IMG/VR virus record: IMGVR_UViG_3300033076_000313
Span: 1 to 62,369 of that record
Reading direction: 5' to 3' (one strand)
Length of the DNA: 62,369 nucleotides
Source: a virus
Taxonomy: Duplodnaviria > Caudoviricetes
In this document: positions 1 to 62,369 of the stretch, piece by piece
How the letters are laid out: every line of letters begins with the position of its first letter
How positions within the stretch are numbered: position 1 is the stretch's first letter
Made by a program: the position numbers and the translations under genes
The notes under the pieces: generated by a model
What the model saw: only the letters and a program-made list of their open reading frames with translations
Databases searched by the model: none
Told to the model about the DNA's origin: nothing

Positions 1-210
1 AAGCCTGAGAAGTTTGCCGTCAAGAAAGACGGTGGCGTCCGCGCTAAATCAGTACACGATACCCGTGAAGAAGCAGAGGCAGCACTGCCTGCCAAGGGGT
101 ATCACATCGAGCACCGGCCGGGCGAGCGCACACGTTGCGAATCGTTCTGCCAAGTGTCTGGCTTTTGCAAACAGCATCAAGCCTATCTTTCAACCAAGGA
201 GAAATCATGA
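1..210 (+). CDS. 3' end of a Cas4-like/PD-(D/E)XK phage exonuclease (partial)
   Basis: Frame 1 is open from the window edge to TGA at 208-210: ...HRPGERTRCESFCQVSGFCKQHQAYLSTKEKS*. The C-terminal three-Cys cluster is typical of Fe-S Cas4-like phage nucleases. It lies in an operon with ERF/SSB, and its stop overlaps the next ATG (ATGA). Confidence 0.55.
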   Translation, partial: KPEKFAVKKDGGVRAKSVHDTREEAEAALPAKGYHIEHRPGERTRCESFCQVSGFCKQHQAYLSTKEKS

Positions 211-1151
211 TCGTCTTAACCATCCTACTGTCCTTCATTGGTGCAGTTGCCTATGCTTATGCAGCATATCGAAATAAAGCCGAAGACTACGCTCGCTGGC
301 GTAATGCTGTTGACCGCTATGGCGAAGAGAATGCCTTGCGCGCTGGCTATGACAAAGTTGCCCAGCCACCTTTTGAGCTAAAGAAGCCACTCTTCATCGC
401 TACTACTGTATCGGCTGCCGTCTCCGTGCTTGGCTGCATCACTGTGGTACCAGCAGGTCACATTGGCGTGGTCGTCACATTCGGTGAAGTGCACCAAGAA
501 ACATTGTCTGAAGGTCCACATTTGGTGAACCCATTCTCCAGCATCAAAGAGGTTGATGTGCGTTTGATTACAGCGCAACTCAAAGGCTCCAGCGCTGGCA
601 CCAAAGACCTGCAACAAGTGCACACCGACATCGTGTTGAACTACCGATTGGACGGCGCAAAGGTTGGCCACATCTACAAAGAGTTTGGCTTGAACTTGGA
701 AGACCGCATCGTGTTGCCAGCCCTGAACGAATCGTTCAAGTCTGTGACAGCACACTACTCCAGCGAAGAGCTCATCACCAAGCGCGACGAAGTGTCAGCC
801 AAGATCAAAGAAGAGATTGGCATGAAGCTGGCCAAGTACAACGTGTCTGTTGGCGACATCTCTCTGGTGAACTTTGGCTTCAGCGCAGAGTACCAAAAGG
901 CCATTGAAGCTAAGGTAATTGCAACGCAAAGCAAACTGCAAGCCGAGCAAGACCTAGCCCGTATCGAAGTGGAAGCCAAGCAAGCCGTAGCCAAAGCTGA
1001 AGGCCGCGCAAAGGCAATCCAGATCGAAACCGCAGCGATCAACAGCCAAGGCGGCGCATCCTATGTGCAGCTCAAGGCCATTGAGAAATGGGACGGCAAG
1101 CTCCCAACAACACAAGCCGGTGGCGCAACACCATTCATCAACCTCAAATAA
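207..1151 (+). CDS. SPFH/prohibitin (band 7) family membrane protein
   Basis: AGGAG RBS before ATG 207, N-terminal TM segments, VVPAGHIGVVVTFG and EGPHLVNPF, coiled-coil AIEAKVIA..AEGRAKAI, C-terminal KWDGKLP. Confidence 0.9.
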   Translation: MIVLTILLSFIGAVAYAYAAYRNKAEDYARWRNAVDRYGEENALRAGYDKVAQPPFELKKPLFIATTVSAAVSVLGCITVVPAGHIGVVVTFGEVHQETLSEGPHLVNPFSSIKEVDVRLITAQLKGSSAGTKDLQQVHTDIVLNYRLDGAKVGHIYKEFGLNLEDRIVLPALNESFKSVTAHYSSEELITKRDEVSAKIKEEIGMKLAKYNVSVGDISLVNFGFSAEYQKAIEAKVIATQSKLQAEQDLARIEVEAKQAVAKAEGRAKAIQIETAAINSQGGASYVQLKAIEKWDGKLPTTQAGGATPFINLK

Positions 1152-1160
1152 GGAAAACTC

Positions 1161-1379
1161 ATGTCAACAACTCGCATTTACATCGTCGGCTCTAGCGACC
1201 CTGTATTCCCCATCCGTCTGGTCAAAGCCAGCATCCGTCAACAAGCTTTGTCTCACGTTGCGCAGTCACTGTTCACCGTGCGCGTAGCCAGCCAAGACGA
1301 TCTCGTCAATGCCTTGGGCAAAGGCATCAAGATCGAGAATGCCCGTGACGCAGATCAAACAGAAATCCCAATGGAGTAA
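1161..1379 (+). CDS. hypothetical protein
   Basis: AAGGA RBS; in operon. Confidence 0.75.
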   Translation: MSTTRIYIVGSSDPVFPIRLVKASIRQQALSHVAQSLFTVRVASQDDLVNALGKGIKIENARDADQTEIPME

Positions 1380-1382
1380 AAC

Positions 1383-1550
1383 ATGGAAGACCTCATCGCA
1401 CCCGGCCTCATTCTTTGGGTTGTTTTGGCGTGGCTCACCCATGTGATCGCCTGCATCAAGACAGCATCTTGGGCGCTGCTCATCATCGGCAGCATCGTAT
1501 TTCCAATCGCTTGGGTTCACGGCACTGGCTTGTGGATCGGATTGTTCTAA
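1383..1550 (+). CDS. small membrane protein (55 aa; not in ORF track)
   Basis: GGAG RBS; MEDLIAPGLILWVVLAWLTHVIACIKTASWALLIIGSIVFPIAWVHGTGLWIGLF*; fills the gap between neighbouring genes. Confidence 0.75.
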   Translation: MEDLIAPGLILWVVLAWLTHVIACIKTASWALLIIGSIVFPIAWVHGTGLWIGLF

Positions 1551-1559
1551 GGATCAACC

Positions 1560-1913
1560 ATGAGCAACATCAAACAACAAACACTGAAGCGCGCACTGAC
1601 CATGCTGGATGCAATCGGTGCAACATACGCCGTCATCGAAGAAAACGGCACAAAGCACGGCACCCTTGAGGTGTCAGACAAGAAAGCCAAAGCAGTACGC
1701 AAGTACAAGCATGGCGAGCTCAGCAGTTATGTCAAATCTTTCCTTGAGAACGTGAAGGTTGGACAAGTTGTTGAAGTGCCTGTTGGCGTCTATTCAATCG
1801 AAGACCTCCGAAGCTCCGTCGTATCTTGGGCCTGCTACTACTGGGGCAAAGGCACCATCACCACAGCATCAAACAAAGAAAAACAAATCGTAGAAGCTCT
1901 ACGTCTCTCATAA
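1560..1913 (+). CDS. hypothetical protein
   Basis: AAGGA RBS; operon context. Confidence 0.75.
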   Translation: MSNIKQQTLKRALTMLDAIGATYAVIEENGTKHGTLEVSDKKAKAVRKYKHGELSSYVKSFLENVKVGQVVEVPVGVYSIEDLRSSVVSWACYYWGKGTITTASNKEKQIVEALRLS

Positions 1914-1922
1914 GGAACCATC

Positions 1923-2225
1923 ATGAACTACAAACTTGAAATCGAATCAGTAGACTTTGAATTTATCAAGGCAGCGCTCAAGCTCCGCACTCACGCAATC
2001 TTGGAAGACTTGGATATGCAAGTTAACGCGCAAATCATTCAGGCATCAACGCCAATTTCAGCAGAGGCATTCGGCCCATGCTCATTTGAATCTGCTCCAG
2101 TGAAAGCTGAAGGCCAGCCCGTCTCTTACACCGTCAACGTCGAGAAAAAGAAAAAGCCTCACTGGACTCAAACGCCCCGTGGAAAAAAGATAATGGCAGC
2201 CCGTAAACGCAAAGGCACAAAATGA
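1923..2225 (+). CDS. hypothetical protein with basic C-terminus
   Basis: AAGGA RBS; ATGA overlap with erf. Confidence 0.7.
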   Translation: MNYKLEIESVDFEFIKAALKLRTHAILEDLDMQVNAQIIQASTPISAEAFGPCSFESAPVKAEGQPVSYTVNVEKKKKPHWTQTPRGKKIMAARKRKGTK

Positions 2226-2938
2226 CAGTCCACTCAAAACTCATGGCGGCTCGCATCCAGCTGCAAGACACGCCTCTGAAAAAGACAGGCCACAACAAGT
2301 TTGCTGGCTACCACTACTTTGAATTGGGCGACTTCTTGCCCACCATCCAGAAAATCTTCCATGATCTGAACCTGTGCGGCGTTGTGTCCTATGAGCAAGA
2401 CATCGCCAAGCTGTGCATCACAGACATGGAAGACAACTCTGTCATCGTCATCACATCGCCAATGTCTACGGCCGCATTGAAGGGCTGCCACGAGGTCCAG
2501 AATCTGGGCGCAGTGCAGACTTACATTCGCCGTTACCTCTGGGTCACAGCCCTTGAGATCGTTGAGAACGACGTGCTTGATGCCACTACTGGTTCTGTTG
2601 AGCCTGCCAAGGCAAAGCCTGCACCAGCTCCAAAGCCAGCAGCCAAGCCCGCACCTGAGCCAACAGGCGCAGCGCCAGCAAAGATGGAAGGCCGTGAAGG
2701 CGAATGGCAATTGAAGGTCTCAGCCAAACCTGACACCGACATCGCCGTGTGGGCCGGTCTGGTTGACGACGCTACCACCATCATGCTGGAAGTCGTTAAA
2801 AACAAAGACGATGTGATGAACATCTTCAAAGCCAACCGCAACATCTATGACACGCTGAAGATCGAAGCCGAAGCCACATACAAAGTGGTGATGGACAAGT
2901 TCACAGCAGCAAAGAAATCTTTTGAAGGAACCGAATAA
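2222..2938 (+). CDS. erf: ERF-family single-strand annealing recombinase
   Basis: N-terminal KKTGHNKFAGYHYFELGDFLP and ERF signature-like QNLGAVQTYIRRYLW, followed by a Pro/Ala linker. Confidence 0.85.
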   Translation: MTVHSKLMAARIQLQDTPLKKTGHNKFAGYHYFELGDFLPTIQKIFHDLNLCGVVSYEQDIAKLCITDMEDNSVIVITSPMSTAALKGCHEVQNLGAVQTYIRRYLWVTALEIVENDVLDATTGSVEPAKAKPAPAPKPAAKPAPEPTGAAPAKMEGREGEWQLKVSAKPDTDIAVWAGLVDDATTIMLEVVKNKDDVMNIFKANRNIYDTLKIEAEATYKVVMDKFTAAKKSFEGTE

Positions 2939-3237
2939 TGGCAACGCAATACCCCAACAGCGGCAAGCTGTCCACCAACAAGTACAAAGAGGCCGGCGAT
3001 AAAAAGCCAGACATGCACGGTGAAATCACCATGACGCGCACAGCTCTGAAAGGTTTGCTGGAAGAGACTGACGCAGACGACGTGGTCATCAAGCTGTCGG
3101 CTTGGCACATGGAAGGCAGCTACGGCCCATGGATGCGCCTCGCTTGGAACAACTACAAGCCAAAGCCACAAGAGCAGCAGGCTCCACAGCAGCGTGCACA
3201 AGAGCCCGACGGCATGGATGATGACATTCCCTTCTGA
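2938..3237 (+). CDS. single-stranded DNA-binding protein-like
   Basis: Follows erf; Q/P linker and acidic tail MDDDIPF typical of SSBs. Confidence 0.7.
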   Translation: MATQYPNSGKLSTNKYKEAGDKKPDMHGEITMTRTALKGLLEETDADDVVIKLSAWHMEGSYGPWMRLAWNNYKPKPQEQQAPQQRAQEPDGMDDDIPF

Positions 3238-3239
3238 CC

Positions 3240-3662
3240 ATGGAAACCATCCAGTTTGAAGGGCGCAAGATCGCCATGAAACAGGACAGGACGGGGTATG
3301 TGCTTACCCTGTCCGTGCACCCCGACGAGATACCCGAGATGCTCGTGCGTGATTTCGTTGGGGCGCGTTACCAAGTCGTCATGGTTCGACTGAGTGACGA
3401 CGGTAAAGCCATGGTTCGTGAGCAAGAGTACCCGTCAAAAGACCTTGTTCGTTTGGCTGGTGTCATGTGCCGCGATCCCCTGTTCCACGCCTTCTTGGCA
3501 GAGACAGGCCAGATATTTGAAGAGAGCGAAGCAACAGCAATCGAGTGGTTGCGTGAAGAGATTGGCATCCAGTCTCGCGCTGAGCTAAAGACAAACCAAA
3601 CCGCAGCCTCGCGCTTCCGGTTTATCCATCAGGAGTTCCAAGCATGGAAAGCAACACGTTGA
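3240..3662 (+). CDS. hypothetical protein
   Basis: Contiguous ORF; IGIQSRAELKTNQTAA motif resembles conserved phage hypothetical proteins. Confidence 0.75.
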   Translation: METIQFEGRKIAMKQDRTGYVLTLSVHPDEIPEMLVRDFVGARYQVVMVRLSDDGKAMVREQEYPSKDLVRLAGVMCRDPLFHAFLAETGQIFEESEATAIEWLREEIGIQSRAELKTNQTAASRFRFIHQEFQAWKATR

Positions 3663-3964
3663 TCCCGTACTCAGTACACCTGAGACGAGACATCCATGCC
3701 AAAGTAAAGGCAGCAGCTGGTGAACGCAAGGCCGCTGGTCTAGTGCGCGATGCCATCACATCATTCATTGAGGGTGGTGCACTGTACGACAACGGCTACA
3801 AGGCTGGTTTGATTGACGCCATCACAGCCATCAGCAACGACGATGCAGCCAACAACATTGCATATAAAGGCAAAACCGTGGCAGTCGGCTTAGTGGGCAA
3901 GCTGCAAGACATGATCCCTCAACAACCGAAAGCAAAGCATGGCAACAAAAAGACAAGTCGCTGA
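3644..3964 (+). CDS. putative ribbon-helix-helix-like DNA-binding protein
   Basis: N-terminal PYSVHLRRDIHAKVK...GLVRDAITSFI resembles an RHH pattern. Confidence 0.45.
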   Translation: MESNTLIPYSVHLRRDIHAKVKAAAGERKAAGLVRDAITSFIEGGALYDNGYKAGLIDAITAISNDDAANNIAYKGKTVAVGLVGKLQDMIPQQPKAKHGNKKTSR

Positions 3965-4127
3965 AGGTATAGACCTTCTCAAGCCAAAGACAAAGCCCAT
4001 GCCGGTTGACGACCTGACCGCACAGGACTTGATGGCCATGGCATTTGCTCTGGCCGGTTCATCAGTGAAAGAAGCCTACGACATGGCAGACGCCATGGTT
4101 ACAGAAAGCAGGAAACGCTATGACTAA
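3939..4127 (+). CDS. hypothetical protein
   Basis: Overlapping operon gene; ends AYDMADAMV. Confidence 0.65.
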   Translation: MATKRQVAEGIDLLKPKTKPMPVDDLTAQDLMAMAFALAGSSVKEAYDMADAMVTESRKRYD

Positions 4128-4335
4128 TCCACGCGACGAAGACTTGTTGATTGCAGACTTGGACCAAGAGAACCGTTTGATGCGCGCGCGTAACGAACGG
4201 CTTGAACAAGAGCTGGCACAGTCAAGAAACAAAACAATCGAAGAGGTGGCTAGGGCGATTGAACAGTTCACCTTTGCCTTTGGTGTTGACACTGTTGATA
4301 GCTTTGCCTCGTTTGTACGCGGCCTGAAAGACTGA
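4120..4335 (+). CDS. hypothetical coiled-coil protein
   Basis: AGGA RBS; ENRLMRARNERLEQEL. Confidence 0.7.
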   Translation: MTNPRDEDLLIADLDQENRLMRARNERLEQELAQSRNKTIEEVARAIEQFTFAFGVDTVDSFASFVRGLKD

Positions 4336-4336
4336 C

Positions 4337-4771
4337 GTGTACAAGGACAAACGCTACGGCAGGATTCAAAAAAATGGAGACACTATTCCGTATGGCACCC
4401 TTGCAAACGCCAGCAAGGAACTACGCATGGCGTACTACCATTTTGGGTATAGAAATGATGACGACATGCCGCCTATCCGGCAGCCGCCTCCTGATTTTGA
4501 CGAGCCGTACATTTGTCCAGAAGAAGATCTTTTCAAAAAAGAACTAGCTCAAATAATCAATGATGTTTTGAACACCATTCCAATAAGGGAAGCAAACATA
4601 CTGCGCCTAAGACATGGGCTTTCATCAAATCGCGAAATGTCGTTTAAAGAAATTGGCGAAGTATTCGATGTAGATGGAGCTTGGATTCGACAGATCGAAG
4701 CAAGAGCAATGAGAAGACTTAAACACCCGTATCGCTATGAGGTGCTTACTGCATTATTTGAACCAATCTAA
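4337..4771 (+). CDS. sigma-70 region 4 (HTH) domain protein
   Basis: C-terminal LNTIPIREANILRLRHGL...MSFKEIGEVFDVDGAWIRQIEARAMRRLKHP closely follows RpoD region 4; regions 2/3 are absent. Confidence 0.8.
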   Translation: MYKDKRYGRIQKNGDTIPYGTLANASKELRMAYYHFGYRNDDDMPPIRQPPPDFDEPYICPEEDLFKKELAQIINDVLNTIPIREANILRLRHGLSSNREMSFKEIGEVFDVDGAWIRQIEARAMRRLKHPYRYEVLTALFEPI

Positions 4772-4780
4772 AGAACAAAC

Positions 4781-5041
4781 ATGAACAACAAGCCAACACC
4801 CAAAGAACGCTATCACCTGAGCCGCGTTAAAGAGTTGCCCTGCTCCATCTGCGATGCGCCCGGACCCAGTGACGCCCACCACATAAAGCAGCACAGGCAG
4901 TACACCTGTGTAGCTCTATGCAAAGACTGCCATCAAGGTTCTATCAACGGCTGGCACGGCCAAAAGCGCATGTGGAACCTAGCCAAGATGGACGAGATGG
5001 ACGCCCTCAATGTCACACTCAAGCGACTGATTGAAGGCTAA
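4781..5041 (+). CDS. small Zn-binding HNH-like (Ref/DUF968-like) nuclease
   Basis: PCSIC...DAHH...VALCKDCH motif. Confidence 0.65.
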   Translation: MNNKPTPKERYHLSRVKELPCSICDAPGPSDAHHIKQHRQYTCVALCKDCHQGSINGWHGQKRMWNLAKMDEMDALNVTLKRLIEG

Positions 5042-5056
5042 TACTTTCTTCTAGGC

Positions 5057-5077
5057 GAACCCGAACGGTTCGGGTTC
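5057..5077. repeat. 21-bp palindrome GAACCCGAAC-G-GTTCGGGTTC, copy 1
   Basis: Perfect 10-1-10 inverted repeat between convergent operons; identical copy at 31802-31822, variants at 44851 and 53863. Confidence 0.9.
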
Positions 5078-5079
5078 CC

Positions 5080-8000
5080 TTAGATTTTCCCCAGCTGGCG
5101 CAGTGCTTTCACATCCACGCCTTTGAGCATCTCGTTCTCAGCCTCACGCAGCATCTTGAGCTGCTCGCGCTTTTCGTCGGCCGGCATGTTGGAGTTACTG
5201 ATCTGTGTGACAGCCTTGCGGATGTTGGACAGCTTCTCACCAATCGCGTTGACAGACTTCTGTAAGCCAAGGCGAGACAGGTTTTCTTCCTTGGCCAAGA
5301 ACCCTTCGATCTCGTATGGGCTGCGAGTCTTCAGGTCGTTCATGGTGTTGGCGGCCTTGTCAACCTCTTCCTTGAGTGTGTAGAAGTCTTTCTTCAAGGC
5401 GGACTCATACGACTTGGTCATGAAACCGCTCATGCCGGGCAACGCAGCAATTGCATCTCGCTCGCTCAGTGATGGGCGTGGAGAGTTTGGATCGCTGTGC
5501 AGCATCGGGTTGGTCGCGTACAACACCAGACCACCAACAGAACCAAACATGCCACGAATGATGTGGTCGATGGCAATTGGTGATGCCATGCCTGTGCTGC
5601 CAAGAATCTTGGCCATCTCAGATGTGCTGTCTGTGAACTGACGCTCGGTCTCCAACTTCTGCTGGTACGTGCCGATCAGCGGACGGCCTTGGAAGAAGTC
5701 GTAGTTGATGCCGACTTCCACCAATGGCTTGATGGCTTGAGGCACAACCGTCGGGCTCAGCAAGGCAGAACCCAGCGCGGCATTCATGGAGTCGCGGAAC
5801 TTGCGGCCATCCTCATACCCTTTGTCGGTCATCAACAAGTACATATGCTCAGTGATGATCTTGGGCATGGTGAACAGGTCAGCACGCAACGGAATACTGA
5901 AGCCTCCAGTGCCGGGCACCATCAACAGACGGTCACGCTGGGTAGCAGGCTTCTTCAGATAGTCGTCATCATCGCCGTTCATCATGGCATAGAGCAACGA
6001 AAGCACCATGACCGAGGCCGTGGTAGCAGCCAGAGTTTTGAACGCTTCCTGACGCTCTGTAGGCGAGATGCCTCGGCCTGTAATTGTTTTGTAAGCCACG
6101 TTCTGGGCGGCAAGGTACGCACTGAAGAACGGGATCATTTGTCCAGCCAGAGCCAGCGACTTGCTACTTCCCTTGCGACGGATGTTGAACACCTCAAACG
6201 ACTTCTCCATCGCCTCAGCCTCGCTCAAGCCTTGGGCAATCGAAGCCTCATAGACAGCCTGACGCACAGCATTGTCAGCAGACATGGCGATATGGTTTAG
6301 GCTGTGCTTGATTTTGCCAAGCACGCCGGGAGGAGCTTTCAAGCCTGCATAGATTTCAGTATCCATGCGCACCATGGCAGCAGTGAAGTCACGCACACCA
6401 ACAGCGCCAACGTTCTTGAGAATGTCATGCGTCTTACTAGCTCCGCGAAGCGTTTGCACAAACTCTTTAACTGCCAGCACAGGAATGCGCAGGGCAAACT
6501 GTGGCTTCAGGCCAGAAGAGAACATGGCAGCAAACGAGTCCTGCGGCACCTGAGCAACAGAGAACATTGGGTACATCACCACGGATTGACGCAGCATGTT
6601 GGCGATGCTTGATGCCCACTTCCACGAAGGAATCACAACAGCTTCAAGCCCTTTGAAGGCGTCCATGAACATGGGGTCTTCCATGCTGAAGAACTCTTCT
6701 TTGCCATCACGCCACACACGCACGACGTTGGGTGCGCCCCCACGATCTTTGTCAGACACTCTTACGGCAGCACCGACCTCAACAGCTGTATCGGCCATGG
6801 CCAATGCTGAACGATTGCTTACAGCGCGACCAATGGAATACTGCAACCAACGAACTTGGTTGTCGAAGATGTCGTTCACTGGACGATCTGAGCCTTTAAG
6901 GCGATGCTCACGCGCTTGAATTTGCAAGCCGCGAATGTATTCTTTGGGGCCCTTGTTTTTCTCAAGCTGATCTTCACGGTAGAACGGGACATAGTCAGCA
7001 TTGGCCAACATTTCTTCCGCGTCTTCCTTGCTCCACACGCCGGTCTTCACAAGGGTGTCAACAGCCTCCGCACGGATTTTGTTCCATGTATCAACCAGAT
7101 CATTGAGCTCTGGGTGAATCTTGAACAACTCCATGGCCGGGCCAATCATGGCCTTTTGCTCATCAGAAACGTATTTCTTTTGATCTTGCAAGCGATTTGC
7201 TTTTTCGTACAAAGCATTTGACGCAACAGGATCAGAGTCACGCTTTGAATCCGCATCAGCTCTGATGTCTGCAATCTCTTGCTCAAGCTCAGAATTGAAT
7301 CGAAGGATGGAGCGCAGACGCTTGGCTTCAAACGCCGTGTGTGCGACCAGTTCCGCCTTCTGCTTGGTCAAGCCATTCTTGCTGGCAAGTTCATCCAACT
7401 GCTTGGACAGCTTGATGATGTTGTCTTCTTTGTCAACACCTTCCCACTTGTACAGCTTTTCATTCCAACGAAGACCGCCCTTCTGCAAGAACAACGCAGC
7501 CAAAGCATCCTTGTGATTTGTCTGGCTCAAGCTTGTATTCAACAACAAGCCGAGTCTTTCGGCATTGGTTTTACCCATTTCTTTCAAGCCGCGCATGATG
7601 CGATTGTTCAATGCAGCATCGCTTGAAAACACCTTTGTCTCCAGCCAATCAAGCCAATGTGTAGTAGCTTGACGAGCGGCTTCAGCCGTAGCTTTTGGAT
7701 TGTCGCGCGCGTTGTTCCACAGCTTATTGAGATTTTGAAGATGGTTTGGATCGGCCTCTTGATTGCCACGGCCAATCTGGCTCAAGATGTCCATTGACTG
7801 GACGCCAGCGCCAGTTGGTGTTGGCTCTTGTTCCTTCTTACCAAATGGCATCTTGACTGACTCTTCACGCAGCGTCTTCTTGCCAACCGTATAGCCGTGC
7901 TTTTTGGCTTCCGACTTAATGTCTGCGACTGGAACTTCAAGACCGCGTTCTGTTACCTCGGCCAATTGCTCAAGGGCAGATTGATATTGCGTGTCGATCT

Positions 8001-11000
8001 TCAGCAAACGACGGAACAGGCCAACCAACTTGGAGAATGCAGAGACATTCTTTTCGACCTCAACAGTCTTCAGATAGTCTTGGAAGATCATCTCTGTCAG
8101 GCCGTATGAGATCAGTTCGCTTACGTTCTGCAATTGTGGATTCGTGCGTCCAGATGCAGCCCATCTTGCATGGTTTGTCAAGAATGGATGCTTCTTACCG
8201 TTCTTGATGTCATGATTGACTTGACGGCGAATCTTCACCAGCAACGGAGTCAGCTCTTTGTAAAGCTGAGATTGATCGGCATATCCGCTTCTAACCAGAG
8301 TGCCCAACATCCAAGTCTGCGGCTGTGTCGCAGCATGCAACATCTCGTGCATGATGGTCTTGTAGTTTGAGCCAGAGTTCAGATGGCCATCTTTGGTTTT
8401 TGCATTCGCGCCATTGATCTCGACGTGAACGTGATATTTCCCACCTTTGATGCTTGCTGTGGCTGTGCCACCGGCATTGCGAGTTGTACGTGGCAAGACC
8501 TTGAAGGTCATTGGAATGCCAGAGTCTGTCATCGCTTTGATGCGAGCAGCAATCTTTTCAGCAATGTACTTGGCGACGCTGTTTGGTGCGTTATCAATCA
8601 ACCATTGGTTGGCTTGATTGATGTCCATGCCGGTGATTTCTTTTTCAACCTGCACGTCGTTCTTTGCGATGTCAAAAGCCTTTTGCTCTTCAGGCTCTTC
8701 AGCTGGCTTGTTGAACAGGTCTTCAGGTTCGGTAGGCTTCTCTTGCAGCGTCTTGAATACGTCTTCAAGAGGTAGCTGAGTCTTGTTGCCAAACATGTCT
8801 TGTTCAGCATTTGCCTGAGCAGCAGCTGTATCTGCCAGCTTGCCAAGCAACTCGCCCATGCGTTTACCAGAACGGCCGTTTTCAGCAAACATATCCAGCA
8901 CGGCGCGCGTGTTGGGGTCCATGCCGATGTCGCCTTGGTTGACGTAGTCTTTCAGCTTGATGCCTTGACGACGAGCGTTCACAGCCAGCTCGGCAGCGTC
9001 AATGATGTTCTGACGAATGTCGTACTGACCAGCGCCATCAAGCGCAGCAGCCTTCGATGCAGAACGTGCCAGAGCTTGCAAGATCAACTTGGCTTCTGGG
9101 TCTGCTGCCTGTGCGTACAGGTCGATCAAAGATGGGCTGCCATAAGCACGGTGGAAGATCGCATTGTTCAGGCGGTCAACGGCTTTGCTGTTTGGCATGC
9201 CGTTCTTGTCCATCAACTCGCCTTGCTCTTCTTTTGGCATGGCGCGCACAAACTGGATCAAAGAGTTCTTGTCGAACGATCCGTCGTCTTTGAAGTTGAT
9301 GCCATTGATGTCGAAACGGTTGCTGTCGTTGGCAGCCGTCTCAACAGGGTTCATGCGCAAGCCACCAGATACATTGGAAACATCGCCAATGTCAGGCGTC
9401 ACAAACGATTTAGGCATGACGCGGACAAGAACAGGATTCTCCATGTTCAAGATCGCACCTTGGTCAATGCCATGCTGTGTATCCATCTCCAAAGCATTGC
9501 GATAACCACCAGCTGTGTTTGCGCCGTAAGCTGCCTGTAAGCCAGCAATACGCCCGTTACCTGCCACGGCACGAATGCCCTGTTGGTTCATGTCGGCATA
9601 CGACTTGTTTGTCAGGCCATCTGCGCTATGCGATGTCATCAAGTCGCCAGCATCAACCACGGCATACTGAACTGGAATCTTACGGCCGTCTGACGCGGTG
9701 ACGACTTCCGTCTTGCCCATCTGGTTTTCTGGGATGCGGACATCGCTCATCACAACTGGAGCGCCATTGGCGAAATCGCTCGATGTCTTCAGGCGGTCAT
9801 AGTCAGGCTTGGCGCTGATGCCTTGCATTTGCTGGATGGATGCGGGCGTCGCACGATCACGGTTCTGCAAACGAGCAAACACGTCATGCGCGTCAGCAGA
9901 CAGACCCTTCTCATAGTCTTTGAGAGCGTCTTCAAATTCTTTGGCAACCTTCACTGGCTCGCCAGCAGGAGTCTCTTCTTTTGGAGGTGTACCCTCTTGT
10001 CCAACTGGCTCAGCAGGCGCAACTGGAGGAGCGGCTGGTGGCGTTACAGCTGGGACGTTTGCTTGTCCAGTAGGAGTCACTGGACCGGGCAGGATTTGTT
10101 CTGGAGCGCGACCTTGCACAGCGCCAACAGTAGCACCCATAGCACCAGCACCCAATGCAGCCAATGCGCCAGCACGGCCAACGCCTTCTGTAAGACTTTG
10201 GTCAGGATTGAACTGACGAGCAGCGACGTTCTGAGCGAACTGGCCGCCACCTTCTTCCACCATTTCACCGGGGATTTCTTTAAGTGCGCCAAGGCCAGCA
10301 CCAATAATGCGACCTGCATTGCCACGTTCACCGGCCAGTGCGCGTTCCATGGCTTGAGCGCCGGGCAGCTTGTTGGCCAACACAGAGATGGCAGCACCAG
10401 ACAAACCGGCCATGCGAGCGGCATTGATAGCTTGATCTGCGGCCTCTTCAGGTTTGGCACCCTTGGCCACCAAGTCGTCATAGATTTGCTGGTATGCACC
10501 AACGCCAACGTCTGCACCCTGTTGAACAGCTGCCGTACCAATAGAAGCAGCAGCGCCACGCGAGATGGCAGATTCTGACGCTTTCTTTACAGCCTCTCCT
10601 AAAGCACGCTCAGCGGCTTCTTTTGCGGCCACGGTGGTAGCAGACTTGGCAGCAATTTGCATTGCCTTCACTTCGGCAGCGGCCTCTGGTCCAACACCGG
10701 GGATCAGTGCAGCAAGGATAGATGGCAATGAGGCAGGAACCTGCTCAGCCAAGAACGAACCCAACTGGGCAGGATCAGTCAAAGACTCTGCAAGCTGGGT
10801 CTTGAGCGCGCCCCACTGGCCGCCTTCTTTCTCAGCCTGTTGTACCTTGGCTTGGGTTGCAGCTTCGCGTTGCTTCAGGCCGGCAGACTTGTGCTCCTGC
10901 GCCCACTCTTGCATGCCCTTGCCAATTCCTTGCAGGCCGGTGGTGCCAAAGTCTTGGTTCTTGATTGCGCCTGTGGCCAAACCAACCAGCTGACCGGGAA

Positions 11001-11196
11001 ACTGCAAGAGCTGACCAGTGCCAGACACCAAGCCTGCGCCGATGTCAGATACGTGCTCACCAAGAGAGATGTCTTTCTTGGTGAACTTCTCAAAGTTTGC
11101 TTGAGCGTATGCAAGAACCTCTTTTTCCGATGCGCCTTCTGGAGCTGTTACTTCAAATGTTTGACCATCTGGTGACGTTACTTCATAGGTCGGCAT
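5080..11196 (-). CDS. large polyvalent internal virion/ejection protein (ddrB-like ParB domain, HExxH metallopeptidase-like motif, LPD38-like C-terminus)
   Basis: 2038 aa; last gene of the virion module. YAVVDAGDLMTSH...GNGRIAGLQAAY (ParB-like), TIMHEMLHAATQ (HExxH), C-terminal NYDFFQGRPL..SPIAIDHIIRG resembling LPD38. Confidence 0.7.
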   Translation of the reverse strand: MPTYEVTSPDGQTFEVTAPEGASEKEVLAYAQANFEKFTKKDISLGEHVSDIGAGLVSGTGQLLQFPGQLVGLATGAIKNQDFGTTGLQGIGKGMQEWAQEHKSAGLKQREAATQAKVQQAEKEGGQWGALKTQLAESLTDPAQLGSFLAEQVPASLPSILAALIPGVGPEAAAEVKAMQIAAKSATTVAAKEAAERALGEAVKKASESAISRGAAASIGTAAVQQGADVGVGAYQQIYDDLVAKGAKPEEAADQAINAARMAGLSGAAISVLANKLPGAQAMERALAGERGNAGRIIGAGLGALKEIPGEMVEEGGGQFAQNVAARQFNPDQSLTEGVGRAGALAALGAGAMGATVGAVQGRAPEQILPGPVTPTGQANVPAVTPPAAPPVAPAEPVGQEGTPPKEETPAGEPVKVAKEFEDALKDYEKGLSADAHDVFARLQNRDRATPASIQQMQGISAKPDYDRLKTSSDFANGAPVVMSDVRIPENQMGKTEVVTASDGRKIPVQYAVVDAGDLMTSHSADGLTNKSYADMNQQGIRAVAGNGRIAGLQAAYGANTAGGYRNALEMDTQHGIDQGAILNMENPVLVRVMPKSFVTPDIGDVSNVSGGLRMNPVETAANDSNRFDINGINFKDDGSFDKNSLIQFVRAMPKEEQGELMDKNGMPNSKAVDRLNNAIFHRAYGSPSLIDLYAQAADPEAKLILQALARSASKAAALDGAGQYDIRQNIIDAAELAVNARRQGIKLKDYVNQGDIGMDPNTRAVLDMFAENGRSGKRMGELLGKLADTAAAQANAEQDMFGNKTQLPLEDVFKTLQEKPTEPEDLFNKPAEEPEEQKAFDIAKNDVQVEKEITGMDINQANQWLIDNAPNSVAKYIAEKIAARIKAMTDSGIPMTFKVLPRTTRNAGGTATASIKGGKYHVHVEINGANAKTKDGHLNSGSNYKTIMHEMLHAATQPQTWMLGTLVRSGYADQSQLYKELTPLLVKIRRQVNHDIKNGKKHPFLTNHARWAASGRTNPQLQNVSELISYGLTEMIFQDYLKTVEVEKNVSAFSKLVGLFRRLLKIDTQYQSALEQLAEVTERGLEVPVADIKSEAKKHGYTVGKKTLREESVKMPFGKKEQEPTPTGAGVQSMDILSQIGRGNQEADPNHLQNLNKLWNNARDNPKATAEAARQATTHWLDWLETKVFSSDAALNNRIMRGLKEMGKTNAERLGLLLNTSLSQTNHKDALAALFLQKGGLRWNEKLYKWEGVDKEDNIIKLSKQLDELASKNGLTKQKAELVAHTAFEAKRLRSILRFNSELEQEIADIRADADSKRDSDPVASNALYEKANRLQDQKKYVSDEQKAMIGPAMELFKIHPELNDLVDTWNKIRAEAVDTLVKTGVWSKEDAEEMLANADYVPFYREDQLEKNKGPKEYIRGLQIQAREHRLKGSDRPVNDIFDNQVRWLQYSIGRAVSNRSALAMADTAVEVGAAVRVSDKDRGGAPNVVRVWRDGKEEFFSMEDPMFMDAFKGLEAVVIPSWKWASSIANMLRQSVVMYPMFSVAQVPQDSFAAMFSSGLKPQFALRIPVLAVKEFVQTLRGASKTHDILKNVGAVGVRDFTAAMVRMDTEIYAGLKAPPGVLGKIKHSLNHIAMSADNAVRQAVYEASIAQGLSEAEAMEKSFEVFNIRRKGSSKSLALAGQMIPFFSAYLAAQNVAYKTITGRGISPTERQEAFKTLAATTASVMVLSLLYAMMNGDDDDYLKKPATQRDRLLMVPGTGGFSIPLRADLFTMPKIITEHMYLLMTDKGYEDGRKFRDSMNAALGSALLSPTVVPQAIKPLVEVGINYDFFQGRPLIGTYQQKLETERQFTDSTSEMAKILGSTGMASPIAIDHIIRGMFGSVGGLVLYATNPMLHSDPNSPRPSLSERDAIAALPGMSGFMTKSYESALKKDFYTLKEEVDKAANTMNDLKTRSPYEIEGFLAKEENLSRLGLQKSVNAIGEKLSNIRKAVTQISNSNMPADEKREQLKMLREAENEMLKGVDVKALRQLGKI

Positions 11197-11208
11197 TAAG
11201 GGCTCCTG

Positions 11209-13167
11209 TTACTTTGGCTTCGTTGGCGTTATTGACCAGCCTGCATTATCGCTTGTTGATGCGCCTCCGCCAAGAGCTTCAAATGGATCAGCCTCTGGAC
11301 CATACGCGCCTTTATACGCATTCACATAGCCTTTGCTGCGGCGCAGAATGTCAGAGATCAACAACTGTTTCTTGGCCGCGCGCTGTGCATCAGTCAATGT
11401 CAAGTTTTTGGGATCGGTAGAAAGCTCTTTCTCGGCAGCAATTTCGGCATTCTTGCTGATGTTTGCAAGCATGTCTGTATAACGCTGTTGCTCTCGACCC
11501 AAGCGGGCAGCTTGTTTTTCTTCCAACGCCGCAGCGCCAGACTGTTTCAAACGCTCATTAGTTTGACCGGCCAGCTCTTTGCGCAACTGGATCATGGCGT
11601 CTTGGTAGTCCTTAGAAGAACCGATCTTGGCCAAGCCAAGGCGACCAGACAACAATGCGTTCTCTTCAGCGGTACGTTGAGCATTTGCCTGAGCCAGTGA
11701 TTGCAGACCTTGACTTGCGCCTGCGCCAATGTTGGCAGCAGCATAAGGAGATGTTCCACCCATCATGCCCAAGCCAGCCTGCAAGATGGCCATGGCCTTG
11801 TCTTGTTCGCGCTGCTTTTCCAAGTTGGCTTCACGACGGGCAAACAGTTCTTCAAACTTGGCGTATGGGCTTGCTGGAGTTTGAGATGTAGTTGCTGCCG
11901 CATTTCCCTGAGAAGCTGGCTTATAAGCAGACAACATCTTGTCAATGCTCAAATTGTCAGCTGCATCAATTGCGTCTTGCGAAGCTTCCTCTTTTTGCAC
12001 GCCGCCATACAAACGAGGATCGTTTTGCATGGTTGGATGACCACGTTGAATGTTAGCCAATGGGGTTGCCTTGGCATTGCGAGCAGCCAATGCAGCAGCA
12101 ACTTTCTCTTTGGCCTGCGCCATGCCGGGCATGTCTTCACCGGCAGTCAGGCCCTTTTCGTAGCTCATTGCGTCTGCAAGATAGTCTTTGGCTGCACGGC
12201 CCGCGCGCATAACCTTTTCACCAAGCAGTTCGCGTTTTACATCGTCATACTCAAATTCACCACTGTATGGATTGAAACCGCCAGCCTCAAAGTGCTTCAC
12301 CTCGCCACCTTGGGCAAGACCTTGCACGTAGTTTCGTGTTTCCTTTGGCAGTTTGGACATATCAGCGCCAGCCATCAACCATTTGTCAACGTTGCCGGGG
12401 CCCCAGTTGTAGGCCATAGCAGCCAGTTTGGGGTCTTTGTACTTGCGCTCCAGTTGAGCCAAGAACTTGACGCCGCCTTCAATGTTTTGCTCAGGGTCAA
12501 ACGCATCCTTGACGCCCAAAGACTTGGCGGTGGCAGGCATCAACTGCATCACGCCTTGTGCACCAGCAGAAGAAACAGCATGGGCACGATCCTTCATGCC
12601 ACCAGTTTCCTTGTGCATGACGTGCTTCAACAGGCGCTCATCAACACCGTGGGCCTTATTCTTCTCCAAAGCCAAAGCTTCAAACTCGCCACCTTTGGGG
12701 CTGACGCGCACGGCTTGGTACGAGTCTTTGCCTTCCTTCTCGACGGCATAAGGAGCAGCGTTGGCCATGACTTGCTGATACTCATCCATGGCATCTTCCA
12801 TGGCAGACATACGCTCAGCTTCTTGACGATCCTCATCTGTGTCGTCTTCTTCGTCATACATGCCGCCATCAGCAAACGCCACAATACCACCGCCAGCCAT
12901 TGCTTGAGGCAGGTTGGTTGGCAAAGATGGGACGCCTTGCTCAACTTGCTGAGCTTCAGACATGATCTGCTGAGCCACGCTTGGATGAGGCATGGCGTTC
13001 TGAGCAGCCTTGGCCGCCTGAAGCAGCTTGGCATCTTTCACCTTTTCCTGCAACAGAGGCACGCCAATGTAAGACGGGATCACACCATCTTGGATTGACT
13101 GTTGAAGCTGAGGAATCGACAGCTCTTGTGCCAGACGAGCGCGATTGGACATGCTGGTGATTGACAT
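11209..13167 (-). CDS. internal virion protein with soluble lytic transglycosylase (SLT) domain
   Basis: HKETGG..AVSSAGAQGVMQLMPATA..DPEQNIEGGVKFL..AYNWGPGNV..PKETRNYV, the canonical SLT motifs. Confidence 0.9.
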   Translation of the reverse strand: MSITSMSNRARLAQELSIPQLQQSIQDGVIPSYIGVPLLQEKVKDAKLLQAAKAAQNAMPHPSVAQQIMSEAQQVEQGVPSLPTNLPQAMAGGGIVAFADGGMYDEEDDTDEDRQEAERMSAMEDAMDEYQQVMANAAPYAVEKEGKDSYQAVRVSPKGGEFEALALEKNKAHGVDERLLKHVMHKETGGMKDRAHAVSSAGAQGVMQLMPATAKSLGVKDAFDPEQNIEGGVKFLAQLERKYKDPKLAAMAYNWGPGNVDKWLMAGADMSKLPKETRNYVQGLAQGGEVKHFEAGGFNPYSGEFEYDDVKRELLGEKVMRAGRAAKDYLADAMSYEKGLTAGEDMPGMAQAKEKVAAALAARNAKATPLANIQRGHPTMQNDPRLYGGVQKEEASQDAIDAADNLSIDKMLSAYKPASQGNAAATTSQTPASPYAKFEELFARREANLEKQREQDKAMAILQAGLGMMGGTSPYAAANIGAGASQGLQSLAQANAQRTAEENALLSGRLGLAKIGSSKDYQDAMIQLRKELAGQTNERLKQSGAAALEEKQAARLGREQQRYTDMLANISKNAEIAAEKELSTDPKNLTLTDAQRAAKKQLLISDILRRSKGYVNAYKGAYGPEADPFEALGGGASTSDNAGWSITPTKPK

Positions 13168-13179
13168 GATGTGCCTTAC

Positions 13180-15057
13180 TTATTTCATTGCGTTGTACAG
13201 ACCAAGAGCTTCCAGACCGCCTGAGCCGCCACGCTTCTTGATGTCTTTGGTAGAGCCGCCTGCGCGCGCCATCAGCTTGGATGCGCCGATAGCAGCCGTG
13301 CCAGCGCCAGCCAGCTGAGAAGTGAGCGACGGAGCGGCTTGATATGTCTGTGTCGATGTCGTTTGCAGTGGCAGGCCGCGCAACATAGCGTTCATGTTGG
13401 ACAGCTGCTGCATTGCCCACTGTTGCTGTGTAGCGTAATCTTGAATCTGCTGGTTGACCTTTTGTTGTTCCAGCTGTTGTTGCTGTGTGCCCAGCTGGTT
13501 CTGCAAGCCAATAGTTCCAACCCTTTGGTTGTATTGGTTCTGACCCAAAGTGCCAAGCTGATTTGCTGCATTCAAGCCTGTGCTCAGACCTTGCAGACCG
13601 TAGTTTGCGCCGAACTGACGAGATGCTTCGGCAGCTTGATCGGCAGACAAACCATACTGAGCTTGCAGCTGGGCGGCAGTCATGTTCTGGCCATAGCCAT
13701 ATTGACGTGACTGTTCTGCGGCTTGTTGCGCTTGCAACGCTGCTGCTTGATTGAGCTGCTGTGCTTGCAGATTTTGACCAGCACCCAAGCTTTGAACTCC
13801 AAGTTGCGCCTGCAAGTTTTGCTGACCAGTAGTGAGTCCGGCTTGTTGATTTGCCAAAGCTGCTTGAAGAGCTTGAGCAGAGTTGAGGCCCATGGCTTGC
13901 AGCTGAGCGGCTTGGTTTTGCACGTTTGCTTGCTGTTGGTTGCTCAAATTGGACAAAGCAGTTTGCAATCCGGTTTGAGTTCCAAGCTGCTGGATACCCA
14001 AATTGGCAGCCAAGTTTTGCTGGCCAACAGTAAGACCTGCTTGCTGGTTTGCCTGCTGAGCTTGCAAACGAGCTTGCTGTTCTTGATTGAACTGTTGTTG
14101 AGCTTGCTGGTAAGCGGCTTGTTGGCCTGTTGCCTGAATGTCACTCAGTCGCGTTCCAAGATTGCGCTGACGTTCAGCTTCAACCAATGCTGCACGAGAA
14201 CCGCCAAACGCGCCTTGCCCAACGGCTTGAGCTGCATTTTGCTGAGCCTGAATATCAGATGCACGACGCGCTTCGCGCTGTTGAACATCAACAACGTTCT
14301 GCATGTATGGAGACATATAGTCTTGCGCTTTACCGGGTTGAGCAAAACTTTCTGTGCTCACCTGTTGCGCTGGACCCATTTGATAGTTCTGCAAATTGGG
14401 TGCGTACCCAGTCTGCGCCGCCTGCATTTGAGCGGCTTCGTTTCCTGTTGCGCTTACATTTTGCGGACCTTGCATTTGGAATGTCTGCAAGTTCTGAGCG
14501 GATACGATGGGCGCACCAAATTGACCAGACTGGTATTGATCTGGGGCTTGATATTGGTTTGCAAAACGAGCTGGGTTGTATTGCGCAGCAAGAGCACCAA
14601 GACCAGCTAGGGTTGCCATGTCTGTTGCAGTTTGGTTTTGAGGCGAAACACCCATAGTTGCCGCGCTGCCAAATGCTCGCTCTTGCAATGGCTGCCAACC
14701 AGCAAAATACTTGTCTACGTTATAGCCTGTTTGCTTGCCATAGTTTGGGTTGTCAATCGTCTCACCTTTGTCATTGGTGATCGTTTTATTCATGTCATAC
14801 GTTCCGCCAAACGCTTGGAACGGACGCATGCCAGTAATTTCTGTGGATGTCTGGCCAGTCGTAGGATCGGTTTTTTGTTTGGTGTTAAACAGCTGTTGCT
14901 GCGTAGCGCCAAGCATTGTCTCTACATAAGGACGTGCGTATTCAGGAATGTTTGACGTTTGTGTCGTCGAAGTGGATGGTCCACCACCGCCACCGCCACC
15001 TGAGTCAAGATGTAGCGTGGGTACAAAAAAGCGGATGAGCTGGGCCAATTTAAACAT
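13180..15057 (-). CDS. Q/A/G-rich DNA ejection (pilot-like) protein
   Basis: Poly-Gly near the N-terminus, YMSPYMQNVVD and GAFGGSR motifs, Gln-rich internal repeats; position among ejection genes. Confidence 0.7.
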   Translation of the reverse strand: MFKLAQLIRFFVPTLHLDSGGGGGGGPSTSTTQTSNIPEYARPYVETMLGATQQQLFNTKQKTDPTTGQTSTEITGMRPFQAFGGTYDMNKTITNDKGETIDNPNYGKQTGYNVDKYFAGWQPLQERAFGSAATMGVSPQNQTATDMATLAGLGALAAQYNPARFANQYQAPDQYQSGQFGAPIVSAQNLQTFQMQGPQNVSATGNEAAQMQAAQTGYAPNLQNYQMGPAQQVSTESFAQPGKAQDYMSPYMQNVVDVQQREARRASDIQAQQNAAQAVGQGAFGGSRAALVEAERQRNLGTRLSDIQATGQQAAYQQAQQQFNQEQQARLQAQQANQQAGLTVGQQNLAANLGIQQLGTQTGLQTALSNLSNQQQANVQNQAAQLQAMGLNSAQALQAALANQQAGLTTGQQNLQAQLGVQSLGAGQNLQAQQLNQAAALQAQQAAEQSRQYGYGQNMTAAQLQAQYGLSADQAAEASRQFGANYGLQGLSTGLNAANQLGTLGQNQYNQRVGTIGLQNQLGTQQQQLEQQKVNQQIQDYATQQQWAMQQLSNMNAMLRGLPLQTTSTQTYQAAPSLTSQLAGAGTAAIGASKLMARAGGSTKDIKKRGGSGGLEALGLYNAMK

Positions 15058-15496
15058 CTAAGTGCTCCTTGCGGTAATCATCAAACCGCTCGTGAAAAAC
15101 TGCCTTCCACATATCTGGAAGAATTTCTTTTGCCTTTTCAGGACCAACGCAGACATGCACGGCGTAAGCCATTATGTTACCTGCGGCATAGCGTAGGCTA
15201 TGTGCGATCTCAATTCCGTGAGGGTCTTTGTCTCGCTCAAACTTGTTGGCGGTTTGGTACGCAGACACCACAGTCAACCACATCGGCATAACCTGCACCT
15301 GAATGCTGCGGTAGAAAGGGTTGGCAGGCAGGTATACCAAGCAGATCAAAAACGCATTGTTGATGTCGTCTTCTGTGGCTTCTTTGTCTTTATCAACAAG
15401 GTCATCCCACAGGTGTGCCAAATCCACGAACATGCGATACATGTTCAACGCATCTTCGTTACCCCCGAACCACTCTAATTTGCCACACTTGTTCAT
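15050..15496 (-). CDS. hypothetical protein with DDxxD (isoprenoid synthase-like) motif
   Basis: AHLWDDLVDKD in an all-helical-looking 148-aa protein overlapping both neighbours. Confidence 0.6.
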   Translation of the reverse strand: MNKCGKLEWFGGNEDALNMYRMFVDLAHLWDDLVDKDKEATEDDINNAFLICLVYLPANPFYRSIQVQVMPMWLTVVSAYQTANKFERDKDPHGIEIAHSLRYAAGNIMAYAVHVCVGPEKAKEILPDMWKAVFHERFDDYRKEHLDV

Positions 15497-16860
15497 GCAG
15501 GCATCGCCTTAGATGGATTCACCTGTGGAGCTTGACGCTTTTTACCTGTGCGTTGTTTGCGGATGCGGTCCATCATTGCGTAGAGCTGCTTCGCTCCAGC
15601 GTCCGACGAGCCGTTACCAAGATGAGAAACAACATCAGCAGGAACCACAAACTCGCCATCAGCCAAACGGGCCGGTTGCTTGGAGCCAATCTGCGCAGGG
15701 ATAGAGTCGGACATACCATCGCCGGGGCCTTTCAACATTTGGCCGCCATCTGAATAATGGCCCAAACTGGTAATACCACCGCCAGCCATGCCGCGAGGTT
15801 CACCAGTAAAAGAATCAACGCCTGAATCAGATGAGTCTGTCACCACGTTTCGGGAGATGGGCGTTTGCCATGGTGTCGCATAAGCACCTTGATGAATGTC
15901 AGCTTGTGGAAAGCCTGTGTTCTGACCAACGGAATTGGCATTAGACATCTGCTCAACCACGCCACCACCTGCCGCCATTCCATAGGTATAACGCTGAGGC
16001 ATGTAGTATGGATTTGGTTGTTGAGGTTCATACGGCTTGTAGTCCTCAGACATACGGTATTTACTCAATGGGCCGTTGTACTTTTCAGCGCCGGGCACAG
16101 GTTTAGGGCTTGTGTCAGCCATAGAGCCAAGAGCTGCTGCACCATATTTGAGAGCATCTTTTGTAGACAAATTGCCAATGCCTGACTGACCTTGCATAAA
16201 GCCAGAATTACCAGCGGAAGAAATACGATTTGCATACGACGCGTTATCGCCTGCCGCAGCGATTCGATCTGCGTTTGACATGGCGTTTTGAGGACCAAAT
16301 CCACCAACGGCTTCTGGTGTAGGTGTAAGAGTTGGAGCTCCAGTACCTGCATTTAATGTTTGACTTGGAGGAGCCTGCAACGTGTAATCAGGAGTAACAG
16401 GAGCTGGCGCAGTTGGCGTTACAGGAGCTGTTGGTGCAGCAGGAGGAGTTGTTGCGGCTGCCGGAGTTGCTTCGGCCCCAGTTGGAGCTGCTGCTGCAAA
16501 TCCACTAGCTAGACCTGCGCCACCATACGCGCCCAAACCAGCTTTAATGCCTTCCATAATGCTGCCGGTGCGAGCTGTTTGCAAGCCTCCAACACCAAGA
16601 CCAATTTCACCAGCGGTCAAAGCGCCAGCACCAAGACCACCAGTGGCGTACATCAATCCAGCGCCGAGCAATGTTGGCATCATGCGGTCAAGAAAACCAG
16701 CCTCAACCAAGCCGGTATGAGGGTTAACCGTCAACGAGCCACCATGAGCTTTAGCCAAAGCTTGCAAGCCAGCAACCTCACGGCCTGACATGTGAACAAG
16801 TTGATTGTCTGGACCGCGACCTTTGGCGGCCATGTGTTGGGCAATTGCGTGCAAGCTCAT
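15493..16860 (-). CDS. Gly/Ala/Pro-rich internal virion protein
   Basis: GRGPDNQLVHM..TVNPHTGLVEA N-terminus, hydrophobic Gly-rich segments, C-terminal GPGDGMSDSIPA..RLADGEFVVPADVV. Confidence 0.7.
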   Translation of the reverse strand: MSLHAIAQHMAAKGRGPDNQLVHMSGREVAGLQALAKAHGGSLTVNPHTGLVEAGFLDRMMPTLLGAGLMYATGGLGAGALTAGEIGLGVGGLQTARTGSIMEGIKAGLGAYGGAGLASGFAAAAPTGAEATPAAATTPPAAPTAPVTPTAPAPVTPDYTLQAPPSQTLNAGTGAPTLTPTPEAVGGFGPQNAMSNADRIAAAGDNASYANRISSAGNSGFMQGQSGIGNLSTKDALKYGAAALGSMADTSPKPVPGAEKYNGPLSKYRMSEDYKPYEPQQPNPYYMPQRYTYGMAAGGGVVEQMSNANSVGQNTGFPQADIHQGAYATPWQTPISRNVVTDSSDSGVDSFTGEPRGMAGGGITSLGHYSDGGQMLKGPGDGMSDSIPAQIGSKQPARLADGEFVVPADVVSHLGNGSSDAGAKQLYAMMDRIRKQRTGKKRQAPQVNPSKAMPA

Positions 16861-16894
16861 AAAAGCCTCGCTGGAAAGGGGTTGGTGAAGTCTA

Positions 16895-17548
16895 TCATGT
16901 CAAGACAGAAGAGACAAATGAAAGTGTGGCCACCACCGACGGGATGGCAGGCATAACAAAAGGGGAGACTTGCGCTGGCGCTGCGTCAAAAGTGACGGCG
17001 GTGTTGTCTACAGCTGCCCACATCTCGACGGTGTCGGTTGCCGCAAGCTGCACAAAGAAGTTGCAAGCGGCGATCACGTAGCCGTCAATACCACCATGCT
17101 TAGCGGTTACATCAAACTTACTGCCGGTACCTGCTACATCCACTCCGTTTACGCGCAACCAAATCCAAGCCGAATGAATCTGGGTGTCGGTGTTCTTTAA
17201 CTGCACACTGAATTGGTAGTTGTAAATGCCTGCTTGGGCAACGTGGATACCATCCGTGCCATCGTTGGTCGTACCGTTCAAAAAATCGTTTTGGTCGAAC
17301 GTAACCTGTGTTGCGGTGTTGGCAGTGAATGAAACGTCCGTTGTGCGCTGAATCGCAGCATACACGGTGTTGATGTACTTCCCACCTTCAGGGGCGAGCA
17401 CGGCGGCCAGCCCGTTATTGAGCTGGTTGAAATACAAACGCAAAATGTTTGTGAGGTCATCCCCATAGCGTTGGCTGTACTCGACCGGAGCCGCAGGTAG
17501 GCGCGGCGGCGAAACGGTTTGAAGTTGGTTGCGTACAGTGGTAGCCAT
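16895..17548 (-). CDS. tail-associated protein with C1q-like beta-sandwich
   Basis: RLPAAPVEY..LRLYFNQL N-terminus; GIHVAQAGIYNYQFSVQL..IWLRVNG pattern. Confidence 0.6.
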   Translation of the reverse strand: MATTVRNQLQTVSPPRLPAAPVEYSQRYGDDLTNILRLYFNQLNNGLAAVLAPEGGKYINTVYAAIQRTTDVSFTANTATQVTFDQNDFLNGTTNDGTDGIHVAQAGIYNYQFSVQLKNTDTQIHSAWIWLRVNGVDVAGTGSKFDVTAKHGGIDGYVIAACNFFVQLAATDTVEMWAAVDNTAVTFDAAPAQVSPFVMPAIPSVVATLSFVSSVLT

Positions 17549-19509
17549 CAGCGTCGTCCATCTGGGCGCACATCAAGGCGTGGGGCACCGAGTTGCCATG
17601 CTACACCGAGGTCGTTTGAGCCAACACGGAAAGCCATTTGACGACCGCGCACACGCACATAGACGTACTGCGTGAACTGCTGCACGTTGTAGGCGCGTTG
17701 GTTTGTGTAGTTGTTTGTGCTCACCACATCTGGGCTGTCTGACGAACCGTAGTTTGCACCGGGGTTTTGGCGCGGGCGCACGGTGAATGTCACTGTAGGC
17801 GCTGCACTGTCGGAGCCATCAAATGTCACGTCTGGGATGATCCGTGTAACCAGACCAAAATTATGACCATCCCCAATATCAAAATCGGAAGACTGGCAGT
17901 AAGCGTCAATAGCACTAGCAGGAGTAGTGGTTCCATCGTCGTTCCCTGTTTCTTGGTAAACAAGCTGCCCGTTGTATGGTGTAGCCATCGGCTGATCGCG
18001 CAAGGGCGAGTCCAACCAAGATGTGCGAGCCATCGTACCGTAGTACCAAGTGCGCTCAAGGTAGTTGTACACCACGTACTTGTCGATTGTGTTGCTGTTG
18101 GCTGAGCAGTAGAACCACCACACCTCGTTGTAGCCTTCGTTCGTGCCAGCAAAGAACTGATACGACTGGAGCATGTTGATGTCGTCGTAGATGTACTGGC
18201 GCAATGTGCACGGCAAAGTCTCCACGCGGCCTGAGTACATATAGAACTTGTCAGCACCCATCCAGTAGGTGACGTTGTTGGCCGTGGCCACCACATTCGG
18301 GCCAGCAATAGAAATGTTCTCACCCATGATCTGGAAGCCCCAGACGTACGGGGGGCCAAGGTACTGCATGGAGTACACGGCCGAGTTTGTGAACACCAAA
18401 ATTTCTTGGCGGGTCTGCTGTGCAGTGATGATCTCAGAGCCGTTACTCAGTCGGTAATCGCCTGCTTGGTTTGTAACGGCGGGAGTCCACGTGTTGTACT
18501 CTTCTTGCGCAGACCAGCGGATCAGCAAAGGGTCTTGTGTTGCACTAAACAACGCGCCAGACGGATCATTGGTGCCAAAGGCGATTACAAAGCGTGAAGA
18601 GTCGGACACCATGACCAAGTTGGCAACCGATGGCGACGTACTATCCATCGTTGCGCCATTGACGGTGGTGCCTGCTTTCATGATGACGCCACGGTCAAAA
18701 ATGTTTGGGTTGGCGTTCACCGACCAGTAGTACAACGCACCGCCGCGTGGGTTGAAGATCAAATCTTCGCCGTAGTTTGATTCGCTCCAAAGACGCAACT
18801 GCTGACCAACACCGCCAGTCGAGGCCGCCTGACCCCAACCGGTGCTCGTACCCCCAACGTTAGCGCCGCCCCATCCACCAGCACCCCAACCTGCTGCCAC
18901 TGTGTAGATGTCAAGCCCAGTTGTGATCTGGTACGCAAAGTCAGCGGTGCCTGTTGGCCCGGCGCTGCTTGTTGCTGGTGACGATGCCACAAAGCTGTAC
19001 TGGCTTGTGCTGATATAGGTGACTTGATGCTCACCATTAATGGCCGCTGCTGGCATACCGCCGATAGCTCCACCAACGTAAGTGATCGTCACAAAGTCGC
19101 CTGTTTGAGCGCCGTGGTTTGCATCGGTGACCGTCACAACATTTGAGCCAGCGGTGACAGTGAACGCGCTTGTTACGCCTGTTGCTGTGTCACGGATCGG
19201 CGTTACATCGTAATACTGGCCCCCCGGCCCGTTCTGAATGTAGTATTTGAGGTTGGTGCCGAGCGCCAAATAGTTGCGGCCTGCAAGCGAGTTCCAGTTC
19301 CACATTGAACGGCACACGCCCCAGTAGTTGCCAACAGTAGGGGTCAGTGTTGCATTGCAGGTGCCGGAGTCTTGAACCCAGCCACCGATCTTTTCAGGAT
19401 AGCCCGAGCGCCAGCGAACTTTGTCGCACTCAAACCACCCGCCTTCGTTGGCAAGTGTTGTGGATTCTCGGTTGACGCCGGGTCTAAATTGCAGTTTTTG
19501 GAGGGGCAT
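17548..19509 (-). CDS. tail tubular/head-stabilisation protein (P22 gp10-like)
   Basis: 653 aa, beta-rich; PEKIGGW N-terminus, LIRWS, NEVWWFY, C-terminal VRVRGRQMAFRV..WQLG..PDGRR. Confidence 0.75.
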   Translation of the reverse strand: MPLQKLQFRPGVNRESTTLANEGGWFECDKVRWRSGYPEKIGGWVQDSGTCNATLTPTVGNYWGVCRSMWNWNSLAGRNYLALGTNLKYYIQNGPGGQYYDVTPIRDTATGVTSAFTVTAGSNVVTVTDANHGAQTGDFVTITYVGGAIGGMPAAAINGEHQVTYISTSQYSFVASSPATSSAGPTGTADFAYQITTGLDIYTVAAGWGAGGWGGANVGGTSTGWGQAASTGGVGQQLRLWSESNYGEDLIFNPRGGALYYWSVNANPNIFDRGVIMKAGTTVNGATMDSTSPSVANLVMVSDSSRFVIAFGTNDPSGALFSATQDPLLIRWSAQEEYNTWTPAVTNQAGDYRLSNGSEIITAQQTRQEILVFTNSAVYSMQYLGPPYVWGFQIMGENISIAGPNVVATANNVTYWMGADKFYMYSGRVETLPCTLRQYIYDDINMLQSYQFFAGTNEGYNEVWWFYCSANSNTIDKYVVYNYLERTWYYGTMARTSWLDSPLRDQPMATPYNGQLVYQETGNDDGTTTPASAIDAYCQSSDFDIGDGHNFGLVTRIIPDVTFDGSDSAAPTVTFTVRPRQNPGANYGSSDSPDVVSTNNYTNQRAYNVQQFTQYVYVRVRGRQMAFRVGSNDLGVAWQLGAPRLDVRPDGRR

Positions 19510-19524
19510 GGCGGGATTTTCCCA

Positions 19525-20124
19525 TTAAGCACCAAGCACGGCAAGGGCTTCGTTGATGTGTTTGATGCGGTCGTCAAGGCCGACTGTGCCGCCGTTGATG
19601 ACCTTGGTGAGCTTAACCCAGTCACCAGCCTCGGCCAACTCGTTGCACTTGTGCGTTGACCAGAACCAGCCAGCAGTCAAAGCGGCGTATTCAGGTGTTG
19701 CCACAACCGTTGGGTCAGCCCACAAGTCCACACCCAGAGCTTTTCCAGCTTGGTAGTAAGCGCTAGAGCCAGTGAGCTGAATGCAACCACGACCACAAAA
19801 ACGAGCCCCATCACCGCTAGACTCATCACGATTGCCCATGCGATTAGCGTAGACTTTATTGGCGAGCGCTTTCTCATTTCGAGCATAGGGTTGCGCACTT
19901 TCTAAGGTGGGGAAGCGTTTGGGCCAGACTTTCATCAAGCGCTCAGCGGAGTAGCTCAAACCTTCTTTGAGGAGTTTGAAGTTGCCTGACTCATGTTGGC
20001 ACTGGCCAATGAATGCAGCCTGCTGACGAGGTGTGACGATTTGAAAGCGCGTGAATGTGTCATTCAGCGGCTTTACCCACTCTGGGCCAATGTGCAGGCG
20101 TTGGAGTTGCTCAGCGTTTACCAT
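19525..20124 (-). CDS. endolysin, glycoside hydrolase family 19
   Basis: AAFIGQCQHESG, ANKVYANRMGN, GRGCIQLTG, AGWFW, TKVINGG..GLDDR. Confidence 0.92.
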   Translation of the reverse strand: MVNAEQLQRLHIGPEWVKPLNDTFTRFQIVTPRQQAAFIGQCQHESGNFKLLKEGLSYSAERLMKVWPKRFPTLESAQPYARNEKALANKVYANRMGNRDESSGDGARFCGRGCIQLTGSSAYYQAGKALGVDLWADPTVVATPEYAALTAGWFWSTHKCNELAEAGDWVKLTKVINGGTVGLDDRIKHINEALAVLGA

Positions 20125-20533
20125 CTAAGGTCTCCCTCACTTGGTTGTAGCGGTCGATGCAGGAGTTGAGCTCGATGATGGCTCTGTCGCCTTCAGCGAC
20201 GAGCTTGATAAGGTCTTCAACAGTCTGTCCGTCAAGTTCGGCTCGCGCTTGACCATCGTTGGTGGTAGCGGTGGCACATCCACCCTTGGAGGTGATGGGG
20301 ACGTACAGCCTTGGGCGAGAAGACAGAATCCCAGAAAGCTTATTTTCAAACTCTTGCTTGGTGTTGGCATCTTTGGCATCTTGCTCATCCTTTTGCTTTG
20401 TCATCTCTTGGTTGAGACGGGCAATCTCCAGACTGTCCTCCGTCTCCTTTTCCACATAACCTGCATGGTGTCCGTACCCGTATACGCCAGCAAGCGCAAG
20501 GATAAGTCCAATACTCACGTACAGGTTCTTCAT
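20111..20533 (-). CDS. Rz: i-spanin (Rz-like)
   Basis: N-terminal TM, coiled coil, RLYVP..ARAELDGQ..EGDRAIIELNSC; adjacent to the endolysin. Confidence 0.8.
   Translation of the reverse strand: MKNLYVSIGLILALAGVYGYGHHAGYVEKETEDSLEIARLNQEMTKQKDEQDAKDANTKQEFENKLSGILSSRPRLYVPITSKGGCATATTNDGQARAELDGQTVEDLIKLVAEGDRAIIELNSCIDRYNQVRETLDGKR
20137..20388 (-). CDS. Rz1: o-spanin lipoprotein (Rz1-like), embedded in Rz in another frame
   Basis: Signal peptide KSLKISFLGFCLLAQG|C followed by Pro-rich TSPSPPRVDVPPLPP; fully inside Rz. The start may be a later ATG (20379 or 20370). Confidence 0.75.
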   Translation of the reverse strand: MSKMPKMPTPSKSLKISFLGFCLLAQGCTSPSPPRVDVPPLPPTMVKREPNLTDRLLKTLSSSSLKATEPSSSSTPASTATTK

Positions 20534-21042
20534 GTGTGTTCCTTGGCTGCGGCTCGCTCATTTGCGATGTCCTCACGGTGCGGGTCAAGGTAATCGGCCG
20601 GAGTCTCGGGTGGCGGGCCGGGTCGCCATGTCTCATCCAGCTCAGGATTCTTGAAGCCGTTGAAATCAAAACCAAACAAGCCCGAGGAAGCCGTAGGCGC
20701 GGGGCTGATACTAGGCGCTACGGCTTGGGGCTGTGGGGATGGAGGCACCTGTTTAGAAGCCATGCTCTCCGAGATGGACTGCACACCCTTCTTGGACATC
20801 ACGCCACCAATGCCGCCAACGATCAACAGCACAATGTCGTTCAACATCTTGGCAAACGCTTGATCCATCGGAGCCATAGTTTTTATGGGTTGCGTCACGT
20901 AGGCCAAGCTGTACAACATGAACGCAACGATGCCAGCCAAGACCAGCGTGACAATCACAACGACAAAGCCCCAGATGCGGACTTCAAACTCTTCAGCGGT
21001 TAGCAGGGGCCGAGGCTGTTTCGGGTGCTTGTTGAACAGCAT
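20530..21042 (-). CDS. holin-like membrane protein (2 TM)
   Basis: Two hydrophobic segments (IWGFVVVIVTLVLAGIVAFMLYSL; IVLLIVGGIGGVM); located in the lysis cassette. Confidence 0.55.
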   Translation of the reverse strand: MLFNKHPKQPRPLLTAEEFEVRIWGFVVVIVTLVLAGIVAFMLYSLAYVTQPIKTMAPMDQAFAKMLNDIVLLIVGGIGGVMSKKGVQSISESMASKQVPPSPQPQAVAPSISPAPTASSGLFGFDFNGFKNPELDETWRPGPPPETPADYLDPHREDIANERAAAKEHT

Positions 21043-21217
21043 TTTGTTTCTCCAAGATAGGTGCTACGAGATAGTCTGGACAGTCTTGTGTGAACAGACA
21101 CTTTGGACGCTGGCATCGTGCTTCGTTCCAATTTGCTGGGTCTTGGCAATGATAGCGGTATCGCTCCTCACAACCCATCAGGGCTAGAAGCAGGCTTAGC
21201 AGGACTAGGCTTCGCAT
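20993..21217 (-). CDS. small Cys-rich lipoprotein
   Basis: MRSLVLLSLLLALMG|C lipobox; four further Cys; AAGGAG RBS. Confidence 0.75.
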   Translation of the reverse strand: MRSLVLLSLLLALMGCEERYRYHCQDPANWNEARCQRPKCLFTQDCPDYLVAPILEKQNAVQQAPETASAPANR

Positions 21218-21497
21218 AGCTCTCCTTTAAATCTTGGCGCAGCTTTTTCATCTGTTGCATCTCGTACTGTACATCAGACTTCATCTTAGCCGTCTCCACA
21301 AGAACTAGCAGCGAAAGCGGCAGGGCTAGGAAGAGAACGATAGAAAGGATGACAACAGCAACCACAAACCACCGGGTGTCTTCACGAGCCATCCGAGCGA
21401 TAGCAGCGTGCCCCACATCCACATTACTGCCACCAGCACCGTTACTCCCGTAATTGCCCGGTCGATTCTGTGTCTGCGCAGAAGGTCTTGTTGCCAT
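21168..21497 (-). CDS. single-TM coiled-coil protein
   Basis: WFVVAVVILSIVLFLALPLSLLVLV followed by a coiled coil; overlaps both neighbours; start uncertain. Confidence 0.55.
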   Translation of the reverse strand: MATRPSAQTQNRPGNYGSNGAGGSNVDVGHAAIARMAREDTRWFVVAVVILSIVLFLALPLSLLVLVETAKMKSDVQYEMQQMKKLRQDLKESYAKPSPAKPASSPDGL

Positions 21498-22144
21498 GCT
21501 GAATCTCGTTCTTTTTTGACTTTCAACAACCGTGCGTATTCTTGCTCTTCAAGAATCTGGTCGTACATCTTGAGAAAGTTCTCGTACATGGCACCAAGGC
21601 CCAAGTCCTGCGGTGTCCCCCAAACCATCGCGTGATTGAGCTGGTTAGATAGCTGGCGCATTTGCCACTCTAGTTCAATTCGATCAATCGCACTATCGGC
21701 AACCTTCTCTGTCGTTAGAGACTGGTGCTCAAGCTCCCGGCAGTGCATTTTCAGTTGGCGTATCGCCTCGAAATAGACCTTCAAATTTTCGCAGATTTCA
21801 TGAACCTGACGCGCTTGGAACTCCTCGTAACTCAGCTCTGGTTCTGGTTGCTTTTTTGTTTTTTTAGAACTTTTTGTGGTGTCAGCGACATTGATGTCGT
21901 TGAGTTGTTTTGTAGGTGTGATTTGCGTAGGTTTTGCAGGAGTTTGTGTGCCTCCCAGTAGACCTTTAATCCAACCCCAAAGTCCCGTAACTTCCTTGTA
22001 GATAGCTTGAGCATTTTTTACGCCGCCTTCAACAGTTGACTTGAACTTGTCGATCTCAGCCTTCCCCTCTTTGAGCATTTGGCAGCCGGTGCTGATTGCA
22101 GCAACAGCGCTTTGGGCCATGAGAAGAAGGCTGATTGGGTCCAC
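21326..22144 (-). CDS. membrane-anchored coiled-coil protein
   Basis: MDPISLLLMAQSAV N-terminus; C-terminal hydrophobic segments. Confidence 0.7.
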   Translation of the reverse strand: MDPISLLLMAQSAVAAISTGCQMLKEGKAEIDKFKSTVEGGVKNAQAIYKEVTGLWGWIKGLLGGTQTPAKPTQITPTKQLNDINVADTTKSSKKTKKQPEPELSYEEFQARQVHEICENLKVYFEAIRQLKMHCRELEHQSLTTEKVADSAIDRIELEWQMRQLSNQLNHAMVWGTPQDLGLGAMYENFLKMYDQILEEQEYARLLKVKKERDSAWQQDLLRRHRIDRAITGVTVLVAVMWMWGTLLSLGWLVKTPGGLWLLLSSFLSFSS

Positions 22145-22146
22145 AT

Positions 22147-23076
22147 TCAGTACGCCCCGTAAATTGTTCCGTTGTTGACAACGTTAACAAAAGCAGAAGT
22201 TGTAGAAATCGCACGCCCCGCTGCACCACCAGCATAAGTAGCGCCGCTAGATGAGATACCTGTGCCACCAGCGGCACCCCAACCCCCGCCACCGCCACCA
22301 GCGCTGTATATCGGGGAGCCGGTAACGCCAGAAACGGAGCCATTTGCACCAGCAACACCCGGGCCACCACCAGCGCCCCCAGTCACAGTTACTGCATCGC
22401 TTGGGCCTGTTGAAGCGTAAATACCTGCGGAACCGCCGCCCCCGCCACCAGTACCGTACTGATAGGCGGTGGTGCTTGAGGGGTAAACCCCTACGTTTGC
22501 AGTTCCGCCTGTTCCGTTGAGCACAGTACCGCCACCGCCACCCGTTCCGGGAGCAAAAGCAGAACCATTAGTGCCTGTTGTATTCCACGAACTTGCACCG
22601 CCATAACTGTTACTTGCGCCAGAACCTTGACCGCCACCGCCAGCCACAGCGTTTCCTGAGCCTCCGCCGCCACCCCCACCGCCGCCAGCAATAGTTCCGT
22701 TATTTGTGACGAACACGGTTACACCGGCAACCAAAGGGGCCAAGCTAATAGCGGAAAAGCCGTCGCCCCCAATCGAAGCGGAGCCGCCGTTGCCGCCAGA
22801 GCCAGCGATCACACCGTTGTTGGTGATGACAATCAAATCCCCAGCCGTAAAAGCGGCTAGCTCCAAACCGTATTTGTACGAACTCTGCCAATACCCCCAG
22901 CGCACCGCTCCACTATCAACAGTTATGTAGTAAATGCGGCTTCCTGCACGCGCACTAGAAAACCCAGAAAAACTGCTCGGCGTGATTGTGTTGCTTGCAC
23001 CCGTGGAAGTCCCTGTCAGTGTCAGACTTCCATAGAAGGCAAGATTTCTGGCGGATGCGGCAAGTGCGATAGTCAT
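22147..23076 (-). CDS. glycine-rich receptor-binding/adhesin-like tail protein
   Basis: Likely start MTIALAAS at 23076 (TAATG overlap with upstream gene). NNGVIAGSGGNGG, GGGGGGGGG and GGGGGWGAAGG resemble T-even gp38-type Gly-rich adhesins. Confidence 0.7.
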   Translation of the reverse strand: MTIALAASARNLAFYGSLTLTGTSTGASNTITPSSFSGFSSARAGSRIYYITVDSGAVRWGYWQSSYKYGLELAAFTAGDLIVITNNGVIAGSGGNGGSASIGGDGFSAISLAPLVAGVTVFVTNNGTIAGGGGGGGGGSGNAVAGGGGQGSGASNSYGGASSWNTTGTNGSAFAPGTGGGGGTVLNGTGGTANVGVYPSSTTAYQYGTGGGGGGSAGIYASTGPSDAVTVTGGAGGGPGVAGANGSVSGVTGSPIYSAGGGGGGWGAAGGTGISSSGATYAGGAAGRAISTTSAFVNVVNNGTIYGAY

Positions 23077-24137
23077 TATGCGAGTCCTGCGCCGATGATG
23101 TAGCAAGTCGAAGCATCGACAAAAATAACAGTGGCCACGCCGCGTGCGGCTAAGCTGCGGGTGCCTGTGCCCACCGCCGCCCAATACATCGACAAACCTG
23201 AGCCTTGCGTAATGTTGATGCTGCTTGCAGTGTTGTTGATGATGGTGAACGCATCGTTTGCTGCAAACGTGGCCGAAGGCACTGTGATATTGCTTGTTGC
23301 AATCAGTAGGCACCCTCGATCAGAAACAGCCGCCGTACCACTTGTGCTGCCAGTAAAAAACGAACGGAAACGATCAGCGAATGCTGTGGTGGCAATTGCG
23401 GTTGTAGCGTCTTTCGCTGATTGTGTTGTGGAGGTTGTCGCGTTTGTTGCGTTTGTTGCGTTTGTAACTGCTGTCGAGCCAATTTGCCCAACGATGTCGG
23501 AGGCACTGGCCGTACTAACTGCCGAAGTGCCTGCGCCTTTGAGCAGCGCACCTGAGGTAAAAGTTGTTGCACCCGTACCACCATTGCCAACGGGAAGCGT
23601 TCCTGTAACACCCGTAGTAAGAGGCAGCCCTGTAGCGTTTGTCAAAGTGCCAGACGATGGTGTACCAAGCGCTGGAGTTGTCAGTGTCGGGCTGGCCAAC
23701 GTGGCTGAGATAAGGTGTGTGTTTTGCTGCGCAAAGTTTGTACCGTCGCTCCAAATTGTCATCGTCTTACCCGCAGGGATGGCCACGCCTGTGCCAGCCG
23801 CAGTGGTGTTACCCAACACAGTCGAGTTGTAGATTGTTGCGGTGTAACTGGATGCGTTGTAAATGACGTATTGTTTTGGTGATGGAGGAGCATATACCGC
23901 GAAGTTCGCTCCTGTGGTTGTCGTCAAGGCGATTGACGCATACCGCGCCTCATCTGTCGAACCGTAATTTGCGGTAAGGGCTTGGCTTGATGCGATGACC
24001 GAGACCGATGTATACCCTGCAATTGCGGACTCCAGCACTGTCGAAAGATTGGAGTTGGTTGTAACACCCCACACGCCTGCTTGGTCGCCGGTGCCAATGA
24101 GTTCAATGCGAAGATCGGGAGAGTATGTAGATGCCAT
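23076..24137 (-). CDS. tail fibre protein
   Basis: MASTYSPDLRIELIGTGDQAGVWG N-terminus, LTTPALGTPSSGTLTNATGLP, TLPVGNGGTGATT. Confidence 0.8.
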   Translation of the reverse strand: MASTYSPDLRIELIGTGDQAGVWGVTTNSNLSTVLESAIAGYTSVSVIASSQALTANYGSTDEARYASIALTTTTGANFAVYAPPSPKQYVIYNASSYTATIYNSTVLGNTTAAGTGVAIPAGKTMTIWSDGTNFAQQNTHLISATLASPTLTTPALGTPSSGTLTNATGLPLTTGVTGTLPVGNGGTGATTFTSGALLKGAGTSAVSTASASDIVGQIGSTAVTNATNATNATTSTTQSAKDATTAIATTAFADRFRSFFTGSTSGTAAVSDRGCLLIATSNITVPSATFAANDAFTIINNTASSINITQGSGLSMYWAAVGTGTRSLAARGVATVIFVDASTCYIIGAGLA

Positions 24138-24181
24138 TTTCTGTCCTTAGTTACTGGGTATTATGATAGAAGCCACAGTTT

Positions 24182-24478
24182 TTAGGTAGCCCATTGCGCT
24201 AAAGGTTTGTCTGGCCAAACAGGCTCCGCTACAGGCGCTAACAAAATTTTTCGCACCACCGCTCGATACGCGTCAAACTCAGCCTTGTTGAGCAACGTTT
24301 CTGCAACGTCGGGAAGTTGCGACCAATCGGTGTCAACAAGTAACTGCTTGGCTTGTTGCTTTGCTACCTCGGGCATTTTTGCCTGTTGTTGGGCATTAAA
24401 CGCCGCGTTAGCTTCGTGCAACTCTTGAATTTCCTCGGGTGTCATTTCCATGTACACGCCGTCTACACATTTCAACAT
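24182..24478 (-). CDS. tail fibre assembly chaperone
   Basis: LLVDTDWSQLPD..YRAVVRKI..PVWPDKP; immediately downstream of the long fibre gene; start taken at MLKCVDG. Confidence 0.75.
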   Translation of the reverse strand: MLKCVDGVYMEMTPEEIQELHEANAAFNAQQQAKMPEVAKQQAKQLLVDTDWSQLPDVAETLLNKAEFDAYRAVVRKILLAPVAEPVWPDKPLAQWAT

Positions 24479-24488
24479 TTTTATCCCT

Positions 24489-27400
24489 TTACTGGAAGCT
24501 GTATACAGCCACGTCACACGTTTGAGCCCAACCGCCAGTATTATCTATGACGATTCGGTTAAACGCTGCGCTAAACGCACCGCGCAGTTCACCAAACCAG
24601 TACGTGCCGCCGTTCATGCCACGATAGAAAACGGTCAAATCGTTTGAACTTGAGCCGCCGACATAAATATCCATTTCTATCGTCGATTTCAACGGGCTTG
24701 TGGTGCTGTATGGAATCACTGGGCTTTGCGAAAACATGCCCGAGAAAATAGCTGTCGCAAACGAATTAGCTTGGTAAACGCTGTTTGACGGCACAGTACC
24801 TGTCGTGACGCTGTAATAGTAGCTGCCGCCACCCCGTGCATCGCTAAAAGTTGCGTTCGCAGAATCTTTGAATGTGACGCGCACATAGTTTGTCGATGTA
24901 GTTGCAGTCGAGTTGGTGTAGTTGCTGATAACGACTCTGAAATGCTTGTACGCAGTACCGTCAAGGGTGACCGTTGTCGAGTAAGTGTTAGCCGCAGTGA
25001 CGGCAATTTTTGTTGCGTTATGTACTGTTGCAGTTGCAGCATTTCCAGTAATACCAATACCCCAAGTACCAGAAGCACCGGAGCCGGTAAGGGAGGGGCT
25101 GTACGAGGTGTAGTTGCTTGCGTTTAAAACAATGTTGTTGTTTACATACGCATTTGATGGTGTAACAGCAAAAGCCGCTCCTGTCGCTGTAACGTTTCCG
25201 TTTGGATGAATCCCAATAGTATCAGCGCCGCCGATACCGGACGAACCTTGATAATAGCTAATACCGTAGCTAGTAGCATTGCCAAAATACCAAATTGGGT
25301 TACGGACGCCAGCGGACCAAGTTGCGTTGGCAAATCCGTTATTACCGCCCGACGTGACAAGCCCAGAAAAAGTTCCTGTTGTTGCGCTTAATGCGCCTGT
25401 AATGTTTACCCCAGTTGTAGACGAGGCTTGGTTCGAGCTTGCCGCCCAAACAAGTGTTCCACTTGGCGCAGTCGTTGAATACGAAGGCGCGTTATATAAC
25501 GTGGAACCGCCGGTGCCACCATACGTAATATCCACCAAGGCCCAAACAGTCGTCTTTACATATATGCTGACGTTATTGCTCGCGTCTTTATACACAAGCA
25601 AATCTTGGTTGCCGATGTTGCCACCTACATACCCTTGAACCGGAATGGAGCCTCCACGAGAGAATACTGATAGATTGATAGACGCCGCACCTTGGCTACC
25701 ACCTGCTGGTCCGTCATGACCGCCGATGTTGCCGCGAATAAACACGCTACCGTTGTTTGTGCTAATGAACGCAACTAGGTAATAGCGTGTGGTGGAATCA
25801 GAGCTTTGGTCAACGTACAGCTCATAACGCGGCGCTGCGTAACTACCGTAGTTAGCCGCATTAAGCACCTGATACCCGTTTTGTGTGATTGCACCTGTGG
25901 CAGAAAGCGTGCCTGTAACTGCTGCACCGTTTTCATCCGCCGTAAGGCTGGTCACCCAAGAAACGCCAGTGCCTGCGGCAGCCGTGCGCCACTCATGACG
26001 GCCATTACCAAGATGCTGGATGTACGCAAACTTTTTCTTGGCTGGATCGTCTTCGACCCACGAACCGCTAAACAATGCGTTGGTGGTGAAGTTAAGGCCG
26101 TTGCCGTCCGAACCTAGGCGTGCTTGCGCTGTGACGCCGGATGTCACAAGCGCCCACTTTAACCATGTGGATGCTGTCAGTGTTGAGGATGCTTCTGGGT
26201 TACAAGCGCCAAACACTTGCAAGTTGCGCGTATCACCAAACAACTTCATCATTGAGCGACCATTTACATAGTCATAGACCTCAAAGTTTTTGTAGGTGCC
26301 TGCGGTCCCGCCCCAATTGAGGCCAAGTAACGCGAAGCTGCCTCCGTCAGCATCTGCTGCGGTAAAGTAAATACGTGCGTTTGTACTTTGAAAAGTCCCA
26401 GCAATGGTCGTGCCAGTCAACGTTCCAGTCAACGTACCGCCAGTCAACGGCAAATACGTTCCGCTAAGAGATGGGATGTCGGACGCTTGAATCGCGGACA
26501 TCGTTACGTTGGTGCCGTCACCACGCAAATACTGCCCTGCTGTTGTCGCGCCAGCAAGGGCGTTCATCGCTGCTTGTGCCGAAGCCTGCCCTGTACCGCC
26601 GTTAGCAAGGGGTAACGTGCCACTCACATGCGTAGCCAAACCGATCTTGCCCCATGAAGGAGCCGAACTGACACCTCCAGAGATGAGTGCATTGCCTACC
26701 GCGACGTCGGCCAGTTTGGCCAACGAAGTGGTTGTGTTCGCATACAGCAGATCACCCACGGCGTATGACGCAAACCCTGTGCCGCCGTAAGTCGGGCCAA
26801 TGGTGCTTGCGTTCCAAGTTCCAGCAGCCAGCGTACCAACGCCAGTGATGCCGGTATAACTGCCAGACAACCGTGCTGTGCCGAGCGTACCGCTAGAAAT
26901 GTTGGAAGCGTTGGTTGTGTCTGTGGTGGCCGATGCGGCCAAGCCTGTGATGTCAGACGCGGCGGGTTGTTGCCATACGGGAGCAGCAGAGCCTGTGCCC
27001 GTACCTGTTTGTCCCAAGAATTTCTTGGTTGTGGTTGTGTTGCCGGACAGAACAGTCAGTGTGTTTGTCGATGGCGAATACAGCATGTCGCCAACTGCGT
27101 ATGCGTTCTGTCCTGTACCACCGTTGGTTGCTGGTAAAGAGCCAGACACTGCGCCTGATTGGTCAAGGGCTACACCATTCCACTCAACGTTTGTGCCGGA
27201 GCCATTGACAACCAAGGACTTGTATGCGGAACCAACAGGAAGCTTTGACCATGTATTGGTAGCGGAGCCGTACAGCAAATCACCTGTGGCCACCGTAGCC
27301 GTACCTGTACCGCCCAGCGTGGCTGGAACGGTGGTCAACGACAGGGTATTTCCGCTCAACTGCAAAGGCGAGTTAACCACGTATTGAGGGACAGAACTGA

Positions 27401-28682
27401 ACTGGCTAAACGTGATGTTTGTGGTGCCAAAAGTAATCACGCCTACAGTCGTGCAGGTGTACGACTCGAACGCCGCAGTGTCCCCCTCCTGAACGAAGAA
27501 ATACGCTCCTTCGTCGAGTGCGTTAGGATTGTTCACTCCATACGTGTTTGCATCCGAAGCACGTGTCAGCACCCAGTTTGTAGAGCCTGAACCGATGTTG
27601 GTGACGACATACACGCCGTTTTGTGTTTGGTTGGTTTGGTCCATGACCAGCACGCGGTCATTTACGGCCATAGTTATGCCGTCCAAAACCAAAGCGGTCT
27701 GCGTCCCGGCGTTTGTCAGTGTGGCTCCAACACCTGCGGTTCCGTTGTTGTACGTGGCGTTAAGGTTGCCAATTGCTTCCACGCGCACTGCGGGGTGCAC
27801 GGTCAAGCCAGCGGATGCTGCGTTATCCACATACGCTTTAGTCACAAACTCATTTGTCGCGGGAGACGTCATCGACGAAGTGGTTGTAACAGGCGCAGTA
27901 AAAGTGCCACCCTGCGCGTTCACGTCGCCTGTCACGTTGATGCTGGCCGTTGTGGTCAGTTCTTTTGTGAGCTTGTCAAAGCGTGCGGCTTCGTCAGCAG
28001 GCGTTACACCGCCAGTGAAGAAAATCAAGTCGTCAGTACCACTACCGACAAACATCTCACCGCCGTCACCATACAGGTACATCGAGCCCGCAGTGAAGAT
28101 CGGCCAAGTCAAGGACGAGAAGTTTGAGCTGTTGATGCCCATGTCCATGAAGTTGGCTGAATCAGAAACCGTGTTGTCACGGTAGACGATCATGTCAGCG
28201 GAGGCTTCTGCACCATCGTTCAAGTTGCGTGCATAAAGCTGCGCAAACGAATCCACATTGCCGTACATCTCGCCAAGCGCGGCGGAGAATGTTGTGTACC
28301 CAGTGACGCCATTACCAACAACCGTGATCGGGCCGCCGTCAATCAAGACGTTGCCAGACGCTTCTTCGTAGATAGCTTTCTTGGCTGGGTATGTGATAAA
28401 CAGGTCTTTTGGACCGGAAGCAAAAGAAATCTTGTTTGTGGTAGCCGCGCTGTTGTCAAGGACCGTGTCGCGCACCAGCGTCCCGCCAGCCGCCGTCGTG
28501 TACTGGCCGATACCAACTTCCCAATCACCTGTGGCTTGGTCGTAGCAACAGTAATAGGTGAAGTTGTTTGCACCGATCACAGAGAATGAGTCGTATCCAG
28601 ACGAAGAGCCGCCAAGAACAAAATCAGCCGTGCCTGTTGTAGCTGTGGTTTCTTTTACGCGGTCTTTTAAAACAATAGCCAT
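24489..28682 (-). CDS. long tail fibre protein (1397 aa)
   Basis: LKDRVKETTATTGT N-terminus, TKAYVD..DRVLVMDQTNQTQNGVYVV..LTRASDA domain, three GGTG..GD(L/M)LY repeats, VLNAxNY repeats. Confidence 0.85.
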   Translation of the reverse strand: MAIVLKDRVKETTATTGTADFVLGGSSSGYDSFSVIGANNFTYYCCYDQATGDWEVGIGQYTTAAGGTLVRDTVLDNSAATTNKISFASGPKDLFITYPAKKAIYEEASGNVLIDGGPITVVGNGVTGYTTFSAALGEMYGNVDSFAQLYARNLNDGAEASADMIVYRDNTVSDSANFMDMGINSSNFSSLTWPIFTAGSMYLYGDGGEMFVGSGTDDLIFFTGGVTPADEAARFDKLTKELTTTASINVTGDVNAQGGTFTAPVTTTSSMTSPATNEFVTKAYVDNAASAGLTVHPAVRVEAIGNLNATYNNGTAGVGATLTNAGTQTALVLDGITMAVNDRVLVMDQTNQTQNGVYVVTNIGSGSTNWVLTRASDANTYGVNNPNALDEGAYFFVQEGDTAAFESYTCTTVGVITFGTTNITFSQFSSVPQYVVNSPLQLSGNTLSLTTVPATLGGTGTATVATGDLLYGSATNTWSKLPVGSAYKSLVVNGSGTNVEWNGVALDQSGAVSGSLPATNGGTGQNAYAVGDMLYSPSTNTLTVLSGNTTTTKKFLGQTGTGTGSAAPVWQQPAASDITGLAASATTDTTNASNISSGTLGTARLSGSYTGITGVGTLAAGTWNASTIGPTYGGTGFASYAVGDLLYANTTTSLAKLADVAVGNALISGGVSSAPSWGKIGLATHVSGTLPLANGGTGQASAQAAMNALAGATTAGQYLRGDGTNVTMSAIQASDIPSLSGTYLPLTGGTLTGTLTGTTIAGTFQSTNARIYFTAADADGGSFALLGLNWGGTAGTYKNFEVYDYVNGRSMMKLFGDTRNLQVFGACNPEASSTLTASTWLKWALVTSGVTAQARLGSDGNGLNFTTNALFSGSWVEDDPAKKKFAYIQHLGNGRHEWRTAAAGTGVSWVTSLTADENGAAVTGTLSATGAITQNGYQVLNAANYGSYAAPRYELYVDQSSDSTTRYYLVAFISTNNGSVFIRGNIGGHDGPAGGSQGAASINLSVFSRGGSIPVQGYVGGNIGNQDLLVYKDASNNVSIYVKTTVWALVDITYGGTGGSTLYNAPSYSTTAPSGTLVWAASSNQASSTTGVNITGALSATTGTFSGLVTSGGNNGFANATWSAGVRNPIWYFGNATSYGISYYQGSSGIGGADTIGIHPNGNVTATGAAFAVTPSNAYVNNNIVLNASNYTSYSPSLTGSGASGTWGIGITGNAATATVHNATKIAVTAANTYSTTVTLDGTAYKHFRVVISNYTNSTATTSTNYVRVTFKDSANATFSDARGGGSYYYSVTTGTVPSNSVYQANSFATAIFSGMFSQSPVIPYSTTSPLKSTIEMDIYVGGSSSNDLTVFYRGMNGGTYWFGELRGAFSAAFNRIVIDNTGGWAQTCDVAVYSFQ

Positions 28683-28691
28683 CTCATGCCT

Positions 28692-29615
28692 TTATACGTT
28701 GTCTGTACCGATGACGGTCCATGTTCCTGATTGCGCGTCATATACCACGCTCCAACCCGGCGTTTGCGCATTGTTGATTGTCGCCCAAGTTCCGTCTTGC
28801 GCGTCATTGATCGTACTCCAACTTGCTGCTTGTGCTGTACTAACGCCGCTCCAATTGGCTGTTTGTTCGTCGTCAATAAGCTCCCAAAGGAACCTAGCAA
28901 CAATTTGGTCCGCCGCTGCCGCGCTGCCCTGCATGGTAGCGAAAAACACCGCCGATGCCAAGAACTGTACCGTTACCACCGCACTGTCTAACACCGCTGC
29001 ATGGAACACAGAAGGTGCGACACTTGCACTATCGGCGGCAGTCGCTGACGCCGCGAAATTAACGGAAAATGAAGCTGTTGCGCTGGATGTATCTGCCCCT
29101 GTAGCTGCGGCTACAAATGAAGCAAGGAACTCCACCAACGCACTTGACGTTGCGGTTCCTGTCACACTTTCTGCAAGCGCACAAGAGTACGCCAAATTCC
29201 CCACCATCGTGTCTGTAACGGTGCCTGTTTCTGCTATCGCGCCAACGAAGACGGCAAGGGCAGAAACTATGTCCGCGCCTGCTGCCGTCTCCGCGATCAC
29301 CCCGAGCAAATCCGCTTGCGCAGCAACAGTCTCAGAAGCTGCACCACCTTCATCAATCGCACAGGCGAAGTCGATCAGCGCAGAAACAGTTTCAGATGTT
29401 GTTGAACTGTCAGAAATTGCTGCCGAGAAAACGGACGCTGCGACCGCTACCACGTCGGTAACGGTGCTTGTTTCGGTTAGGTATGGGGTAAAGATTGCGA
29501 CCGCCACAGGCGCGGTATCACTTGCCAGTAAGCCGTCAACTATCTCAGCTAAGTAAGCTGCTTGAGAAGTGGCTACAGCAAGCGGAACAACGGCAAGTGG
29601 GGTGAACCCAAGCAC
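28692..29615 (-). CDS. Ala-rich virion structural protein
   Basis: MLGFTPLAVVPLA start; C-terminal W-x-x-I/V repeats; AGGGAGG RBS. Confidence 0.7.
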   Translation of the reverse strand: MLGFTPLAVVPLAVATSQAAYLAEIVDGLLASDTAPVAVAIFTPYLTETSTVTDVVAVAASVFSAAISDSSTTSETVSALIDFACAIDEGGAASETVAAQADLLGVIAETAAGADIVSALAVFVGAIAETGTVTDTMVGNLAYSCALAESVTGTATSSALVEFLASFVAAATGADTSSATASFSVNFAASATAADSASVAPSVFHAAVLDSAVVTVQFLASAVFFATMQGSAAAADQIVARFLWELIDDEQTANWSGVSTAQAASWSTINDAQDGTWATINNAQTPGWSVVYDAQSGTWTVIGTDNV

Positions 29616-29633
29616 AGGGAACCTCCCTGTGTA

Positions 29634-30209
29634 TTAGGCTGCGTCGAGGCTGAATGTGTATGTCACGTTCAATGTGTCGCCTGACACTACAACGCGGTCG
29701 CCGGGCGATTGGAAATCCGCCTCAGAGAACAACACACCAGAAGTGCCGCTAGACACTGTGCACACAAACGCGCCAGCAACTGTGCCGCCAGAACCACTGA
29801 TCGTAAAGCTTACGGCAGAAGCAGTGGCAATCACAGAAGGATCAGCGGAAGTGGCAGAGCCAAAAGACATGGCTTTACGTGCGCCAGAATAGTCGGTGTA
29901 CTCAGTCCAACCAGCGTGCGATGCCAAAGTGTCTGTTGCGGCGTAAGCCGTACCAGACCCGGGGCCTGTGACCAAACCCATGTAGAACGCAGCGGTGTAA
30001 GAGCTGCCTTTGAAATACTGGGTGTTCATGTTCTGCAAACCCTCGTTCACAACGAGGTTGTGCGTGCTTTCTTCCCACTTCAGATTGCCGTCTTTATCAA
30101 AGCACTGAAAGTGAAACACACCACCGCCAGCAACGCGGTCGTCAGATTTTGTTGCGGCAACCAAGCCAGCATTGAATTGTTCAGCAGAGTTTGCTTTTTC
30201 GGAAAACAT
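29634..30209 (-). CDS. virion structural protein
   Basis: DKDGNLKWEE..NLVVNEG..GDTLNVTYT, a conserved phage tail-associated pattern. Confidence 0.75.
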   Translation of the reverse strand: MFSEKANSAEQFNAGLVAATKSDDRVAGGGVFHFQCFDKDGNLKWEESTHNLVVNEGLQNMNTQYFKGSSYTAAFYMGLVTGPGSGTAYAATDTLASHAGWTEYTDYSGARKAMSFGSATSADPSVIATASAVSFTISGSGGTVAGAFVCTVSSGTSGVLFSEADFQSPGDRVVVSGDTLNVTYTFSLDAA

Positions 30210-30218
30210 GTGAGCTCC

Positions 30219-30659
30219 TTATGCGATACGAATGATTGCAGATGTGCTTGTTACCGCAGGGAACTGCACAGTGAAAGTTGATGTTGAAGTCTTGTCGCCG
30301 CCAAAATCCAGCACGCAAACAGTGACCGTTGAAGCTCCAAGATCACGATAGATCAAAGCTCCGCGCGCGGTAAACGCAGCATTCCAAGTCACATTTGCAA
30401 AAGACAAATATGCTGTTGCATTTCCTGTTTGGTCGCCAATGGTCGGCACCTGTGAAATTGTTAGCTCTTCACCGCCGGCTGTGTAGCCTGTTGCAACAAC
30501 TTCACCAGCTGATGTGTATGTGCTTGTCTCTGGACCAAGCGATGCGGCCCCAGTGTACAGAGCAATCTTAAACGGCGCTGCTCCGGGCATTGAAAAGTCA
30601 ATGTCACCAGATGCCAAAGCCACCTTAAACGCATTTGTTGCGCCTTGTTGAAGTGCCAT
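30219..30659 (-). CDS. virion structural protein
   Basis: FKIALYT..GYTAGG..ARGALIY..VLDFGGDKT..AIIRIA. Confidence 0.75.
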   Translation of the reverse strand: MALQQGATNAFKVALASGDIDFSMPGAAPFKIALYTGAASLGPETSTYTSAGEVVATGYTAGGEELTISQVPTIGDQTGNATAYLSFANVTWNAAFTARGALIYRDLGASTVTVCVLDFGGDKTSTSTFTVQFPAVTSTSAIIRIA

Positions 30660-30660
30660 C

Positions 30661-31362
30661 TTATATCACCTGTTGACGGTATTGACCAGAACGATAAGCG
30701 TCTTGACGCTCCATACCATCGCCCAAGCGTTTTGCCATTCCAAGAGCTTCGTTGTACTTGGTGTTGTACAACGTCACCATATCCTGCTCGCCCTTCATGA
30801 ACGTGTAAGCTTCAACAAGAGAGCCGTACAACAACACAGAATCAAAGTTGTCGCCCAACCAAGAATGACCATCCAACGAGTCCACGATGGACGTTGGGTA
30901 GTAGTAATAGTGGAGCTCGACTGTGTACGCAGCATCTGGTGTTGGGCCAAGAATAAACGACAGCTCGTTTGTGATCGTCTCACCAGAGGTGGTTGGACCG
31001 AAAAGCGCGTAGTATTTTGGGATGGCGGTATCCGTTGGCGTTGGGTACGCCTGACGGATGAAGTTCACGTCTTTGTTCAACAGGTACTCGTATGCTCCTG
31101 TGCCATCTACAACAGCCAGAGAGTAGGCCGCCAAGAAGTCATTGGGGCATGACAGGTACTTGTTGTTGAGCGTCGTGATACCTGTGACGTTCTTTCGCAG
31201 CGAAGGGAACTGCACCGTGTTAAACACGCGCTGCTCCGCTTGCTTAATGAACGTGTCAATCTGCGTCTTTGTAGACACAGCCGTTCCACTAGCAAGGTAA
31301 GTCTCAGGAAACTGGTTTTCCGTGTAAGACTGAATCGCTGCGTAAAGTTCGTCGTAGGTCAT
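30661..31362 (-). CDS. head-tail adaptor (tail tubular A-like)
   Basis: MTYDELYAAIQSYTEN..FIKQAEQR..GPTPD..LLYGSLVEAYTFMK. Confidence 0.75.
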   Translation of the reverse strand: MTYDELYAAIQSYTENQFPETYLASGTAVSTKTQIDTFIKQAEQRVFNTVQFPSLRKNVTGITTLNNKYLSCPNDFLAAYSLAVVDGTGAYEYLLNKDVNFIRQAYPTPTDTAIPKYYALFGPTTSGETITNELSFILGPTPDAAYTVELHYYYYPTSIVDSLDGHSWLGDNFDSVLLYGSLVEAYTFMKGEQDMVTLYNTKYNEALGMAKRLGDGMERQDAYRSGQYRQQVI

Positions 31363-31364
31363 GC

Positions 31365-31595
31365 TTATGCCATTGGTCCACGGGCATACAAGCCCTTGGT
31401 TGCAGCACCAGTGCCGCGAATCTTGATGCCAGATGTCTTGGCAGGCTCGTCACCAGCAGACTTGCTGATGTTGCCAACGCTCACATCGTATTGGTCAAGC
31501 TTGCTTTTGTTTGGCTTAGCTGCCAAAGCTTGCAAGCCTTCTTTTGCACGGCCAGCATAGGCCATTGCAGGTTTGTTGTTTTTCTTGGTAGCCAT
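31365..31595 (-). CDS. small basic protein
   Basis: KIRGTGAATKGLYARGPMA C-terminus; contiguous with neighbours. Confidence 0.7.
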   Translation of the reverse strand: MATKKNNKPAMAYAGRAKEGLQALAAKPNKSKLDQYDVSVGNISKSAGDEPAKTSGIKIRGTGAATKGLYARGPMA

Positions 31596-31786
31596 TATTT
31601 GCTCCGTTTCTGGTTGGCAACTTTAGCCAAGCCACGACCCAACTTCATCATTTCTTCATTGGTCTTGCCGCCGCCTTTGCCAGCTTTACCGCCTTGAATG
31701 CCAACTGTGGGGCCGCTGTCGCCCAAGTTTTTGCCCTCGGTCTTACCCTTTTTGGCAACGCCGTCTGCTGCTTTTTTAAACGCCAT
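31595..31786 (-). CDS. small basic protein (ADG..KGKT motif)
   Basis: AGGAG RBS; KAADGVAKKGKTEG. Confidence 0.7.
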   Translation of the reverse strand: MAFKKAADGVAKKGKTEGKNLGDSGPTVGIQGGKAGKGGGKTNEEMMKLGRGLAKVANQKRSK

Positions 31787-31801
31787 GATTAGCTCCTATG
31801 G

Positions 31802-31822
31802 GAACCCGAACGGTTCGGGTTC
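31802..31822. repeat. 21-bp palindrome, copy 2
   Basis: Identical to 5057-5077; intergenic. Confidence 0.9.
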
Positions 31823-31826
31823 GATT

Positions 31827-32255
31827 TCAAGTTACGGTTACGCTTACTGTACCAACTTCTACAGCCAAAGCCAAGTAGTTTGGTGTCATAAGCTCATCAA
31901 AAAAGCTGGCTCCACCAACTGGATTCCAACCCCATTGTATGTCGCGGCTGCCCTCTGATGGGTAGCCTTCACCTTGAGGCGTTGGGCCGCCCGTCAGGTT
32001 CAATTGCAGCCCAGTTGTACCGGAAGCCGTATAGCTGGTATCAGGACGTGGCTCGCGCACCGCCTGCGGATCGTTCACAGGGTACATACCGATTTGCAGC
32101 TGCGGCTGGTCTTCTTCCCAACACTCAGGGCAAACCTTGATGCTCACCTGTCTTGTCTTGATCGTAAGCTTGCGCAGCTCCTTCAGCTTGTAGCGCTGAC
32201 CGCATCGGTCACATTCCGCAATGCTGTACTTGCCGCTGGCAAAACGATTAGGCAT
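31827..32255 (-). CDS. Zn-ribbon virion-associated protein
   Basis: ECDRCG...VCPECWE..QPQL..DPQAVREPRPD. Confidence 0.7.
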   Translation of the reverse strand: MPNRFASGKYSIAECDRCGQRYKLKELRKLTIKTRQVSIKVCPECWEEDQPQLQIGMYPVNDPQAVREPRPDTSYTASGTTGLQLNLTGGPTPQGEGYPSEGSRDIQWGWNPVGGASFFDELMTPNYLALAVEVGTVSVTVT

Positions 32256-33168
32256 AGAACATGTTCCTTGGCACGTAGCGATCTGAAGCCTTATCGCGGT
32301 CTTCTGTCGATGCCAACAACCACTGCTCTTCGTACTCAGACTTCAGCCATGGCATACGAGCTTCAGCACCGGGCAGCTTTTGAGACAGATAGAAGGCAAG
32401 GCCAGCAACCATGCAATTCAGCAAACGGAACGGGATGTCTTGGATGTTCACGCCTCCACCTGCATCTTGGATGCGACGCATGCGGTAATACACAAAGGTG
32501 TACTGGTTACCGGGCGCGCTAGGTGTAGGGTAAACGTTAATAGACGACAGGTTTGCCACAGAGATTGCGGCACCTGACAAATGAGCTGCTGCTGTGGTGT
32601 TGTTCTGACCACGGAAGCAATTCAACAACTGATTGCCGGACACGTTTTGATATGCAATGGTCTCAGCGCCAATGTTGATGAAGCCAGCTGTTGCAAGCTG
32701 ACTTGCATCTGACACAGTGATTGTTGTGTCTGTGCTGGTGATGTCGCCGCTCAAAGTTGCTGTAGTCGCATTGACCAAGCCTGTTTGACGGTTCACCCAC
32801 ACTTGCACTGGGCGGCCGGTAGCATTCTTGTTTGGAATGCTCATGTACGTTGGCTCAGAGATGCGGCTAACGGTAACGTCGCTTTGTGTCTCGCCAGACC
32901 CTGTACGGGTAACGGTGTCCAACAGGTCAATCGTGTCGGATGGGATTGCGTACATAGCTTGGCCAGTGTTCATCACGATCTGACCTTGCTCAATCGTCCA
33001 CAAGTTAATGCCACGGTTGGCCCACTCAATCGTCAAAAGGTTCAACGAACGACGGGCTGTGCGCATCTCATATCCGGTGCGCAGCTCTTGACCGCAACGC
33101 TCAAACGCGTCTTCAATCAGCTCGGACAAGTCCAAGTTAAATACTGTTTTCCCGGATGTTGTTGCCAT
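32248..33168 (-). CDS. head completion/adaptor-like protein
   Basis: LIEDAFERCG..RSLNLLTIEWANRGINLW..IPNKNATGRP..VAGLAFYLS. Confidence 0.7.
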   Translation of the reverse strand: MATTSGKTVFNLDLSELIEDAFERCGQELRTGYEMRTARRSLNLLTIEWANRGINLWTIEQGQIVMNTGQAMYAIPSDTIDLLDTVTRTGSGETQSDVTVSRISEPTYMSIPNKNATGRPVQVWVNRQTGLVNATTATLSGDITSTDTTITVSDASQLATAGFINIGAETIAYQNVSGNQLLNCFRGQNNTTAAAHLSGAAISVANLSSINVYPTPSAPGNQYTFVYYRMRRIQDAGGGVNIQDIPFRLLNCMVAGLAFYLSQKLPGAEARMPWLKSEYEEQWLLASTEDRDKASDRYVPRNMFYA

Positions 33169-33423
33169 TTAACACTTCCATCGCGCCAGAGACGCTGCTT
33201 TACGAGTAGGCTTACCCTTCTCGTCCTTCATTGGGCCGGGCATCCCGGACATACGAGCACAGAACGACTTCTTGCGCGCGCCACCTTGTGGTTGTGGGGC
33301 TTTCAAGTTGCTGCCTGTAGCTGCATTGTATTTGGCACGGCCTTTGGCTGTTAAGCCTGCACCCTTAGATACTGGTAACTTTTCGCCACGACCAACAGAC
33401 AAAGAGGGGGTCTTCTTAGCCAT
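33169..33423 (-). CDS. small basic conserved phage protein
   Basis: GLTAKGR..LKAP..RKKSFCARM..SLARWKC, a widespread phage family. Confidence 0.8.
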   Translation of the reverse strand: MAKKTPSLSVGRGEKLPVSKGAGLTAKGRAKYNAATGSNLKAPQPQGGARKKSFCARMSGMPGPMKDEKGKPTRKAASLARWKC

Positions 33424-33425
33424 GA

Positions 33426-33683
33426 TTAGCCTTTTGCTGCACGCATGTTGTCAATCAGGTTGGGGTAAGAACGGCCAGCCTTTTTAGCTGCCGCCTTTGC
33501 AGAAGCCTTCTTTGCAGAGCTCAGCTTCTTTGGTGCACCCAATTTGCTTGGCCGTGGCTTTGACCACACCTCTCCGCCTTTGGCGTACTCAGTAAAGTCA
33601 GTGTCATCACGGCGAGCCTTACGCACGCCGGTAGGCATTTTGCTGGGGGCAATTGCGCCCATACCACGGCTCGGACGCATCAC
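33426..33683 (-). CDS. small basic protein
   Basis: YAKGGEV; AGRSYPNLIDNM. Confidence 0.75.
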   Translation of the reverse strand: MMRPSRGMGAIAPSKMPTGVRKARRDDTDFTEYAKGGEVWSKPRPSKLGAPKKLSSAKKASAKAAAKKAGRSYPNLIDNMRAAKG

Positions 33684-33892
33684 AGCACCTTGCCGCGAGT
33701 CTTGCCTTTAACAGCACAGCCGTCAGCGCGTTTGCTGGCGCTAGAGACCTTGCCACCACCTGCCATCTTCTCAGGATATGTTTGAGCCTTCTTGTAGGCT
33801 TTGCTGGCCTTGGCGCGCGCCTTTGCATCTGCCACATCTTGTGGAGACACGTTGCTCATATCTTGATCTGGGGAAAATTCGATGTCTGCCAT
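33680..33892 (-). CDS. small basic protein
   Basis: MAGGGKVSSASKRADGCAVKGKTRG. Confidence 0.75.
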   Translation of the reverse strand: MADIEFSPDQDMSNVSPQDVADAKARAKASKAYKKAQTYPEKMAGGGKVSSASKRADGCAVKGKTRGKVL

Positions 33893-33894
33893 GA

Positions 33895-34407
33895 TTACAC
33901 CATCCGTCCTTTTGTTTTGCCTTTAGAGGCGATACCGTCTGCACGGCGAGAAGCCGAACTCACAGAGCCACCCTTTGCCATCTTGGGCAACAGCGTGTTC
34001 TTGTCCAAGTTGCTGGTGTTAATCACACCGCGACCTGTTGGCTTGTTGACTTGACGACGACCTTCGTTGCCATAGTTTTCGTTACGGGCCATGCTGGTTG
34101 CAACAGCGTTTTTCTTACGCTCTGCAACATCTTCAGCAAACGTGCGACCATTGACGCGAGGCTCTGTCTTTTTGTCAGTCGCCAAGTCCGATGTGTACTT
34201 CTTGCCATTCCACTCAAACACTTTGTCACCAGACTTACGAGCTGCTGCAAAAGCTTCTTTGAATGTACGAGTTTTTGTTTCAGGCTCTTTTGTGGCCTCA
34301 GCCATGCCTGCATTGCTGTCGTTCTCCGGTGTGCCAGCAAACGATGCCACTTCTTCATCTGTCATGCCACCTTCATCGAAGCGACGCACTTTGCGTTTTG
34401 TTGCCAT
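33895..34407 (-). CDS. small virion-associated protein
   Basis: FDEGG, TFKEAFAAARKSGDKVFEWNGKKYT, MAKGGSVSSASRRADGIASKGKTKG. Confidence 0.75.
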   Translation of the reverse strand: MATKRKVRRFDEGGMTDEEVASFAGTPENDSNAGMAEATKEPETKTRTFKEAFAAARKSGDKVFEWNGKKYTSDLATDKKTEPRVNGRTFAEDVAERKKNAVATSMARNENYGNEGRRQVNKPTGRGVINTSNLDKNTLLPKMAKGGSVSSASRRADGIASKGKTKGRMV

Positions 34408-34416
34408 GATCTTTCC

Positions 34417-34836
34417 TTATTTCTTGGCTTTGCCGCCACCACACATTTTGACCATAGTACCTTTGGTCTTGCCTTTTTTCTCAATGCCGCCGCCACGAGC
34501 CAGCTTGGTCAAGTCTGTTTTCTTGCCTTCATGAGATTGCTTGTCGTGCATTTTGAAAGCCTTCTTCACGATGGCTTTGTCCTGTTTGATGTCTGCTTTG
34601 TCCATAGTTTTACCGCCTTTGGAAAATAACGACTGATCGCCGTGATTGGTTTTGGTTTCGTTGACAGATTGTCGCGCAGGTTGGGCTGTTGCGCCACCTT
34701 TTTTGAATTTCATGCCAACACTGGCTTCGCTGAAATCCTTGGCCACCTTAGACGGGATGCCAACTTTCTTGGCAAATGCTGGGTTGTGCGCCGCAGCGTC
34801 CATCAGTTTCTTTTGTGCTTCACTCTTTGCCGGCAT
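34417..34836 (-). CDS. small basic protein
   Basis: Start taken at MPAKSEAQKKLMDAAAHNP (GGAG RBS); several Phi-x-x-GG motifs. Confidence 0.7.
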   Translation of the reverse strand: MPAKSEAQKKLMDAAAHNPAFAKKVGIPSKVAKDFSEASVGMKFKKGGATAQPARQSVNETKTNHGDQSLFSKGGKTMDKADIKQDKAIVKKAFKMHDKQSHEGKKTDLTKLARGGGIEKKGKTKGTMVKMCGGGKAKK

Positions 34837-35092
34837 GTTTAGACTCCATAAGCCTGTCCAATTTTTCATCCAAGCGATCAAGCCGGTCCAAGACCCGGTT
34901 AATGTCTGCGTGGACTTCGACTTTTGTGACGTACTCTTTTGCGACTTCTTCGCGGGTACGGTTGACAAGGATGGTGACTCTGGCGAGCTCATCTTTTGTT
35001 TCTTTGAGTTCGGCATCTTTTGCCCTCACGATAAACCCCAGCAAAGCCATGATGATGGTAAGCGCTGCGCTCCACAATGTTGAAATGTCCAT
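34820..35092 (-). CDS. N-terminal TM coiled-coil protein
   Basis: LWSAALTIIMALLGFIV followed by TREEVAKEYVTK..LDRLDEKLDRL. Confidence 0.75.
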   Translation of the reverse strand: MDISTLWSAALTIIMALLGFIVRAKDAELKETKDELARVTILVNRTREEVAKEYVTKVEVHADINRVLDRLDRLDEKLDRLMESKHAGKE

Positions 35093-35817
35093 TACTGACC
35101 CACCCCATAGTGTTCAATTAACGGCTTGAGAACCTCTTCACCAAAATGGCTGGCAAACTCTTCCGTGCCGACATGCGGTAGATTGATGTCCGTGTCCAGA
35201 TGCACAGTAAATCCTTCTTCAGCCGCACGGTTACAAAAGGTGTAATCTTCTCCGTAATACTCACCGTCTTGGATTTGGAAGTCGAAGATGGCATGTTCGT
35301 CTCGCTCCAGTACATTGTTGTAACAACGCCACTCTGGGTGCCTGTCACGCAATGTTTCAAGCACATGGCGACGAATCAGCATGAACCCCGTACCGATGCG
35401 CTTGACGCGCAGCATGCCGTCAGCAAACTCAAGCTTGCCGTCATCGGTAAAGTGGAGGTCAGTGAAGAATTTCTTGTCTTTGGAGCGACGTGGGTACGCT
35501 CCAGCTGTGATGTCCTTGTCTCCGCTCAGAGCCAATAGACGCATTACATCATCAGCGGTGATGATAACGTCGGCATCCACGAAGAGAAGGTCTGTGGCGT
35601 CCGAAGCAAGGAAGTCGGCAACCAACATATTGCGCGCCTTGGTGATAAGCGAGCAACCGGAAACTTGAGTCAAGTACAGCGTCACCCCGGCCTGTGCAGT
35701 TTGAGCTGCAAGGTTGGCCAGAGCAAACGCCGACTTGATATTCAGCTTGCCATCGTAGGCTGGAATAGCCACCATCAGGCGACGCCCAGCTACGCTGAAA
35801 GACTTTTCATCAGCCAT
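35092..35817 (-). CDS. GT-A fold glycosyltransferase-like protein
   Basis: VAIPAY, ITKARN, LLFVDADV (DxD), GTGFMLI, GEDYTFC, LPHVG. Confidence 0.85.
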   Translation of the reverse strand: MADEKSFSVAGRRLMVAIPAYDGKLNIKSAFALANLAAQTAQAGVTLYLTQVSGCSLITKARNMLVADFLASDATDLLFVDADVIITADDVMRLLALSGDKDITAGAYPRRSKDKKFFTDLHFTDDGKLEFADGMLRVKRIGTGFMLIRRHVLETLRDRHPEWRCYNNVLERDEHAIFDFQIQDGEYYGEDYTFCNRAAEEGFTVHLDTDINLPHVGTEEFASHFGEEVLKPLIEHYGVGQ

Positions 35818-36091
35818 AAAACACTACAGCTGTTGTTGATGCAGCGCACACAGCAGAGACGTTTGTGTTGCACTTGATGCCTTCTCCGGGGAAAAGGATG
35901 TGCACACTACCGGCCGTAGCTGGAGCTGTGAAAGAAAACTTTGCAGTGCCCGCAGTGCCATCATTTAAAACAACTGTGCCACCACTTGGATAGCTGATTG
36001 TTACGGCTTTGATGCGAGTTGGACCAGCAAAGATTGTGGTTGTTCCGTTTGCCGCCGCAGAGGATGACAAAACGTCAGTTTGCATACCCAT
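35810..36091 (-). CDS. small virion protein
   Basis: AGGAG RBS; Thr/Ala-rich beta protein ending FPGEGI..VFYG. Confidence 0.7.
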   Translation of the reverse strand: MGMQTDVLSSSAAANGTTTIFAGPTRIKAVTISYPSGGTVVLNDGTAGTAKFSFTAPATAGSVHILFPGEGIKCNTNVSAVCAASTTAVVFYG

Positions 36092-36105
36092 ATCAATCTC
36101 CTTTT

Positions 36106-36124
36106 AAAAAGGGGCCGAAGCCCC
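36106..36124 (-). terminator. Rho-independent terminator
   Basis: GGGGC-TTCG-GCCCC-TTTTT on the minus strand. Confidence 0.8.
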
Positions 36125-36133
36125 AAAGATCAA

Positions 36134-36391
36134 TTAGGCAGATGCAATAGCTGTGCCGGCTGGAGAAATCCAGTTTGTACCATCACCAACAGCGATACAT
36201 GGAGCGCCAGCCAAACCGTTAGACACGTAGATGATTTTGCCGGCTGGCTTTGTAGACAAAGCGTTAGCAGAGGTCACTGTGTATGTTGGGAGAGTTGCAA
36301 AGCCTGTGACGTTACCAGTTACGTTGCCAGTTAAGTTACCAGTAAAGCCATTATCAGAATTAACTGGGCCGGAAAAAGAAGTTTGTGCCAT
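36134..36391 (-). CDS. head fibre/decoration-like small protein
   Basis: Start MAQTSFSGPVNSDNGF (GAGG RBS); TGN(L/V) repeats; GDGTNW. Confidence 0.7.
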   Translation of the reverse strand: MAQTSFSGPVNSDNGFTGNLTGNVTGNVTGFATLPTYTVTSANALSTKPAGKIIYVSNGLAGAPCIAVGDGTNWISPAGTAIASA

Positions 36392-36399
36392 GATGATTT

Positions 36400-36475
36400 C
36401 CTCACATGCGAGTTGATGAGCGCCCGTCTGCATGTCGTCTGCTAGGCCAGTCTGACGCTCGGAAGGTTCCTAGAT
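36400..36475 (-). ncRNA. structured RNA element downstream of the capsid gene (probably Mu-gpT-DE-like motif)
   Basis: Stem GAGCGTC/GGCGCTC (36454-60/36418-24), CTAGG/CCTAG pairing (36469-73/36442-46), ACATGC/GCATGT pairing (36430-35/36404-09) next to the RBS. Position downstream of a Mu gpT-like capsid gene matches the described Mu-gpT-DE motif context. Confidence 0.55.
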
Positions 36476-36501
36476 GGGTTGAATATACACCCAAAATGGG
36501 C

Positions 36502-36529
36502 AAAAGAAAAGGGGCCGAAGCCCCTTCTC
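36502..36529 (-). terminator. Rho-independent terminator after the major capsid gene
   Basis: AGAAGGGGC-TTCG-GCCCCTTTTCTTTT on the minus strand. Confidence 0.88.
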
Positions 36530-36544
36530 TCACAGGTTCTAAGA

Positions 36545-37456
36545 TTAGTTAGAACCAGAGCTGCCGAACATACCCAGAGGGTCAGACCAGCCGAACGAAT
36601 AACGCTCGCGAGACTTGTAACGAACGTTACCAGTGTCGAAGTCGCCGTCCATGCTAGTAGACAAGGGCGTGCGCACGAAGTGCTTCATACCGTTAGGCAC
36701 GTCTGTGGTCAAGAACCAAGCGTTTGTGTCAGTCAACCAGTGGTTGATTGCATAGCCTTCAGGGATAGAACCATTGTTCTTCAATGCGTTGATGTCGTTG
36801 TCAGCTGTACCGACGCGGAGGTTGGTTTCCAACAAACGTGTTGCAACGAATTGCAAGTTTGTAGGAACGATCAACTTCTTGGGCTTAGCAGCGATCAACA
36901 GGCCACGTTCGTCTGTCCACTGGCTGATTTGAATAACGGCGGCTTCCAAAGAAGTCTCGTTCAAGTCAGCTTGAGTAGCAGGGGTGTTGCTGTTAACGCC
37001 ACCGGACACCAAGGGGTGAGCAGTAGAGAACAAAGGCACGCCGTCACCACCGTTGTAACCAGCTGTGAAACCGTTGTTCAAAACAGCGGCAGCTTTCACT
37101 TGCTTGGTGTAAGCCATGGCGCGAGCCAAAGACTTGGTGTAACGAGCAGACAAGCTGTCATACAAGTTATCTTCCACAGCTTCTTCAGTGATGGAGAAGC
37201 CGAGAGCGATAGTCTCGTGTGTGTAGCGTGTAGACCATGCTTCTTGAGCGTTGTCATACGAAATGGCTTGGCCTTCGTTCTTGACAGGAGCAGCAGAGAA
37301 ACCAGACAGTTTCACTTCTTCTTCAAAGCTACGCTCAGAAGTTTCAGTTTCGTAGATTTCTTTGTGCTCTTCGCCGTAGCGAGCATATTCCATGCCGAAC
37401 AAAGCGTTCAAGCCGGGGAGCAGTTCTTTAAGTAACTGTGCGCGTGAAATAGCCAT
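36545..37456 (-). CDS. major capsid protein (Mu gpT-like family)
   Basis: MAISRAQLLKELLPGLNALFG..DGVPLFSTAHP..PKKLIVP..DFDTGNVRYKSRERYSFGWSDP; strong codon bias; followed by a terminator. Confidence 0.92.
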   Translation of the reverse strand: MAISRAQLLKELLPGLNALFGMEYARYGEEHKEIYETETSERSFEEEVKLSGFSAAPVKNEGQAISYDNAQEAWSTRYTHETIALGFSITEEAVEDNLYDSLSARYTKSLARAMAYTKQVKAAAVLNNGFTAGYNGGDGVPLFSTAHPLVSGGVNSNTPATQADLNETSLEAAVIQISQWTDERGLLIAAKPKKLIVPTNLQFVATRLLETNLRVGTADNDINALKNNGSIPEGYAINHWLTDTNAWFLTTDVPNGMKHFVRTPLSTSMDGDFDTGNVRYKSRERYSFGWSDPLGMFGSSGSN

Positions 37457-37466
37457 GTTTTACTCC

Positions 37467-38072
37467 TTAAACACCAGTGGTGTTGTTGTACTGGTGGGTG
37501 TTGATTTTCACCAACACTTCGCGGTAATAAGTGGTGCCAGAGATGACTTGAGCAGACTCAGGGACCACGTCGATAACGCGCAAAGGAATGGTGGCTGTTG
37601 TACCAGCGCCGGTAACAGTAGCGCCAACGGCAGAGTCGCCAGTGGTAGTGCTACCAGTGTTTTGAACCAAAGCAATGTTTTGGCCAACCAAAGTGCTGCG
37701 AGCACCAACGGTACCAGACACCACAGTAGTTGTACCAGCGGTCACGAGGGCCACTTTGAACAAAGCTTGTTGGTCGTCAACCACGTAAGCAACAGCGTTA
37801 GACGCAGCAGCTGGGTAGTATTGACCTTGCACGGTTTGACCGTTTGAGTTGACGTACTGGCAACCAACCAACACACCGCAAGGTGTAGCAGCATTGGTGC
37901 TAGTGTCGGCAACCAAGTAGCCGCCGCTGATCTTCACGGTGTCACCGTTGAAAATGGCAGTAGCGTAACCGGCAGCGATAGGGATTTGACGAATGGCGCC
38001 AGCATAAGGCTTGCCGTCAAGTGAATTGACAGCTTTTAAGCCGTATGGGGCCGAAACAGTGGGATAAGCCAT
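37467..38072 (-). CDS. capsid decoration/minor capsid protein
   Basis: APYGLKAV..AIFNGDTVK; directly upstream of the capsid gene. Confidence 0.7.
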   Translation of the reverse strand: MAYPTVSAPYGLKAVNSLDGKPYAGAIRQIPIAAGYATAIFNGDTVKISGGYLVADTSTNAATPCGVLVGCQYVNSNGQTVQGQYYPAAASNAVAYVVDDQQALFKVALVTAGTTTVVSGTVGARSTLVGQNIALVQNTGSTTTGDSAVGATVTGAGTTATIPLRVIDVVPESAQVISGTTYYREVLVKINTHQYNNTTGV

Positions 38073-38087
38073 GTTAGAACTCCGAGT

Positions 38088-38546
38088 TTAAGAACCAGAA
38101 CCGAAAGAGACCTTGGATTTCTTTTCCGAGAAAAGGGGCATCCGCGAATCGCTCTCACGTAAAAAGTTGTGATCCACCGATTCCATCTGGGTCTTGTTCA
38201 TGTTCGCATAGTACGCGGCACGCTGTTCCAAGAACTCTGATGGGATGCGGCAAAGCATCAACCCGCCAACTTCAATGTTGCCTTTAAAGCGACCTTCAGT
38301 AGTGGCATGTAGCATCATCTCAGGATAATCTTCTGCCTTGCAGGGTTCATATCCTTCGCGCAGCTTGGAAGAAATGTTACCGGGGTCTTCAAGTCCGTTT
38401 GTACTCAAACGAATCCAACGATGTGTCCAGCCGGGACGGTTGTCAGGGCTAGGAAGCGTCTCTGGTGGTCTCCATGCTTCTGGGCGGGTGAAGACGGCGC
38501 GAGTATCTGTTTCGCGGGATTTGCGTGTTTGTGTGTTTTCAGACAT
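38088..38546 (-). CDS. conserved head-module protein
   Basis: WRPPETLP..HRWIR..KLREGYE..VGGLMLCRIP. Confidence 0.75.
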   Translation of the reverse strand: MSENTQTRKSRETDTRAVFTRPEAWRPPETLPSPDNRPGWTHRWIRLSTNGLEDPGNISSKLREGYEPCKAEDYPEMMLHATTEGRFKGNIEVGGLMLCRIPSEFLEQRAAYYANMNKTQMESVDHNFLRESDSRMPLFSEKKSKVSFGSGS

Positions 38547-39486
38547 TTTGGGTCCCCAATTTTTTCATTTCAAGTGCATAAGCTTCAGGCGTCAGACCTA
38601 ACTTGCGGGCTAGGCTTACTTGTCGTGGGCTCAGCTTGATCTTTGTTGAAGCTGTGCTACGAACTGCTGGCGCGACTACGGTACGTGGTTTGGAGCGTAC
38701 TGGATCAGCCTTTGAAACGACTTCTTCCTCTTGTGCTTCCTCGAAATTTTCGGGAAAGCGTTTGCGCATCGTCTTGTCCAATGTCGCGTAATACTCGTCA
38801 GAACCAATCTCGACACCTTGGCGTTTGAGTTTTTCGTGTAAACCCAAAGCTGAAGCTGTCATCTCCTCGTCTTTGCCAAACCAGCTGTTGCGTTCTTGCC
38901 ACGCAAGCGCCTTGTTGTCAGGGCGTGGAGCAGACTGAACCTGCTCATGTGGAGTTTGTACCTCAAAACTCTCCTCTTGTAAAGGAGTAGGTTTGAAATT
39001 CTTTGCCTGCATCACGCGCAAGTTTGCTTCTTGCATGCGTTGCTGGGCTTCGATTACCTTGTCGGTGTCACCTTCTTCATAGGCTTTTTTGTAGTCTTGC
39101 TTGGCCATCTCAAGCGACATTTCAGCCGATGTTTTCAGTGTCTCGACATACTCTTTTTCGCCGTGAGACAACATCTGTTTGATGCGCTTATTCTCTTCGG
39201 CAACGCGTTTGGCAAAGGCAATAGCTTCTTGCTGGTCACGAAGTGCGCGCTCTTTCTCGCGGCGCTCGTCGTGATACACCTTCTTCATCTGCTTGAGTTT
39301 TTCTTTAACCTCGCCGCTGTAGGCTTCAAGTTCATCAGCATCTAGCTTTTGAACAATTTCCTTGGGCATAGGTTCTTTGTTGCGATCTTCAGGAGGGGTG
39401 TCGTCCTCAATCTCGATCTCAACTTCAGTTCCTGCATCAAGGTCAATTTCAACCTTGGTGTCTTCTTGATCTTTGTTTGGGTCCAT
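38539..39486 (-). CDS. capsid scaffolding protein
   Basis: Acidic coiled coil; WQERNSWFG; C-terminal KLSPRQVSLARKLGLTPEAYA. Confidence 0.75.
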   Translation of the reverse strand: MDPNKDQEDTKVEIDLDAGTEVEIEIEDDTPPEDRNKEPMPKEIVQKLDADELEAYSGEVKEKLKQMKKVYHDERREKERALRDQQEAIAFAKRVAEENKRIKQMLSHGEKEYVETLKTSAEMSLEMAKQDYKKAYEEGDTDKVIEAQQRMQEANLRVMQAKNFKPTPLQEESFEVQTPHEQVQSAPRPDNKALAWQERNSWFGKDEEMTASALGLHEKLKRQGVEIGSDEYYATLDKTMRKRFPENFEEAQEEEVVSKADPVRSKPRTVVAPAVRSTASTKIKLSPRQVSLARKLGLTPEAYALEMKKLGTQNV

Positions 39487-39498
39487 GCTGATCTCCTT

Positions 39499-39912
39499 TT
39501 AACCTGCTCGTGTAATACCGCGTGGGTCTTGAACGACAGCTTCAACCGAGTCATCGTTGATGATGCGGAATTCGCGGCCGTGAATCTTCAGACGGGTGCC
39601 TGAATTTGGTCGAACGATGACGAAGTCACCTTCTTTACAACGAGGTCCACTGGGGAAACGTGCTGGGTCTTTGTAGGCATCTGGCCCAAGTTTGACGACA
39701 AACAACACTGGTGTGAGCATTTCCTCTCGCCAAATGTCGCCTGCTGACTTAACAATACCGATGTCGCTGTCCGCATACTCTTGCATCGCTTCTGGCACGA
39801 CTGTAAGCAGCATGTAACCCTGCGGGTCTGGTAGTTGTTTTGCTTTTTCGTCCTTATCCTTGTTGAGAATGCCGGACAGGTCAACCGCTTGAAGGTTGAA
39901 TTGATTAGTCAT
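39499..39912 (-). CDS. GroES-like co-chaperonin
   Basis: VVKLGPDAYKD..CKEGDFVI..GREFRIINDDSVEAVV. Confidence 0.8.
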   Translation of the reverse strand: MTNQFNLQAVDLSGILNKDKDEKAKQLPDPQGYMLLTVVPEAMQEYADSDIGIVKSAGDIWREEMLTPVLFVVKLGPDAYKDPARFPSGPRCKEGDFVIVRPNSGTRLKIHGREFRIINDDSVEAVVQDPRGITRAG

Positions 39913-40093
39913 CTGAGTTTTCCATGTTTTGCATGAGGTCTTTTATCAAATCCCTTGCTTCAAGTAGACCTTGAATCTTGCCGCAAGTTCCTTTGTACTC
40001 TTCAAAACTGGCGGCCCGGCCTAAGCTGAGCCCGTCTCGAAGGTACGAAGCCTTTTCTTCTAGTTGGTGAACTAGATGTTCGAAAGCTGTCAT
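39905..40093 (-). CDS. hypothetical protein
   Basis: Conserved small gene after the portal (EYKGTCGKIQGL). Confidence 0.7.
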   Translation of the reverse strand: MTAFEHLVHQLEEKASYLRDGLSLGRAASFEEYKGTCGKIQGLLEARDLIKDLMQNMENSDD

Positions 40094-42582
40094 TCAACAC
40101 CTTTTGTCGGTTGTTTCATAAGGTTTTGCACAAACTCAGAGCGGTGCTTTGCAGCTTCCGATCCGATACGTGCGCCTTCCATGCGCTCTTTTGCAGCGAT
40201 AGAGGCTTTGTCGTTCTCCACTTTAGCACCGATTTGTGCACCGGCGATGCGCTCTTGAGATGCAATGCGCTCGCGTTCGATGTCCAACTGGTCTGCCTTT
40301 GCGGCTGCTTCGATCTTTTGTTTCTCTTGCTTGAGCTGAAGTTCTTGAGCCTTGAGCTGCAACTCTTGCTGTTGCATTTGAACAATAGGGTCTTGGGCTT
40401 GTTGCTGAGCTTGTTGCTGAGCGACTTGAGCTTGGTTTGTTTGCAACAGCTGTTGAGCGGCTTGGGCCAACAATGGAGACAGACGCGCTTCCACTTCTGG
40501 GTCCATGTGGTTCTCTTCGCCAGACTCGTCGTACTGAGCAGGCAAAGACATGCCCAACTGTTTTTCCATTTGCTTGCGGTATTCAAAGCCCAAGTGCTCA
40601 TTGATGTGAGCCATGGCCGCTGCTTGAATCTGCTTGGCATTTGGGTTGTTCTGCAACAACTGAGCAATGTGTGGATCTTGCATGGCGGCCATGTGCACAG
40701 TGATATGCGCTTGGTGGTCTTGATACAAGAATGCCTTTACCGGCTTGCCCATCAGGATGTTTTGGTTCTCGCTGATTGGATCGGTTGGCTTTTGGTCCTC
40801 TTCCATTGGGATGAGCTTGTTGGCGTTTTTGATGCCAAGCACATCCAACATTTGACGATGCAGCAACGGCATGTTGTACATCTGAGGAGCGGACTGGGCC
40901 AGTTGCAACACGGCTTGGTACTGAACGATCTTCTGGGCCATGGTGGCCGCATTTGGATCGCTGACAGGGATCACGTCCACGTTGTCATAGTCTGACTTCT
41001 TGGCGCGACGGCTGCCTTCTGTGGGGTCGTAGTCGTAATCTTCAGGCGTGTAGTCGGCAATGATGACCTTCAACAGCTTGAGTTCTTGCTTCATCGAATA
41101 GTGGATGCGCGCCTGCACAGCAGACATCACTTTCAATGTGCGCTCAAGGATGGCCAGTGTCGTACCAACTGGGCTGTTTGCAGACATGTCGCTGATCTGC
41201 ATGTCAGCAACGTTTGCAAAGCGGCGGCCGTCTTCAACGATCTGGTTCAGCAGGGCCAACAGCGTTTGGCTTGGCTCCTTGTATGGCAAGGTCATCAAGT
41301 TGTCTTTGATGGTGCCGCTTGGAACGTCAACGTCACGGAACTCGCCGGGAGCGATTGGCGTGTCGTCGCCTTTAACGCGCATGCCACGGGCTTTGAAGCC
41401 ACCGGGTAAGTTACTCAGCGTGCCAGCATCCACCAATTGACGGATAAGCGATGTGCCAGACTTGGCAAACGCACCAACCAAATGGATCAAGCCGAAGCAG
41501 TAGAAGCCAAAGCCGGGGATGTAGCCGTAGTGCACAAAGTGCTGGCGCTTTTGATATGTCTCGTCGTCTGGTTCCCAGTTGCGACGGATGGCCAAAACCT
41601 TTTGGCTTTGCTTGTCAACGGTAACGATGTAAGGAATGGCAATGCCTGTTGGCTCGCCGTTTTCGTCCTTGTGTTCGTAGCCCTTGAGGTCAAGGTCAAC
41701 GCAGATTTCCAAAATCTTGAAGCGGTCATCCGTTGTTGCACGGAAGCCCATTTTCTCGGCAATTTTCTTTTCGACTTCGTCCAGCGCGCCGTCTGGCTCA
41801 CCCAGATCAACGTCACGCCAGAACCCGGCCACTTGCAATTGACGAACTTGGTTCTCTGTCTTGCGCATCACATGGGTGATACGTGGTGACGACTCCAAGT
41901 CTGAGGCGCCATAGGGCACAACCAAGTCTTCTGCGGGCACAAAGATAGACGTTTGACGGTCCATCTGTGGGTCAAAGTAGACTTTCTTGAAAGCGTTACC
42001 AGACAAGCCCAAGCCCCACAACATGCGCTCATGCTCAGGACGGTACTCAGTCATCACGTCTGTGAGCTGATAGTTCATGTCCTCTTGCACGCGCAAAGCG
42101 GCAGCTTTTTTCTCTGGCGTTTCTTTACCGATGATCTGCGTTTTGACTGGTCCGGCCGCAGGAAATGTAGCCTGCATTGTCTCAGCTTGGAACTTGACCA
42201 AAGCCTCAGACATCAATGGGTGATACACGCCGCACGCGCCTTCCCATGGCTCAGATCGCTCTTCGATCTTCATGCCCAACAGCTCAAGGCCGTCAACGTA
42301 TGTTTGCAACCAGTCTTTGCGGGATGCAACGTCTTCTTCATAGTCGGCAATCAAGTCTGACGCCAGTTGTGTCAGCTCTTTCTCGTCGATGTATTCGGCA
42401 AGGTTTGCGTCAAAGTCTTCGGCAGTTTCTTGTGCTGGTTCGAGTTCAATCTCAAGACCGTCCATGGCGATGCGCACGGCTTCTGGGTCTTCAATTTCAA
42501 TTTCGATACCGGGTGTTGCGGAGGCTGCCGCCAACTGTTCTAGGCCCTGTGGAGCTTCGTACAAACCTTTGTCCATTGCCAT
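40090..42582 (-). CDS. portal protein
   Basis: Follows terL; SRKDW..PWEGACGVYHP..FKKVYFD..GFYCFGLIH..QLVDAGTLSNLPGGFK; Q-rich C-terminal barrel as in P22-type portals. Confidence 0.9.
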   Translation of the reverse strand: MAMDKGLYEAPQGLEQLAAASATPGIEIEIEDPEAVRIAMDGLEIELEPAQETAEDFDANLAEYIDEKELTQLASDLIADYEEDVASRKDWLQTYVDGLELLGMKIEERSEPWEGACGVYHPLMSEALVKFQAETMQATFPAAGPVKTQIIGKETPEKKAAALRVQEDMNYQLTDVMTEYRPEHERMLWGLGLSGNAFKKVYFDPQMDRQTSIFVPAEDLVVPYGASDLESSPRITHVMRKTENQVRQLQVAGFWRDVDLGEPDGALDEVEKKIAEKMGFRATTDDRFKILEICVDLDLKGYEHKDENGEPTGIAIPYIVTVDKQSQKVLAIRRNWEPDDETYQKRQHFVHYGYIPGFGFYCFGLIHLVGAFAKSGTSLIRQLVDAGTLSNLPGGFKARGMRVKGDDTPIAPGEFRDVDVPSGTIKDNLMTLPYKEPSQTLLALLNQIVEDGRRFANVADMQISDMSANSPVGTTLAILERTLKVMSAVQARIHYSMKQELKLLKVIIADYTPEDYDYDPTEGSRRAKKSDYDNVDVIPVSDPNAATMAQKIVQYQAVLQLAQSAPQMYNMPLLHRQMLDVLGIKNANKLIPMEEDQKPTDPISENQNILMGKPVKAFLYQDHQAHITVHMAAMQDPHIAQLLQNNPNAKQIQAAAMAHINEHLGFEYRKQMEKQLGMSLPAQYDESGEENHMDPEVEARLSPLLAQAAQQLLQTNQAQVAQQQAQQQAQDPIVQMQQQELQLKAQELQLKQEKQKIEAAAKADQLDIERERIASQERIAGAQIGAKVENDKASIAAKERMEGARIGSEAAKHRSEFVQNLMKQPTKGVE

Positions 42583-42593
42583 ATTTTTTCCTA

Positions 42594-44141
42594 TCAATAG
42601 TAGGCACGAGCACGTCGGAAGCTCGTGAGATCGTCGCGTTCGTCAGATTCTAGTCTTAAAAAACCGCCCTGTCTAAACCTTGTTACAGCCATCACGGCCG
42701 TATCCACCAAGTCATCGTGGGCTGCGTTTGGAAAAGCTGCCATCTGCTCGATCATTTCCTGTGCCCAGCGAGTCTCTGGCGCCCACACTTTGCCGGCCTG
42801 AAAAATTGGCGCGATCACGTTCAAACGGGCGATCTTGTCGTTTGATTGACCAGCCTTTCCGCGAGTTGGTGTGTAGCCACGGATGAACATTCCACCCTGT
42901 TTATTTAGTTCTTGGATCAGTGGTGCGCCAGACGCCTTGGCTTCAATGATGCAGTCGTCAGGCTGGTACTCTTCATAATGTGATCGAACTTTCTCCTTTA
43001 ACTCTGGGAATTCCATACGTTTTTGGAACGCATCAAGCAGGATGATGTTGGGTTCGTTCTTGTCATCATTCAAATAGAACACACCCCACGTCGAACAGGC
43101 CGAAAAGTCAGACCGTTCGTTCTTGGTGAACGCCGTGTCCCACGCTTGGATGATGAAATCACATGGAGGCGGCTCGTCTTTCTTCCACACTTGCCACCAG
43201 TCACGCTTCACAATCGCGCCTTCTTCACCAGTTGGGGCCTGTTGGTACTGGGCATTCCACTTTGACGGTGGCAATTCCTCACGCAGCGCCATCAAGAGGT
43301 CCAAAGACCAGAACTCTGGCCACAATGGGTTGCCAGATGGCATGATTGCCGGCAACTCCACCACGTCCCACTCGTCTTCTTTGCCCCGTTCAGCCGCATC
43401 TTTCAAGGCTCGGCCAATCAAGTCACGTTCCGACCAACGGGTTGCGATGATAATGATCGCGCCGCCCGGTTGTAGACGTTGTCGAGGGCCAGATGTGTAC
43501 CATTCGTAAGACCTGTCGTACACAGATGGGTCGTGAGCCGCCAAAGCAGCCTCTTGTTCGGTGTGCGGGTCGTCAATAATCACGATGTCAGCGCCACGGC
43601 CGGTCATCGTACCGCCCACACCAATCGCAAAATACTCTCCATTGTGGTTTGTAGACCATCGGCCCGCAGCTTTCGAGTCTTGACGCAGCGCAACGTCAGG
43701 AAACACCTCGGCATACTGCTCAGACATCACCAAGTTACGCACTTTTCGACCAAAACCCACAGCCAGTTCGCCGGTGTTTGACGCTTGCATTACTTTTTTG
43801 TTGGGAAATTTCCCCAAAAACCACGACGGAAAGAGGTACGACCCAAATTCCGATTTCGTATGACGAGGTGGGAGTGATATAGCTAAACGTTTGATTTTGC
43901 CGGCAGCCACGTCTTCAAACTTTTTGGCCAGCAACGCATGGTGACGGCCATGGATGAAGCCCGGCCACATCTTGTGCACATACGCCATAAAGCTTTCTTG
44001 GCATTTCTCACGCTCCAGCGCCTTGCGATAGTTCTCCACATCGGCCAAAAGCTGTTCTTGTTCGCTAGGAGCCATGGTCGCCAGCAACTTATCGAGCTCG
44101 GACAACTCATGCGGAGCCGAAATTTTTTTATTTTTGGTCAT
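42594..44141 (-). CDS. terL: terminase large subunit
   Basis: Walker A-like PPRHTKS, Walker B IIIDDP, ATRW coupling motif, AQYQQAP, WDTA, IEAKASG, HDDLVD. Start taken at MTKNKK. Confidence 0.93.
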   Translation of the reverse strand: MTKNKKISAPHELSELDKLLATMAPSEQEQLLADVENYRKALEREKCQESFMAYVHKMWPGFIHGRHHALLAKKFEDVAAGKIKRLAISLPPRHTKSEFGSYLFPSWFLGKFPNKKVMQASNTGELAVGFGRKVRNLVMSEQYAEVFPDVALRQDSKAAGRWSTNHNGEYFAIGVGGTMTGRGADIVIIDDPHTEQEAALAAHDPSVYDRSYEWYTSGPRQRLQPGGAIIIIATRWSERDLIGRALKDAAERGKEDEWDVVELPAIMPSGNPLWPEFWSLDLLMALREELPPSKWNAQYQQAPTGEEGAIVKRDWWQVWKKDEPPPCDFIIQAWDTAFTKNERSDFSACSTWGVFYLNDDKNEPNIILLDAFQKRMEFPELKEKVRSHYEEYQPDDCIIEAKASGAPLIQELNKQGGMFIRGYTPTRGKAGQSNDKIARLNVIAPIFQAGKVWAPETRWAQEMIEQMAAFPNAAHDDLVDTAVMAVTRFRQGGFLRLESDERDDLTSFRRARAYY

Positions 44142-44331
44142 TTCTGGTGTTCCACTGGTCGATTGCAGCTTGATGCCATTCCCCGTTATCTGGATACTCA
44201 CGACGAGTTTCTCCGGCGGAAGCTCCACAGCTGTTGCACGAGGCTACTCCCCACCTGTATGTACTTCCATCGTCAAAGGATAGCCCGGCGGACTTGCCAC
44301 AAAATGGACATGGCTTGATTTCTTGGGTCAT
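44128..44331 (-). CDS. Lar-family restriction-alleviation-like Zn finger protein
   Basis: IKPCPFCG...CNSCGA...AIDQWNTR. Confidence 0.75.
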   Translation of the reverse strand: MTQEIKPCPFCGKSAGLSFDDGSTYRWGVASCNSCGASAGETRREYPDNGEWHQAAIDQWNTRNDQK

Positions 44332-44516
44332 TTCCCGCAAGGCCCTATTGCCATAGCAAAGCAAGCATCATCTTTGGATAGCCCCGCGATAAATTGAAGC
44401 TCGTTCAACTCATCAAAGGTATACGGCCGGCCATACGTCCCATCTTCGTTTCTTTTGAAACGCATGATGAATTCGCCAATTACGAGATCGTAAATTTCTG
44501 GCTGTTCCATAGTCAC
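44328..44516 (-). CDS. hypothetical protein
   Basis: Overlaps both neighbours. Confidence 0.55.
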   Translation of the reverse strand: MTMEQPEIYDLVIGEFIMRFKRNEDGTYGRPYTFDELNELQFIAGLSKDDACFAMAIGPCGK

Positions 44517-44812
44517 TCCAGATTTCTAAAGTTGATGTACACCGGCCGAACTGTCCTGCCGCGCTTATCTATCTTCTTGAACACACCCAAATCCACGAGC
44601 CGATCTACCAATCTCATGGTGTTACCCAATCCCATCTTCCCACGCTGGTTCGCAATATCACGAAGACTTGGACTAAAACCAAACTTCTTCCACCACTCAT
44701 CAACAATCAAAAACACCTCTCTCTGCGCCGGCGTCATTTCCATCTCCATGCACTGCTGTTCACTCAAATCCCGCTTCTTGGCCGTCATCTTCCTGTTCAT
44801 CAAAATCTTCAT
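44513..44812 (-). CDS. LexA-type winged-HTH DNA-binding protein (no peptidase domain)
   Basis: MTPAQREVFLIVDEWWKKFGFSPSLRDIA...VDRLVDLGV resembles the LexA N-terminal domain (LT.RQ..GMPPT.AEIA). Confidence 0.7.
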   Translation of the reverse strand: MKILMNRKMTAKKRDLSEQQCMEMEMTPAQREVFLIVDEWWKKFGFSPSLRDIANQRGKMGLGNTMRLVDRLVDLGVFKKIDKRGRTVRPVYINFRNLE

Positions 44813-44840
44813 ACGCTATCTCGATTTTTTTTGGCCACAT

Positions 44841-45644
44841 TTACTCATTCGAACCCGAACCGTTCTGGTTCTCCCCCTCTATTGGTTTGTATTTTTTATG
44901 TTGGGGTACCCCTTTTTTCTTAGAAACATTGACGGGGGGTGTTTCTGGATCAGCATCTACTGAAGGTGGCGCTGGATTTGATGGGGGTAGGGGGGTCGAT
45001 TCTTGGGGTGGTTGTTCGTGTGGAATAGTATGTATGTTAGTAAGGGACTCCAAAGGCCCATTAGGGGTGGTGGGGGTCGCGGCTGGGGCTCGCAGCTCAT
45101 CGACAAGGGATAGGGCCTCGATTTCGGTTGCGTTCACGTCTTGGGCTTCGGCTTTCATCATGTCGCGTAGTTGCTGCATGACTCGCGCGCGTGCTGCCTC
45201 GCTTGACGTGATTGTCGTTACCTCTTTCCGCTCAGTGAATGCAGCCACCTCGGTGACCGTGCCCAATACCTTGGCAGCTTGCACCACTTGCGAATGATTA
45301 GCTTCAGGGTCAATGATTACCGAAACAAGGGATTCGATAACTAAAGCACGCAAAGCCGCTGGGGTTTGGTATTTCTGAGCCTCTAGGGCCTTGGAATAAG
45401 CGTCAGCGACTTGGGTTATGTCAGGGCGCTTCCTCAGCTTGCTGGCTTCTATCGCTTGGGTCTTGGGTTTGCCCTTGCTGTTATATGCTTTGCGGTAGGC
45501 TTCCGCGCCCTTGTCGCCCTTTGCTAGATTTAGGGCAAATGCTTTCTGTTTGGGCGTGAGCTCAGCGTTAACAGCTGGCCCCATGATGTCAATGAATGGG
45601 GTTTGTTCTAGTCCTTGCTGGATTTGTTTTCGGGTTAGTTTCAT
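44841..45644 (-). CDS. terS: terminase small subunit
   Basis: LTPKQKAFALNLAKG..AEAYRKAY HTH; upstream of terL; start MKLTRKQ. Confidence 0.75.
   Translation of the reverse strand: MKLTRKQIQQGLEQTPFIDIMGPAVNAELTPKQKAFALNLAKGDKGAEAYRKAYNSKGKPKTQAIEASKLRKRPDITQVADAYSKALEAQKYQTPAALRALVIESLVSVIIDPEANHSQVVQAAKVLGTVTEVAAFTERKEVTTITSSEAARARVMQQLRDMMKAEAQDVNATEIEALSLVDELRAPAATPTTPNGPLESLTNIHTIPHEQPPQESTPLPPSNPAPPSVDADPETPPVNVSKKKGVPQHKKYKPIEGENQNGSGSNE
44851..44871. repeat. 21-bp palindrome variant GAACCCGAAC-C-GTTCTGGTTC, copy 3
   Basis: One mismatch; at the 3' end of terS, 39 bp upstream of the LexA-like gene. Confidence 0.8.
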
Positions 45645-45651
45645 GGGCGCG

Positions 45652-45680
45652 ATTATAGGAACAAAAGAAAAAAAGCACAA
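45652..45680 (-). promoter_or_regulatory. sigma70-type promoter for terS (probably leaderless)
   Basis: TTGTGC-N17-TATAAT-N7-ATG; no Shine-Dalgarno sequence. Confidence 0.65.
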
Positions 45681-46115
45681 AAGTAGAAACAAGACAAGGG
45701 AAGCAGGGCAAAAGGGGTAATGGTCTCTTATGTCTTCCCCTATAGGATCAGCACATAAACCGTTCGCTTCGCTTGGCCCGCGATTAACTCAGAACAAGCC
45801 GCCGCGATATACACCACCGCACACCAACACCACGCCGCGCACTGGCAGCAGGGAAACAAGACAAGGGACAAGCCGACACCGTGGATAGTGTCAGCCCCTA
45901 CAGTAAGAGCACACCTTGCACCGTTACCCGCCGCGACCGCGCACCGTACCCCCTGGCCGTAAGCTTAGCGTCAGCTTCTACCGTTGCACCGATAGCCAGC
46001 GACTATCAACACCGCGCACCACATAGAAAAATACAACCAAAAAAGTTGTTTTTGTAAGTATCGCGTCAGTTTACGTGCACATACTTGCACGCAATTAAAC
46101 AAAGGAGCTCACACC

Positions 46116-46346
46116 ATGAACACCGCCCGCAAAATCTATCGCATCACCCGCGCAGCAATCATGCGCGAATTGTCCCGCCGCTGGGGTTTTCAGACTATCG
46201 GCACGGGCGCATTTTTACGCATGGAAAGCGCCACACACTACACCATGACCAGAGCCGAGGCCCAGCAGTGGGCCAGCTGCTACCCCTCAGCCGTAATCGT
46301 CAGCCGTGGCGAGATTGTCGCCAGCTTCGCACCGTTCACCGAATAA
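46116..46346 (+). CDS. hypothetical early protein
   Basis: AGGAGC-N7-ATG. Confidence 0.7.
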   Translation: MNTARKIYRITRAAIMRELSRRWGFQTIGTGAFLRMESATHYTMTRAEAQQWASCYPSAVIVSRGEIVASFAPFTE

Positions 46347-46360
46347 CAGGAGCCGCAACC

Positions 46361-47071
46361 ATGAACACCAGCACCGCACACAACGCCGCCACCCACCGCG
46401 CCAAGTTGGACGAACTCAAAGCCAAACACGCCGCCGAAATCGACAAGGCAAACCGAGAGCTAGAATTTTGGGAAGGCTTGCAGGACATGCCCAACTTGTC
46501 GCCGTGGCTTTTTTATGGCTCACTGTATGGCGTGCAGCACGTATCAGCAACACTGCCAGAGACGGGCAAGGGCTACAAACAAACAGACCCCGCAGCCGTG
46601 CCCGCCTTGCTTGACTGGATAGAAGCCCACGCGCTACCCGTGCACAAGTGGCACAAAGGGCCCCGCCAGTACGTATACAACGGGCCAGCACTGCCAGCGA
46701 CTGCCGACTATCAGGGAAGCACCAGCGAGAACGAAGGCAAAGCGCCCGCAAAATTCCGCATTGACTACAGCACCATCATGCGCCGCGCCGTGCTGGGTTT
46801 TTACATCACCCACCAGACCAGCGGGCAAGTGGTGCGCGTATCCGTGGAACTGCCCACCGTGCCGCAGCACTGCCAGCCCGTAGGCATCCCAAGCCATTAC
46901 GACCGCGACAAGCTGGAAGGCTACAAAAAAGCACCAGCACGAACGAAAGACGGACGCGAAGCCGTGACCGCGCAAACATTACGCCACAGCGTAGACCGCC
47001 AAAGCGCCGACACCGAGACGCTCTACACCGCCGAGCAAATCCGCGAAGCCTTGAACATCACCACCAACTAA
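46361..47071 (+). CDS. hypothetical early protein
   Basis: AGGAGC-N7-ATG; start MNTSTAH. Confidence 0.75.
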   Translation: MNTSTAHNAATHRAKLDELKAKHAAEIDKANRELEFWEGLQDMPNLSPWLFYGSLYGVQHVSATLPETGKGYKQTDPAAVPALLDWIEAHALPVHKWHKGPRQYVYNGPALPATADYQGSTSENEGKAPAKFRIDYSTIMRRAVLGFYITHQTSGQVVRVSVELPTVPQHCQPVGIPSHYDRDKLEGYKKAPARTKDGREAVTAQTLRHSVDRQSADTETLYTAEQIREALNITTN

Positions 47072-47083
47072 GGAGCCCAAACC

Positions 47084-47440
47084 ATGAACGCAAACACAGA
47101 CCGCCCCGCCATTCTCGACGCATTGAACGCCAACGGATACACCGAAGCCGCGCAAGCCGCAGACCTTGCCGCCACCGTGGACGCACTCGCAGACACTAAA
47201 GCCAAAATTGCAGCACTACAGGCCCGCGAGGATGAACTAAAAGCCGTTATTGCAGCCGCAGGGCTTGACGTTATAGAAGGCAGCACCCACCGCGCAGCCG
47301 TAAGCATCACGGCCCGCACCGCGATTGACTGGAAGGCCATAGCCGAGCACCTCAAACCGAGCCGCCAACTAATCACCGCCCACACAACCACGGGCACCCC
47401 TCATGCCGTGGTGAGAATCAGCGCCAAAAAGACTAGCTAA
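47084..47440 (+). CDS. hypothetical early protein (coiled coil, IDWKAIA)
   Basis: AGGAGC-N7-ATG. Confidence 0.75.
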   Translation: MNANTDRPAILDALNANGYTEAAQAADLAATVDALADTKAKIAALQAREDELKAVIAAAGLDVIEGSTHRAAVSITARTAIDWKAIAEHLKPSRQLITAHTTTGTPHAVVRISAKKTS

Positions 47441-47452
47441 GGAGCCGCCACC

Positions 47453-47599
47453 ATGAAAAAAGCCGCCGCATTCATTTTGGGAATTTTTCAATTTCGTTCA
47501 AACATTACCGCGCATTTTGACGACCTAGCGCAGTCCGAAGCCTACGACCACGGGCGAGAGCTGGCCCACCGCCTAACAATGCGCCATTTTGAACAATAA
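47453..47599 (+). CDS. small hypothetical protein (48 aa)
   Basis: AGGAGC-N7-ATG; MKKAAAFILG...AYDHGRELAHRLTMRHFEQ*. Confidence 0.65.
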   Translation: MKKAAAFILGIFQFRSNITAHFDDLAQSEAYDHGRELAHRLTMRHFEQ

Positions 47600-47613
47600 C
47601 AGGAGCCGCCATC

Positions 47614-47868
47614 ATGCAAGCATTAAGCGACAACTACCACGCCGCCGCACTGGCCCGCCACCAAGCAGAGATAGACGCACAGGACGAACGCGACAGCGAA
47701 GAGCCGACAACGTGCCAGAACTCCGAAGCGGGCAATTATGGCCACGAATGCGGTGACCCCGCAGAATGGAGAGGCCAAGACGTGGACGGATATACCGCCG
47801 ACTTTTGCGACTTTTGCAAAAAGTACGGGCACGAGGCCCGCTTATTTTCACGCTGGACAAAACTGTAA
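47614..47868 (+). CDS. hypothetical Cys-containing protein
   Basis: AGGAGC-N7-ATG; C..C..CxxC. Confidence 0.7.
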   Translation: MQALSDNYHAAALARHQAEIDAQDERDSEEPTTCQNSEAGNYGHECGDPAEWRGQDVDGYTADFCDFCKKYGHEARLFSRWTKL

Positions 47869-47880
47869 GGAGCCCACGCC

Positions 47881-48522
47881 ATGGGATGGACAGAATTTAG
47901 AGATTACCCCGAACTGAGCCGCGCCGAGATTATCCGCCGCGAACTCAGCCAAGCACCCACCGCAGAAAACCCCCGCGCTTGGGGCTTTGAATACATCACA
48001 GAACGAGGCTCCACCGTGTACGCGATAGGCTGGCATGACGCACCAGACCAGCCGCGCCGCTATTTTGGTTTGGTTTGTCTCACCAGCCGCCACCGCTCCC
48101 CGCACTTTGGCCGCGCATTCAGTTACAAAGACATGACCGAGGACATGGGCCCCTATAAGTACGAAGCACCGAAAAAAATGCTGGACTTACTCGACCAGCT
48201 GGCACCAAACCCGACAGGGTACGCCAAAGGCTGGCGCGAAGCCTGCCGCGAACACCTAGCAAGGAAGAAAACAAAGAAGCACCAAGCAGGCGACAAGGTG
48301 AAATTATGGGGCCACGTTTACACGTTACAAGCACCAGCAGGGCCGCGCCGTGGCTGGCACGTAAGGCAAGACGAGACGGGCCAAGCCTACCGCATGAACG
48401 CCCACCAACTCAGCAAGGCCCAACACGTAGAAAACCAAGAGCCACCGCCAGTATTTTCTAAAGAAGTCACGCCCGAACAATTCATGCGCGACCACTTCCA
48501 AATAATCCACGTCACAGGCTAA
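47881..48522 (+). CDS. conserved phage/MGE hypothetical protein
   Basis: MGWT..FSYKDMTEDMGP..WREAC motif; AGGAGC-N7-ATG. Confidence 0.75.
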   Translation: MGWTEFRDYPELSRAEIIRRELSQAPTAENPRAWGFEYITERGSTVYAIGWHDAPDQPRRYFGLVCLTSRHRSPHFGRAFSYKDMTEDMGPYKYEAPKKMLDLLDQLAPNPTGYAKGWREACREHLARKKTKKHQAGDKVKLWGHVYTLQAPAGPRRGWHVRQDETGQAYRMNAHQLSKAQHVENQEPPPVFSKEVTPEQFMRDHFQIIHVTG

Positions 48523-48525
48523 ACA

Positions 48526-49203
48526 ATGCGAACGCTAATCATTAAAGAATCAAGCAACAAGAAAACGGGCCCCATCCCGACCACGTACGCCGAGCGCAAG
48601 ACGTGCCCGCCCAGCTGTGCGCATTACCGCTCGAGCTGCTACGCTGAAGGCTATCACACGGCCCTAGCTTGGAACCGTGCCGAGACAGGCGCAACCGTGG
48701 CAGAACTTGCCGACTTTATCCGAGCACTCCCAGCGGGCCAGCTCTGGCGCCATGCCGTGGCGGGCGACTTATGGGGAGAAGGTGAAACCGTAGACGCTGC
48801 CGCGCTGGGTGAAATTGTCGCAGCCAACACGGGCCGCCGTGGGTTTACATACACCCACAAAAAGAGCCCCGAGGCCATCCGCTGGGTGCGCGAGGCCAAC
48901 CGCTGGGGCTTTACCGTGAACCTCAGCGCGGACGATGCAGGCGAAGCCGACAAACTCGCAGCCCTTAACGCTGGGCCCGTGGTTTGTATCGTGCCCGAAG
49001 ATACACCCAACAACACCACCACGCCCGAAGGCCGACCAATCACGATATGCCCCGCGCAAACCGTGCAATATATGACCTGTGCAACGTGCCAGCTATGCCA
49101 GAAGGCCGACCGCCGCGCCATTATCGGTTTCCGTGCCCACGGTATGCGAGCAAAAGCAGCCGAAGCCAAAGCCCGCCGCGTAATCCCAATTTTGAAAGCC
49201 TAA
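48526..49203 (+). CDS. Cys-rich conserved phage protein (putative metal/Fe-S binding)
   Basis: SNKKTGPIP..TCPPSC..CYA..WRHAVAGD..GFTYTH..NLSAD..CPAQ..CATCQLC..GFRAHG. Confidence 0.75.
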   Translation: MRTLIIKESSNKKTGPIPTTYAERKTCPPSCAHYRSSCYAEGYHTALAWNRAETGATVAELADFIRALPAGQLWRHAVAGDLWGEGETVDAAALGEIVAANTGRRGFTYTHKKSPEAIRWVREANRWGFTVNLSADDAGEADKLAALNAGPVVCIVPEDTPNNTTTPEGRPITICPAQTVQYMTCATCQLCQKADRRAIIGFRAHGMRAKAAEAKARRVIPILKA

Positions 49204-49445
49204 ACCATGCAAACAACCCGCGAACAATACAACACGCAAAGAGCACGAGCCCAACAAACCGCGAATTTTTACGGCCACCCGCTTGATTTAGTGATTGTCA
49301 GAGAAAGAGGCTACCCCGACAGGGTTTCAATAATTGGAAACGCAATAAACCGAGCGACCGCCGAAAGTTGGAAAAATGAAAAAACAAGAGTCCGCACAAT
49401 TTGCAAGATATACCCACAAACACAGAAAGCCTAAACCATGCAAAC
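49194..49445 (+). repeat. 21-bp direct repeats GAAAGCCTAAACCATGCAAAC flanking one gene
   Basis: Identical at 49194-49214 and 49425-49445. Confidence 0.85.
49207..49434 (+). CDS. hypothetical protein
   Basis: ORF precisely bounded by the 21-bp repeats. Confidence 0.6.
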   Translation: MQTTREQYNTQRARAQQTANFYGHPLDLVIVRERGYPDRVSIIGNAINRATAESWKNEKTRVRTICKIYPQTQKA

Positions 49446-49692
49446 CAAACACCAACAACAACGCCCACGCCTACGCATCGCCAGCACAAGCCCGCAGCGC
49501 CTCTATTTTGTGGAAATAACGCGCTACCAGAACCCAAGCCAGCGCACCTACTACGCCACCCCACGCGAGGCCGCTGAAGCCTACGCCGAAGCCGTGGACG
49601 CAATCGCGTTTTATGAGGACGTGGCACAGGTCAGACAGGGTCAGCAGCTGGGCCGCGCCCGCACGATAACCCAACGTTTCACCAACTTATGA
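49438..49692 (+). CDS. hypothetical protein
   Basis: Contiguous ORF. Confidence 0.6.
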   Translation: MQTKHQQQRPRLRIASTSPQRLYFVEITRYQNPSQRTYYATPREAAEAYAEAVDAIAFYEDVAQVRQGQQLGRARTITQRFTNL

Positions 49693-49699
49693 GGGCCTT

Positions 49700-49969
49700 A
49701 TGTTCGACTTAATAACGTGCCCCCACTGTGAATATGTCGCCCACATTGGCAGCTTAATTGGGCCGACTACCGACGACTGCCCGCGCTGCGGTAAACGTGC
49801 GCTATACAACGTGCCCCAGTTACTGAGAGAGGCCGAGCAACTGAGAGAGGCGCTCTACATGGCACTGCCCTTTGTGGAAGACCACGAAGGGAACCCAGCA
49901 TATAAACCCCAAGCCGTGGCCCAAGCCGTGGCCCGTATCCGCAAAGCACTAGGAGAACCCAAACCATGA
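49700..49969 (+). CDS. Zn-ribbon hypothetical protein
   Basis: CPHC...CPRC; GAGG RBS. Confidence 0.65.
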   Translation: MFDLITCPHCEYVAHIGSLIGPTTDDCPRCGKRALYNVPQLLREAEQLREALYMALPFVEDHEGNPAYKPQAVAQAVARIRKALGEPKP

Positions 49970-50145
49970 AACACACCGAAGCCGACTACATCCGCGCAGG
50001 CTACGACTACGAACGCGCCGCACCACAACGCGCCGCAGGAGTGGCCGAGCGCATCCGCAGCATGATGGAAAAAGAACACCACACCGACAAACCAGAGGCC
50101 CGCCGCTTAATTGAGCAAGGCCGAACAGAAGCCCGTAAAAACTGA
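49966..50145 (+). CDS. hypothetical protein (59 aa)
   Basis: AGGAG RBS; MKHTEADYIRAGYDYE... Confidence 0.65.
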   Translation: MKHTEADYIRAGYDYERAAPQRAAGVAERIRSMMEKEHHTDKPEARRLIEQGRTEARKN

Positions 50146-50157
50146 GAGAGGCCCAAC

Positions 50158-50406
50158 ATGAAACACAGCGAACGATTTGCCCTTGACCACTTCTTGACAG
50201 AGTACCCGCGCAATCTGTCTTTTGATGAAGTGATTGACATGATATTAGACGACGACAACGAAGACGTGGGCCTTGTTGAAATGATTAACGACTTACGCCA
50301 GCACTTTGAGTGCGTGGTGGATGGCATGAAGTGGGGCATTGAACTGGCCCGGCTGACCGAAGAAGACAGCGAAGCAGAACGCGCAACACATACCCAAACC
50401 AACTGA
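50158..50406 (+). CDS. hypothetical acidic protein
   Basis: GAGG RBS within the repeated junction. Confidence 0.7.
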   Translation: MKHSERFALDHFLTEYPRNLSFDEVIDMILDDDNEDVGLVEMINDLRQHFECVVDGMKWGIELARLTEEDSEAERATHTQTN

Positions 50407-50418
50407 GAGAGGCCGAAC

Positions 50419-50616
50419 ATGACAACATTTATCGAAATCCAAGACAGAAGCCGCATGGTTTACACCGTGAACGCTTCACACATTTTAAAAATGTATTACT
50501 GCTCATACCAAGGCGACACATGGACGCGAGTGATTCTCACGACTGGTGGCGGCATGATTGACAGCCCATTGACCATAGACCAGATACTGGCCCGCATTAA
50601 ATCAGCAACTAAGTGA
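50419..50616 (+). CDS. hypothetical protein
   Basis: GAGG RBS within the repeated junction. Confidence 0.65.
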   Translation: MTTFIEIQDRSRMVYTVNASHILKMYYCSYQGDTWTRVILTTGGGMIDSPLTIDQILARIKSATK

Positions 50617-50624
50617 GGCGCAAC

Positions 50625-50798
50625 ATGAAAAAATTTAAAGTGACCGCAGTATCGCGTACCTATTTTGAAATTGAAATCGAGGCAGAAGATGAAAACCAAG
50701 CATGGCAACTCGCCAATGAGGCCGATGGCGGTCAATTCACAGCCCTCCAAGGCGACGATGGAGACTGGGAAATCTATGACGTTAAACCAACTGAGTGA
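50625..50798 (+). CDS. small acidic protein
   Basis: MKKFKVTAVSRTYFEIEIEAEDENQAWQLA. Confidence 0.65.
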   Translation: MKKFKVTAVSRTYFEIEIEAEDENQAWQLANEADGGQFTALQGDDGDWEIYDVKPTE

Positions 50799-50806
50799 GG
50801 CGCATA

Positions 50807-51284
50807 ATGTGGCCGTTTCCACCACCAACAGGCCCGATACCATGGACACCAAAGCAAATAAAAGAGTACGCGAAGCAGCAGAGAGAGAAAGAGCCCGAGG
50901 CGCCGATGTGAGTTACGGCTGGCCAACTTCCCGTTGTTTCCCGCGCACGTTTAATGAGGCGTTTAAAGACGCGCCAGAAAACGCAGAGTGGTGGTATCCA
51001 CCTGAGCAAAGAACCAGAGACAAGATATTTTTCTGGCTTAGTGTGGCGCTTTGGACTGGGCTTGCCATCTACTTATGGAAAACAAAGTGACCAACATCTT
51101 TGCCGTATATCTCACTGAGGATGAAGACGGAACCGTGTACGCCAAGGCCGAGATTGTGGGCAAACCCACCACGGCCATGGACATAGGCATCGAAATTATG
51201 ACGGGCCTAAAGATGCTGGAGCAAGACAACGCTGGACGGTTTAAGGTGCAGCGTTTTGCCCAGTTTTCAGACAGCACCCATTGA
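50807..51284 (+). CDS. three coupled small ORFs (50807-50911 MWPFPPPTGP..., 50908-51090 C-terminal TM protein, 51087-51284)
   Basis: GAGG RBS before 50807; successive GTGA start/stop overlaps. Confidence 0.5.
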
Positions 51285-52097
51285 CTTAACAAGGGACTGG
51301 CTGAACTTAAAGAGGCCGAGACGTTTGAGCGCGTCATCGGCATCTTCTCCAACTGTATCGCTCATCCAATACGGCCAACCAATTTCACTGGCCACCCGCT
51401 CCCCAGTCTTGCTCTCGTCGTTGTCAGCCACAACGAATCCAGAACTTAGAGAGGCCGCGACTTTCGCCATATTGCCCGCACTGAAACAGACATGAATGGT
51501 GTATCGCCGCTTCATGTTCTTGAGTGCCTTACGAATAGCTAAGCCCGTGGCATAGCCCTCGCACAGAATGTTCGGCCCCTTGTTGTCGAAGATGAAGGTG
51601 GCCCCGCTTGTACGCTGACCAAACAAAAACTTCTTGATGCCGGCCTCGTCAATCATCTGGCAACCAACCAAGTGACCATCGACGCGCATGGGAATCACCA
51701 TTGTCTTGGTTCCATCCTTGGCCCAGACGTTGACCATCTCATCTTCATATCCCTTTGCTTTGAGATACTGATGCTGGCCGAACTGGCACTGCTTGAGAAT
51801 CCAAGCCGCCTTGCCTGCTGCTTCACGTTGTTGCCTGCGCTTCTTGTCTTCAGCCGCCTGCACGTCACGCATTAGCTTGGCACGGTCAAAACTGTTTGGC
51901 TTATCCGAGCGCCACACTTCAACTTCCAAATTGGTGGCCCAGTTTTGAACAAAACCGTGGTCACCCATGTACTTCACTGCACCGTTGCGCTTATGTGGGT
52001 GGTCAACTGTTGGATACCTGCGCCACACTCCAAGCGGAGGCAGATGGTCAATCAAGATGTCGTTGAGTTTGCAATAGGTTAAGAAGTCCATGCTCAT
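51267..52097 (-). CDS. Toprim-domain primase-like protein
   Basis: ILCEGYATG and VVADND Toprim motifs; GEDADD; next to the helicase. Confidence 0.8.
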   Translation of the reverse strand: MSMDFLTYCKLNDILIDHLPPLGVWRRYPTVDHPHKRNGAVKYMGDHGFVQNWATNLEVEVWRSDKPNSFDRAKLMRDVQAAEDKKRRQQREAAGKAAWILKQCQFGQHQYLKAKGYEDEMVNVWAKDGTKTMVIPMRVDGHLVGCQMIDEAGIKKFLFGQRTSGATFIFDNKGPNILCEGYATGLAIRKALKNMKRRYTIHVCFSAGNMAKVAASLSSGFVVADNDESKTGERVASEIGWPYWMSDTVGEDADDALKRLGLFKFSQSLVKSMGAV

Positions 52098-52330
52098 GCT
52101 TCACCTCTTGCTCGGATTGCAGCGGCGGTCTGATTCAAATAAATCAAATCTCTGACGTTTGTCGCTTTTTCTGCCAGTTCGTCAAACACTTTTGCACACG
52201 CCTCACGCTCTTTAGCTGCCACCAGTTTGGCAAAGTGTTCTAGTTCTTCCGTGAAGAATGGCCAATATTGAGCGTGTTCATAGTTGCCGACAACCAATTT
52301 AGCCATCTCAATGATTTCATCTTGTGTCAT
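52094..52330 (-). CDS. hypothetical protein
   Basis: FAKLVAAKEREACAK..AAAIRARGE, a common phage accessory family. Confidence 0.7.
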   Translation of the reverse strand: MTQDEIIEMAKLVVGNYEHAQYWPFFTEELEHFAKLVAAKEREACAKVFDELAEKATNVRDLIYLNQTAAAIRARGEA

Positions 52331-53820
52331 TTGACCATCCCCTTTTGTTTGCCCTTCAAGTACCGAATCATGGCCGCTTTTGCTGCCTTCTCAAACTTCA
52401 CATCCGGTGGCATCGGTGTTGTGTGCAGCCCCTTGGGCCATACGCCAAACTGGTTCTTGTACGCAGCCAGCGCGCGCTTCTCTGACCAGCCGCCATACTT
52501 GATCTTGAACTGACACATAGACCAGAAGTCCTGTTTGTTTTCCCGCGACATGGCCCCTTTGAGCTCTTCCATTTCGCCAGCAACCTCAGCCACCTTGCTG
52601 CGCCGCTCTCGGGTGTGGCCACAATGCAGGCAAGTATCTGAACCAGATGGCCAGAGACAACCACATGAAGGACACTTGGCTTCTTTCTTCTCGCTCTCTG
52701 TCTTCTCAGGCTTGGACTTTTCCTTGCCATCGTCGAGCTCATGGACGCCGTGCTCATACACCGCATCCCATTCGTCACGGAACCGAAGGTAGTTACCGCT
52801 GTGGTCAAGCCAAACTGCGAATGGCTTTTCCTCTGGTGCATGAGGCATACCACGCATGACGCGACCCATCTGCTGGATGTGGCTGGACAAAGACTTTGAG
52901 AAAGGCCGAGCCGATACCCCGATCATCACGTCAGGAACGTCAAAACCTTTGGTGAGAATGTCGGTAGCGATCAAGCCATGTATCTCTGTGTCAGGCTTGC
53001 TGAAGTCTTCAATCACATCCTTCTTGAACTCGTCATCATCCTTGTAGCTGATGCTGATGAAGTTGTAGCCCTGCTCTGCGAACTTCTTTGACAAGTCTGC
53101 GCCGTGCTCCACACCAGAGCAGAACACAATAGTCTTGCGAGGCCGACCATAAATCTCATGTGTCTTCTTAACCCACTCAGCAACGATGTCGCCAGTGATC
53201 TGCATACCGCGTGAGGTTGAATCTTTCTGTGACCATTCGCCGGCCACCTTGGTTGCGCCAGTCATGTCAATCTCTTTGGCAACGAACACACGCAAAGGAA
53301 CCAGAACCTTTTGATCGACCAGCTCTCGCGTGGTGATGGTGCTGATGACGGACTCGTACACATTGCCCAAGCCCTTGGTGAATGGCGTGGCAGACAAGCC
53401 AATAACACGCACGTCAGGGTTGTTCTTGATGAACTCGATTGTCTGTGCCCGAGTCTGGTGACACTCGTCCACGATCAACAAGTTGAGACCGGGAAATGAG
53501 CCGCGCTTTTCAATGGTTTGAGCAGAGCAAATCTGGATGTTTTCGTAGGGCCGATACCGCCAGTGGCCTGACTGCATGACGCCATGGGGAATCTTGTACT
53601 TCTCCAAACGCTGGCTGGTCTGGTCACACAAGATGATGCGATCAAGCAGCATGGCCGCTTTGTTGCCCTTGGTTTTGGTGGCTTCAAGCAGAGCGATTGC
53701 CATCTCTGTTTTGCCAGCGCCCGTAGGGGCATAAAGAATCATAGACCGATTGCCTGCTGCAAACCCTTTGCGTAAGGCTTCTAGGGTATCGGCCTGATAC
53801 CCACGTAGGTTAAGTGCCAT
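52327..53820 (-). CDS. SF2 DExH-box helicase with C-terminal Zn finger
   Basis: LRGYQ, APTGAGKT, DECH, GLSATP, LTKGFDVP, QQMGRVMR, CPSC..CLHC. Confidence 0.92.
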   Translation of the reverse strand: MALNLRGYQADTLEALRKGFAAGNRSMILYAPTGAGKTEMAIALLEATKTKGNKAAMLLDRIILCDQTSQRLEKYKIPHGVMQSGHWRYRPYENIQICSAQTIEKRGSFPGLNLLIVDECHQTRAQTIEFIKNNPDVRVIGLSATPFTKGLGNVYESVISTITTRELVDQKVLVPLRVFVAKEIDMTGATKVAGEWSQKDSTSRGMQITGDIVAEWVKKTHEIYGRPRKTIVFCSGVEHGADLSKKFAEQGYNFISISYKDDDEFKKDVIEDFSKPDTEIHGLIATDILTKGFDVPDVMIGVSARPFSKSLSSHIQQMGRVMRGMPHAPEEKPFAVWLDHSGNYLRFRDEWDAVYEHGVHELDDGKEKSKPEKTESEKKEAKCPSCGCLWPSGSDTCLHCGHTRERRSKVAEVAGEMEELKGAMSRENKQDFWSMCQFKIKYGGWSEKRALAAYKNQFGVWPKGLHTTPMPPDVKFEKAAKAAMIRYLKGKQKGMVK

Positions 53821-53862
53821 TTACTTCTCCACTGCCAGCACACAACGCCTGCTGGCTTAGGC

Positions 53863-53883
53863 GAACCAGAACCGTTCTGGTTC
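53863..53883. repeat. 21-bp palindrome variant GAACCAGAAC-C-GTTCTGGTTC, copy 4
   Basis: Perfect palindrome with a symmetric C>A/G>T change; upstream of the helicase. Confidence 0.85.
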
Positions 53884-54080
53884 TACTTCTTGTCCAACTC
53901 ATCAATACATCGGCGCAGATACACCGACAGATCAAGAGCTTCTTCGTAAGCGTGTTGCAACCAAGCACGGTACAGCAATGGGTTTTGCTCCACCGAAATA
54001 CCGTACTTGTTCATGCCAAACGCCTGACGACGTGCGATGTCTTCACATACACGCTTCTCAGTGCCGCTTGCTTCAACCAT
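53883..54080 (-). CDS. small all-alpha NTP-pyrophosphatase-like protein
   Basis: RQAFGMNKYG..WLQHAYEEALDLSVYL (EExxD). Confidence 0.6.
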   Translation of the reverse strand: MVEASGTEKRVCEDIARRQAFGMNKYGISVEQNPLLYRAWLQHAYEEALDLSVYLRRCIDELDKK

Positions 54081-54246
54081 GACTGGCCTCCGCCATGCTT
54101 ACCTCAACCCAGCGCATGATGCTCTCGTCATAGATCATGGGAGGCATCACTGGGTGGTGGATTACAACATCGTTGGCTGACGTTAAGGTTACTGTTGTCC
54201 GTTCGTCATATCCAAACGGGAACTCGGTTACATACTGTGGTGTCAT
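54073..54246 (-). CDS. hypothetical protein (57 aa)
   Basis: AGAAAGAAG upstream; fills the gap with overlaps on both sides. Confidence 0.5.
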   Translation of the reverse strand: MTPQYVTEFPFGYDERTTVTLTSANDVVIHHPVMPPMIYDESIMRWVEVSMAEASHG

Positions 54247-54458
54247 GCTTCTTTCTCCAAAGGGACATCACGCCACTCACCAAGCTTTGGCGATGGCAAT
54301 GTGTTTCCATCTTTGTCTGTGATGTGAACTGCCAACGTGATGTCGCCAGCCTCCCACCATTGCTGGAGAACACGCTGCTTGAAAGGCTCCTTAAAGCTCT
54401 CTCCGTTTTTGACGTAGCAATCACGCTCAATAAAGCGCAGTTTGTTTGTTGGTTTCAT
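54243..54458 (-). CDS. hypothetical protein
   Basis: MKPTNKLRFIER..LQQWWE..GEWRDVPLE. Confidence 0.7.
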   Translation of the reverse strand: MKPTNKLRFIERDCYVKNGESFKEPFKQRVLQQWWEAGDITLAVHITDKDGNTLPSPKLGEWRDVPLEKEA

Positions 54459-55267
54459 GGTTGCAACTTCAGTTTCTTAACGTACATGGCGCACTGTTTC
54501 TTCAACTGTGCACACTCGGATTGGAACTGGTCACGGCTTTGCTTCACTGCGGCCAACTCAATCTTCAGGATGCGAACCTCTTCGCGCAGACTTTCGATTG
54601 TCTCAGCAGCCATGGCTTTCTCTTCCTCTGTGCCTTCCATTGCGGCCACAGCAAGGCGGTCAGCGAGACGTTCGTTGTCAGCCATCAGCTCAGTCACCAT
54701 CTCCATGTGCTCATGGTCAACTTCTTCAACTGGGTCGGCTGCAACTGGCTCAGGTTCTGGCTTCTCCTTCTTCTTAGGCACGCGCTTTTCTGCAATCGTG
54801 CCGTCTGCCATCTTGAATTTGCGAACGGCAGGTGCATCATCACCACGCAGCTTGGCCACGAAACGATCTGACACACCGCACTGACGGGCGATCTCAGCAT
54901 TGCTCCATGTGGACAACTCAAAGTCAGCAAGGGCGCGCATCACAGACTTCACTTTGTCTGCGTTGGTTCGACGCATACCGTGCTTGCTATTTGCGCCAAG
55001 CGAATGCAGCCACGCATCACGGCTGGTTCCTTCGCGCACATCAGCAAGGATGGAGCCCAAGTTAAGTTTCTTGGTGGCAAAGTAACGGTGGAAACCATCG
55101 GCCAGCCAGTAGCTCACGCCATCAAAGAACGTCAATATCGCTGGGAACTCGACGCCCTCATCCATGTGCTCGGCATACTCGTTAATCAAGGCTTGGTTGA
55201 TCTCATCGCGTGACTGCGTATCGCCGTCGATACGAATCACGTCAATGCCAAGTAACTTACGCTCCAT
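54455..55267 (-). CDS. ParB N-terminal-like domain + HTH protein
   Basis: TQSR..YWLADGFHRYFA (ParB/Srx GxxR-like), ANSKHG, WSNAEIARQCGVSDRFVAKLR HTH, C-terminal coiled coil. Start taken at MERKLL (GGGAG RBS). Confidence 0.75.
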   Translation of the reverse strand: MERKLLGIDVIRIDGDTQSRDEINQALINEYAEHMDEGVEFPAILTFFDGVSYWLADGFHRYFATKKLNLGSILADVREGTSRDAWLHSLGANSKHGMRRTNADKVKSVMRALADFELSTWSNAEIARQCGVSDRFVAKLRGDDAPAVRKFKMADGTIAEKRVPKKKEKPEPEPVAADPVEEVDHEHMEMVTELMADNERLADRLAVAAMEGTEEEKAMAAETIESLREEVRILKIELAAVKQSRDQFQSECAQLKKQCAMYVKKLKLQP

Positions 55268-55682
55268 TGTGGGTCTCCCGTTGTGTCCATCCAATTAAAA
55301 AATACCGCCATTTGGTTTGAATGTTTGGCGTGTTGTATGTCTTACCGTTCCAATGGACTTCTTTGCCCTTGGCCTTCATGTAAGCCTCAAAAACCTGTCG
55401 TGCTTTTGTCATTACTTTTTTCCTGTTAATAGCGCCCGATCAAGGGCTCTGACGGTGGCTTTGAGCTGGGCTACCTGTGCCTCTAGCTCTGCCAACCTAC
55501 GTTCAAGCTGCTCCCTGCTGGGCTTCTCCGCCCTGTACGGGGCTGTCACTCCGATTGGTTTCCTGTTGTTCATCTTTGTGTTCCTGCTTCTTCTTACCCC
55601 AGATCAAGTCGTAGTTTGAACTGAACTTGTTGTGGTCTGTAGGCCGTTGGCTGTCGCCTTTACCGCCATCACCGTGCGTCAT
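55257..55682 (-). CDS. three small coupled ORFs (55503-55682 MTHGDGGKGDSQRP..., 55412-55573 ..LAELEAQVAQ.., 55257-55412)
   Basis: Translated by hand; start/stop overlaps. Confidence 0.5.
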
Positions 55683-55987
55683 GCAACCTCCTTCACAAAC
55701 ACGCCGTCTGCGTTGAGATAGCCCTTGCGATCTTTGATCTCGTTGTAGGCAACCTTCAAGCATGAAACCAAGTCGATGTCTGCTATGACGCAACCCATGA
55801 TGAGCGTCACCAAGATGTCGCCGTATGCGTCGATCATGCCTTCGCGATCATCAGATTTGATGGCGTCAAACAATTCCATCAATTCTTCGTTTGTCTTACG
55901 GGCCTGTGCAAGTGGCGTGCTGTTCTGCACAATTCCACGGGCCTCACCCCAGCGGATCACATCTAGTTCTAGTTCACGGTAGCTCAT
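55679..55987 (-). CDS. MazG-like nucleotide pyrophosphohydrolase
   Basis: WGEARGI..KTNEELMEL..DAYGDILVTL..AYNEIKDRKG..GVFVKE. Confidence 0.85.
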   Translation of the reverse strand: MSYRELELDVIRWGEARGIVQNSTPLAQARKTNEELMELFDAIKSDDREGMIDAYGDILVTLIMGCVIADIDLVSCLKVAYNEIKDRKGYLNADGVFVKEVA

Positions 55988-56295
55988 GTTCGTTTCGCTT
56001 TCTGTTTCAAGTTGTTAATCAATTCGTCAGTGACCTCTTTCATGGTCATGTTCTGCTGTGCTTTGGTCAGAATTGGAACCTTGATTGGCTTTGGACTTCG
56101 GTGGATGTAGGACGGAACCTTTGTCACGCCTTCAATAGTGCCGTGGTTTGGTACTGTTTCCCTCCTCTTCTCGACGTACTTCGACAGTGTCTGTCCTGCT
56201 TTCTTTTGCTTGGCTTCGTTCTTCAAGCTGGTCAAAAGTTCAGGATGATACGTCTTGACATAGTCAGGATGGAATGCGTTGATGACTTGCTTCAC
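55984..56295 (-). CDS. hypothetical protein
   Basis: GTG start; INAFHPDY. Confidence 0.65.
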   Translation of the reverse strand: MKQVINAFHPDYVKTYHPELLTSLKNEAKQKKAGQTLSKYVEKRRETVPNHGTIEGVTKVPSYIHRSPKPIKVPILTKAQQNMTMKEVTDELINNLKQKAKRT

Positions 56296-56388
56296 TCTGT
56301 AGTCTCCAAGTAGTAAATAAAACCGATGAGAATGGCAACCGTAGCGCTCACGCCAACTGCCATCAATAAAACCATAAGGGCGATATTT

Positions 56389-56574
56389 TCAAGCATCGCC
56401 ACCCCTGTTTACACGGCACTGCAAAGCCCAGCCCCAAACCAATCCCCAGATCACCCAGACCCAGCGATCTGCATACGGCCAAAACTCAGGGTCTCGGTTC
56501 CAATTGATGAGCCCAAACAAAACATACACCGCACACAGCATGAGCGGATATGCGATAAGGTCAATGTATTTCAT
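56389..56574 (-). CDS. small membrane protein
   Basis: AAGGAG RBS; two hydrophobic segments. Confidence 0.65.
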   Translation of the reverse strand: MKYIDLIAYPLMLCAVYVLFGLINWNRDPEFWPYADRWVWVIWGLVWGWALQCRVNRGGDA

Positions 56575-56577
56575 GTC

Positions 56578-57096
56578 TTACTCCTTTGATGTGATGCCGT
56601 GGGCGGCTTCGATGGCGGCGCGTGCAAACATACGCAGGTCTTCTGCATCGCACAGTTGCCCATACTCTTGTCGGTGAAGATCAGCGAGTTTGTCTAGGTC
56701 TTCATCCGTCAGCGGCTTGCGCTGTTGTTGAGTGGTGTAGAGAGGCTGCACCTTTTCTTCTCCAAGCCATTCCACAGCCTCTGCAACCAGCTTCTTATCA
56801 TCAGACAGGCTCCATTGCTTCCAAGTTTTTGATGACAACCAGCGCCAAGCCACAGGTTCCTGCTCTGGCTGTGCCACCTGCGCCTCAAGTTCAGCAATGC
56901 GCATCGCTTGGTTGTATGTCTTTTCTTGCAGGTCTTGGCATATTGCGTCTAGGTCGGGTTGCTCTGGCTGTGCCAAGGCTTCTTTGATAGCGGTGATGGC
57001 TTTACGAATAGCAGAACCAGGCAAGTTGTAACCTTCATTCTGTGTTTTTTCCAACGCCTCAAGCGCCAGCTTCAATGCTTCTGTTTTCTTATCCAT
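56578..57096 (-). CDS. mosaic array paralogue F
   Basis: MDKKTEALKLALEALE...AITAIKEALAQPEQ...AAHGITSKE. Confidence 0.75.
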   Translation of the reverse strand: MDKKTEALKLALEALEKTQNEGYNLPGSAIRKAITAIKEALAQPEQPDLDAICQDLQEKTYNQAMRIAELEAQVAQPEQEPVAWRWLSSKTWKQWSLSDDKKLVAEAVEWLGEEKVQPLYTTQQQRKPLTDEDLDKLADLHRQEYGQLCDAEDLRMFARAAIEAAHGITSKE

Positions 57097-57436
57097 TGTT
57101 CTTCTCCTTGAGTTTGGCTTCAACTTTGCGCATTGCTAGTTCAGGTACAGTTTCCCAACAGTTGGCACGTTCCTCATTCGTCAGTCCAACCCATGTGCGC
57201 TGTGGTGGGGTGGTGTTTTCTTGCGCTATAACAAGTCGCTTCTCTCCAAATCCCCAAGGCTCTTTGCGCCAATCTTTTTCCACAGGCTCCTGCTCTGGCT
57301 CTTTGGGCTGTGCCAAGGCTTCTTCGATGGCGGTGATGGCTTCACGAATAGCAGAACCAGGCAAGTTGTAACCTTCATTCTGTGTTTTTTCCAACGCCTC
57401 AAGCGCCAGCTTCAATGCTTCTGTTTTCTTATCCAT
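57089..57436 (-). CDS. mosaic array paralogue E
   Basis: MDKKTEALKLALEALE...WVGLTNEE...EAKLKEKNNG. Confidence 0.75.
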   Translation of the reverse strand: MDKKTEALKLALEALEKTQNEGYNLPGSAIREAITAIEEALAQPKEPEQEPVEKDWRKEPWGFGEKRLVIAQENTTPPQRTWVGLTNEERANCWETVPELAMRKVEAKLKEKNNG

Positions 57437-57827
57437 TGTTCTTCTCCTTGAGTTTGGCTTCGATGGCTTCAATTACTTTGCGAAAAGCTTGATTTCGGTA
57501 GACCATGTTTGTTTGTATATCCTTGACCTCCTCAGGCGTCAGTCCAACCCATGTCATGTCACTGCGTGACGGGCGCTGTGGTATTTCGTCTTGACCCCAT
57601 ATTCCACAACTTATGCAACGCATTTGACCAACTTTCATTGTGCCAGTCCTAAACCATTCATGTTTGTGTGAAACTTTTACAGGCTCCTGTTCTGGCTGTG
57701 CCAAGGCTTCTTTGATAGCGGTGATGGCGTTCTCATGCAAAAACGCTGGATAGCCTTCAAAGCCATCTTTCCAAAGTCCTTCCAACGCCTCAAGCGCCAG
57801 CTTCAGCGCCTCTGTTTTCTTATCCAT
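57429..57827 (-). CDS. mosaic array paralogue D
   Basis: MDKKTEALKLALEALE...HKHEW..CISC..WVGLTPEE...EAKLKEKNNG. Confidence 0.75.
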   Translation of the reverse strand: MDKKTEALKLALEALEGLWKDGFEGYPAFLHENAITAIKEALAQPEQEPVKVSHKHEWFRTGTMKVGQMRCISCGIWGQDEIPQRPSRSDMTWVGLTPEEVKDIQTNMVYRNQAFRKVIEAIEAKLKEKNNG

Positions 57828-58335
57828 TGTTCTTCTCCTTGAGTTTGGCTTCGGCCCATCGCACCGCCTTTCGCATCGTCTTGCTGTCGCAAGGACAGTA
57901 AGGATTGTTGACGCTGAACGTCTGGTCACGGCCCTTCTCAATCTCCTCCTCCGTCAGTCCCACCCACGGCTTGCGCTTATGTGACTCCGTCACGGGTGGG
58001 GGGGCGGTGAGCAGGCCAACAATCTGCTCTGCCAACGCTTTTCGTGCTGCGTTGTGCGTATATCGGTAGTCGTAGTTGATGTGAACGTAAACGAATTCAC
58101 CACCAAGGCGAATGTCAACGCCACCGAGAAAGTCGTAACCAACCTCAATGCCTTCTGCGACCTTTTCAAATTGCACAGGTGGCAACGCCATAGGCTCCTG
58201 CTCTGGCTGTGCCAAGGCATTTAAACCTTGTTCAATTACTTCTGTGCGCTTTTCTTGTAGCTCTGGACTGTGAAATGTTCCAACAGCCAATAGCTCAAGC
58301 GCCAGCTTCAGCGCCTCTGTTTTCTTGTCAGTCAT
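57820..58335 (-). CDS. mosaic array paralogue C
   Basis: MTDKKTEALKLALELL...ALAQPEQEP...WVGLTEEE...EAKLKEKNNG. Confidence 0.75.
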   Translation of the reverse strand: MTDKKTEALKLALELLAVGTFHSPELQEKRTEVIEQGLNALAQPEQEPMALPPVQFEKVAEGIEVGYDFLGGVDIRLGGEFVYVHINYDYRYTHNAARKALAEQIVGLLTAPPPVTESHKRKPWVGLTEEEIEKGRDQTFSVNNPYCPCDSKTMRKAVRWAEAKLKEKNNG

Positions 58336-58633
58336 CTTTTTCCCCACATTCGCAATGTTCCATCCCACAATCAATGCAAACGCTGTCATCACAGATTGGC
58401 TCCTGCGGCTGTGACGGTTGAGCCAAAGGACACTCTAGGTCAAATCCACCGCAATCATTGCAATGAGGTTGCTGTGCTGGATGCTCAGCACCCGGGGATT
58501 CCTCGGCCAGTGCTTCGCGGATGGCGGTGATGGCGTTCTCATGCAAAACCGCTGGATAGCCTTCAAAACCATCTTTCCAAAGTCCTTCCAACGCCTCAAG
58601 CGCCAGCTTCAAAGCCTCTGTTTGTTTTGTCAT
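58328..58633 (-). CDS. mosaic array paralogue B (Cys-rich tail)
   Basis: MTKQTEALKLALEALE...CNDC..CIDC..CEC. Confidence 0.75.
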   Translation of the reverse strand: MTKQTEALKLALEALEGLWKDGFEGYPAVLHENAITAIREALAEESPGAEHPAQQPHCNDCGGFDLECPLAQPSQPQEPICDDSVCIDCGMEHCECGEKDD

Positions 58634-58636
58634 GTC

Positions 58637-59218
58637 TTACTCCTTGATGCCGTGGGCGGCTTGCCATGCTTTCCAAAGGTCTGCCGTCATAGGACTGAGA
58701 ACGACCCACTCACCTGTGTCCGAATTGCACGTCTGGGCGCAGTCATACCCTTGTGCACCAGCCCACTTGATGAACTCTTTGAACTGCGGCTTGCGCTGTT
58801 GTTGGTCAGTAGATGATTGATCCATCATTACTGTTCGTGCCAATGCTTCGCATGTTGGACAGGGTTGTGGTTTCTCATACAAAGCAATCGCGCCTTCGTC
58901 TGTTTCGGCGCAATCTGTCCAGCCAAAAGGCTCAGGTTTGAAATAACCGAATGGCTCCTGCTTATGTGTCTCCGTCACGGCTGACTGTGCCACTTGAGCC
59001 TCAAGCTCCTCAATGCGCTGCGCTTGCTTCTGAATCGTCAATGTCATCTCGTTGATTGCTTCGTCGGCGTAATCTGGGTGGAACTGGTTGACTGTCTTTG
59101 GCTGTGCCAAGGCTTCTTTGATAGCGGTGATGGCTTCACGTTGAAACTCTGAATTTGTTTCCAACACATACATTTCCAACGCCTCAAGCGCCAGCTTCAA
59201 TGCTTCACGTTCTTTCAT
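58637..59218 (-). CDS. mosaic array paralogue A
   Basis: MKEREALKLALEALE...AITAIKEALAQP...AAHGIKE. Confidence 0.75.
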   Translation of the reverse strand: MKEREALKLALEALEMYVLETNSEFQREAITAIKEALAQPKTVNQFHPDYADEAINEMTLTIQKQAQRIEELEAQVAQSAVTETHKQEPFGYFKPEPFGWTDCAETDEGAIALYEKPQPCPTCEALARTVMMDQSSTDQQQRKPQFKEFIKWAGAQGYDCAQTCNSDTGEWVVLSPMTADLWKAWQAAHGIKE

Positions 59219-59601
59219 GCCATTCCCAGTTCTTGTTCCATGCGTTGATAAATCTTGACTGCATCGTCCACCACGTCGATTGGCGTCATGCCGATCAACT
59301 CTTCTGATGCAATCAGGCCGGCGTAGATTGAGCCGCGATCTACGGGCGTGATGGCAGGCTTGTTCTTCAGGTCATCAAGGGCATTGATTGAACCTTGGAT
59401 GATGCGAAACCGCACATCGGTATCTGAAGTGCCCATGTGGGCAGCGCAGGCACTTGCTACGAACATGAGCACTGAGCCGTATGCCAGAAGCTTGTCTTTG
59501 TTTTCACCGATCAAGGCGTGAATCTGTGCGTTGACAAGTTCTGATGCCCACTTGGCCCGCATCTGTGCGCGCAAGACTGGGTGAATGGTTTTTCTTTTCA
59601 T
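59215..59601 (-). CDS. hypothetical protein
   Basis: Start MKRKTIHP (GGAG RBS). Confidence 0.7.
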   Translation of the reverse strand: MKRKTIHPVLRAQMRAKWASELVNAQIHALIGENKDKLLAYGSVLMFVASACAAHMGTSDTDVRFRIIQGSINALDDLKNKPAITPVDRGSIYAGLIASEELIGMTPIDVVDDAVKIYQRMEQELGMA

Positions 59602-59876
59602 GATTTCACTCCGCAAACAATTTCCATGTAAGCCACATAGACCTGATCGGCCGTGTGGAATGTGCGCTTGTCATCTGGTAGGTAGTAAAAGCTCTTGGGG
59701 TTACCAAACAAACGACCTTGCTTGTAGGGCGTGATGGTCACCTTGTTCACGCCAGTGCTGTGGTTGACGCGGTGCAGGTAGTGTTCTTTGTCGCCAGAGA
59801 TGTGTAAGACCAGTTGCATAGGCAGTGCACAGAACTCTTCAAAGGTGTACTCTGGTCTAAGGCAGTCTGGTTTCAT
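59598..59876 (-). CDS. hypothetical protein
   Basis: ATGA overlaps with neighbours. Confidence 0.65.
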   Translation of the reverse strand: MKPDCLRPEYTFEEFCALPMQLVLHISGDKEHYLHRVNHSTGVNKVTITPYKQGRLFGNPKSFYYLPDDKRTFHTADQVYVAYMEIVCGVKS

Positions 59877-60076
59877 CCTGCCACCCATACGGCCTTTCCG
59901 CCTGTTGGTTCAAAGTCTTCAAACTTCAAGCGAACATACTGTTGACCTTCCACTCCGGCAGATTGGACATAGCCTTGGATGCCAAAGTCTTTAAGCTCTG
60001 TCACCACTACCATGCAGCCGCCAAACATTTCTTTCAACGGGTTCACTTGTACGATGTCATGCACTTCGATATTCAT
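59873..60076 (-). CDS. small SH3-like hypothetical protein
   Basis: DIVQVNP..FGGCMVVVTE..GIQGYV..TGGKAVW. Confidence 0.7.
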   Translation of the reverse strand: MNIEVHDIVQVNPLKEMFGGCMVVVTELKDFGIQGYVQSAGVEGQQYVRLKFEDFEPTGGKAVWVAG

Positions 60077-60468
60077 GCTGCCACCTTGACCATGCGCACA
60101 TCGGTGATGCCGCCAAAAATAATATCAATCTGGCTCATGCCGGAAAGGTCTTTGTCAAAGATTTCGAGCTTGAAGTTGTTTTCATCAAACCACTTGAGCC
60201 ACTGGTACAGCTGCTCTTCCGCGCGCTCTCCACGACCAAGCACAGCAACACAAGGATGCTTGTGGTACGCATCTTCTGGCGTCCACACATCGCCGTTTTT
60301 GTCGGTGCGGTTCCACTCTTTGTCGTGCCACTCATAATCTGGATACTTGCCATCGGCCAAAATGCCGACGCACTCACGGCCAAATCCGCATTCGCCCTCA
60401 AGCGTAAGCACACATTGGTTCTTGTGCGCCCACATAATCATCCAGTTGGTTTTCTCTTCACGTGTCAT
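60073..60468 (-). CDS. hypothetical protein
   Basis: GGAG RBS; LEGECGFGRECVGI..AYHKHPCVAVLG. Confidence 0.75.
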   Translation of the reverse strand: MTREEKTNWMIMWAHKNQCVLTLEGECGFGRECVGILADGKYPDYEWHDKEWNRTDKNGDVWTPEDAYHKHPCVAVLGRGERAEEQLYQWLKWFDENNFKLEIFDKDLSGMSQIDIIFGGITDVRMVKVAA

Positions 60469-60559
60469 GTTTATCTCCGGCTGGTTGGAGAACGGATGAT
60501 ACAGCAAGTTGCACATATCTACACATTAGTGCAATGAATTATTTCTATGTGCAAGGAAG

Positions 60560-61173
60560 TGTCGATAGGAAAAACAAATCGCAAAAACGAAAAGCCAAAG
60601 GTTCCCCAAGGGTGAATAGCCAAGGTATTCATCCCTGCCCATAGGGCACATACGTGGTGTCCTACTAGCAAACCCATAAGGCAGCGATTCGTCGATAGGA
60701 GGCTTGTCTTTCACCGCTCGTCCTCTTATCTTGCCCAGTCCCTCGCTGACAGGCTGGACGGCTGTTATCTGGGGGTGTGGCCAGTGCCGGTGTTTCCTTC
60801 CGCGCCACCCATGCAGGTGCAGTGCTATCGTGCGGAGTACGGCTACTGTAGAAGAGAGATGCACTTGATGATGGTGGCTGGGCTGGATACCAGCTCGGTA
60901 GAGGCAATGCCCATCTCTACCGCTTGAGGGCTTACGATCCCATTACGCATTTGTCACCTGCTGCTATCTGTGTCGGTCAAAGCGGCTGCATACCGCGCCA
61001 AACATTTCATTTTTCAGAACCAGCAAGAAGTGTGTCTATCCACACCGCACCATCATCAAGTACACAAACAAAAAAGCCGCTTACTACTGCCCTCGGTAGG
61101 AACCCTAGAGTAAAAACCAAGGGCGAGAGCATGAGTAAACGGCTTCAGTCTTTGTCGCTTCCTACGGCAACGG
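60560..61173 (-). ncRNA. candidate structured non-coding RNA region (three sub-domains)
   Basis: No credible ORF; many complementary segments including a 14-bp perfect long-range stem and loop-loop pairings; sigma70 promoter immediately upstream. Confidence 0.55.
61070..61145 (-). terminator. terminator-like closing stem with U-tract
   Basis: AAGCCGTTTACT/AGTAAGCGGCTT stem followed by TTTTGTTT on the minus strand. Confidence 0.55.
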
Positions 61174-61178
61174 TTTGG

Positions 61179-61206
61179 ATTATACACACATTTCAATGTG
61201 TTGCAA
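61179..61206 (-). promoter_or_regulatory. sigma70-type promoter
   Basis: TTGCAA-N16-TATAAT; predicted +1 near 61172, where the first hairpin begins. Confidence 0.65.
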
Positions 61207-61274
61207 CACGTTTCATACCGTACTTTTACTCACCCTATCCGGCTAGGGTGACAAAAGCGACACGGTGTCGTATT

Positions 61275-61362
61275 TGGCGGATGGTGTTGGGATCGAACCA
61301 ACGCGCCCCTTGCGGGACGACAGGTTAGCAACCTGCTGCCTTAACCTCTCGGCCAACCATCC
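61275..61362 (-). tRNA. tRNA-Ser(GCT)
   Basis: GGATGGT acceptor stem, anticodon loop TTGCTAA, long variable arm, GGTTCGATCCC, encoded CCA. Confidence 0.92.
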
Positions 61363-61363
61363 T

Positions 61364-61437
61364 TGGCATCCCGACAGGGAATCGAACCCCAGATAACGGA
61401 CTTGGAAACCGTTGTGTTACCACTACACCATCGAGAA
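61364..61437 (-). tRNA. tRNA-Trp(CCA), atypical
   Basis: D arm GTGT-AGTGGTA-ACAC, loop TTCCAAG, TTCGATT T loop, G73, CCA; several mismatches and wobbles. Confidence 0.75.
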
Positions 61438-61442
61438 ACAAC

Positions 61443-61530
61443 TGGCGGAAGAGGTGAGATTCGAACTCACGGAGCCTTTCGACTCGACAGTTTTCAAGAC
61501 TGCTGCATTAAACCGCTCTGCCACTCTTCC
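61443..61530 (-). tRNA. tRNA-Ser(TGA)
   Basis: GGAAGAG acceptor, loop CTTGAAA, long variable arm, GTTCGAATC, CCA. Confidence 0.93.
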
Positions 61531-61610
61531 AAATTTGGCCGGTGACGATTATCCGGCTCGTATGTTGATGCGCTTCCACCCCAATGGGGATGCTCGCCTA
61601 CGACGAATCT

Positions 61611-61686
61611 TGGTGCCGACTCTCAGATTCGAACTGAGGCTCTCCCGCTTACAAGGCGGGTGCAGTGACCACTTTGCTAAGTCGGC
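61611..61686 (-). tRNA. tRNA-Thr(TGT)
   Basis: GCCGACT/AGTCGGC acceptor, CCCGC-CTTGTAA-GCGGG, GTTCGAATC, ACCA. Confidence 0.9.
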
Positions 61687-62065
61687 GTTTATATTCTTTG
61701 TTGTGCGCACTTTTTGCCGCCACGCACAGTGAGCATTTGCAATACCTGTACTCGGTTAATGTTCCATGTTTTGGAACCCTGACAGCTTTGCGATGCTCAT
61801 GGTTTTTGACTTTGTTTTCATGACCAGTCAAGATTTGAAGGTTGTCCAAACTGTCGTTTGTTTTGTCTTCGTCTTTGTGATCAACCTCCTCCTCGTCCGT
61901 CAAGTACCTTCCAATCTTCACTGCCATCAAGTACCTAGCGTAACTTGTGACAGTCCTGTCTTTGTTGCTGTTGTAAAGAACAACATACTTCCTGCCGTCT
62001 TTGCTTTCCTGCAAATAACCACGGCGCCAGTCAGTAGAGTAAGGTGCGGACAATTCGTATCTCAT
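61649..62065 (-). CDS. free-standing HNH homing endonuclease
   Basis: YARYLM..EEVDHKDEDKTNDSLDNLQILT..EN (HNH_3-type) and a C-terminal HG..Y..CKC..C motif; located in the tRNA cluster. Confidence 0.85.
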   Translation of the reverse strand: MRYELSAPYSTDWRRGYLQESKDGRKYVVLYNSNKDRTVTSYARYLMAVKIGRYLTDEEEVDHKDEDKTNDSLDNLQILTGHENKVKNHEHRKAVRVPKHGTLTEYRYCKCSLCVAAKSAHNKEYKRRLSKVVTAPAL

Positions 62066-62083
62066 GCACGAATTATACACGAC

Positions 62084-62110
62084 TTGCTCTACCAACTGAG
62101 CTACAAGGGC
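62084..62110 (-). pseudogene. orphan 5' half of a tRNA
   Basis: GCCCTTG-TA-GCTC-AGTTGGTA-GAGC-A directly after the tRNA-Asn CCA; no matching CAAGGGC 3' acceptor strand downstream. Confidence 0.75.
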
Positions 62111-62185
62111 TGGCTGCCAAGGCTGGGATCGAACCAGCGACCAACAGATTAACAGTCTGCTGCACTACCGCTGTGCTACTTGGCA
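62111..62185 (-). tRNA. tRNA-Asn(GTT)
   Basis: TGCCAAG acceptor, GCAGA-CTGTTAA-TCTGT, GGTTCGATCC, GCCA. Confidence 0.93.
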
Positions 62186-62205
62186 AAAACTTTGGGGAGG
62201 GGTCT

Positions 62206-62292
62206 TGGTGGGGATGGCTGGATTCGAACCAACTCAACGTAGAAGTAACAGATTTACAGTCTGCCGTGCCTCACCAACTGCACCGCATCCCC
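62206..62292 (-). tRNA. tRNA-Tyr(GTA)
   Basis: GGGGATG acceptor, GCAGA-CTGTAAA-TCTGT, long variable arm, GGTTCGAATCC, ACCA. Confidence 0.9.
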
Positions 62293-62369
62293 GTTGCAGG
62301 GATGGATCAATATCGCCAATTACTGGACGACGTTGACGTTGATGATGAATTACTGGTCTGGGTGACAGG

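Follow-up and report, generated by a model that had tools for sequence, protein, structure and literature searches.

The window, by which we mean the whole stretch of 62,369 nucleotides analysed here, belongs to a freshwater phage and carries at positions 56578-59218 of the minus strand six co-directional, overlapping small genes, which open reading frame analysis delimits and which we designate A to F. Taking our explanation as a whole, we consider it likely that this array arose when a very large unannotated family of modular phage proteins expanded in tandem, in a lineage-specific way, to six members; the best reading of its origin is tandem duplication and ordinary homologous recombination, with the conserved in-frame linkers as the sites. 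The explanation draws on the anatomy of the array, the size of the family, the exchange of modules, the variable copy number and a DNA similarity that is focused on the constant pieces.

Organization of the array

The starts of the six genes, all on the minus strand, were picked by means of the conserved N-terminus. Gene A (193 aa, 58637-59218) starts with an ATG that shares bases with the stop of the 133-aa gene upstream of it (ATGA); the protein consists of the N-terminal hairpin, a coiled-coil piece (ELEAQVAQ), the FGYFK and CPTC modules and the tail AAHGIKE. Gene B (101 aa, 58328-58633) has the N-terminal hairpin with a D-type loop and then an acidic tail with eight cysteines, lacks the C-terminal hairpin, and gave a weak Pfam match (PF24128) under the cut-off. 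Gene C (171 aa, 57820-58335), which overlaps B by 8 nt, combines a diverged N-terminal hairpin with a middle domain of 60-70 aa (GGVDIRLGGEFVYVHINYDYRYTHNAAR) and WVGLT...AKLKEKNNG. The same C-terminal hairpin closes gene D (132 aa, 57429-57827), where it follows the N-terminal hairpin with a B-type loop and a beta module (HKHEWF...CISCG), and gene E (115 aa, 57089-57436), which has an F-type loop and a short middle. In gene F (172 aa, 56578-57096) the N-terminal hairpin carries an E-type loop, and the rest of the protein comprises a coiled-coil helix, a small alpha/beta domain flanked by EPVAW and PLYTT, and the hairpin PLTDEDL...AAHGI. This variable slot is bounded on the upstream side by the conserved 133-aa gene (59215-59616, minus strand; 65% identical in the closest syntenic relative, contig L241) and on the downstream side by a conserved 103-aa gene (55984-56295, minus strand) followed by a MazG-like gene (55679-55987).

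EALKLALE stands at residues 5-13 in all six genes and, as the original prediction had it, is encoded by an invariant 17-mer: TGAAGCTGGCGCTTGAG is exact in each of them and is the longest k-mer common to the six. With up to two mismatches allowed, it occurs six times in the record, always within the array; shuffles give an expectation of 0.03, and none of 100 reaches six.

The sharing of further blocks was also described correctly. GLWKDGFEGYPAxLHEN is found in B and D, KTQNEGYNLPGSAIR in E and F, VTExHK in A and C, WVGLTxEE...AKLKEKNNG in C, D and E, and the three blocks ELEAQVAQ, QQQRKP and AAHGI in A and F; the linker AITAIxEALAQ is common to A, B, D, E and F, with a diverged version in C. 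The middles of the genes were said to be unrelated, and in the DNA comparison they indeed align to none of each other. D thus has the front of B and the tail of C and E, and F the front of E and the tail of A, combinations that uphold the claim of a non-nested pattern; such a pattern requires recombination or domain swapping, since simple duplication would not suffice. At the DNA level, the front ends of B and D are 87% identical over 143 nt (92% over 118 nt), and the longest repeat of the array is a 156-nt unit that comprises the end of D with the start of E (57306-57461) and, at 98% identity, the end of E with the start of F (56966-57121).

The junction predicted to be identical three times is so at C>D (57811-57852), D>E (57420-57461) and E>F (57080-57121), all on the minus strand, the latter two lying within the copies of the 156-nt repeat. 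Exactly 42 nt are identical, those from -25 to +16 relative to the ATG, and they include the Shine-Dalgarno (SD) site AAGGAG, the start and the overlapping TAA stop. A second type of junction (...HGIKE, stop, ATG) is found at A>B (58630-58662) and between F and a downstream 61-aa membrane-like open reading frame (56571-56609), both on the minus strand, with exact matches of 16 and 18 nt between the two. Of 132 open reading frames with the C-terminal hairpin at their end, an SD-like site lies within the final 25 nt in 111, an ATG within -10 to +15 of the stop in 120, and ATGA is present in 85.

The protein family

Relatives of gene D number 3005 proteins at E<=1e-3 among the 8000 candidates scored; gene F matches 1572 representative clusters at the same threshold and 97 at E<=1e-10, with the matches covering separate parts of F and located at differing positions in proteins of 53-439 aa. 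The members are small, acidic strings of mini-domains joined by constant pieces (median pI 5.15, with 90% below pI 6). The N-terminal helical hairpin consists of EALKLALEALE, a loop and AITAIKEALAQ; optional inserts are a coiled-coil helix, a Cys/His beta module, a small alpha/beta domain or larger domains; a C-terminal helical hairpin is often present (WVGLTDEE or PLTDEEI, then AIEAKLKEKN or AIEAAHGI), and the linkers are rich in Pro, Glu and Gln (PEQEPVAW, PLYTTPPQR).

The six genes have no real match in Pfam, PHROGs or NCBIfam. A comparison of 150 relatives with Pfam gave five different families with one member each (E from 3e-4 to 1e-3), and in one relative the WDGH domain sits in the insert slot. 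In the Atlas searches, the nearest clusters are unnamed and the named ones score at most 0.77. A literature search, with subscription journals and supplements outside its reach, found no description of the family.

Most members of the family come from freshwater metagenomes, and their phages probably infect Burkholderiales. Among cultured phages, blastn found short matches in four records, and tblastn with F found ten records, nine of them Ralstonia phages that match residues 129-164 of F only, in "hypothetical proteins"; the single match in the genome collection is a Burkholderiales MAG. The neighbours of the relatives (150 open reading frames sampled of 454) include helicases, HNH, RusA, NinB, ERF, Sak, DnaB, DNA polymerase A and MazG-like genes.

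Exchange of modules

Single modules recur at 82-97% identity in other architectures, which shows that they do move between phages. The loop of A is found at 86% identity in proteins of 77-78 aa of other phages, its FGYFK module at 83-90% across four other architectures, and its 54-aa tail at 93% at the end of a 439-aa protein; the coiled-coil piece of F recurs at 97% within a 159-aa protein, and the middle domain of C turns up in 40 further proteins (105-288 aa), some of which have the N-terminal hairpin and some of which lack it.

DNA similarity to other phages concentrates on the constant pieces. At least 120 viral contigs contain the 17-mer without a mismatch, and in 68 of the 80 examined it lies inside an N-hairpin gene. 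Constant blocks have HSPs of at least 85% identity with up to 46 other loci, compared with 0-2 for variable pieces, and in sequencing run X17 constant-block bins reach a depth of 3876 versus about 150 for unique segments. Within LKLALE the Ala codon is GCG in 22 of 23 cases, versus 14% GCG elsewhere in the same genes, and Lys is AAG in 22 of 23, but AAA in all 15 cases in AIKEALAQ. Nonetheless, the fraction of identical codons is 0.56-0.81 in constant blocks versus 0.52-0.54 in 67 distinct MazG homologues, and the synonymous conservation is therefore only modestly above that of an ordinary conserved gene. The data point to common ancestry of the constant DNA pieces, not to selection for recombination sites; an additional DNA-level selection on the linkers is left unproven by the MazG control.

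The pattern could also be sought purely at the protein level, with the constant pieces as constrained scaffold helices, the variable ones as fast loops and inserts under diversifying selection, and nothing special about recombination at the linkers. The small excess of codon identity over the MazG control agrees with this, as does the coincidence of the constant pieces with predicted helices and of the variable ones with predicted loops and inserts. We consider it improbable, however: the variable pieces are unalignable and differ in length (from 5 to more than 60 aa) and fold class, point mutation cannot yield modules that recur at such identity in different positions and with different partners, and the block sharing within the array is non-nested.

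Predicted structure and function

The models of D (pLDDT 70.6, pTM 0.31) and F (pLDDT 85.1, pTM 0.45) look like beads on a string, and the shared N-terminal module is a predicted helical hairpin of about 45 aa in both. The fold search of BFVD returned uncharacterised proteins of uncultured phages only, Foldseek against PDB gave nothing at E<=1e-3, and the best hit of the wide VIA-align search (Z 6.9) covers helices 1-75 only and is within the noise for helical models. A PDB sequence search with the D profile found designed helical proteins only (E 0.078 and 0.41). Overall, with fold searches that touched the alpha/beta and C-terminal parts only lightly, no function follows from a fold or family match of the array proteins in Pfam, BFVD, PDB Foldseek or VIA. 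The homodimer model of the hairpin (two copies of D residues 1-48; score 0.17, mark 0.42) speaks neither for nor against binding.

Judging by position, the genes would be expressed early alongside the replication genes. Our guess, which we offer tentatively, is that the products may act as adaptors in host interaction or counter-defence, sharing the N-terminal hairpin as their handle.

It is tempting to regard the shared N-terminal module as an address label that brings diverse small proteins to the virion for injection or to a common phage or host hub. The constant N-terminus indeed precedes otherwise unrelated bodies across thousands of proteins, and the hairpin has Leu-x-Glu motifs; the T4 prohead protease cuts after motifs of this kind. 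The T-even internal proteins IPI, IPII and IPIII offer a parallel: PMC3012670 (citing Repoila et al. 1994) describes a polymorphic locus of small diverse proteins in which only the N-terminal capsid targeting sequence (CTS) is conserved and which are read as countering host defence. Nevertheless, the CTS belongs to late proteins packaged in the head and is a short leader that is cleaved off, whereas the piece shared in the array is a predicted folded hairpin, the array genes lie among replication and recombination genes and not head genes, and the hairpin is also internal in the fused proteins P0264, P0312 and P0320. We therefore give the address label little chance.

Copy number and presumed mechanism of exchange

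In 149 family-anchored loci, N-hairpin genes are absent from 18, single in 110, double in 18 and triple in 3; of the 25 relatives anchored on the helicase that extend 7 kb or more upstream, 22 have none, one has a single gene and two have two. These counts are lower bounds, since the loci are fragments with a median of about 9-10 kb, and the module HMMs, derived from relatives of D, may miss diverged copies. Related loci thus carry from zero to three N-hairpin genes and never six; the same six genes in relatives, which the original prediction had named as evidence against itself, are not what was observed. In contig L241 (62.7 kb; helicase 86% identical) about 1.1 kb of unrelated small open reading frames lies between the same flanking genes. 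The 133-aa and 103-aa flanking genes used as anchors found no relatives among viral contigs, and the 80 MazG-anchored loci are mostly non-syntenic for the array, 64 of them having no N-hairpin gene. The anchor that succeeded was the helicase.

Under the reading that we favour, the constant pieces are homologous DNA common to many phages and all read in the same frame, the pieces between them are replaced wholesale, and the end of a gene doubles as the SD site and overlapping start of the next. With one frame and coupled gene ends, a homologous crossover in a constant piece, the partners being paralogues or co-infecting phages, would yield an in-frame and still coupled chimera or a tandem duplicate; the prediction of in-frame chimeras holds in that the frame is kept by construction. 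We presume that the exchange proceeds via general short-homology recombination, by the Erf-type annealing protein of the phage or by host RecA. The phage does encode the ERF recombinase that was expected: an ERF-family single-strand annealing protein, a candidate trans-acting recombinase, lies at 2222-2938 on the plus strand and is adjoined by an SSB-like gene (2938-3237). Erf-type and other Rad52-like recombinases recombine diverged sequences according to PMC3945230, but an involvement of ERF in the array is plausible only by analogy.

The expectation that neither a reverse transcriptase nor an invertase is needed agrees with the record, which contains no reverse transcriptase, serine recombinase or tyrosine integrase. 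A diversity-generating retroelement was rejected, as no RVT_1 match was found in the 99%-complete record and the variable pieces differ in length and cannot be aligned. The same applies to an invertase shufflon: there is no Resolvase or Phage_integrase match in the record, and inverted repeats of at least 16 nt are absent from 56300-59700.

The further claim, of a recombination-driven diversification system, is not supported. Such a system would be an active "accordion" re-sorted often via ERF to give new effector chimeras within the population, and the in-frame constant blocks with identical coupling cassettes, the ERF gene, and the 98% identical 156-nt repeat, which implies a very recent duplication or conversion, speak for it. 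So does run X1 of another study: a contig there, of depth 326, holds the upstream gene at 17 differences in 376 nt and, where gene A should follow, joins position 58222. It is a hint that a close relative has another array, although one side of the joint is 25 nt long and the insert there is unknown. (Depth is zero in the X1 bins over the unique segments of A, B and C, which we do not take as absence.) However, nothing marks the array as a dedicated system, and general phage mosaicism acting on a linker-conserving gene family is expected to give the same signature. Runs X17, X18 and X19, the three of one study, have the same unique segments and no variants, and no recombination event was directly observed in the runs compared. 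As 110 of 149 loci hold a single copy, an array is the exception; ERF is located some 5.5 kb off across the record ends, on the opposite strand and in a general recombination module, and the recombinases of the relatives vary (ERF 2, Sak 1 and YqaJ 1 of the 150 sampled open reading frames). We hold a dedicated system to be very improbable.

Assembly and reads

In run X17, which may be the source sample of the record, the unique segments of F, D, C, B and A are on error-free contigs with depths of 137.6, 152.3, 158.2, 128.5 and 169.2, and the flanks have depths of 153.8 and 150.9; this similarity fits one genome, though no X17 contig bridges the repeats. A false tandem array stitched from strain variants, or from different phages sharing the constant blocks, would accord with the depth spikes of these blocks, which are common to many co-occurring phages, and with the contigs of all four runs (X1, X17, X18, X19) breaking at the repeats so that none spans the array, but we find it hardly credible given the near-equal depth of the unique segments and both flanks, the recurrence of these segments without differences in X18 and X19, a longest repeat of only 156 nt, the overlapping stop and start intact at every junction, and the estimated 99% completeness of the record.

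Discussion

The array, which we read as ordinary recombination and tandem duplication at in-frame linkers, resembles in kind the lambda Ea22 mosaics, the T-even internal proteins considered above, and PeSL shuffling. Ea22-like proteins are described in PMC10834534 as early-region accessory proteins that adjoin recombination genes, have a "mosaic" gene organisation, and carry unrelated swappable acidic C-terminal domains on a common N-terminal part with a coiled coil. The lambda Ea22 or Ead-Ea22-like group (PF13935; exo-xis region) shares with the array this mosaic build, in which C-terminal domains unrelated to each other follow a constant N-terminal part, and the early accessory region; it is a likeness in kind and not homology. 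Ea22 has one N-terminal constant block, whereas the array has several internal constant linkers, a far greater variety of modules and six copies in tandem. PF13935 has no match at E<=1 in the six genes, none at E<=1e-3 in 150 relatives and none in 10 long relatives; the sole link is an Atlas feature score of 0.77, under the lead level. DUF551 (PF04448) was likewise rejected: there is no profile match in the six genes, the 150 relatives or the 10 long ones, the Atlas structure row (TM 0.28) is below the bar, and protein P0303, a candidate for ending in this domain, has no Pfam match at E<=0.1.

In the PeSL cassettes of T4-type hyperplastic regions, short conserved DNA bordering small non-essential open reading frames mediates modular shuffling by homologous recombination (PMC2839356; PMC4122927). 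The PeSL is an intergenic promoter and terminator unit, whereas the conserved DNA of the array is coding (linkers and hairpin helices) together with the SD/stop/start overlap. A cassette of the PeSL type was rejected, as the array genes overlap or abut and the scans gave no signal above chance (3 promoter-like sites versus 5.6 expected, none inside the array, and 8 terminator-like sites versus 8.8). The Rad52-like annealing proteins Red-beta, Erf and Sak are credited with making mosaics on short, diverged homologies in PMC3945230; the array phage also has ERF, but this is a general mechanism of mosaicism and not a locus-specific one, and nothing ties ERF to the array.

One may go further and view the conserved coding linkers and the portable SD/stop/start cassette as a "splice kit" that lets co-infecting freshwater phages draw on a common pool of hundreds of mini-domains to build novel early proteins of several domains, with the N-terminal hairpin letting paralogues co-assemble or dock on one hub. 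We think this unlikely; if true, the six-gene array would be a multi-headed counter-defence toolkit, similar to the T-even internal proteins and made by recombination resembling exon shuffling.

The family spans thousands of sequences, and naming its constant blocks would annotate a sizeable part of the "dark matter" of freshwater phages. In the array, domains are shuffled at in-frame linkers and the signal for translational coupling moves with them, an unusually clean natural case by which phage mosaicism becomes testable at the sub-gene scale. If the variable modules are counter-defence or host-takeover domains, the constant blocks would provide a handle to harvest many of them from metagenomes.

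Results

The six genes and their junctions

The array consists of six adjacent paralogues on the minus strand, whose starts were set by the conserved N-terminus and a ribosome-binding site: A (58637-59218), B (58328-58633), C (57820-58335), D (57429-57827), E (57089-57436) and F (56578-57096). EALKLALE lies inside the first 13 residues in all six. The original prediction named an invariant 17-mer in these genes; it is indeed the longest word common to A-F, and its six copies in the record all fall in the array, even with up to 2 mismatches (shuffles expect 0.03). The block sharing listed there matches our protein alignment exactly and is non-nested, as claimed: D combines the loop of B with the tail of C and E, while F combines the loop of E with the tail of A. 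The predicted 42-bp junction is also present: C>D, D>E and E>F share exactly 42 identical nt containing AAGGAG, ATG and an overlapping TAA.

The largest DNA repeat (156 nt) spans a gene boundary, taking in the final 33 nt of one gene and the initial 131 nt of its successor; its D/E and E/F copies are 98% identical. The front ends of B and D share 87-92% DNA identity; the gene middles of A-F gave no alignment with each other at the DNA level. B and C overlap by 8 nt, the upstream gene overlaps A via ATGA, and a second junction type is common to A>B and to F and its next gene. After F there are two tiny hydrophobic minus-strand ORFs, 56389-56574 (61 aa) and 56292-56402 (36 aa); the former is linked to F by a junction cassette of the A>B type and has a 49% identical homologue in L240, a related phage locus.

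Among 132 ORFs ending in the C-hairpin (the predicted constant helical hairpin at the C-terminus), an SD-like site occurs in the last 25 nt of 111, an ATG within -10..+15 of the stop in 120, and an ATGA overlap in 85. By these counts, the conserved C-terminus serves in part as a signal for the following gene, and the gene boundary is in effect a portable coupling cassette.

Protein architecture and the family

The alignments give the family a common frame. The N-terminal part is M(T)K-EALKLALEALE, a variable loop and AITAIKEALAQPEQEPVAW; the centre holds variable module(s) followed by PLYTTPPQR with WVGLTDEE or KPLTDEEI; the C-terminal part is a variable stretch followed by (F)ARAIEAKLKEKNT or FARAIEAAHGIKE. 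In the AlphaFold model of D (pLDDT 70.6), a small beta unit separates a helical hairpin from a second helix pair. In that of F (pLDDT 85.1), the first hairpin is followed by a long helix and by a small alpha/beta unit, confidently predicted at residues 83-119, before a second hairpin. The low pTM of these models (0.31 and 0.45) fits beads on a string. Proteins of the family are acidic (median pI 5.15).

None of A-F matches a family in Pfam, PHROGs or NCBIfam, the best result being sub-threshold PF24128 for B. Of 8000 candidates scored with D, 3005 are relatives at E<=1e-3, many of them full-length with 50-66% identity, and an exhaustive search with F gave 1572 representative clusters at E<=1e-3; all are unnamed metagenomic proteins. 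In a Pfam scan of 150 relatives, no Pfam family had hits in more than one protein. The sole Pfam domain seen in the family is WDGH (PF25311, E 2.2e-35), in the insert slot of the relative P0326 between its N- and C-hairpins, and we found no paper on this domain. In the comparison with cultured phages, the similarity of nine Ralstonia phage records is confined to the last helix pair (F residues 129-164); one uncultured Caudoviricetes record aligns to F residues 33-164 with 42% identity. Species-representative genomes gave a single match, in a Burkholderiales MAG, and an Acidovorax genome encodes one relative of C's middle domain. Our literature search, with supplements and subscription journals outside its scope, found no description of the family.

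Module mobility and the DNA-level signal

Pieces of A, C and F have 82-97% identical copies at other positions in proteins of other lengths. The tail of A is the end of a 439-aa module chain that also holds F's coiled-coil piece, and a further 40 proteins, 105-288 aa long, contain the middle domain of C, some together with the N-hairpin and some lacking it. A residues 41-82, the Cys-rich tail of B and the loop of C had no relatives in the limited comparison set. Three relatives (P0264, P0312 and P0320) carry two or three N-hairpins per polypeptide and look like fusions, possibly by read-through, of neighbouring family genes.

The exact 17-mer occurs in at least 120 viral contigs, inside an N-hairpin gene in 68 of the 80 examined. 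When the array was aligned with every retrieved locus, matches of at least 85% identity came from up to 46 loci on constant blocks and from 0-2 on variable pieces, the exception among the latter being F's coiled-coil piece (a 110-nt match of 92.7% identity to the related locus L018). Codon choice in constant blocks is position-specific and nearly fixed: in LKLALE, Ala is GCG in 22 of 23 cases, against 14% GCG elsewhere in the same genes, and Lys is AAG in 22 of 23, but AAA in 15 of 15 in AIKEALAQ. The identical-codon fraction is 0.56-0.81 in blocks from unbiased loci and 0.52-0.54 in 67 distinct MazG homologues. Selection on the block DNA itself cannot be taken as proven, because this control reveals a small excess only and tempers the codon signal. 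We read the constant blocks as homologous DNA of limited divergence flanking replaced segments.

Genome context and related loci

The 62,369-bp IMG/VR record has an estimated completeness of 99%. Nearly all genes between ~60.5 kb and 5 kb are on the minus strand, and the array is near the start of this run. Upstream are four small genes and six tRNA genes (Ser-GCT, Trp, Ser-TGA, Thr, Asn, Tyr; 61275-62292, minus); an HNH endonuclease ORF (61649-62095, PF13392) lies between tRNA-Thr and tRNA-Asn, its 3' end overlapping the former. Downstream are a MazG-like gene (55679-55987, minus), a ParB-like gene, a DEAD/ResIII helicase and a Toprim protein. A 53-aa ORF between the MazG and ParB-like genes (55412-55573, minus) contains LAELEAQVAQ, the coiled-coil motif of A and F. 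Two very long minus-strand ORFs, 5080-11196 and 24489-28682 (2038 and 1397 aa), fall within the presumed structural region. The plus strand carries genes for an ERF-family annealing protein and an SSB-like protein at 2222-3237. The phage may be virulent, since no integrase, resolvase or reverse transcriptase is present in the 99%-complete record.

Family genes were counted with HMMs built for both hairpins. Among 149 family-anchored loci, 18 have no N-hairpin gene, 110 have one, 18 two and 3 three; the six of this array are the largest number seen, the compared loci being ~9-10 kb fragments. Of 80 helicase-anchored loci (69-90% identity), 25 extend at least 7 kb upstream; on the same strand, 22 of these have no N-hairpin gene, one has one and two have two. 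The best syntenic relative, L241 (62.7-kb contig, helicase 86%), retains the 133-aa gene upstream of the array (59215-59616, minus; 65%) and the downstream 103-aa (55984-56295, minus) and MazG genes. Six small, unrelated ORFs (52-68 aa) occupy its array slot (5363-6484, ~1.1 kb), and the only family member of L241 (234 aa) lies outside this slot. The differing slot content and the low counts in relatives show the slot to be a hyperplastic region bounded by conserved genes and the six-gene array to be lineage-specific. In other phages, neighbours of family genes are mostly replication and recombination genes (150 ORFs sampled of 454).

Metagenomic runs

Contigs from four public runs were aligned to 56300-59700; all of them are broken at the repeats, so that no single contig covers the whole array. 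X17 has error-free contigs (depth 128.5-169.2) for the two flanks and for the unique segments of F, D, C, B and A, while X18 and X19, from the same study, have identical unique segments with zero differences at low depth. These data fit one genome, although X17 may be the source sample; the gene order is that of the record's own assembly. Depth on the constant blocks in X17 (57098-57211, 57668-57781, 59150-59263) is 10-25 times that of the unique segments (maximum 3876 vs ~150), so these blocks must also be present in many further sequences of its community. X1, a run of a different study, has the array flanks at 95-98% identity (depth ~326-330), and one of its contigs connects the upstream gene with 58198-58222, a match of 25 nt, bypassing gene A.

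Discussion

Judged from these comparisons, the array is an expanded tandem set of a mosaic family whose modules are exchanged between phages, and the constant in-frame blocks carry the DNA similarity. Exchanges and duplications would proceed by homologous recombination on 17-156 nt homologies, with paralogues or co-infecting phages as partners. DGR and invertase mechanisms can be ruled out for this record, where searches for a reverse transcriptase, serine recombinase or tyrosine integrase gave no match; the original prediction required no RT or invertase. Its recombination-driven diversification system, if read as a dedicated high-frequency one, is not supported by the three runs carrying the phage (X17-X19). 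As to the copy-number or module-order variants it proposed to look for in metagenomic data, those runs have the same unique segments, and X1 gives a weak hint that a close relative may have a different array. It regarded the same six genes in fixed order in relatives as a sign against its reading; the relatives hold 0-3 N-hairpin genes. The proposed agent, ERF, is encoded in the record (2222-2938, plus), with no locus-specific tie to the array. It is nevertheless a reasonable candidate for recombination on such blocks: the Rad52-like recombinases of phages, an Erf among them, recombine diverged sequences and are drivers of mosaicism (PMC3945230).

Fold and family searches with the array proteins gave nothing usable for function. 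A role as accessory host-interaction or counter-defence proteins, with the N-hairpin as a shared handle, is a possible though rather doubtful guess; we make it because they are encoded among early replication genes, are small and acidic, contain mini-domains (Cys/His modules among them) and turn over rapidly from one related phage to another.

The feature is real and striking: the array genes are members of a new and very large family, of which the array is an extreme, explained by a known kind of process. The closest known system in kind is lambda Ea22, an early exo-xis protein of "mosaic" genes with a common N-terminal and coiled-coil part and unrelated acidic C-terminal domains (PMC10834534); neither A-F nor 150 relatives match its profile. 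Two further systems to compare are T-even internal proteins, which have only a capsid targeting sequence in common and counter host restriction (PMC3012670), and PeSL cassettes, in which small ORFs are shuffled in T4-type phages (PMC2839356). The array family combines the ideas of Ea22, the T-even internal proteins and PeSL in a new form: its recombination-competent constant DNA is coding, in frame, and located inside genes and at gene ends.

What the first reader, a model, noticed from the sequence alone, without database searches (positions are those of the whole stretch)
61070..61206. Promoter-driven ~100-nt RNA with a 7-bp loop-bulge (kissing/pseudoknot) pairing built into its terminator
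Seen (minus strand): a TTGCAA-N16-TATAAT promoter. Right at the predicted +1 is a hairpin GTTGC/GCGAC with loop CGTAGGAA. Next come a 12-bp stem (AAGCCGTTTACT/AGTAAGCGGCTT) ending in a U-tract, an inner 8-bp stem (TGCTCTCG/CGAGGGCA), a CCCT/AGGG hairpin and an unpaired TTCCTAC exactly complementary to the first loop (61159-65 vs 61096-102). The G-U wobbles only work on the minus strand, which supports RNA-level selection. Inference: either a small RNA or an attenuator whose tertiary contact controls read-through into the downstream structured RNAs and the replication operon, conceptually like P1 C4 or P4 CI immunity RNAs.
Basis: partly seen in the sequence, partly recalled or inferred. Interest (0 to 1): 0.8.

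Follow-up and report, generated by a model that had tools for sequence, protein, structure and literature searches.

The report
Self-kissing terminator leader RNA in phages
Right behind a strong promoter, this freshwater phage and about 150 related phage fragments encode a small folded RNA that ends in a transcription stop signal and always keeps a pairing of seven or more letters between its first hairpin and the inside of the stop hairpin; it is a real RNA that no catalogue lists, and it most likely sets how much transcription runs on into the structured RNA and genes behind it.

Summary
On the minus strand lie a TTGCAA-N16-TATAAT promoter, a 5-bp hairpin at the predicted start, and a 23-bp composite terminator hairpin (P2-P3-P4) with a U-tract. 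A 7-nt bulge in that hairpin is exactly complementary to the loop of the first hairpin.

This is a large RNA family absent from Rfam. I collected 143 distinct members from 150 viral or MAG loci. 89 of 90 examined keep at least 7 contiguous Watson-Crick pairs between loop and bulge, using 29 different 7-letter sequences. When bulges are permuted among RNAs, a mean of 8 of 90 do so.

Six long phage records, the window among them, hold one copy each. The family is nearly absent from bacterial genomes.

No third complementary site exists nearby, so the analogy to P1 C4 or P4 CI RNA is not supported.

All members end in a U-tract. Almost all are followed after 12-20 nt, with no room for a promoter, by another structured RNA, usually a new ~200-nt "class A" RNA.

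Best reading (about 0.5): a cis-acting leader or attenuator in which the kissing contact and completion of the terminator stem compete through a 6-8-nt linker, as described for the guanidine-IV riboswitch but without a ligand. Function is untested.

The parts
61258..61270 (-). Small terminator-like hairpin closing the upstream tRNA array (context: it insulates the unit from upstream transcription)
   Evidence: CGACACCGTGTCG followed by CTTTTGTCAC. The six tRNAs lie at 61275-62292.
61179..61206 (-). Sigma-70-type promoter: TTGCAA, 16-nt spacer, TATAAT
   Evidence: 10 of 12 matches. A promoter-like site with at least 9 of 12 matches stands at the same place in 106 of 143 distinct homologues.
61154..61171 (-). 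P1, the 5'-terminal hairpin (5 bp, 8-nt loop). It starts 8 nt after the -10 hexamer, at the predicted transcript start.
   Evidence: P1 is 99% paired in the independent set, with changes on both sides in 3 of 5 pairs.
61159..61165 (-). L: loop strand GUAGGAA of the kissing (pseudoknot) helix
   Evidence: All 7 pairs show changes on both sides in A2, and 6 of 7 do in A4.
61146..61153 (-). Single-stranded linker (8 nt here; 4-9 nt in the independent alignment A4, 3-9 nt in A3, most often 6-8 nt)
61074..61145 (-). Composite terminator hairpin: P2 (12-13 bp), a 2x2 internal loop CA/GU, P3 (8 bp), and the P4 hairpin (4 bp, 13-nt loop)
   Evidence: The P2+P3 helix is 97-100% paired, with changes on both sides in 8 of 19 pairs and 14 of 20 pairs. 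The rod is 22-24 positions long in 79 of 89 RNAs.
61096..61102 (-). B: bulge strand UUCCUAC between P4 and the 3' strand of P3, the partner of L
61066..61075 (-). U-tract of the intrinsic terminator (TTTTTTGTTT)
   Evidence: All 143 distinct homologues have a T run of at least 4, and at least 6 T in 9 nt, at this place.
60853..61064 (-). 212-nt structured insert between the leader and the class A RNA, closed by a 17-bp stem. It is absent at this place in most relatives.
   Evidence: -81.9 kcal/mol, z -3.78, 0 of 200 shuffles fold as well. (found in no other locus held). tables 5 and 5c (contigs of run X15 join 60842 directly to 61067-61070).
60640..60848 (-). Class A RNA, a structured RNA of about 200 nt that the leader precedes. 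Its 3' limit in the window is approximate.
   Evidence: 23 of 26 predicted pairs keep pairing through changes on both sides. No Rfam match.

Best explanation
This is the first part of a composite leader, a 'self-kissing terminator leader'. Host RNA polymerase starts at the sigma-70 promoter. The transcript begins with hairpin P1.

About 75 nt later the 7-nt bulge B leaves the polymerase and pairs with the P1 loop (L). Only after that are the 3' strands of P3 and P2 made. These strands complete an A-tract / GC-stem / U-tract intrinsic terminator.

I infer that the L:B contact and the zipping of the base of P2 oppose each other, although they share no bases. As P2 closes, the tether between P1 and the rod shrinks from about 22 nt to 6-8 nt, and it would then have to span a two-turn, 23-bp helix.

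Transcripts in which L:B holds would read through into the class A RNA and the genes behind it. Transcripts in which the hairpin wins would stop, giving a ~105-nt RNA. On this reading the element doses or gates downstream transcription from a strong promoter.

Shown: the RNA fold, the L:B pairing, the conserved promoter and U-tract, and the constant position in front of co-oriented RNAs or genes. Inferred: that it acts in cis on termination. More weakly inferred: that the contact favours read-through rather than termination.
For: (1) The RNA and its kissing helix are real.
- In alignment A2, 90.5% of cells are paired, against 79.7% when shuffled and 35-53% when the partner is slid. The kissing helix shows changes on both sides in 7 of 7 pairs.
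- In an independent set fetched with the downstream RNA rather than with this RNA, 93.7% of cells are paired against 80.8%, and 6 of 7 kissing pairs change on both sides.
- 89 of 90 RNAs keep at least 7 Watson-Crick pairs; with bulges permuted the mean is 8.2.

(2) Terminator function is selected. All 143 of 143 distinct RNAs end in a T run of at least 4, with at least 6 T in 9 nt.

(3) Read-through is also required.
- The next conserved RNA starts 12-20 nt after the U-tract, which leaves no room for a promoter.
- 98 new loci were fetched with the class A pattern. All 92 that are true class A with enough upstream sequence carry a promoter-proximal, terminator-ended leader: 58 of this type, 31 of 'type 2' and 3 of 'type 3'. 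The other 6 are 4 likely chance matches and 2 at contig ends.

(4) In some loci the RNA stands directly before a ribosome-binding site and ORF, for example L088 before an HNH endonuclease gene and L029.

(5) The geometry is constrained. The linker is 3-9 nt, most often 6-8, and the rod is 22-24 positions long in 79 of 89 RNAs.

(6) There are precedents in print.
- A preprint reports that secondary and tertiary structures placed just upstream of terminators lower termination, depending on a short spacer (bioRxiv 10.64898/2026.06.17.733018; abstract and section 7 read).

(7) There is no target elsewhere. The loop and bulge 7-mers recur within +-3 kb at chance level, 53 hits against about 50 expected.
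Against: - No transcript ends were seen. The only RNA-library data are assembled contigs, which cannot show starts, ends or even transcription.
- The sign of the effect rests on a geometric and topological argument, not on a model or a measurement. Linker length does not correlate with rod length (Spearman -0.12, p 0.27).
- The fold is more elaborate than a plain dosing device needs, and there is one copy per genome. Both would also fit an RNA with a function of its own.
- The module stands before genes of every class (replication, recombination, major head protein, large virion-type ORFs). It is therefore not tied to one regulon and could be an autonomous cassette.
- In the window a promoter-like site (TCGACA-16-AATAAT, 60565-60538) stands before the first ORF, so that ORF may not depend on read-through.
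Confidence: 0.5

Rival explanations
1. The kissing contact helps rather than hinders termination. It pre-organises the 62-nt interior of the hairpin so that the P2 strands meet quickly. It also locks the released ~105-nt RNA into a compact fold that nucleases cannot easily attack. The element would then be a tight stop, opened only by a phage or host antitermination factor, as at lambda PR'-tR'.
For: - L:B shares no bases with the terminator.
- The terminator has textbook features (A-tract, GC-rich base, at least 6 U) in most members.
- A near-consensus host-type promoter stands in front of late genes such as the major head protein gene in L005, L012 and L013. A promoter there would need a stop that is released late.
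Against: - No antiterminator gene is shared by the loci. No protein cluster is common to the window and the other loci.
- Published data on kissing loops and on structures upstream of terminators point the other way.
Confidence: 0.17
2. The terminated ~105-nt RNA is the product that matters. It would be a stable phage RNA that binds a host or phage protein, or acts in trans. The downstream RNA would merely be co-located in a promoter-plus-terminator ('moron'-like) cassette.
For: - One copy in each of the 6 long phage records searched, the window included.
- The cassette sits at many different genomic places and is bounded by terminators.
- It has a strong promoter and a fixed rod length.
- In the window it follows a tRNA array, the place where T4 keeps stable RNAs of unknown role (the T4 point is recalled, not checked).
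Against: - Few nucleotides are both unpaired and conserved, so there is little for a partner to read. The 'invariant core' I first saw came from my own search pattern, and it covaries in the independent set.
- This reading does not explain why class A RNA never has a promoter of its own.
Confidence: 0.18
3. L and B pair between molecules, not within one. Covariation cannot tell pairing in cis from pairing in trans.
For: - The short linker (3-9 nt) makes the reach within one molecule along a 23-bp rod marginal.
- In an antiparallel dimer the base of one rod lies beside the top of the other.
- The rod length is held at about two helical turns.
Against: - Members with 13-14-bp L:B helices (L033, L047, L124) are hard to form between two closed loops.
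- No packaging or other role that needs a multimer is suggested by the varied contexts.
- Rfam's phage pRNA model does not match.
Confidence: 0.1
4. It is a put-like or EAR-like processive antitermination RNA. The folded nascent RNA would bind RNA polymerase and make it resistant to this terminator and to later ones.
For: It lies directly after a promoter at the head of long co-oriented gene strings. In the window nearly all genes from 61 kb down to 5 kb are on the same strand.
Against: - Conservation is of shape only, with no conserved unpaired nucleotides that could contact the polymerase.
- A conserved terminator inside the element itself is not a feature of HK022 put (recalled).
- Nothing here tests polymerase binding.
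Confidence: 0.04
5. It is not an RNA feature at all: a chance palindrome, a DNA-level site, or part of the 46-codon ORF at 61056-61196.
For: An ORF of 46 codons overlaps the element on the minus strand.
Against: - Compensatory changes occur in four helices.
- The fold is strand-specific. The covariance model scores 50-119 bits on the forward strand and at most 31 bits on the reverse strand.
- No reading frame is kept. 33 of 90 homologues have stops in all three frames, and the open frame differs among the rest.
Confidence: 0.01

Closest known systems
Guanidine-IV (mepA motif) riboswitch
   Same: - A 5' hairpin loop pairs with the apical part of a second hairpin, and the extended stem of that hairpin plus a U-tract is an intrinsic terminator.
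- The kissing contact and the complete terminator stem exclude each other through a short P1-P2 linker rather than through shared bases (passages of PMC11611296).
   Different: - No Rfam match.
- The partner here is a bulge, not a terminal loop.
- The contact is 7-14 Watson-Crick pairs whose letters vary (29 codes). It is not a conserved ligand pocket.
- No ligand is indicated.
- It occurs in phages, in front of other RNAs and of many kinds of genes, not in front of exporter genes.
'Tug-of-war' antitermination by structures just upstream of intrinsic terminators (Bushhouse, Fu and Lucks, bioRxiv 10.64898/2026.06.17.733018; abstract and section 7 read)
   Same: A folded element stands a few nucleotides upstream of a terminator hairpin, with no sequence overlap. 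The reported effect depends on a short spacer.
   Different: - There the upstream element is an aptamer, a pseudoknot or a hairpin that does not touch the terminator. Here it pairs with the terminator's interior.
- Nothing was measured here.
Phage P4 CI RNA and P1/P7 C4 RNA
   Same: A small phage RNA made from a leader, with short exposed sequences that pair with complementary sequences on the same transcription unit and affect downstream expression.
   Different: - Those RNAs pair with separate target sites upstream or downstream. Here both partners lie inside the one ~105-nt RNA, and no further site exists above chance.
- No match to Rfam's C4 model.
Lambda PR' - 6S RNA - tR' unit released by Q (recalled)
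   Same: A strong constitutive promoter, a short terminated transcript, and long co-oriented genes behind it.
   Different: - Q acts through DNA and a promoter-proximal pause, and the 6S RNA fold is not needed.
- Here the RNA fold is under strong selection. No Q-like gene was looked for.
Countertranscript-driven attenuation of plasmid rep genes (pT181, pIP501; recalled)
   Same: An RNA-RNA loop contact on a nascent leader decides whether a terminator forms.
   Different: In the plasmids the partner is an antisense RNA from the other strand. Here both strands of the contact are on the sense RNA.
Catalogue of 8,495 unnamed candidate structured RNAs from IMG/VR (PMC10690425; passages read)
   Same: It uses the same data source. 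1,241 of its candidates are said to contain a Rho-independent terminator.
   Different: - Candidates are listed only as DNAVirus_X in supplements that I could not open, so this family may or may not be among them.
- The passages I saw describe no loop-bulge kissing leader.

Membership tests
Any Rfam 15 family | Covariance-model match at or near the family's gathering score | tested here: not met
   - Whole window at gathering scores: only 6 tRNAs.
- 60500-61300 at E up to 10: three chance-level matches of 12-16 bits, against gathering scores of 50-90.
- 15 homologous loci: nothing on this RNA.
Intrinsic (Rho-independent) terminator | A GC-rich stem directly followed by a U-tract, on the transcribed strand | tested here: met
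   In the window, GCCG/CGGC lies at the base of P2, then TTTTTTGTTT. All 143 of 143 distinct homologues have a T run of at least 4 and at least 6 T in 9 nt. Termination itself was not measured.
Sigma-70 promoter | -35 and -10 hexamers with a 16-18-nt spacer at a fixed distance from the RNA start | tested here: met
   10 of 12 matches in the window. At least 9 of 12 at the same place in 106 of 143 homologues. Activity was not tested.
Guanidine-IV riboswitch (mepA motif) | Match to the family model, with conserved loop nucleotides that form the ligand site | tested here: not met
   No Rfam match. The pairing letters vary: 29 different 7-mers.
Guanidine-IV riboswitch (mepA motif) | A kissing contact between the 5' hairpin and a hairpin whose extension is the terminator, joined by a short linker | tested here: met
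   This is a likeness of architecture only; here the partner is a bulge.
P1/P7 C4 and P4 CI immunity RNAs | Further complementary target sites on the same transcription unit | tested here: not met
   53 exact 7-mer recurrences within +-3 kb in 89 loci against about 50 expected, at no constant position. Near-identical downstream RNAs go with different codes, for example L107 and L121.
phi29-type pRNA | Match to the Rfam phage pRNA model; loop-loop pairing between molecules | tested here: inconclusive
   No model match. Sequence cannot tell pairing in cis from pairing in trans.
Lambda-type Q / PR' late unit | A Q-family antiterminator gene upstream and a promoter-proximal pause element | not tested
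   I did not search for a Q-like protein.
HK022 put / EAR processive antitermination RNAs | The nascent RNA makes the polymerase resistant to downstream terminators | not testable with these tools
   Needs transcription assays.

The most novel reading that the evidence does not exclude
The two conformations are true rivals: the kiss without the base of P2, or the complete rod with L and B displayed. The terminated RNA would then feed back in trans. Its exposed bulge or loop would pair with the loop or bulge of nascent leaders carrying the same 5-letter 'address'. That would block their internal kiss and force termination.

This would be a copy-number or superinfection control worked by a sense RNA on its own kind. 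The many codes (29 seen) would act as specificity groups. It would work like P4 CI RNA or plasmid countertranscripts, but without any antisense gene.
Probability: 0.12. Interest if true: 0.85.

Novelty: new variant of a known kind. Interest (0 to 1): 0.66.

Why it matters
- **Size and quality of the family.** The family has unusually clean covariation for a long-range tertiary contact, and no catalogue that I could search holds it.
- **A shared design.** It heads a two-part leader whose second part, the class A RNA, is itself new. Three unrelated leader types share the same design: a 5' hairpin tied to the inside of a terminator hairpin. This points to a general phage device for setting read-through without any protein or ligand.
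- **Wider consequence if the competition is real.** The linker-mediated mechanism proposed for the guanidine-IV riboswitch would then extend to ligand-free elements. That would give a compact part, programmable through the 5-7 variable pairs, for tuning terminators.
- **A practical point.** Annotators call spurious ORFs across these RNAs. In MW202484.1, 'hypothetical protein' genes are annotated over them.

Tried and rejected
**Searches that found little or nothing**
- Megablast of 60500-61300 against 50,697 phage records: no match.
- Sensitive blastn: one record only, MW202484.1, both for this RNA and for class A.
- Rfam at permissive thresholds: nothing.
- Bacterial genomes: the exact pattern hits 4 MAG contigs. 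Model R1 matches 2 of 151 genomes sampled from the order of one of them, and one of those two is the seed.
- Earlier notes of this scan by place and by sequence: nothing.
- Literature: searches for 'Betaproteobacteria-1', for put/HK022/pseudoknot, for kissing/intrinsic terminator/bacteriophage/leader/covariation, and for freshwater/phage/structured RNA turned up no description of this RNA. The supplements of PMC10690425, which list unnamed candidates, could not be seen.

**Hypotheses tested and dropped**
- A third complementary site, as the P4 or P1 model needs: at chance level.
- A conserved reading frame: none.
- An 'invariant core' (TTACTCATGC / GCAGTAGTAAG) as a protein-binding site: rejected. 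It was imposed by my first search pattern. In the set fetched through the downstream RNA these positions covary.
- A correlation between linker and rod length as a test of an intramolecular fold: none (rho -0.12, p 0.27). My first measure of the linker was also distorted because it extended P1 into the flanks. One search gives the better figures.

**RNA-library runs**
- Contigs of two metatranscriptome runs of one study (X18, X19) and of two runs that are probably DNA (X15, X16) hold relatives of the leader and of class A at 85-99% likeness.
- They are contigs, so they show neither transcription, nor ends, nor level.
- The stretches without cover (60876-61011 and 61216-61249) carry no weight.

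**Side observation**
- Type-2 leaders show only one compensatory case for their loop-loop pairing, 1 of 23. That is too little to claim.
Full report
**What is in the window**

The window is a whole IMG/VR virus record: 62,369 bp, linear, estimated 99% complete. Six tRNA genes and an HNH endonuclease gene lie at 61275-62292 on the minus strand. A small terminator-like hairpin at 61270-61258 closes that array.

Next comes the element, read on the minus strand.
- Promoter: TTGCAA (61206-61201), a 16-nt spacer, TATAAT (61184-61179). It matches 10 of 12 consensus positions and is the best of the 3 sites scanned in 60300-62369.
- P1: GUUGC/GCGAC (61171-61167 / 61158-61154), with loop CGUAGGAA.
- Linker: 8 nt.
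- P2: AAGCCGUUUACU/AGUAAGCGGCUU.
- Internal loop: 2x2, CA/GU.
- P3: UGCUCUCG/CGAGGGCA.
- P4: CCCU/AGGG.
- Bulge: UUCCUAC (61102-61096), the exact complement of GUAGGAA (61165-61159).
- Tail: UUUUUUGUUU.

The minimum-energy fold gives these helices: -44.1 kcal/mol, z -4.65, with 1 of 200 shuffles folding as well. The other strand folds to only -31.7 kcal/mol, z -2.54.

**It is a family**

Rfam 15 has nothing for this RNA, either at gathering scores or at E up to 10. Among 50,697 phage records only MW202484.1 (an uncultured podovirus) has a relative, at 72.7% identity. In that record the loop reads GUAACGGU and the bulge ACCGUUAC, a first compensated change.

It also hit 4 MAG contigs among one genome each of 185,579 species. 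Three of these MAG contigs are labelled as betaproteobacteria.

I built a covariance model, R1, from 89 sequences. It finds one forward match in 92 of 93 sources, at 50-119 bits. The reverse strand gives only echoes of at most 31 bits.

**The loop-bulge pairing**
- In 91 distinct RNAs from the pattern scan, the longest Watson-Crick run between the 5' region and the 15 nt ending at the P3 3' strand is 7 (40 RNAs), 8 (35), 9 (9), 10 (2) or 13-14 (3).
- Two RNAs fall short. L125 is a false pattern hit that R1 does not match. L122 is a MAG contig whose loop is of one subtype and whose bulge is of another.
- With L125 dropped, 89 of 90 RNAs reach 7 pairs, using 29 different 7-mers.
- When bulges are permuted among RNAs, a mean of 8.2 and at most 19 of 90 reach 7 pairs in 1000 trials. 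Pairs of RNAs with different codes reach 7 in 1.1% of 7,448 cases.
- The first two pairs (G-C, U-A) are nearly constant and the next five vary.
- On the plain MAFFT alignment all 7 kissing pairs show changes on both sides. The middle pair is GC in 20 rows, UA in 20, AU in 13 and CG in 13.
- Nearest-neighbour energy of the isolated duplexes has a median of -9.4 kcal/mol, and is -7.7 in the window.

**An independent sample, and a correction**

My first pattern forced the blocks TTACTCATGC and GCAGTAGTAAG to be invariant.

R1 finds this leader in 58 of the 98. In them the 'core' differs and covaries (ACACAUGC/GCAGUUGU, UUAAUUCUAC/GUAGAGCUAA, and others). On that alignment:
- 93.7% of cells pair, against 80.8% when shuffled and 37-50% when slid.
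- 14 of 20 P2-P3 pairs and 6 of 7 kissing pairs change on both sides.

What is conserved is therefore the shape, with few conserved letters. No reading frame is kept: 33 of 90 RNAs have stops in all three frames.

**Constant features**

I counted these over 143 distinct forward RNAs from 150 loci.
- Every one ends in a T run of at least 4, with at least 6 T in 9 nt. 106 have a promoter-like site with at least 9 of 12 matches at the right distance.
- The linker between P1 and the closed P2 is 4-9 nt in alignment A4 (6 nt in 29 of 52 rows) and 3-9 nt in A3.
- P2 plus the internal loop plus P3 is 22-24 positions long in 79 of 89 RNAs.
- There is one copy per record in the window and in 5 of 5 other long virus records.
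- Only 2 of 151 bacterial genomes sampled from the order of one host MAG match, and one of the two is the seed.

**Context**

The unit always points the same way as what follows, but it stands in many different places:
- before a small protein that resembles the C-terminal part of replication initiators (46 loci);
- between a head-assembly gene and the major head protein gene;
- after the large terminase gene and before ORFs of 1,300-1,765 codons;
- before RecE/RecT-like or primase-helicase genes;
- after rusA;
- in the window, after the tRNAs.

No protein family is shared by all loci.

In most loci another conserved, non-coding sequence begins 12-20 nt after the U-tract. The commonest is a ~200-nt 'class A' RNA, in which 23 of 26 predicted pairs keep pairing through changes on both sides. 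Rfam has no match for it. In L039 and L044 the follower is Rfam's Betaproteobacteria-1 RNA. In L088 and L029 a ribosome-binding site and an ORF follow directly.

The converse also holds. Of the 98 loci fetched through class A, 4 are likely chance matches and 2 lie at contig ends. All 92 others have a promoter-proximal, terminator-ended leader: 58 of this type, 31 of a ~165-nt 'type 2' and 3 of a 'type 3'.

In the window a 212-nt structured insert separates the leader from class A (60853-61064; z -3.78). Contigs of relatives join the two parts directly (tables 5 and 5c).

**What it is not**

The P4 CI and P1 C4 model needs further complementary sites. The loop and bulge 7-mers recur within +-3 kb 53 times in 89 loci, against about 50 expected, and at no fixed place. 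Leaders with different codes also precede near-identical class A sequences, for example L107 and L121.

**How it most likely works**

The U-tract is universal, so termination is selected. The follower has no promoter, so read-through is needed as well. That combination defines an attenuator.

The order of synthesis is P1, linker, P2-5', P3-5', P4, B, P3-3', P2-3'. L:B can therefore form before the terminator can. Formally L:B is stem 1 of an H-type pseudoknot, and the 23-bp, two-turn rod is its stem 2.

As P2 zips towards its base, the tether between P1 and the rod shrinks from about 22 nt to 6-8 nt. The 3' strand, which is held in the polymerase, would also have to wind more than one turn around a strand that lies in a closed loop. 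I infer that the kiss and the base of P2 hinder each other.

Two papers give precedent.
- Passages on the guanidine-IV riboswitch describe just such a competition between a kissing loop and the elongating terminator stem through the P1-P2 linker (PMC11611296).
- A preprint reports that structures placed a few nucleotides upstream of terminators lower termination (abstract and section 7 read).

The direction of the effect is not shown here, and the opposite sign is a live rival.

**Other readings kept open**
- A stable RNA with a role of its own.
- A put-like antitermination RNA.

**Expression**

Contigs from two metatranscriptome runs of one study hold relatives of the leader and of class A. 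Contigs cannot show transcription or ends, so this is not used as evidence.

**Earlier notes of this scan**

A word search returned several unchecked AI notes on 'kissing-loop terminator leader' RNAs before nuclease, primase and DNA-binding genes in other, unrelated phages. One named the guanidine-IV riboswitch as the closest known system, which led me to read that literature. These notes are leads, not support. They do suggest that the design recurs widely.

**Novelty**

I found no description in Rfam or in five literature searches. A catalogue of 8,495 unnamed IMG/VR candidates exists (PMC10690425, passages read).

I file this as a new variant of a known kind: a ligand-free attenuator in which a kissing contact opposes the terminator. 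It is a real, large, uncatalogued RNA family, and its function is untested.

Noticed in passing
window 60640-60848 (-); also L009:7298-7522, L005:1996-2220 and many others: 'Class A' RNA, a structured RNA of about 200 nt.
- Conserved loops: GCAUGG, GAAACACCG, ACACCCC, GGUGG.
- 23 of 26 predicted pairs keep pairing through changes on both sides.
- No Rfam match.
- Always preceded by a terminator-ended leader.
- In many loci it ends in ...UUGGGGCUUUUUU, about 25 nt before a ribosome-binding site.
- It has the look of a sensor or protein-binding RNA and deserves a study of its own.
   Followed up: partly
window 60853-61064 (-): A 212-nt insert between the leader and class A folds into a multi-branch structure closed by a 17-bp stem (UGUACUUGAUGAUGGUG / CACCAUCAUCAAGUGCA). 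Energy -81.9 kcal/mol, z -3.78. It was found in none of the other 233 loci held.
   Followed up: partly
L127, L131-L134, L136, L141, L146, L149 and others (31 loci); L143, L150, L214: Two other leader types stand in the same place before class A.
- A ~165-nt 'type 2' starts with hairpin GUCUGA-GUGGCA-UCAGAC and ends in a long CCCCGCAG...CUGCGGGGUUUUUU hairpin.
- Its first loop (UGGC) could pair with an inner hairpin loop (GCCA). There is one compensatory case (GUGGUA with AACCAA in L146), 1 of 23.
- 'Type 3' is a third design.
   Followed up: partly
L039:5600-5717, L044:10686-10803: The Rfam family Betaproteobacteria-1 (RF02932, function unknown) lies 12-14 nt after this leader in two loci (87 and 92 bits). 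More than 1 kb without consistent ORFs follows it, before RecE/RecT-like genes.
   Followed up: partly
L122 (MAG contig) and L186: Two natural members have a mismatched loop and bulge. In L122 the loop is of the L070 type and the bulge of the L011 type. In L186 the loop is GUGAGAA and the bulge UUUCCAC. They may be recombinants or assembly chimeras. They are useful as natural 'mutants'.
   Followed up: no
L004, L005, L012, L013, L014, L090, L091 and others, about 40 nt upstream of the RNA: In many loci a terminator hairpin overlaps the promoter. Its loop holds the TTG of the -35 hexamer and its T-run forms the spacer (for example GACCCCUGCUUGACAGGGGUCUUUUUUUUGGCAUAAU). This makes a compact stop-and-restart cassette.
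   Followed up: no
window 56578-59218 (-): Five or six tandem paralogous ORFs of 100-193 codons share an N-terminal motif (M..K.EALKLALEALE...AITAIKEALAQPEQ). No PHROG match for the one tested (58640-59218).
   Followed up: no
window 61652-62095 (-): An HNH endonuclease gene (phrog_14913, E 1.9e-36) sits inside the tRNA array, between tRNA-Asn and tRNA-Thr. HNH genes (phrog_99) are also frequent near the leader in other loci (15 loci).
   Followed up: partly
MW202484.1 33533-34157 (L001:3038-3662): The GenBank record annotates 'hypothetical protein' genes across the leader and the class A RNA. These are probably spurious ORF calls over non-coding RNA.
   Followed up: partly
L099 and L123, about 150 nt after the leader: A sequence with a tRNA-like T-arm (GGUUCGAAUCC) follows the leader in place of class A. 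I did not run it through a tRNA finder.
   Followed up: no

What the first reader, a model, noticed from the sequence alone, without database searches (positions are those of the whole stretch)
60860..61064. tRNA-elbow mimic: long acceptor-like stem, D arm and T arm enclosing a ~135-nt insert
Seen: a 14-bp perfect inverted repeat ACTTGATGATGGTG (60863-76) / CACCATCATCAAGT (61048-61), extendable to 17 bp with one G-U on the minus strand. The 5' strand is followed by a 2-nt linker and a D-arm-like hairpin (GTGT-GGATAG-ACAC). The 3' strand is immediately preceded by a T-arm-like 5-bp hairpin (GCTGG-TATCCAGC-CCAGC). This is tRNA geometry, but the anticodon arm is replaced by a long insert containing another perfect 8-bp stem (60896-903/60915-922), and there is no CCA end. 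Inference: an RNase P/RNase Z-processed carrier for a cargo RNA, or a decoy for host tRNA-targeting defence, located just downstream of the tRNA cluster. It is not a canonical tRNA or tmRNA.
Basis: partly seen in the sequence, partly recalled or inferred. Interest (0 to 1): 0.78.

Follow-up and report, generated by a model that had tools for sequence, protein, structure and literature searches.

The report
Widespread phage RNA with kissing hairpins
The flagged stretch is a real, conserved folded RNA element: a divergent copy of a very common but unannotated phage and prophage RNA motif that resembles a tRNA in outline and in where it sits, but is not a true tRNA mimic.

Summary
On the minus strand, 60860-61064 forms a 17-bp closing stem (P1), a 5' hairpin (P2), a 134-nt variable arm and a 5-bp 3' hairpin (P3) that abuts P1.

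Relatives keep this fold. Counts are 94.9% paired cells with 19 of 34 pairs doubly changed in 11 sequences, and 95.8% with 23 of 34 in 77 further sequences. The P2 and P3 loops are complementary and covary (a "kissing" pair). The middle varies so that members are 89-238 nt long.

The window copy is a divergent subgroup of a family found in:
- at least 120 IMG/VR contigs
- at least 120 bacterial species, mostly Gamma- and Betaproteobacteria
- 845 of 5426 complete E. coli genomes (one variant, nothing annotated beneath it)

No Rfam 15 family matches it, and four paper searches found no description.

17 of 96 copies lie within 500 nt of a tRNA gene, all co-oriented. In the window's lineage the element is an insertion: it is absent from close relatives and sits elsewhere in others.

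A literal tRNA elbow is not supported. There is no T-loop (1 of 96, and that one is in the variable arm), no 7-bp acceptor stem and no tRNA-model hit. Processing and function are untested.

This scan has noted the same family before in E. coli prophage leaders.

The parts
61048..61064 (-). P1, 5' strand of the closing helix (UGUACUUGAUGAUGGUG)
   Evidence: P1 covaries in relatives: 9 of 18 pairs doubly changed in A3 and 15 of 18 in A4.
60860..60876 (-). P1, 3' strand (CACCAUCAUCAAGUGCA). 17 bp with one G-U that exists only on the minus strand.
61029..61046 (-). P2, the 5' hairpin: stem 61046-61041 / 61034-61029, loop L2 GAUAGA at 61040-61035. A 1-2 nt linker (61047) joins it to P1.
   Evidence: All 6 P2 pairs are doubly changed in A3.
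60895..61028 (-). Variable arm, 134 nt, several hairpins including the 8-bp stem 60896-903 / 60915-922.
   Evidence: Family members are 89-238 nt long because this part varies.
60877..60894 (-). P3, the 3' hairpin: stem 60894-60890 / 60881-60877, loop L3 UAUCCAGC at 60889-60882. It abuts P1 with no linker.
   Evidence: 4 of 5 P3 pairs are doubly changed in A4, where P3 was not part of the search pattern.
61037..61041 (-). L2 side of the candidate loop-loop pairing, GGAUA. The family-register pair G61036/A61035 lies beside it.
   Evidence: Read. Loop-loop covariation is shown.
60885..60889 (-). L3 side of the candidate loop-loop pairing, UAUCC. The family-register partners are C60886/U60887.
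60843..61069 (-). The whole segment that is inserted relative to relatives that lack the element.
   Evidence: L010 and L024 join the flanking modules directly. Contigs of run X16 join 60842 to 61070 with 13-14 other letters between.
61070..61206 (-). Context: upstream module. Promoter-like TTGCAA-16-TATAAT (61206-61179), then a hairpin RNA of about 100 nt ending in a U-tract just before the element.
   Evidence: z -4.81. Conserved in about 10 related loci.
60520..60842 (-). Context: downstream conserved non-coding module, beginning CCGUACUCCGCACGAUAGCA.
   Evidence: nhmmer E down to 9e-49 in related loci.
61275..61362 (-). Context: nearest tRNA gene (tRNA-Ser), 209 nt upstream and co-oriented. 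It is the last of a six-tRNA island.

Best explanation
The element is a divergent member of a large, unannotated family of structured RNAs carried by phages and prophages of Proteobacteria. It is read from the minus strand as part of a longer non-coding transcript that follows the tRNA island.

The fold is a multi-way junction. P1 is a long closing helix that insulates the fold from its flanks. P3 is a 5-bp hairpin stacked directly on P1. P2 is a 6-bp hairpin joined by a 1-3 nt linker. Between P2 and P3 lies a hypervariable arm. Complementary bases in the P2 and P3 loops pair and lock the conserved core.

The conserved core therefore acts as a fixed scaffold, and the arm as an exchangeable payload. 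The unit behaves as a cassette that phages gain, lose and move among non-coding leaders and tRNA islands.

Shown: the fold, its covariation, its strand, its modular insertion, its spread and its link with tRNA genes.

Inferred: that it is released from the precursor by host RNases (cuts in or beside P1, or RNase P cleavage of an adjoining tRNA), and that it then acts as a stable small RNA whose arm gives it specificity.

It resembles a tRNA in outline and in genomic niche, but it is not a tRNA-elbow mimic in the strict sense.
For: Fold and covariation:
- Minus-strand fold z -3.61.
- Window versus L044 (about 61% identity): 5 compensatory pairs in P1, plus others in P2, P3 and the inner stem.
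- 11-sequence MAFFT alignment A3: 94.9% of cells paired against 82.9 +/- 1.1 in shuffles (0 of 500 as high). 19 of 34 pairs are doubly changed. Slid controls give 27-49% paired.
- Second set: 82 matches in 80 of 80 loci, 77 distinct rows. 95.8% paired, 23 of 34 pairs doubly changed. P3 changes in 4 of 5 pairs and the loop-loop pairs hold in 97-99% of rows, although only the 5' side was in the search pattern.
- Loop-loop covariation: GCUGAU/AUCAGC, ACUGAU/AUCAGU, GCCGAU/AUCGGU, GCCGGU/AUCGGC, and in the window GGAUA/UAUCC.

Strand:
- G-U outnumbers A-C by 91 to 22 in A4 and 19 to 5 in A3.
- Reverse-strand model scores are far lower, for example 125 against 38 bits for L093.
- Flanking gene clusters are almost all co-oriented.

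Cassette behaviour:
- Of seven loci holding both flanking modules, the element lies between them in 3 (window, L044, L008). It is absent in 2 (L010, L024). A different stem-closed insert takes its place in 2 (L073, L075).
- In L087, L092, L093, L095, L097 and L100 it sits after the CCGUACUCCGC motif instead of before it.
- In L075 and L077 it is one of four cassettes with repeated flanks.

Spread:
- At least 120 IMG/VR stretches and at least 120 species genomes.
- 845 of 5426 E. coli genomes for one variant, with no feature annotated beneath it.
- 10 of 120 further genomes sampled from the taxonomic family of the genome holding L223 (a lower bound).

tRNA link: 17 of 96 copies within 500 nt, all 17 co-oriented.

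Not a known family: no Rfam match.
Against: - No direct evidence of expression or processing for the window copy. Only contigs could be laid, and they came from relatives.
- In the window the element lies directly after a strong terminator-like hairpin, and no convincing promoter of its own was found. Transcription would therefore need read-through.
- A model built without the window subgroup finds the window copy only weakly: 11.9 bits, E 0.0088 in 2.9 kb with filters off, and nothing with default filters. Membership rests partly on intermediate members.
- In the family register the window subgroup keeps only 2 loop-loop pairs. The window's 5-bp pairing uses a shifted register and is not shared by L090 or L096.
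- Alignments fitted to a covariance model lean towards that model's structure.
- Compensatory change in a stem, and a strand bias in G-T pairs, would also fit a single-stranded DNA structure.
- No conserved protein partner and no antisense target in the phage were found, so the trans-acting role is inference only.
Confidence: 0.6

Rival explanations
1. It is a cis-acting element of the leader transcript. It would act as an RNase III-type processing stem or stabiliser, or as an RNA that modifies elongating RNA polymerase (put-like), and would have no life as a free RNA.
For: It always lies in non-coding leaders of long phage operons:
- after cI and before the early-left genes in mEp460 and an Stx2a phage
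- between Q-like and lysis genes in other loci
- after a promoter-terminator unit in the window

P1 is a long duplex of 9-22 bp stacked on P3. In L075 and L077 the same flanking stem sequence encloses four different cargos, as a generic processing signal would.
Against: - It is optional among close relatives.
- It can sit 0-19 nt from tRNA genes inside tRNA islands.
- A U-run within 60 nt occurs upstream in 10 of 96 copies and downstream in 10 of 96, against a background of 5.7%, so there is no general link with terminators.
- In the window it lies after the terminator, not before it.
- A plain processing stem would not need conserved, covarying P2/P3 loops.
Confidence: 0.15
2. It is a building block of a large multimeric RNA. 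The L2-L3 complementarity would be intermolecular, joining copies head to tail as in phi29 pRNA rings or the ROOL and GOLLD cages.
For: - Both hairpins are anchored to the same end of P1, through 0 and 1-3 nt. A coaxial 5-6 bp loop-loop helix within one molecule therefore looks sterically strained (my own geometric inference, not computed).
- In six loci the element is embedded inside a larger conserved non-coding RNA.
- Passages read in Kretsch et al. 2025 (PMC12286853) state that ROOL and GOLLD are encoded in phages and prophages, often near tRNA islands. They also state that kissing loops first predicted from covariation turned out to be bridges between chains.
Against: - Covariation cannot tell pairing within a molecule from pairing between molecules.
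- The window subgroup has only 2-5 complementary loop bases.
- Many copies stand alone, next to tRNAs or in E. coli leaders.
- No Rfam match to pRNA, ROOL or GOLLD.
Confidence: 0.12
3. It is a true tRNA mimic. It would be recognised through an elbow-like corner by RNase P, RNase Z or other tRNA-binding proteins, and would serve as a processed carrier or as a decoy for tRNA-targeting defences.
For: - tRNA-like order of helices, and a 5-bp P3 stacked on P1.
- Enriched beside co-oriented tRNA genes.
- It occupies positions where phages otherwise carry tRNAs.
Against: - No T-loop: a canonical T-arm occurs in 1 of 96 members and lies in the variable arm.
- The loop contacts are antiparallel Watson-Crick pairs.
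- P1 is 9-22 bp with no 3' CCA.
- No tRNA, tmRNA or YrlA model match on the element at E<=10, and no ARAGORN call.
- The arm in the anticodon position has no conserved stem-loop.
Confidence: 0.08
4. It is a DNA-level element: a small mobile cassette whose inverted ends and hairpins work as single-stranded or cruciform DNA sites for a recombinase or transposase.
For: - Presence/absence polymorphism, and different insertion points relative to the same flanking modules.
- At the DNA level the ends are imperfect inverted repeats that both carry GCTGAT (read).
- Tandem cassettes with repeated flanks.
Against: - Low copy number: median 1 and at most 3 places per E. coli genome.
- No associated transposase or recombinase among conserved neighbours.
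- No target-site duplication seen at the window's junctions (read).
- Always co-oriented with neighbouring genes and tRNAs.
- P2 and P3 differ from each other and each covaries as its own hairpin.
Confidence: 0.05

Closest known systems
tRNA (Rfam RF00005)
   Same: The order of helices matches: closing helix, short linker, 5' hairpin, middle arm, then a 5-bp 3' hairpin stacked on the closing helix, with contact between the two hairpin loops. It lies beside co-oriented tRNA genes.
   Different: P1 is 9-22 bp rather than 7. There is no CCA, no T-loop or D-loop consensus and no anticodon arm. The loops pair by Watson-Crick contacts. There is no model match.
ROOL and GOLLD RNAs (large ornate phage/prophage RNAs)
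   Same: These are phage and prophage non-coding RNAs of unknown function, often near tRNA islands, held together by covarying kissing loops (passages of PMC12286853). In six loci this element is embedded in a larger conserved RNA.
   Different: This element is much smaller (89-238 nt) and often stands alone. There is no sequence or structure match. Oligomerisation has not been shown.
phi29 pRNA
   Same: From recalled knowledge, not tested: pRNA has a 5'/3' closing helix, a junction, and two loops complementary to each other.
   Different: The hosts and phage types differ. This element is optional among close relatives, which argues against a packaging role. No Rfam match was found in the all-family scans.
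C4 antisense RNA of P1/P7 and CI RNA of P4 (Rfam RF01695)
   Same: These are small structured phage RNAs cut out of leader transcripts. Their processing by RNase P is recalled from the literature, not read here.
   Different: No model match on the element. A true C4 match lies elsewhere in the mEp460 locus, at L220:469-556. The architecture is different.
T4 rnaC and rnaD (species 1 and 2 stable RNAs)
   Same: These are stable RNAs of unknown function encoded directly after a phage tRNA cluster (annotation).
   Different: The family model finds nothing there, even with filters off and E up to 10. T4 rnaC ends in a canonical T-arm, which this family lacks.
sRNA-17 of E. coli K1 RS218 (PMC7719688)
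   Same: Passages read describe a 193-nt RNA, mapped by RACE and seen on a Northern blot, in an intergenic region of an mEp460-type prophage. In mEp460, the span from the first base of the element to the U-run of the next hairpin is 194 nt (L220:3001-3194). sRNA-17 may therefore be this element plus its terminator.
   Different: This is not verified. The RS218 record is not in the held collections, the sequence is not in the paper's main text, and the supplements are closed.

Membership tests
tRNA | Cloverleaf recognised by tRNA finders and the Rfam tRNA model | tested here: not met
   ARAGORN makes no call in 60860-61064. There is no RF00005 match on the element at E<=10, while six neighbouring tRNAs score 47-70 bits.
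tRNA | 7-bp acceptor stem with a 3' single-stranded end | tested here: not met
   P1 is 17-18 bp in the window and 9-22 bp across the family. No CCA follows it.
tRNA | T-arm: 5-bp stem with a 7-nt UUCRANY loop | tested here: not met
   The P3 loop is UAUCCAGC in the window and AGAUCAGCA in the consensus. A canonical T-arm occurs in 1 of 96 distinct members, and there it is in the variable arm.
tRNA | Contact between the D-loop and T-loop at the elbow | tested here: inconclusive
   The two loops do covary, but as antiparallel Watson-Crick pairs. The three-dimensional geometry cannot be tested with these tools.
tmRNA | tRNA-like domain plus a tag reading frame | tested here: not met
   ARAGORN finds no tmRNA and Rfam gives no match.
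YrlA / bacterial Y RNA | Match to RF02553 | tested here: not met
   The only YrlA match in the stretch (28.6 bits, below the gathering score of 69) lies over tRNA-Asn at 62084-62144, not on the element.
GOLLD / ROOL / pRNA / C4 | Match to the Rfam model | tested here: not met
   All-family scans of the window stretch and of 11 member loci gave no such match on any element.
The unnamed phage motif defined here (P1, P2, variable arm, P3, L2-L3 pairing) | P1, P2 and P3 in that order, with P3 abutting P1 | tested here: met
The unnamed phage motif defined here | Complementary L2 and L3 loops | tested here: inconclusive
   In the family register the window has only 2 pairs (G61036-C60886, A61035-U60887). 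A 5-bp pairing, GGAUA/UAUCC, exists in a shifted register. Other subgroup members have 2-4 pairs.
The unnamed phage motif defined here | Significant score with a model that does not include the window | tested here: inconclusive
   Model R2 gives 11.9 bits, E 0.0088 over 2.9 kb with filters off. That is the top hit, at 60867-61057 on the minus strand. With default filters there is no hit. The sister copy L096 scores 19.2 bits, E 0.0088 over 244 kb. Model R1 scores 109 bits but was built with the window included.

The most novel reading that the evidence does not exclude
Phages of Proteobacteria share a modular RNA cassette system. A conserved scaffold (P1 plus two hairpins with complementary loops) would join copies head to tail through intermolecular loop-loop pairing, as in pRNA rings or the ROOL and GOLLD cages. 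The resulting RNA-only assemblies would display hypervariable arms, released together with phage tRNAs. They could, for instance, capture or distract host factors that act on tRNAs or phage RNAs.
Probability: 0.1. Interest if true: 0.85.

Novelty: new variant of a known kind. Interest (0 to 1): 0.62.

Why it matters
A folded RNA with strong covariation, including a loop-loop tertiary pair, occurs in about one in seven complete E. coli genomes (counting a single variant), in Stx-converting, P1-like and lambdoid phages, and in uncultured freshwater phages. It has no Rfam family and no annotation.

It sits in the most heavily transcribed non-coding parts of phage genomes, and inside tRNA islands. 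Those are the places where ROOL, GOLLD and the T4 stable RNAs also remain unexplained.

A defined core with an exchangeable arm gives a compact system for asking what these phage RNAs do. If sRNA-17 of E. coli K1 proves to be a member, one copy already has a reported phenotype.

For annotation, it shows that the "empty" leaders of N-less lambdoid prophages and the gaps after phage tRNA clusters hold recognisable RNA genes.

Tried and rejected
- **Direct DNA similarity.** Blastn of 60500-61300 against 50,697 phage records gave no match. An exact two-arm pattern in IMG/VR gave none.
- **Relatives of the neighbouring 147-aa gene.** Five loci were fetched. They hold neither the element nor tRNAs.
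- **Protein coding.** The 112-aa and 80-aa minus-strand frames over the region have no Pfam match (one of them tested). The family's length changes are not in threes. Coding was rejected.
- **RNA expression.** One search found 20 runs. Four were laid, two of them true metatranscriptomes, and all four are kept as contigs only. Contigs of relatives cover the flanking modules and stop at the element's edges, which reflects sequence divergence and not RNA ends. Nothing can be said about expression of the window copy. Gaps in cover over 59274-60563 carry no weight.
- **Antisense target in the phage.** The best complement to the element elsewhere in the window is a single 13-mer, against 0.36 expected by chance. 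Rejected.
- **Link with terminators.** A U-run within 60 nt occurs upstream in 10 of 96 and downstream in 10 of 96, against a background of 5.7%. There is no general link.
- **T4 rnaC/rnaD as homologues.** No model hit.
- **Dedicated protein partner.** Clustering of neighbouring ORFs shows only ordinary lambdoid modules.
- **Subgroup pattern.** In IMG/VR it found only L090 and L096. In metagenome contigs it found 18 stretches: 5 are members and 13 fall in protein-coding sequence by chance.
- **Prevalence in a class-wide sample.** 1 of 150 further genomes, with strict filters and few candidates scored, so this is a lower bound only.
- **Literature.** Four searches found no description of this motif. 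The library lacks most subscription journals, and supplements are closed, so sRNA catalogues of EHEC or EPEC could still list it.
- **Mapping sRNA-17 onto the element.** The record is not held and the main text gives no sequence.
Full report
**What is in the window**

The window is a whole, about 99% complete IMG/VR virus record of 62,369 bp. Its terminase is at most about 53% identical to that of any cultured phage.

Six tRNA genes lie on the minus strand at 61275-62292. They are followed on that strand by about 750 nt with no convincing reading frame, up to the gene at 60516-60073. The flagged element, 60860-61064, lies in this gap.

- a 17-bp closing stem, with one pair that is G-U only on the minus strand
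- a 6-bp hairpin one or two bases after it
- a 5-bp hairpin directly before the 3' strand of the stem
- an inner 8-bp stem

The minus strand folds at -83.2 kcal/mol, z -3.61. ARAGORN and Rfam at E<=10 find nothing on it.

**Finding relatives**

DNA searches with the element itself failed. I therefore fetched 80 loci around relatives of the helicase gene and compared the non-coding gap in pieces.

Two parts of the gap are conserved in many relatives. The first is the part upstream of the element: a TTGCAA-16-TATAAT promoter-like site, then a hairpin RNA of about 100 nt ending in a U-tract. The second is the 340 nt downstream of the element.

The element itself matched only one locus, L044, at about 61% identity. 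That copy keeps every helix through compensatory changes, five of them in P1.

Seven loci hold both flanking modules:
- In three, the element lies between the modules (window, L044, L008).
- In two, the modules are joined directly (L010, L024).
- In two, a different stem-closed insert fills the site (L073, L075).

Contigs of one public run likewise join 60842 to 61070, with 13-14 other letters between. The element is thus an insertion of 227 nt, 60843-61069.

**The family**

A pattern taken from the conserved 3' part found 14 IMG/VR loci. Ten carry a complete copy with a matching 5' arm, one (L091) is cut off at its 5' end, L094 has a shorter P1, and two look like chance matches.

An 11-sequence MAFFT alignment gave the following:
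- 94.9% of cells paired, against 82.9 +/- 1.1 in shuffles
- 27-49% paired when the partners are slid
- double changes in 19 of 34 pairs

The loops of the two hairpins are complementary and change together: GCUGAU/AUCAGC, ACUGAU/AUCAGU, GCCGAU/AUCGGU, GCCGGU/AUCGGC.

A covariance model built from this alignment found three more copies among the helicase loci.

The species hits are mostly Gamma- and Betaproteobacteria. All 80 IMG/VR loci kept from that scan hold a full-length model match.

In this second set the 3' hairpin and its loop were not part of the search pattern. Even so, P3 shows double changes in 4 of 5 pairs, and the loop-loop pairs hold in 97-99% of 77 distinct rows. Overall, 95.8% of cells are paired and 23 of 34 pairs are doubly changed. 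This alignment was fitted to the model, which favours the structure.

The consensus is GUUGUGGUG-AAU-GCGC-AGGCUGAU-GCGC ... AAGCCGG-AGAUCAGCA-CCGGC-CACCACAAC. The middle varies freely; whole members are 89-238 nt long.

**Where the window copy stands**

It belongs to a divergent subgroup: the window, L090, L096, and five metagenome contigs. The subgroup has a CG linker and different loops.

A model built without this subgroup finds the window copy only with filters off, at 11.9 bits. It is still the top hit in the stretch. L096 scores 19.2 bits.

In the family register the subgroup keeps only two loop-loop pairs. The window adds a 5-bp pairing, GGAUA/UAUCC, in a shifted register.

**RNA or DNA, and which strand**

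Several results point to an RNA read in the direction of the surrounding operon:
- G-U pairs outnumber A-C mismatches by 91 to 22 and by 19 to 5.
- Model scores on the opposite strand are far lower.
- The conserved neighbouring gene clusters are almost all co-oriented with the element.
- All 17 tRNA genes within 500 nt are co-oriented with it.

A single-stranded DNA structure on the same strand is not excluded. Against a mobile DNA element stand the low copy number (median 1, at most 3 per E. coli genome), the lack of any recombinase among conserved neighbours and the independent covariation of P2 and P3.

**Context in other phages**

One enterobacterial variant occurs in 845 of 5426 complete E. 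coli genomes, with nothing annotated beneath it. It also occurs in phage mEp460, in Stx2-converting phages and in P1-like phages.

In mEp460 and in one Stx2a phage it lies about 450 nt after the cI gene, in the leader of the early-left operon. In other loci it lies between Q-like and lysis genes.

17 of 96 copies are within 500 nt of a tRNA gene, four of them within 0-19 nt, and some sit inside tRNA islands.

In six freshwater loci the element sits inside the larger conserved RNA, after the CCGUACUCCGC motif rather than before it. In L075 and L077 it is one of four tandem cassettes that share the same flanking stem sequences but hold different cargos.

There is no general link with terminators.

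**Is it a tRNA mimic?**

In outline and in genomic niche, yes. In detail, no:
- P1 is 9-22 bp, and there is no CCA.
- The P3 loop is not a T-loop. A canonical T-arm occurs in 1 of 96 members, and there it is in the variable arm.
- The loop contacts are antiparallel Watson-Crick pairs.
- No tRNA, tmRNA or YrlA model matches the element.
- The T4 stable RNAs rnaC and rnaD, which occupy the same niche, are not relatives.

**How it most likely works**

Shown: a conserved core (inner P1, P2, P3, and the L2-L3 pairing) around an exchangeable arm, carried as a cassette in phage leaders and tRNA islands.

Inferred: P1 insulates the fold and marks it for excision by host RNases. Where a tRNA follows within a few bases, RNase P cleavage of that tRNA would set the element's 3' end. 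The released RNA would be a stable scaffold whose arm provides specificity.

Both hairpins are tied to the same end of P1, so a 5-6 bp loop-loop helix within one molecule looks strained. This is my own reasoning, not a computed result. Pairing between molecules is therefore a live alternative. Kretsch et al. 2025 (passages read) report that covarying kissing loops in ROOL and GOLLD, phage RNAs often found near tRNA islands, are bridges between chains.

**Links to earlier work**

This scan has met the same family before in E. coli prophage leaders. There, follow-up agents called it a widespread, unannotated, tRNA-shaped module. I treated those notes as leads only.

One lead may matter. sRNA-17 of E. 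coli K1 is a 193-nt RNA, mapped by RACE and seen on a Northern blot, in an mEp460-type prophage (passages of PMC7719688). In mEp460, the element plus the hairpin and U-run that follow it span 194 nt. I could not check the coordinates, and the supplements that might settle it are closed.

**Verdict**

The element is a divergent member of a widespread phage RNA motif that, as far as Rfam 15 and my four paper searches show, has not been described. Its function is unknown.

Noticed in passing
window 61070-61206 (minus strand): A promoter-like TTGCAA-16-TATAAT site is followed by a hairpin RNA of about 100 nt that ends in a U-tract (fold z -4.81). It is conserved in about 10 related loci. Contigs of relatives in metatranscriptome runs align to it. 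It looks like a short terminated RNA, or a lambda pR'-tR'-like unit, placed before the leader.
   Followed up: partly
window 60520-60842 (minus strand): A 340-nt non-coding module begins CCGUACUCCGCACGAUAGCA. It is conserved at 65-83% identity in 14 or more related loci. In six other freshwater loci its first 60 nt precede the element and a different 3' domain follows. It may be a large structured RNA in its own right. No Rfam match.
   Followed up: partly
L075:150-750 and L077:1890-2600: These are tandem arrays of four cassettes, with repeated left flank AGTCTCCAGCCGTGTTGG and right flank CCAACAACTAACACGCATGGGGATTG at 130-220 nt spacing. Each cassette holds a different cargo. The linkers in L077 contain hairpins that look like canonical T-arms, for example GTGAGTTCGAATCTCAC.
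   Followed up: partly
L073:4921-5014 and L075:1138-1255: At the exact site where the window has the element, these relatives carry unrelated inserts that are also closed by a 7-10 bp stem.
   Followed up: no
L093:4304-4320: The variable arm of this family member contains a perfect T-arm (GGCAG-UUCAAAU-CUGCC). It is the only one among 96 distinct members.
   Followed up: no
L220:3146-3194 and 3200-3290 (phage mEp460): Ten bases after the element comes a terminator-like hairpin with a U-run.
   Followed up: no
window 61649-62095 (minus strand): An HNH endonuclease gene (Pfam HNH_3, E 3.5e-06) lies inside the tRNA island, between tRNA-Asn and tRNA-Thr.
   Followed up: no
L102, L147, L172: Some prophage loci carry two copies of the motif with different variable arms. 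In L172 they follow two tRNA genes and precede a weak STnc100-like match (38 bits, below the gathering score).
   Followed up: no
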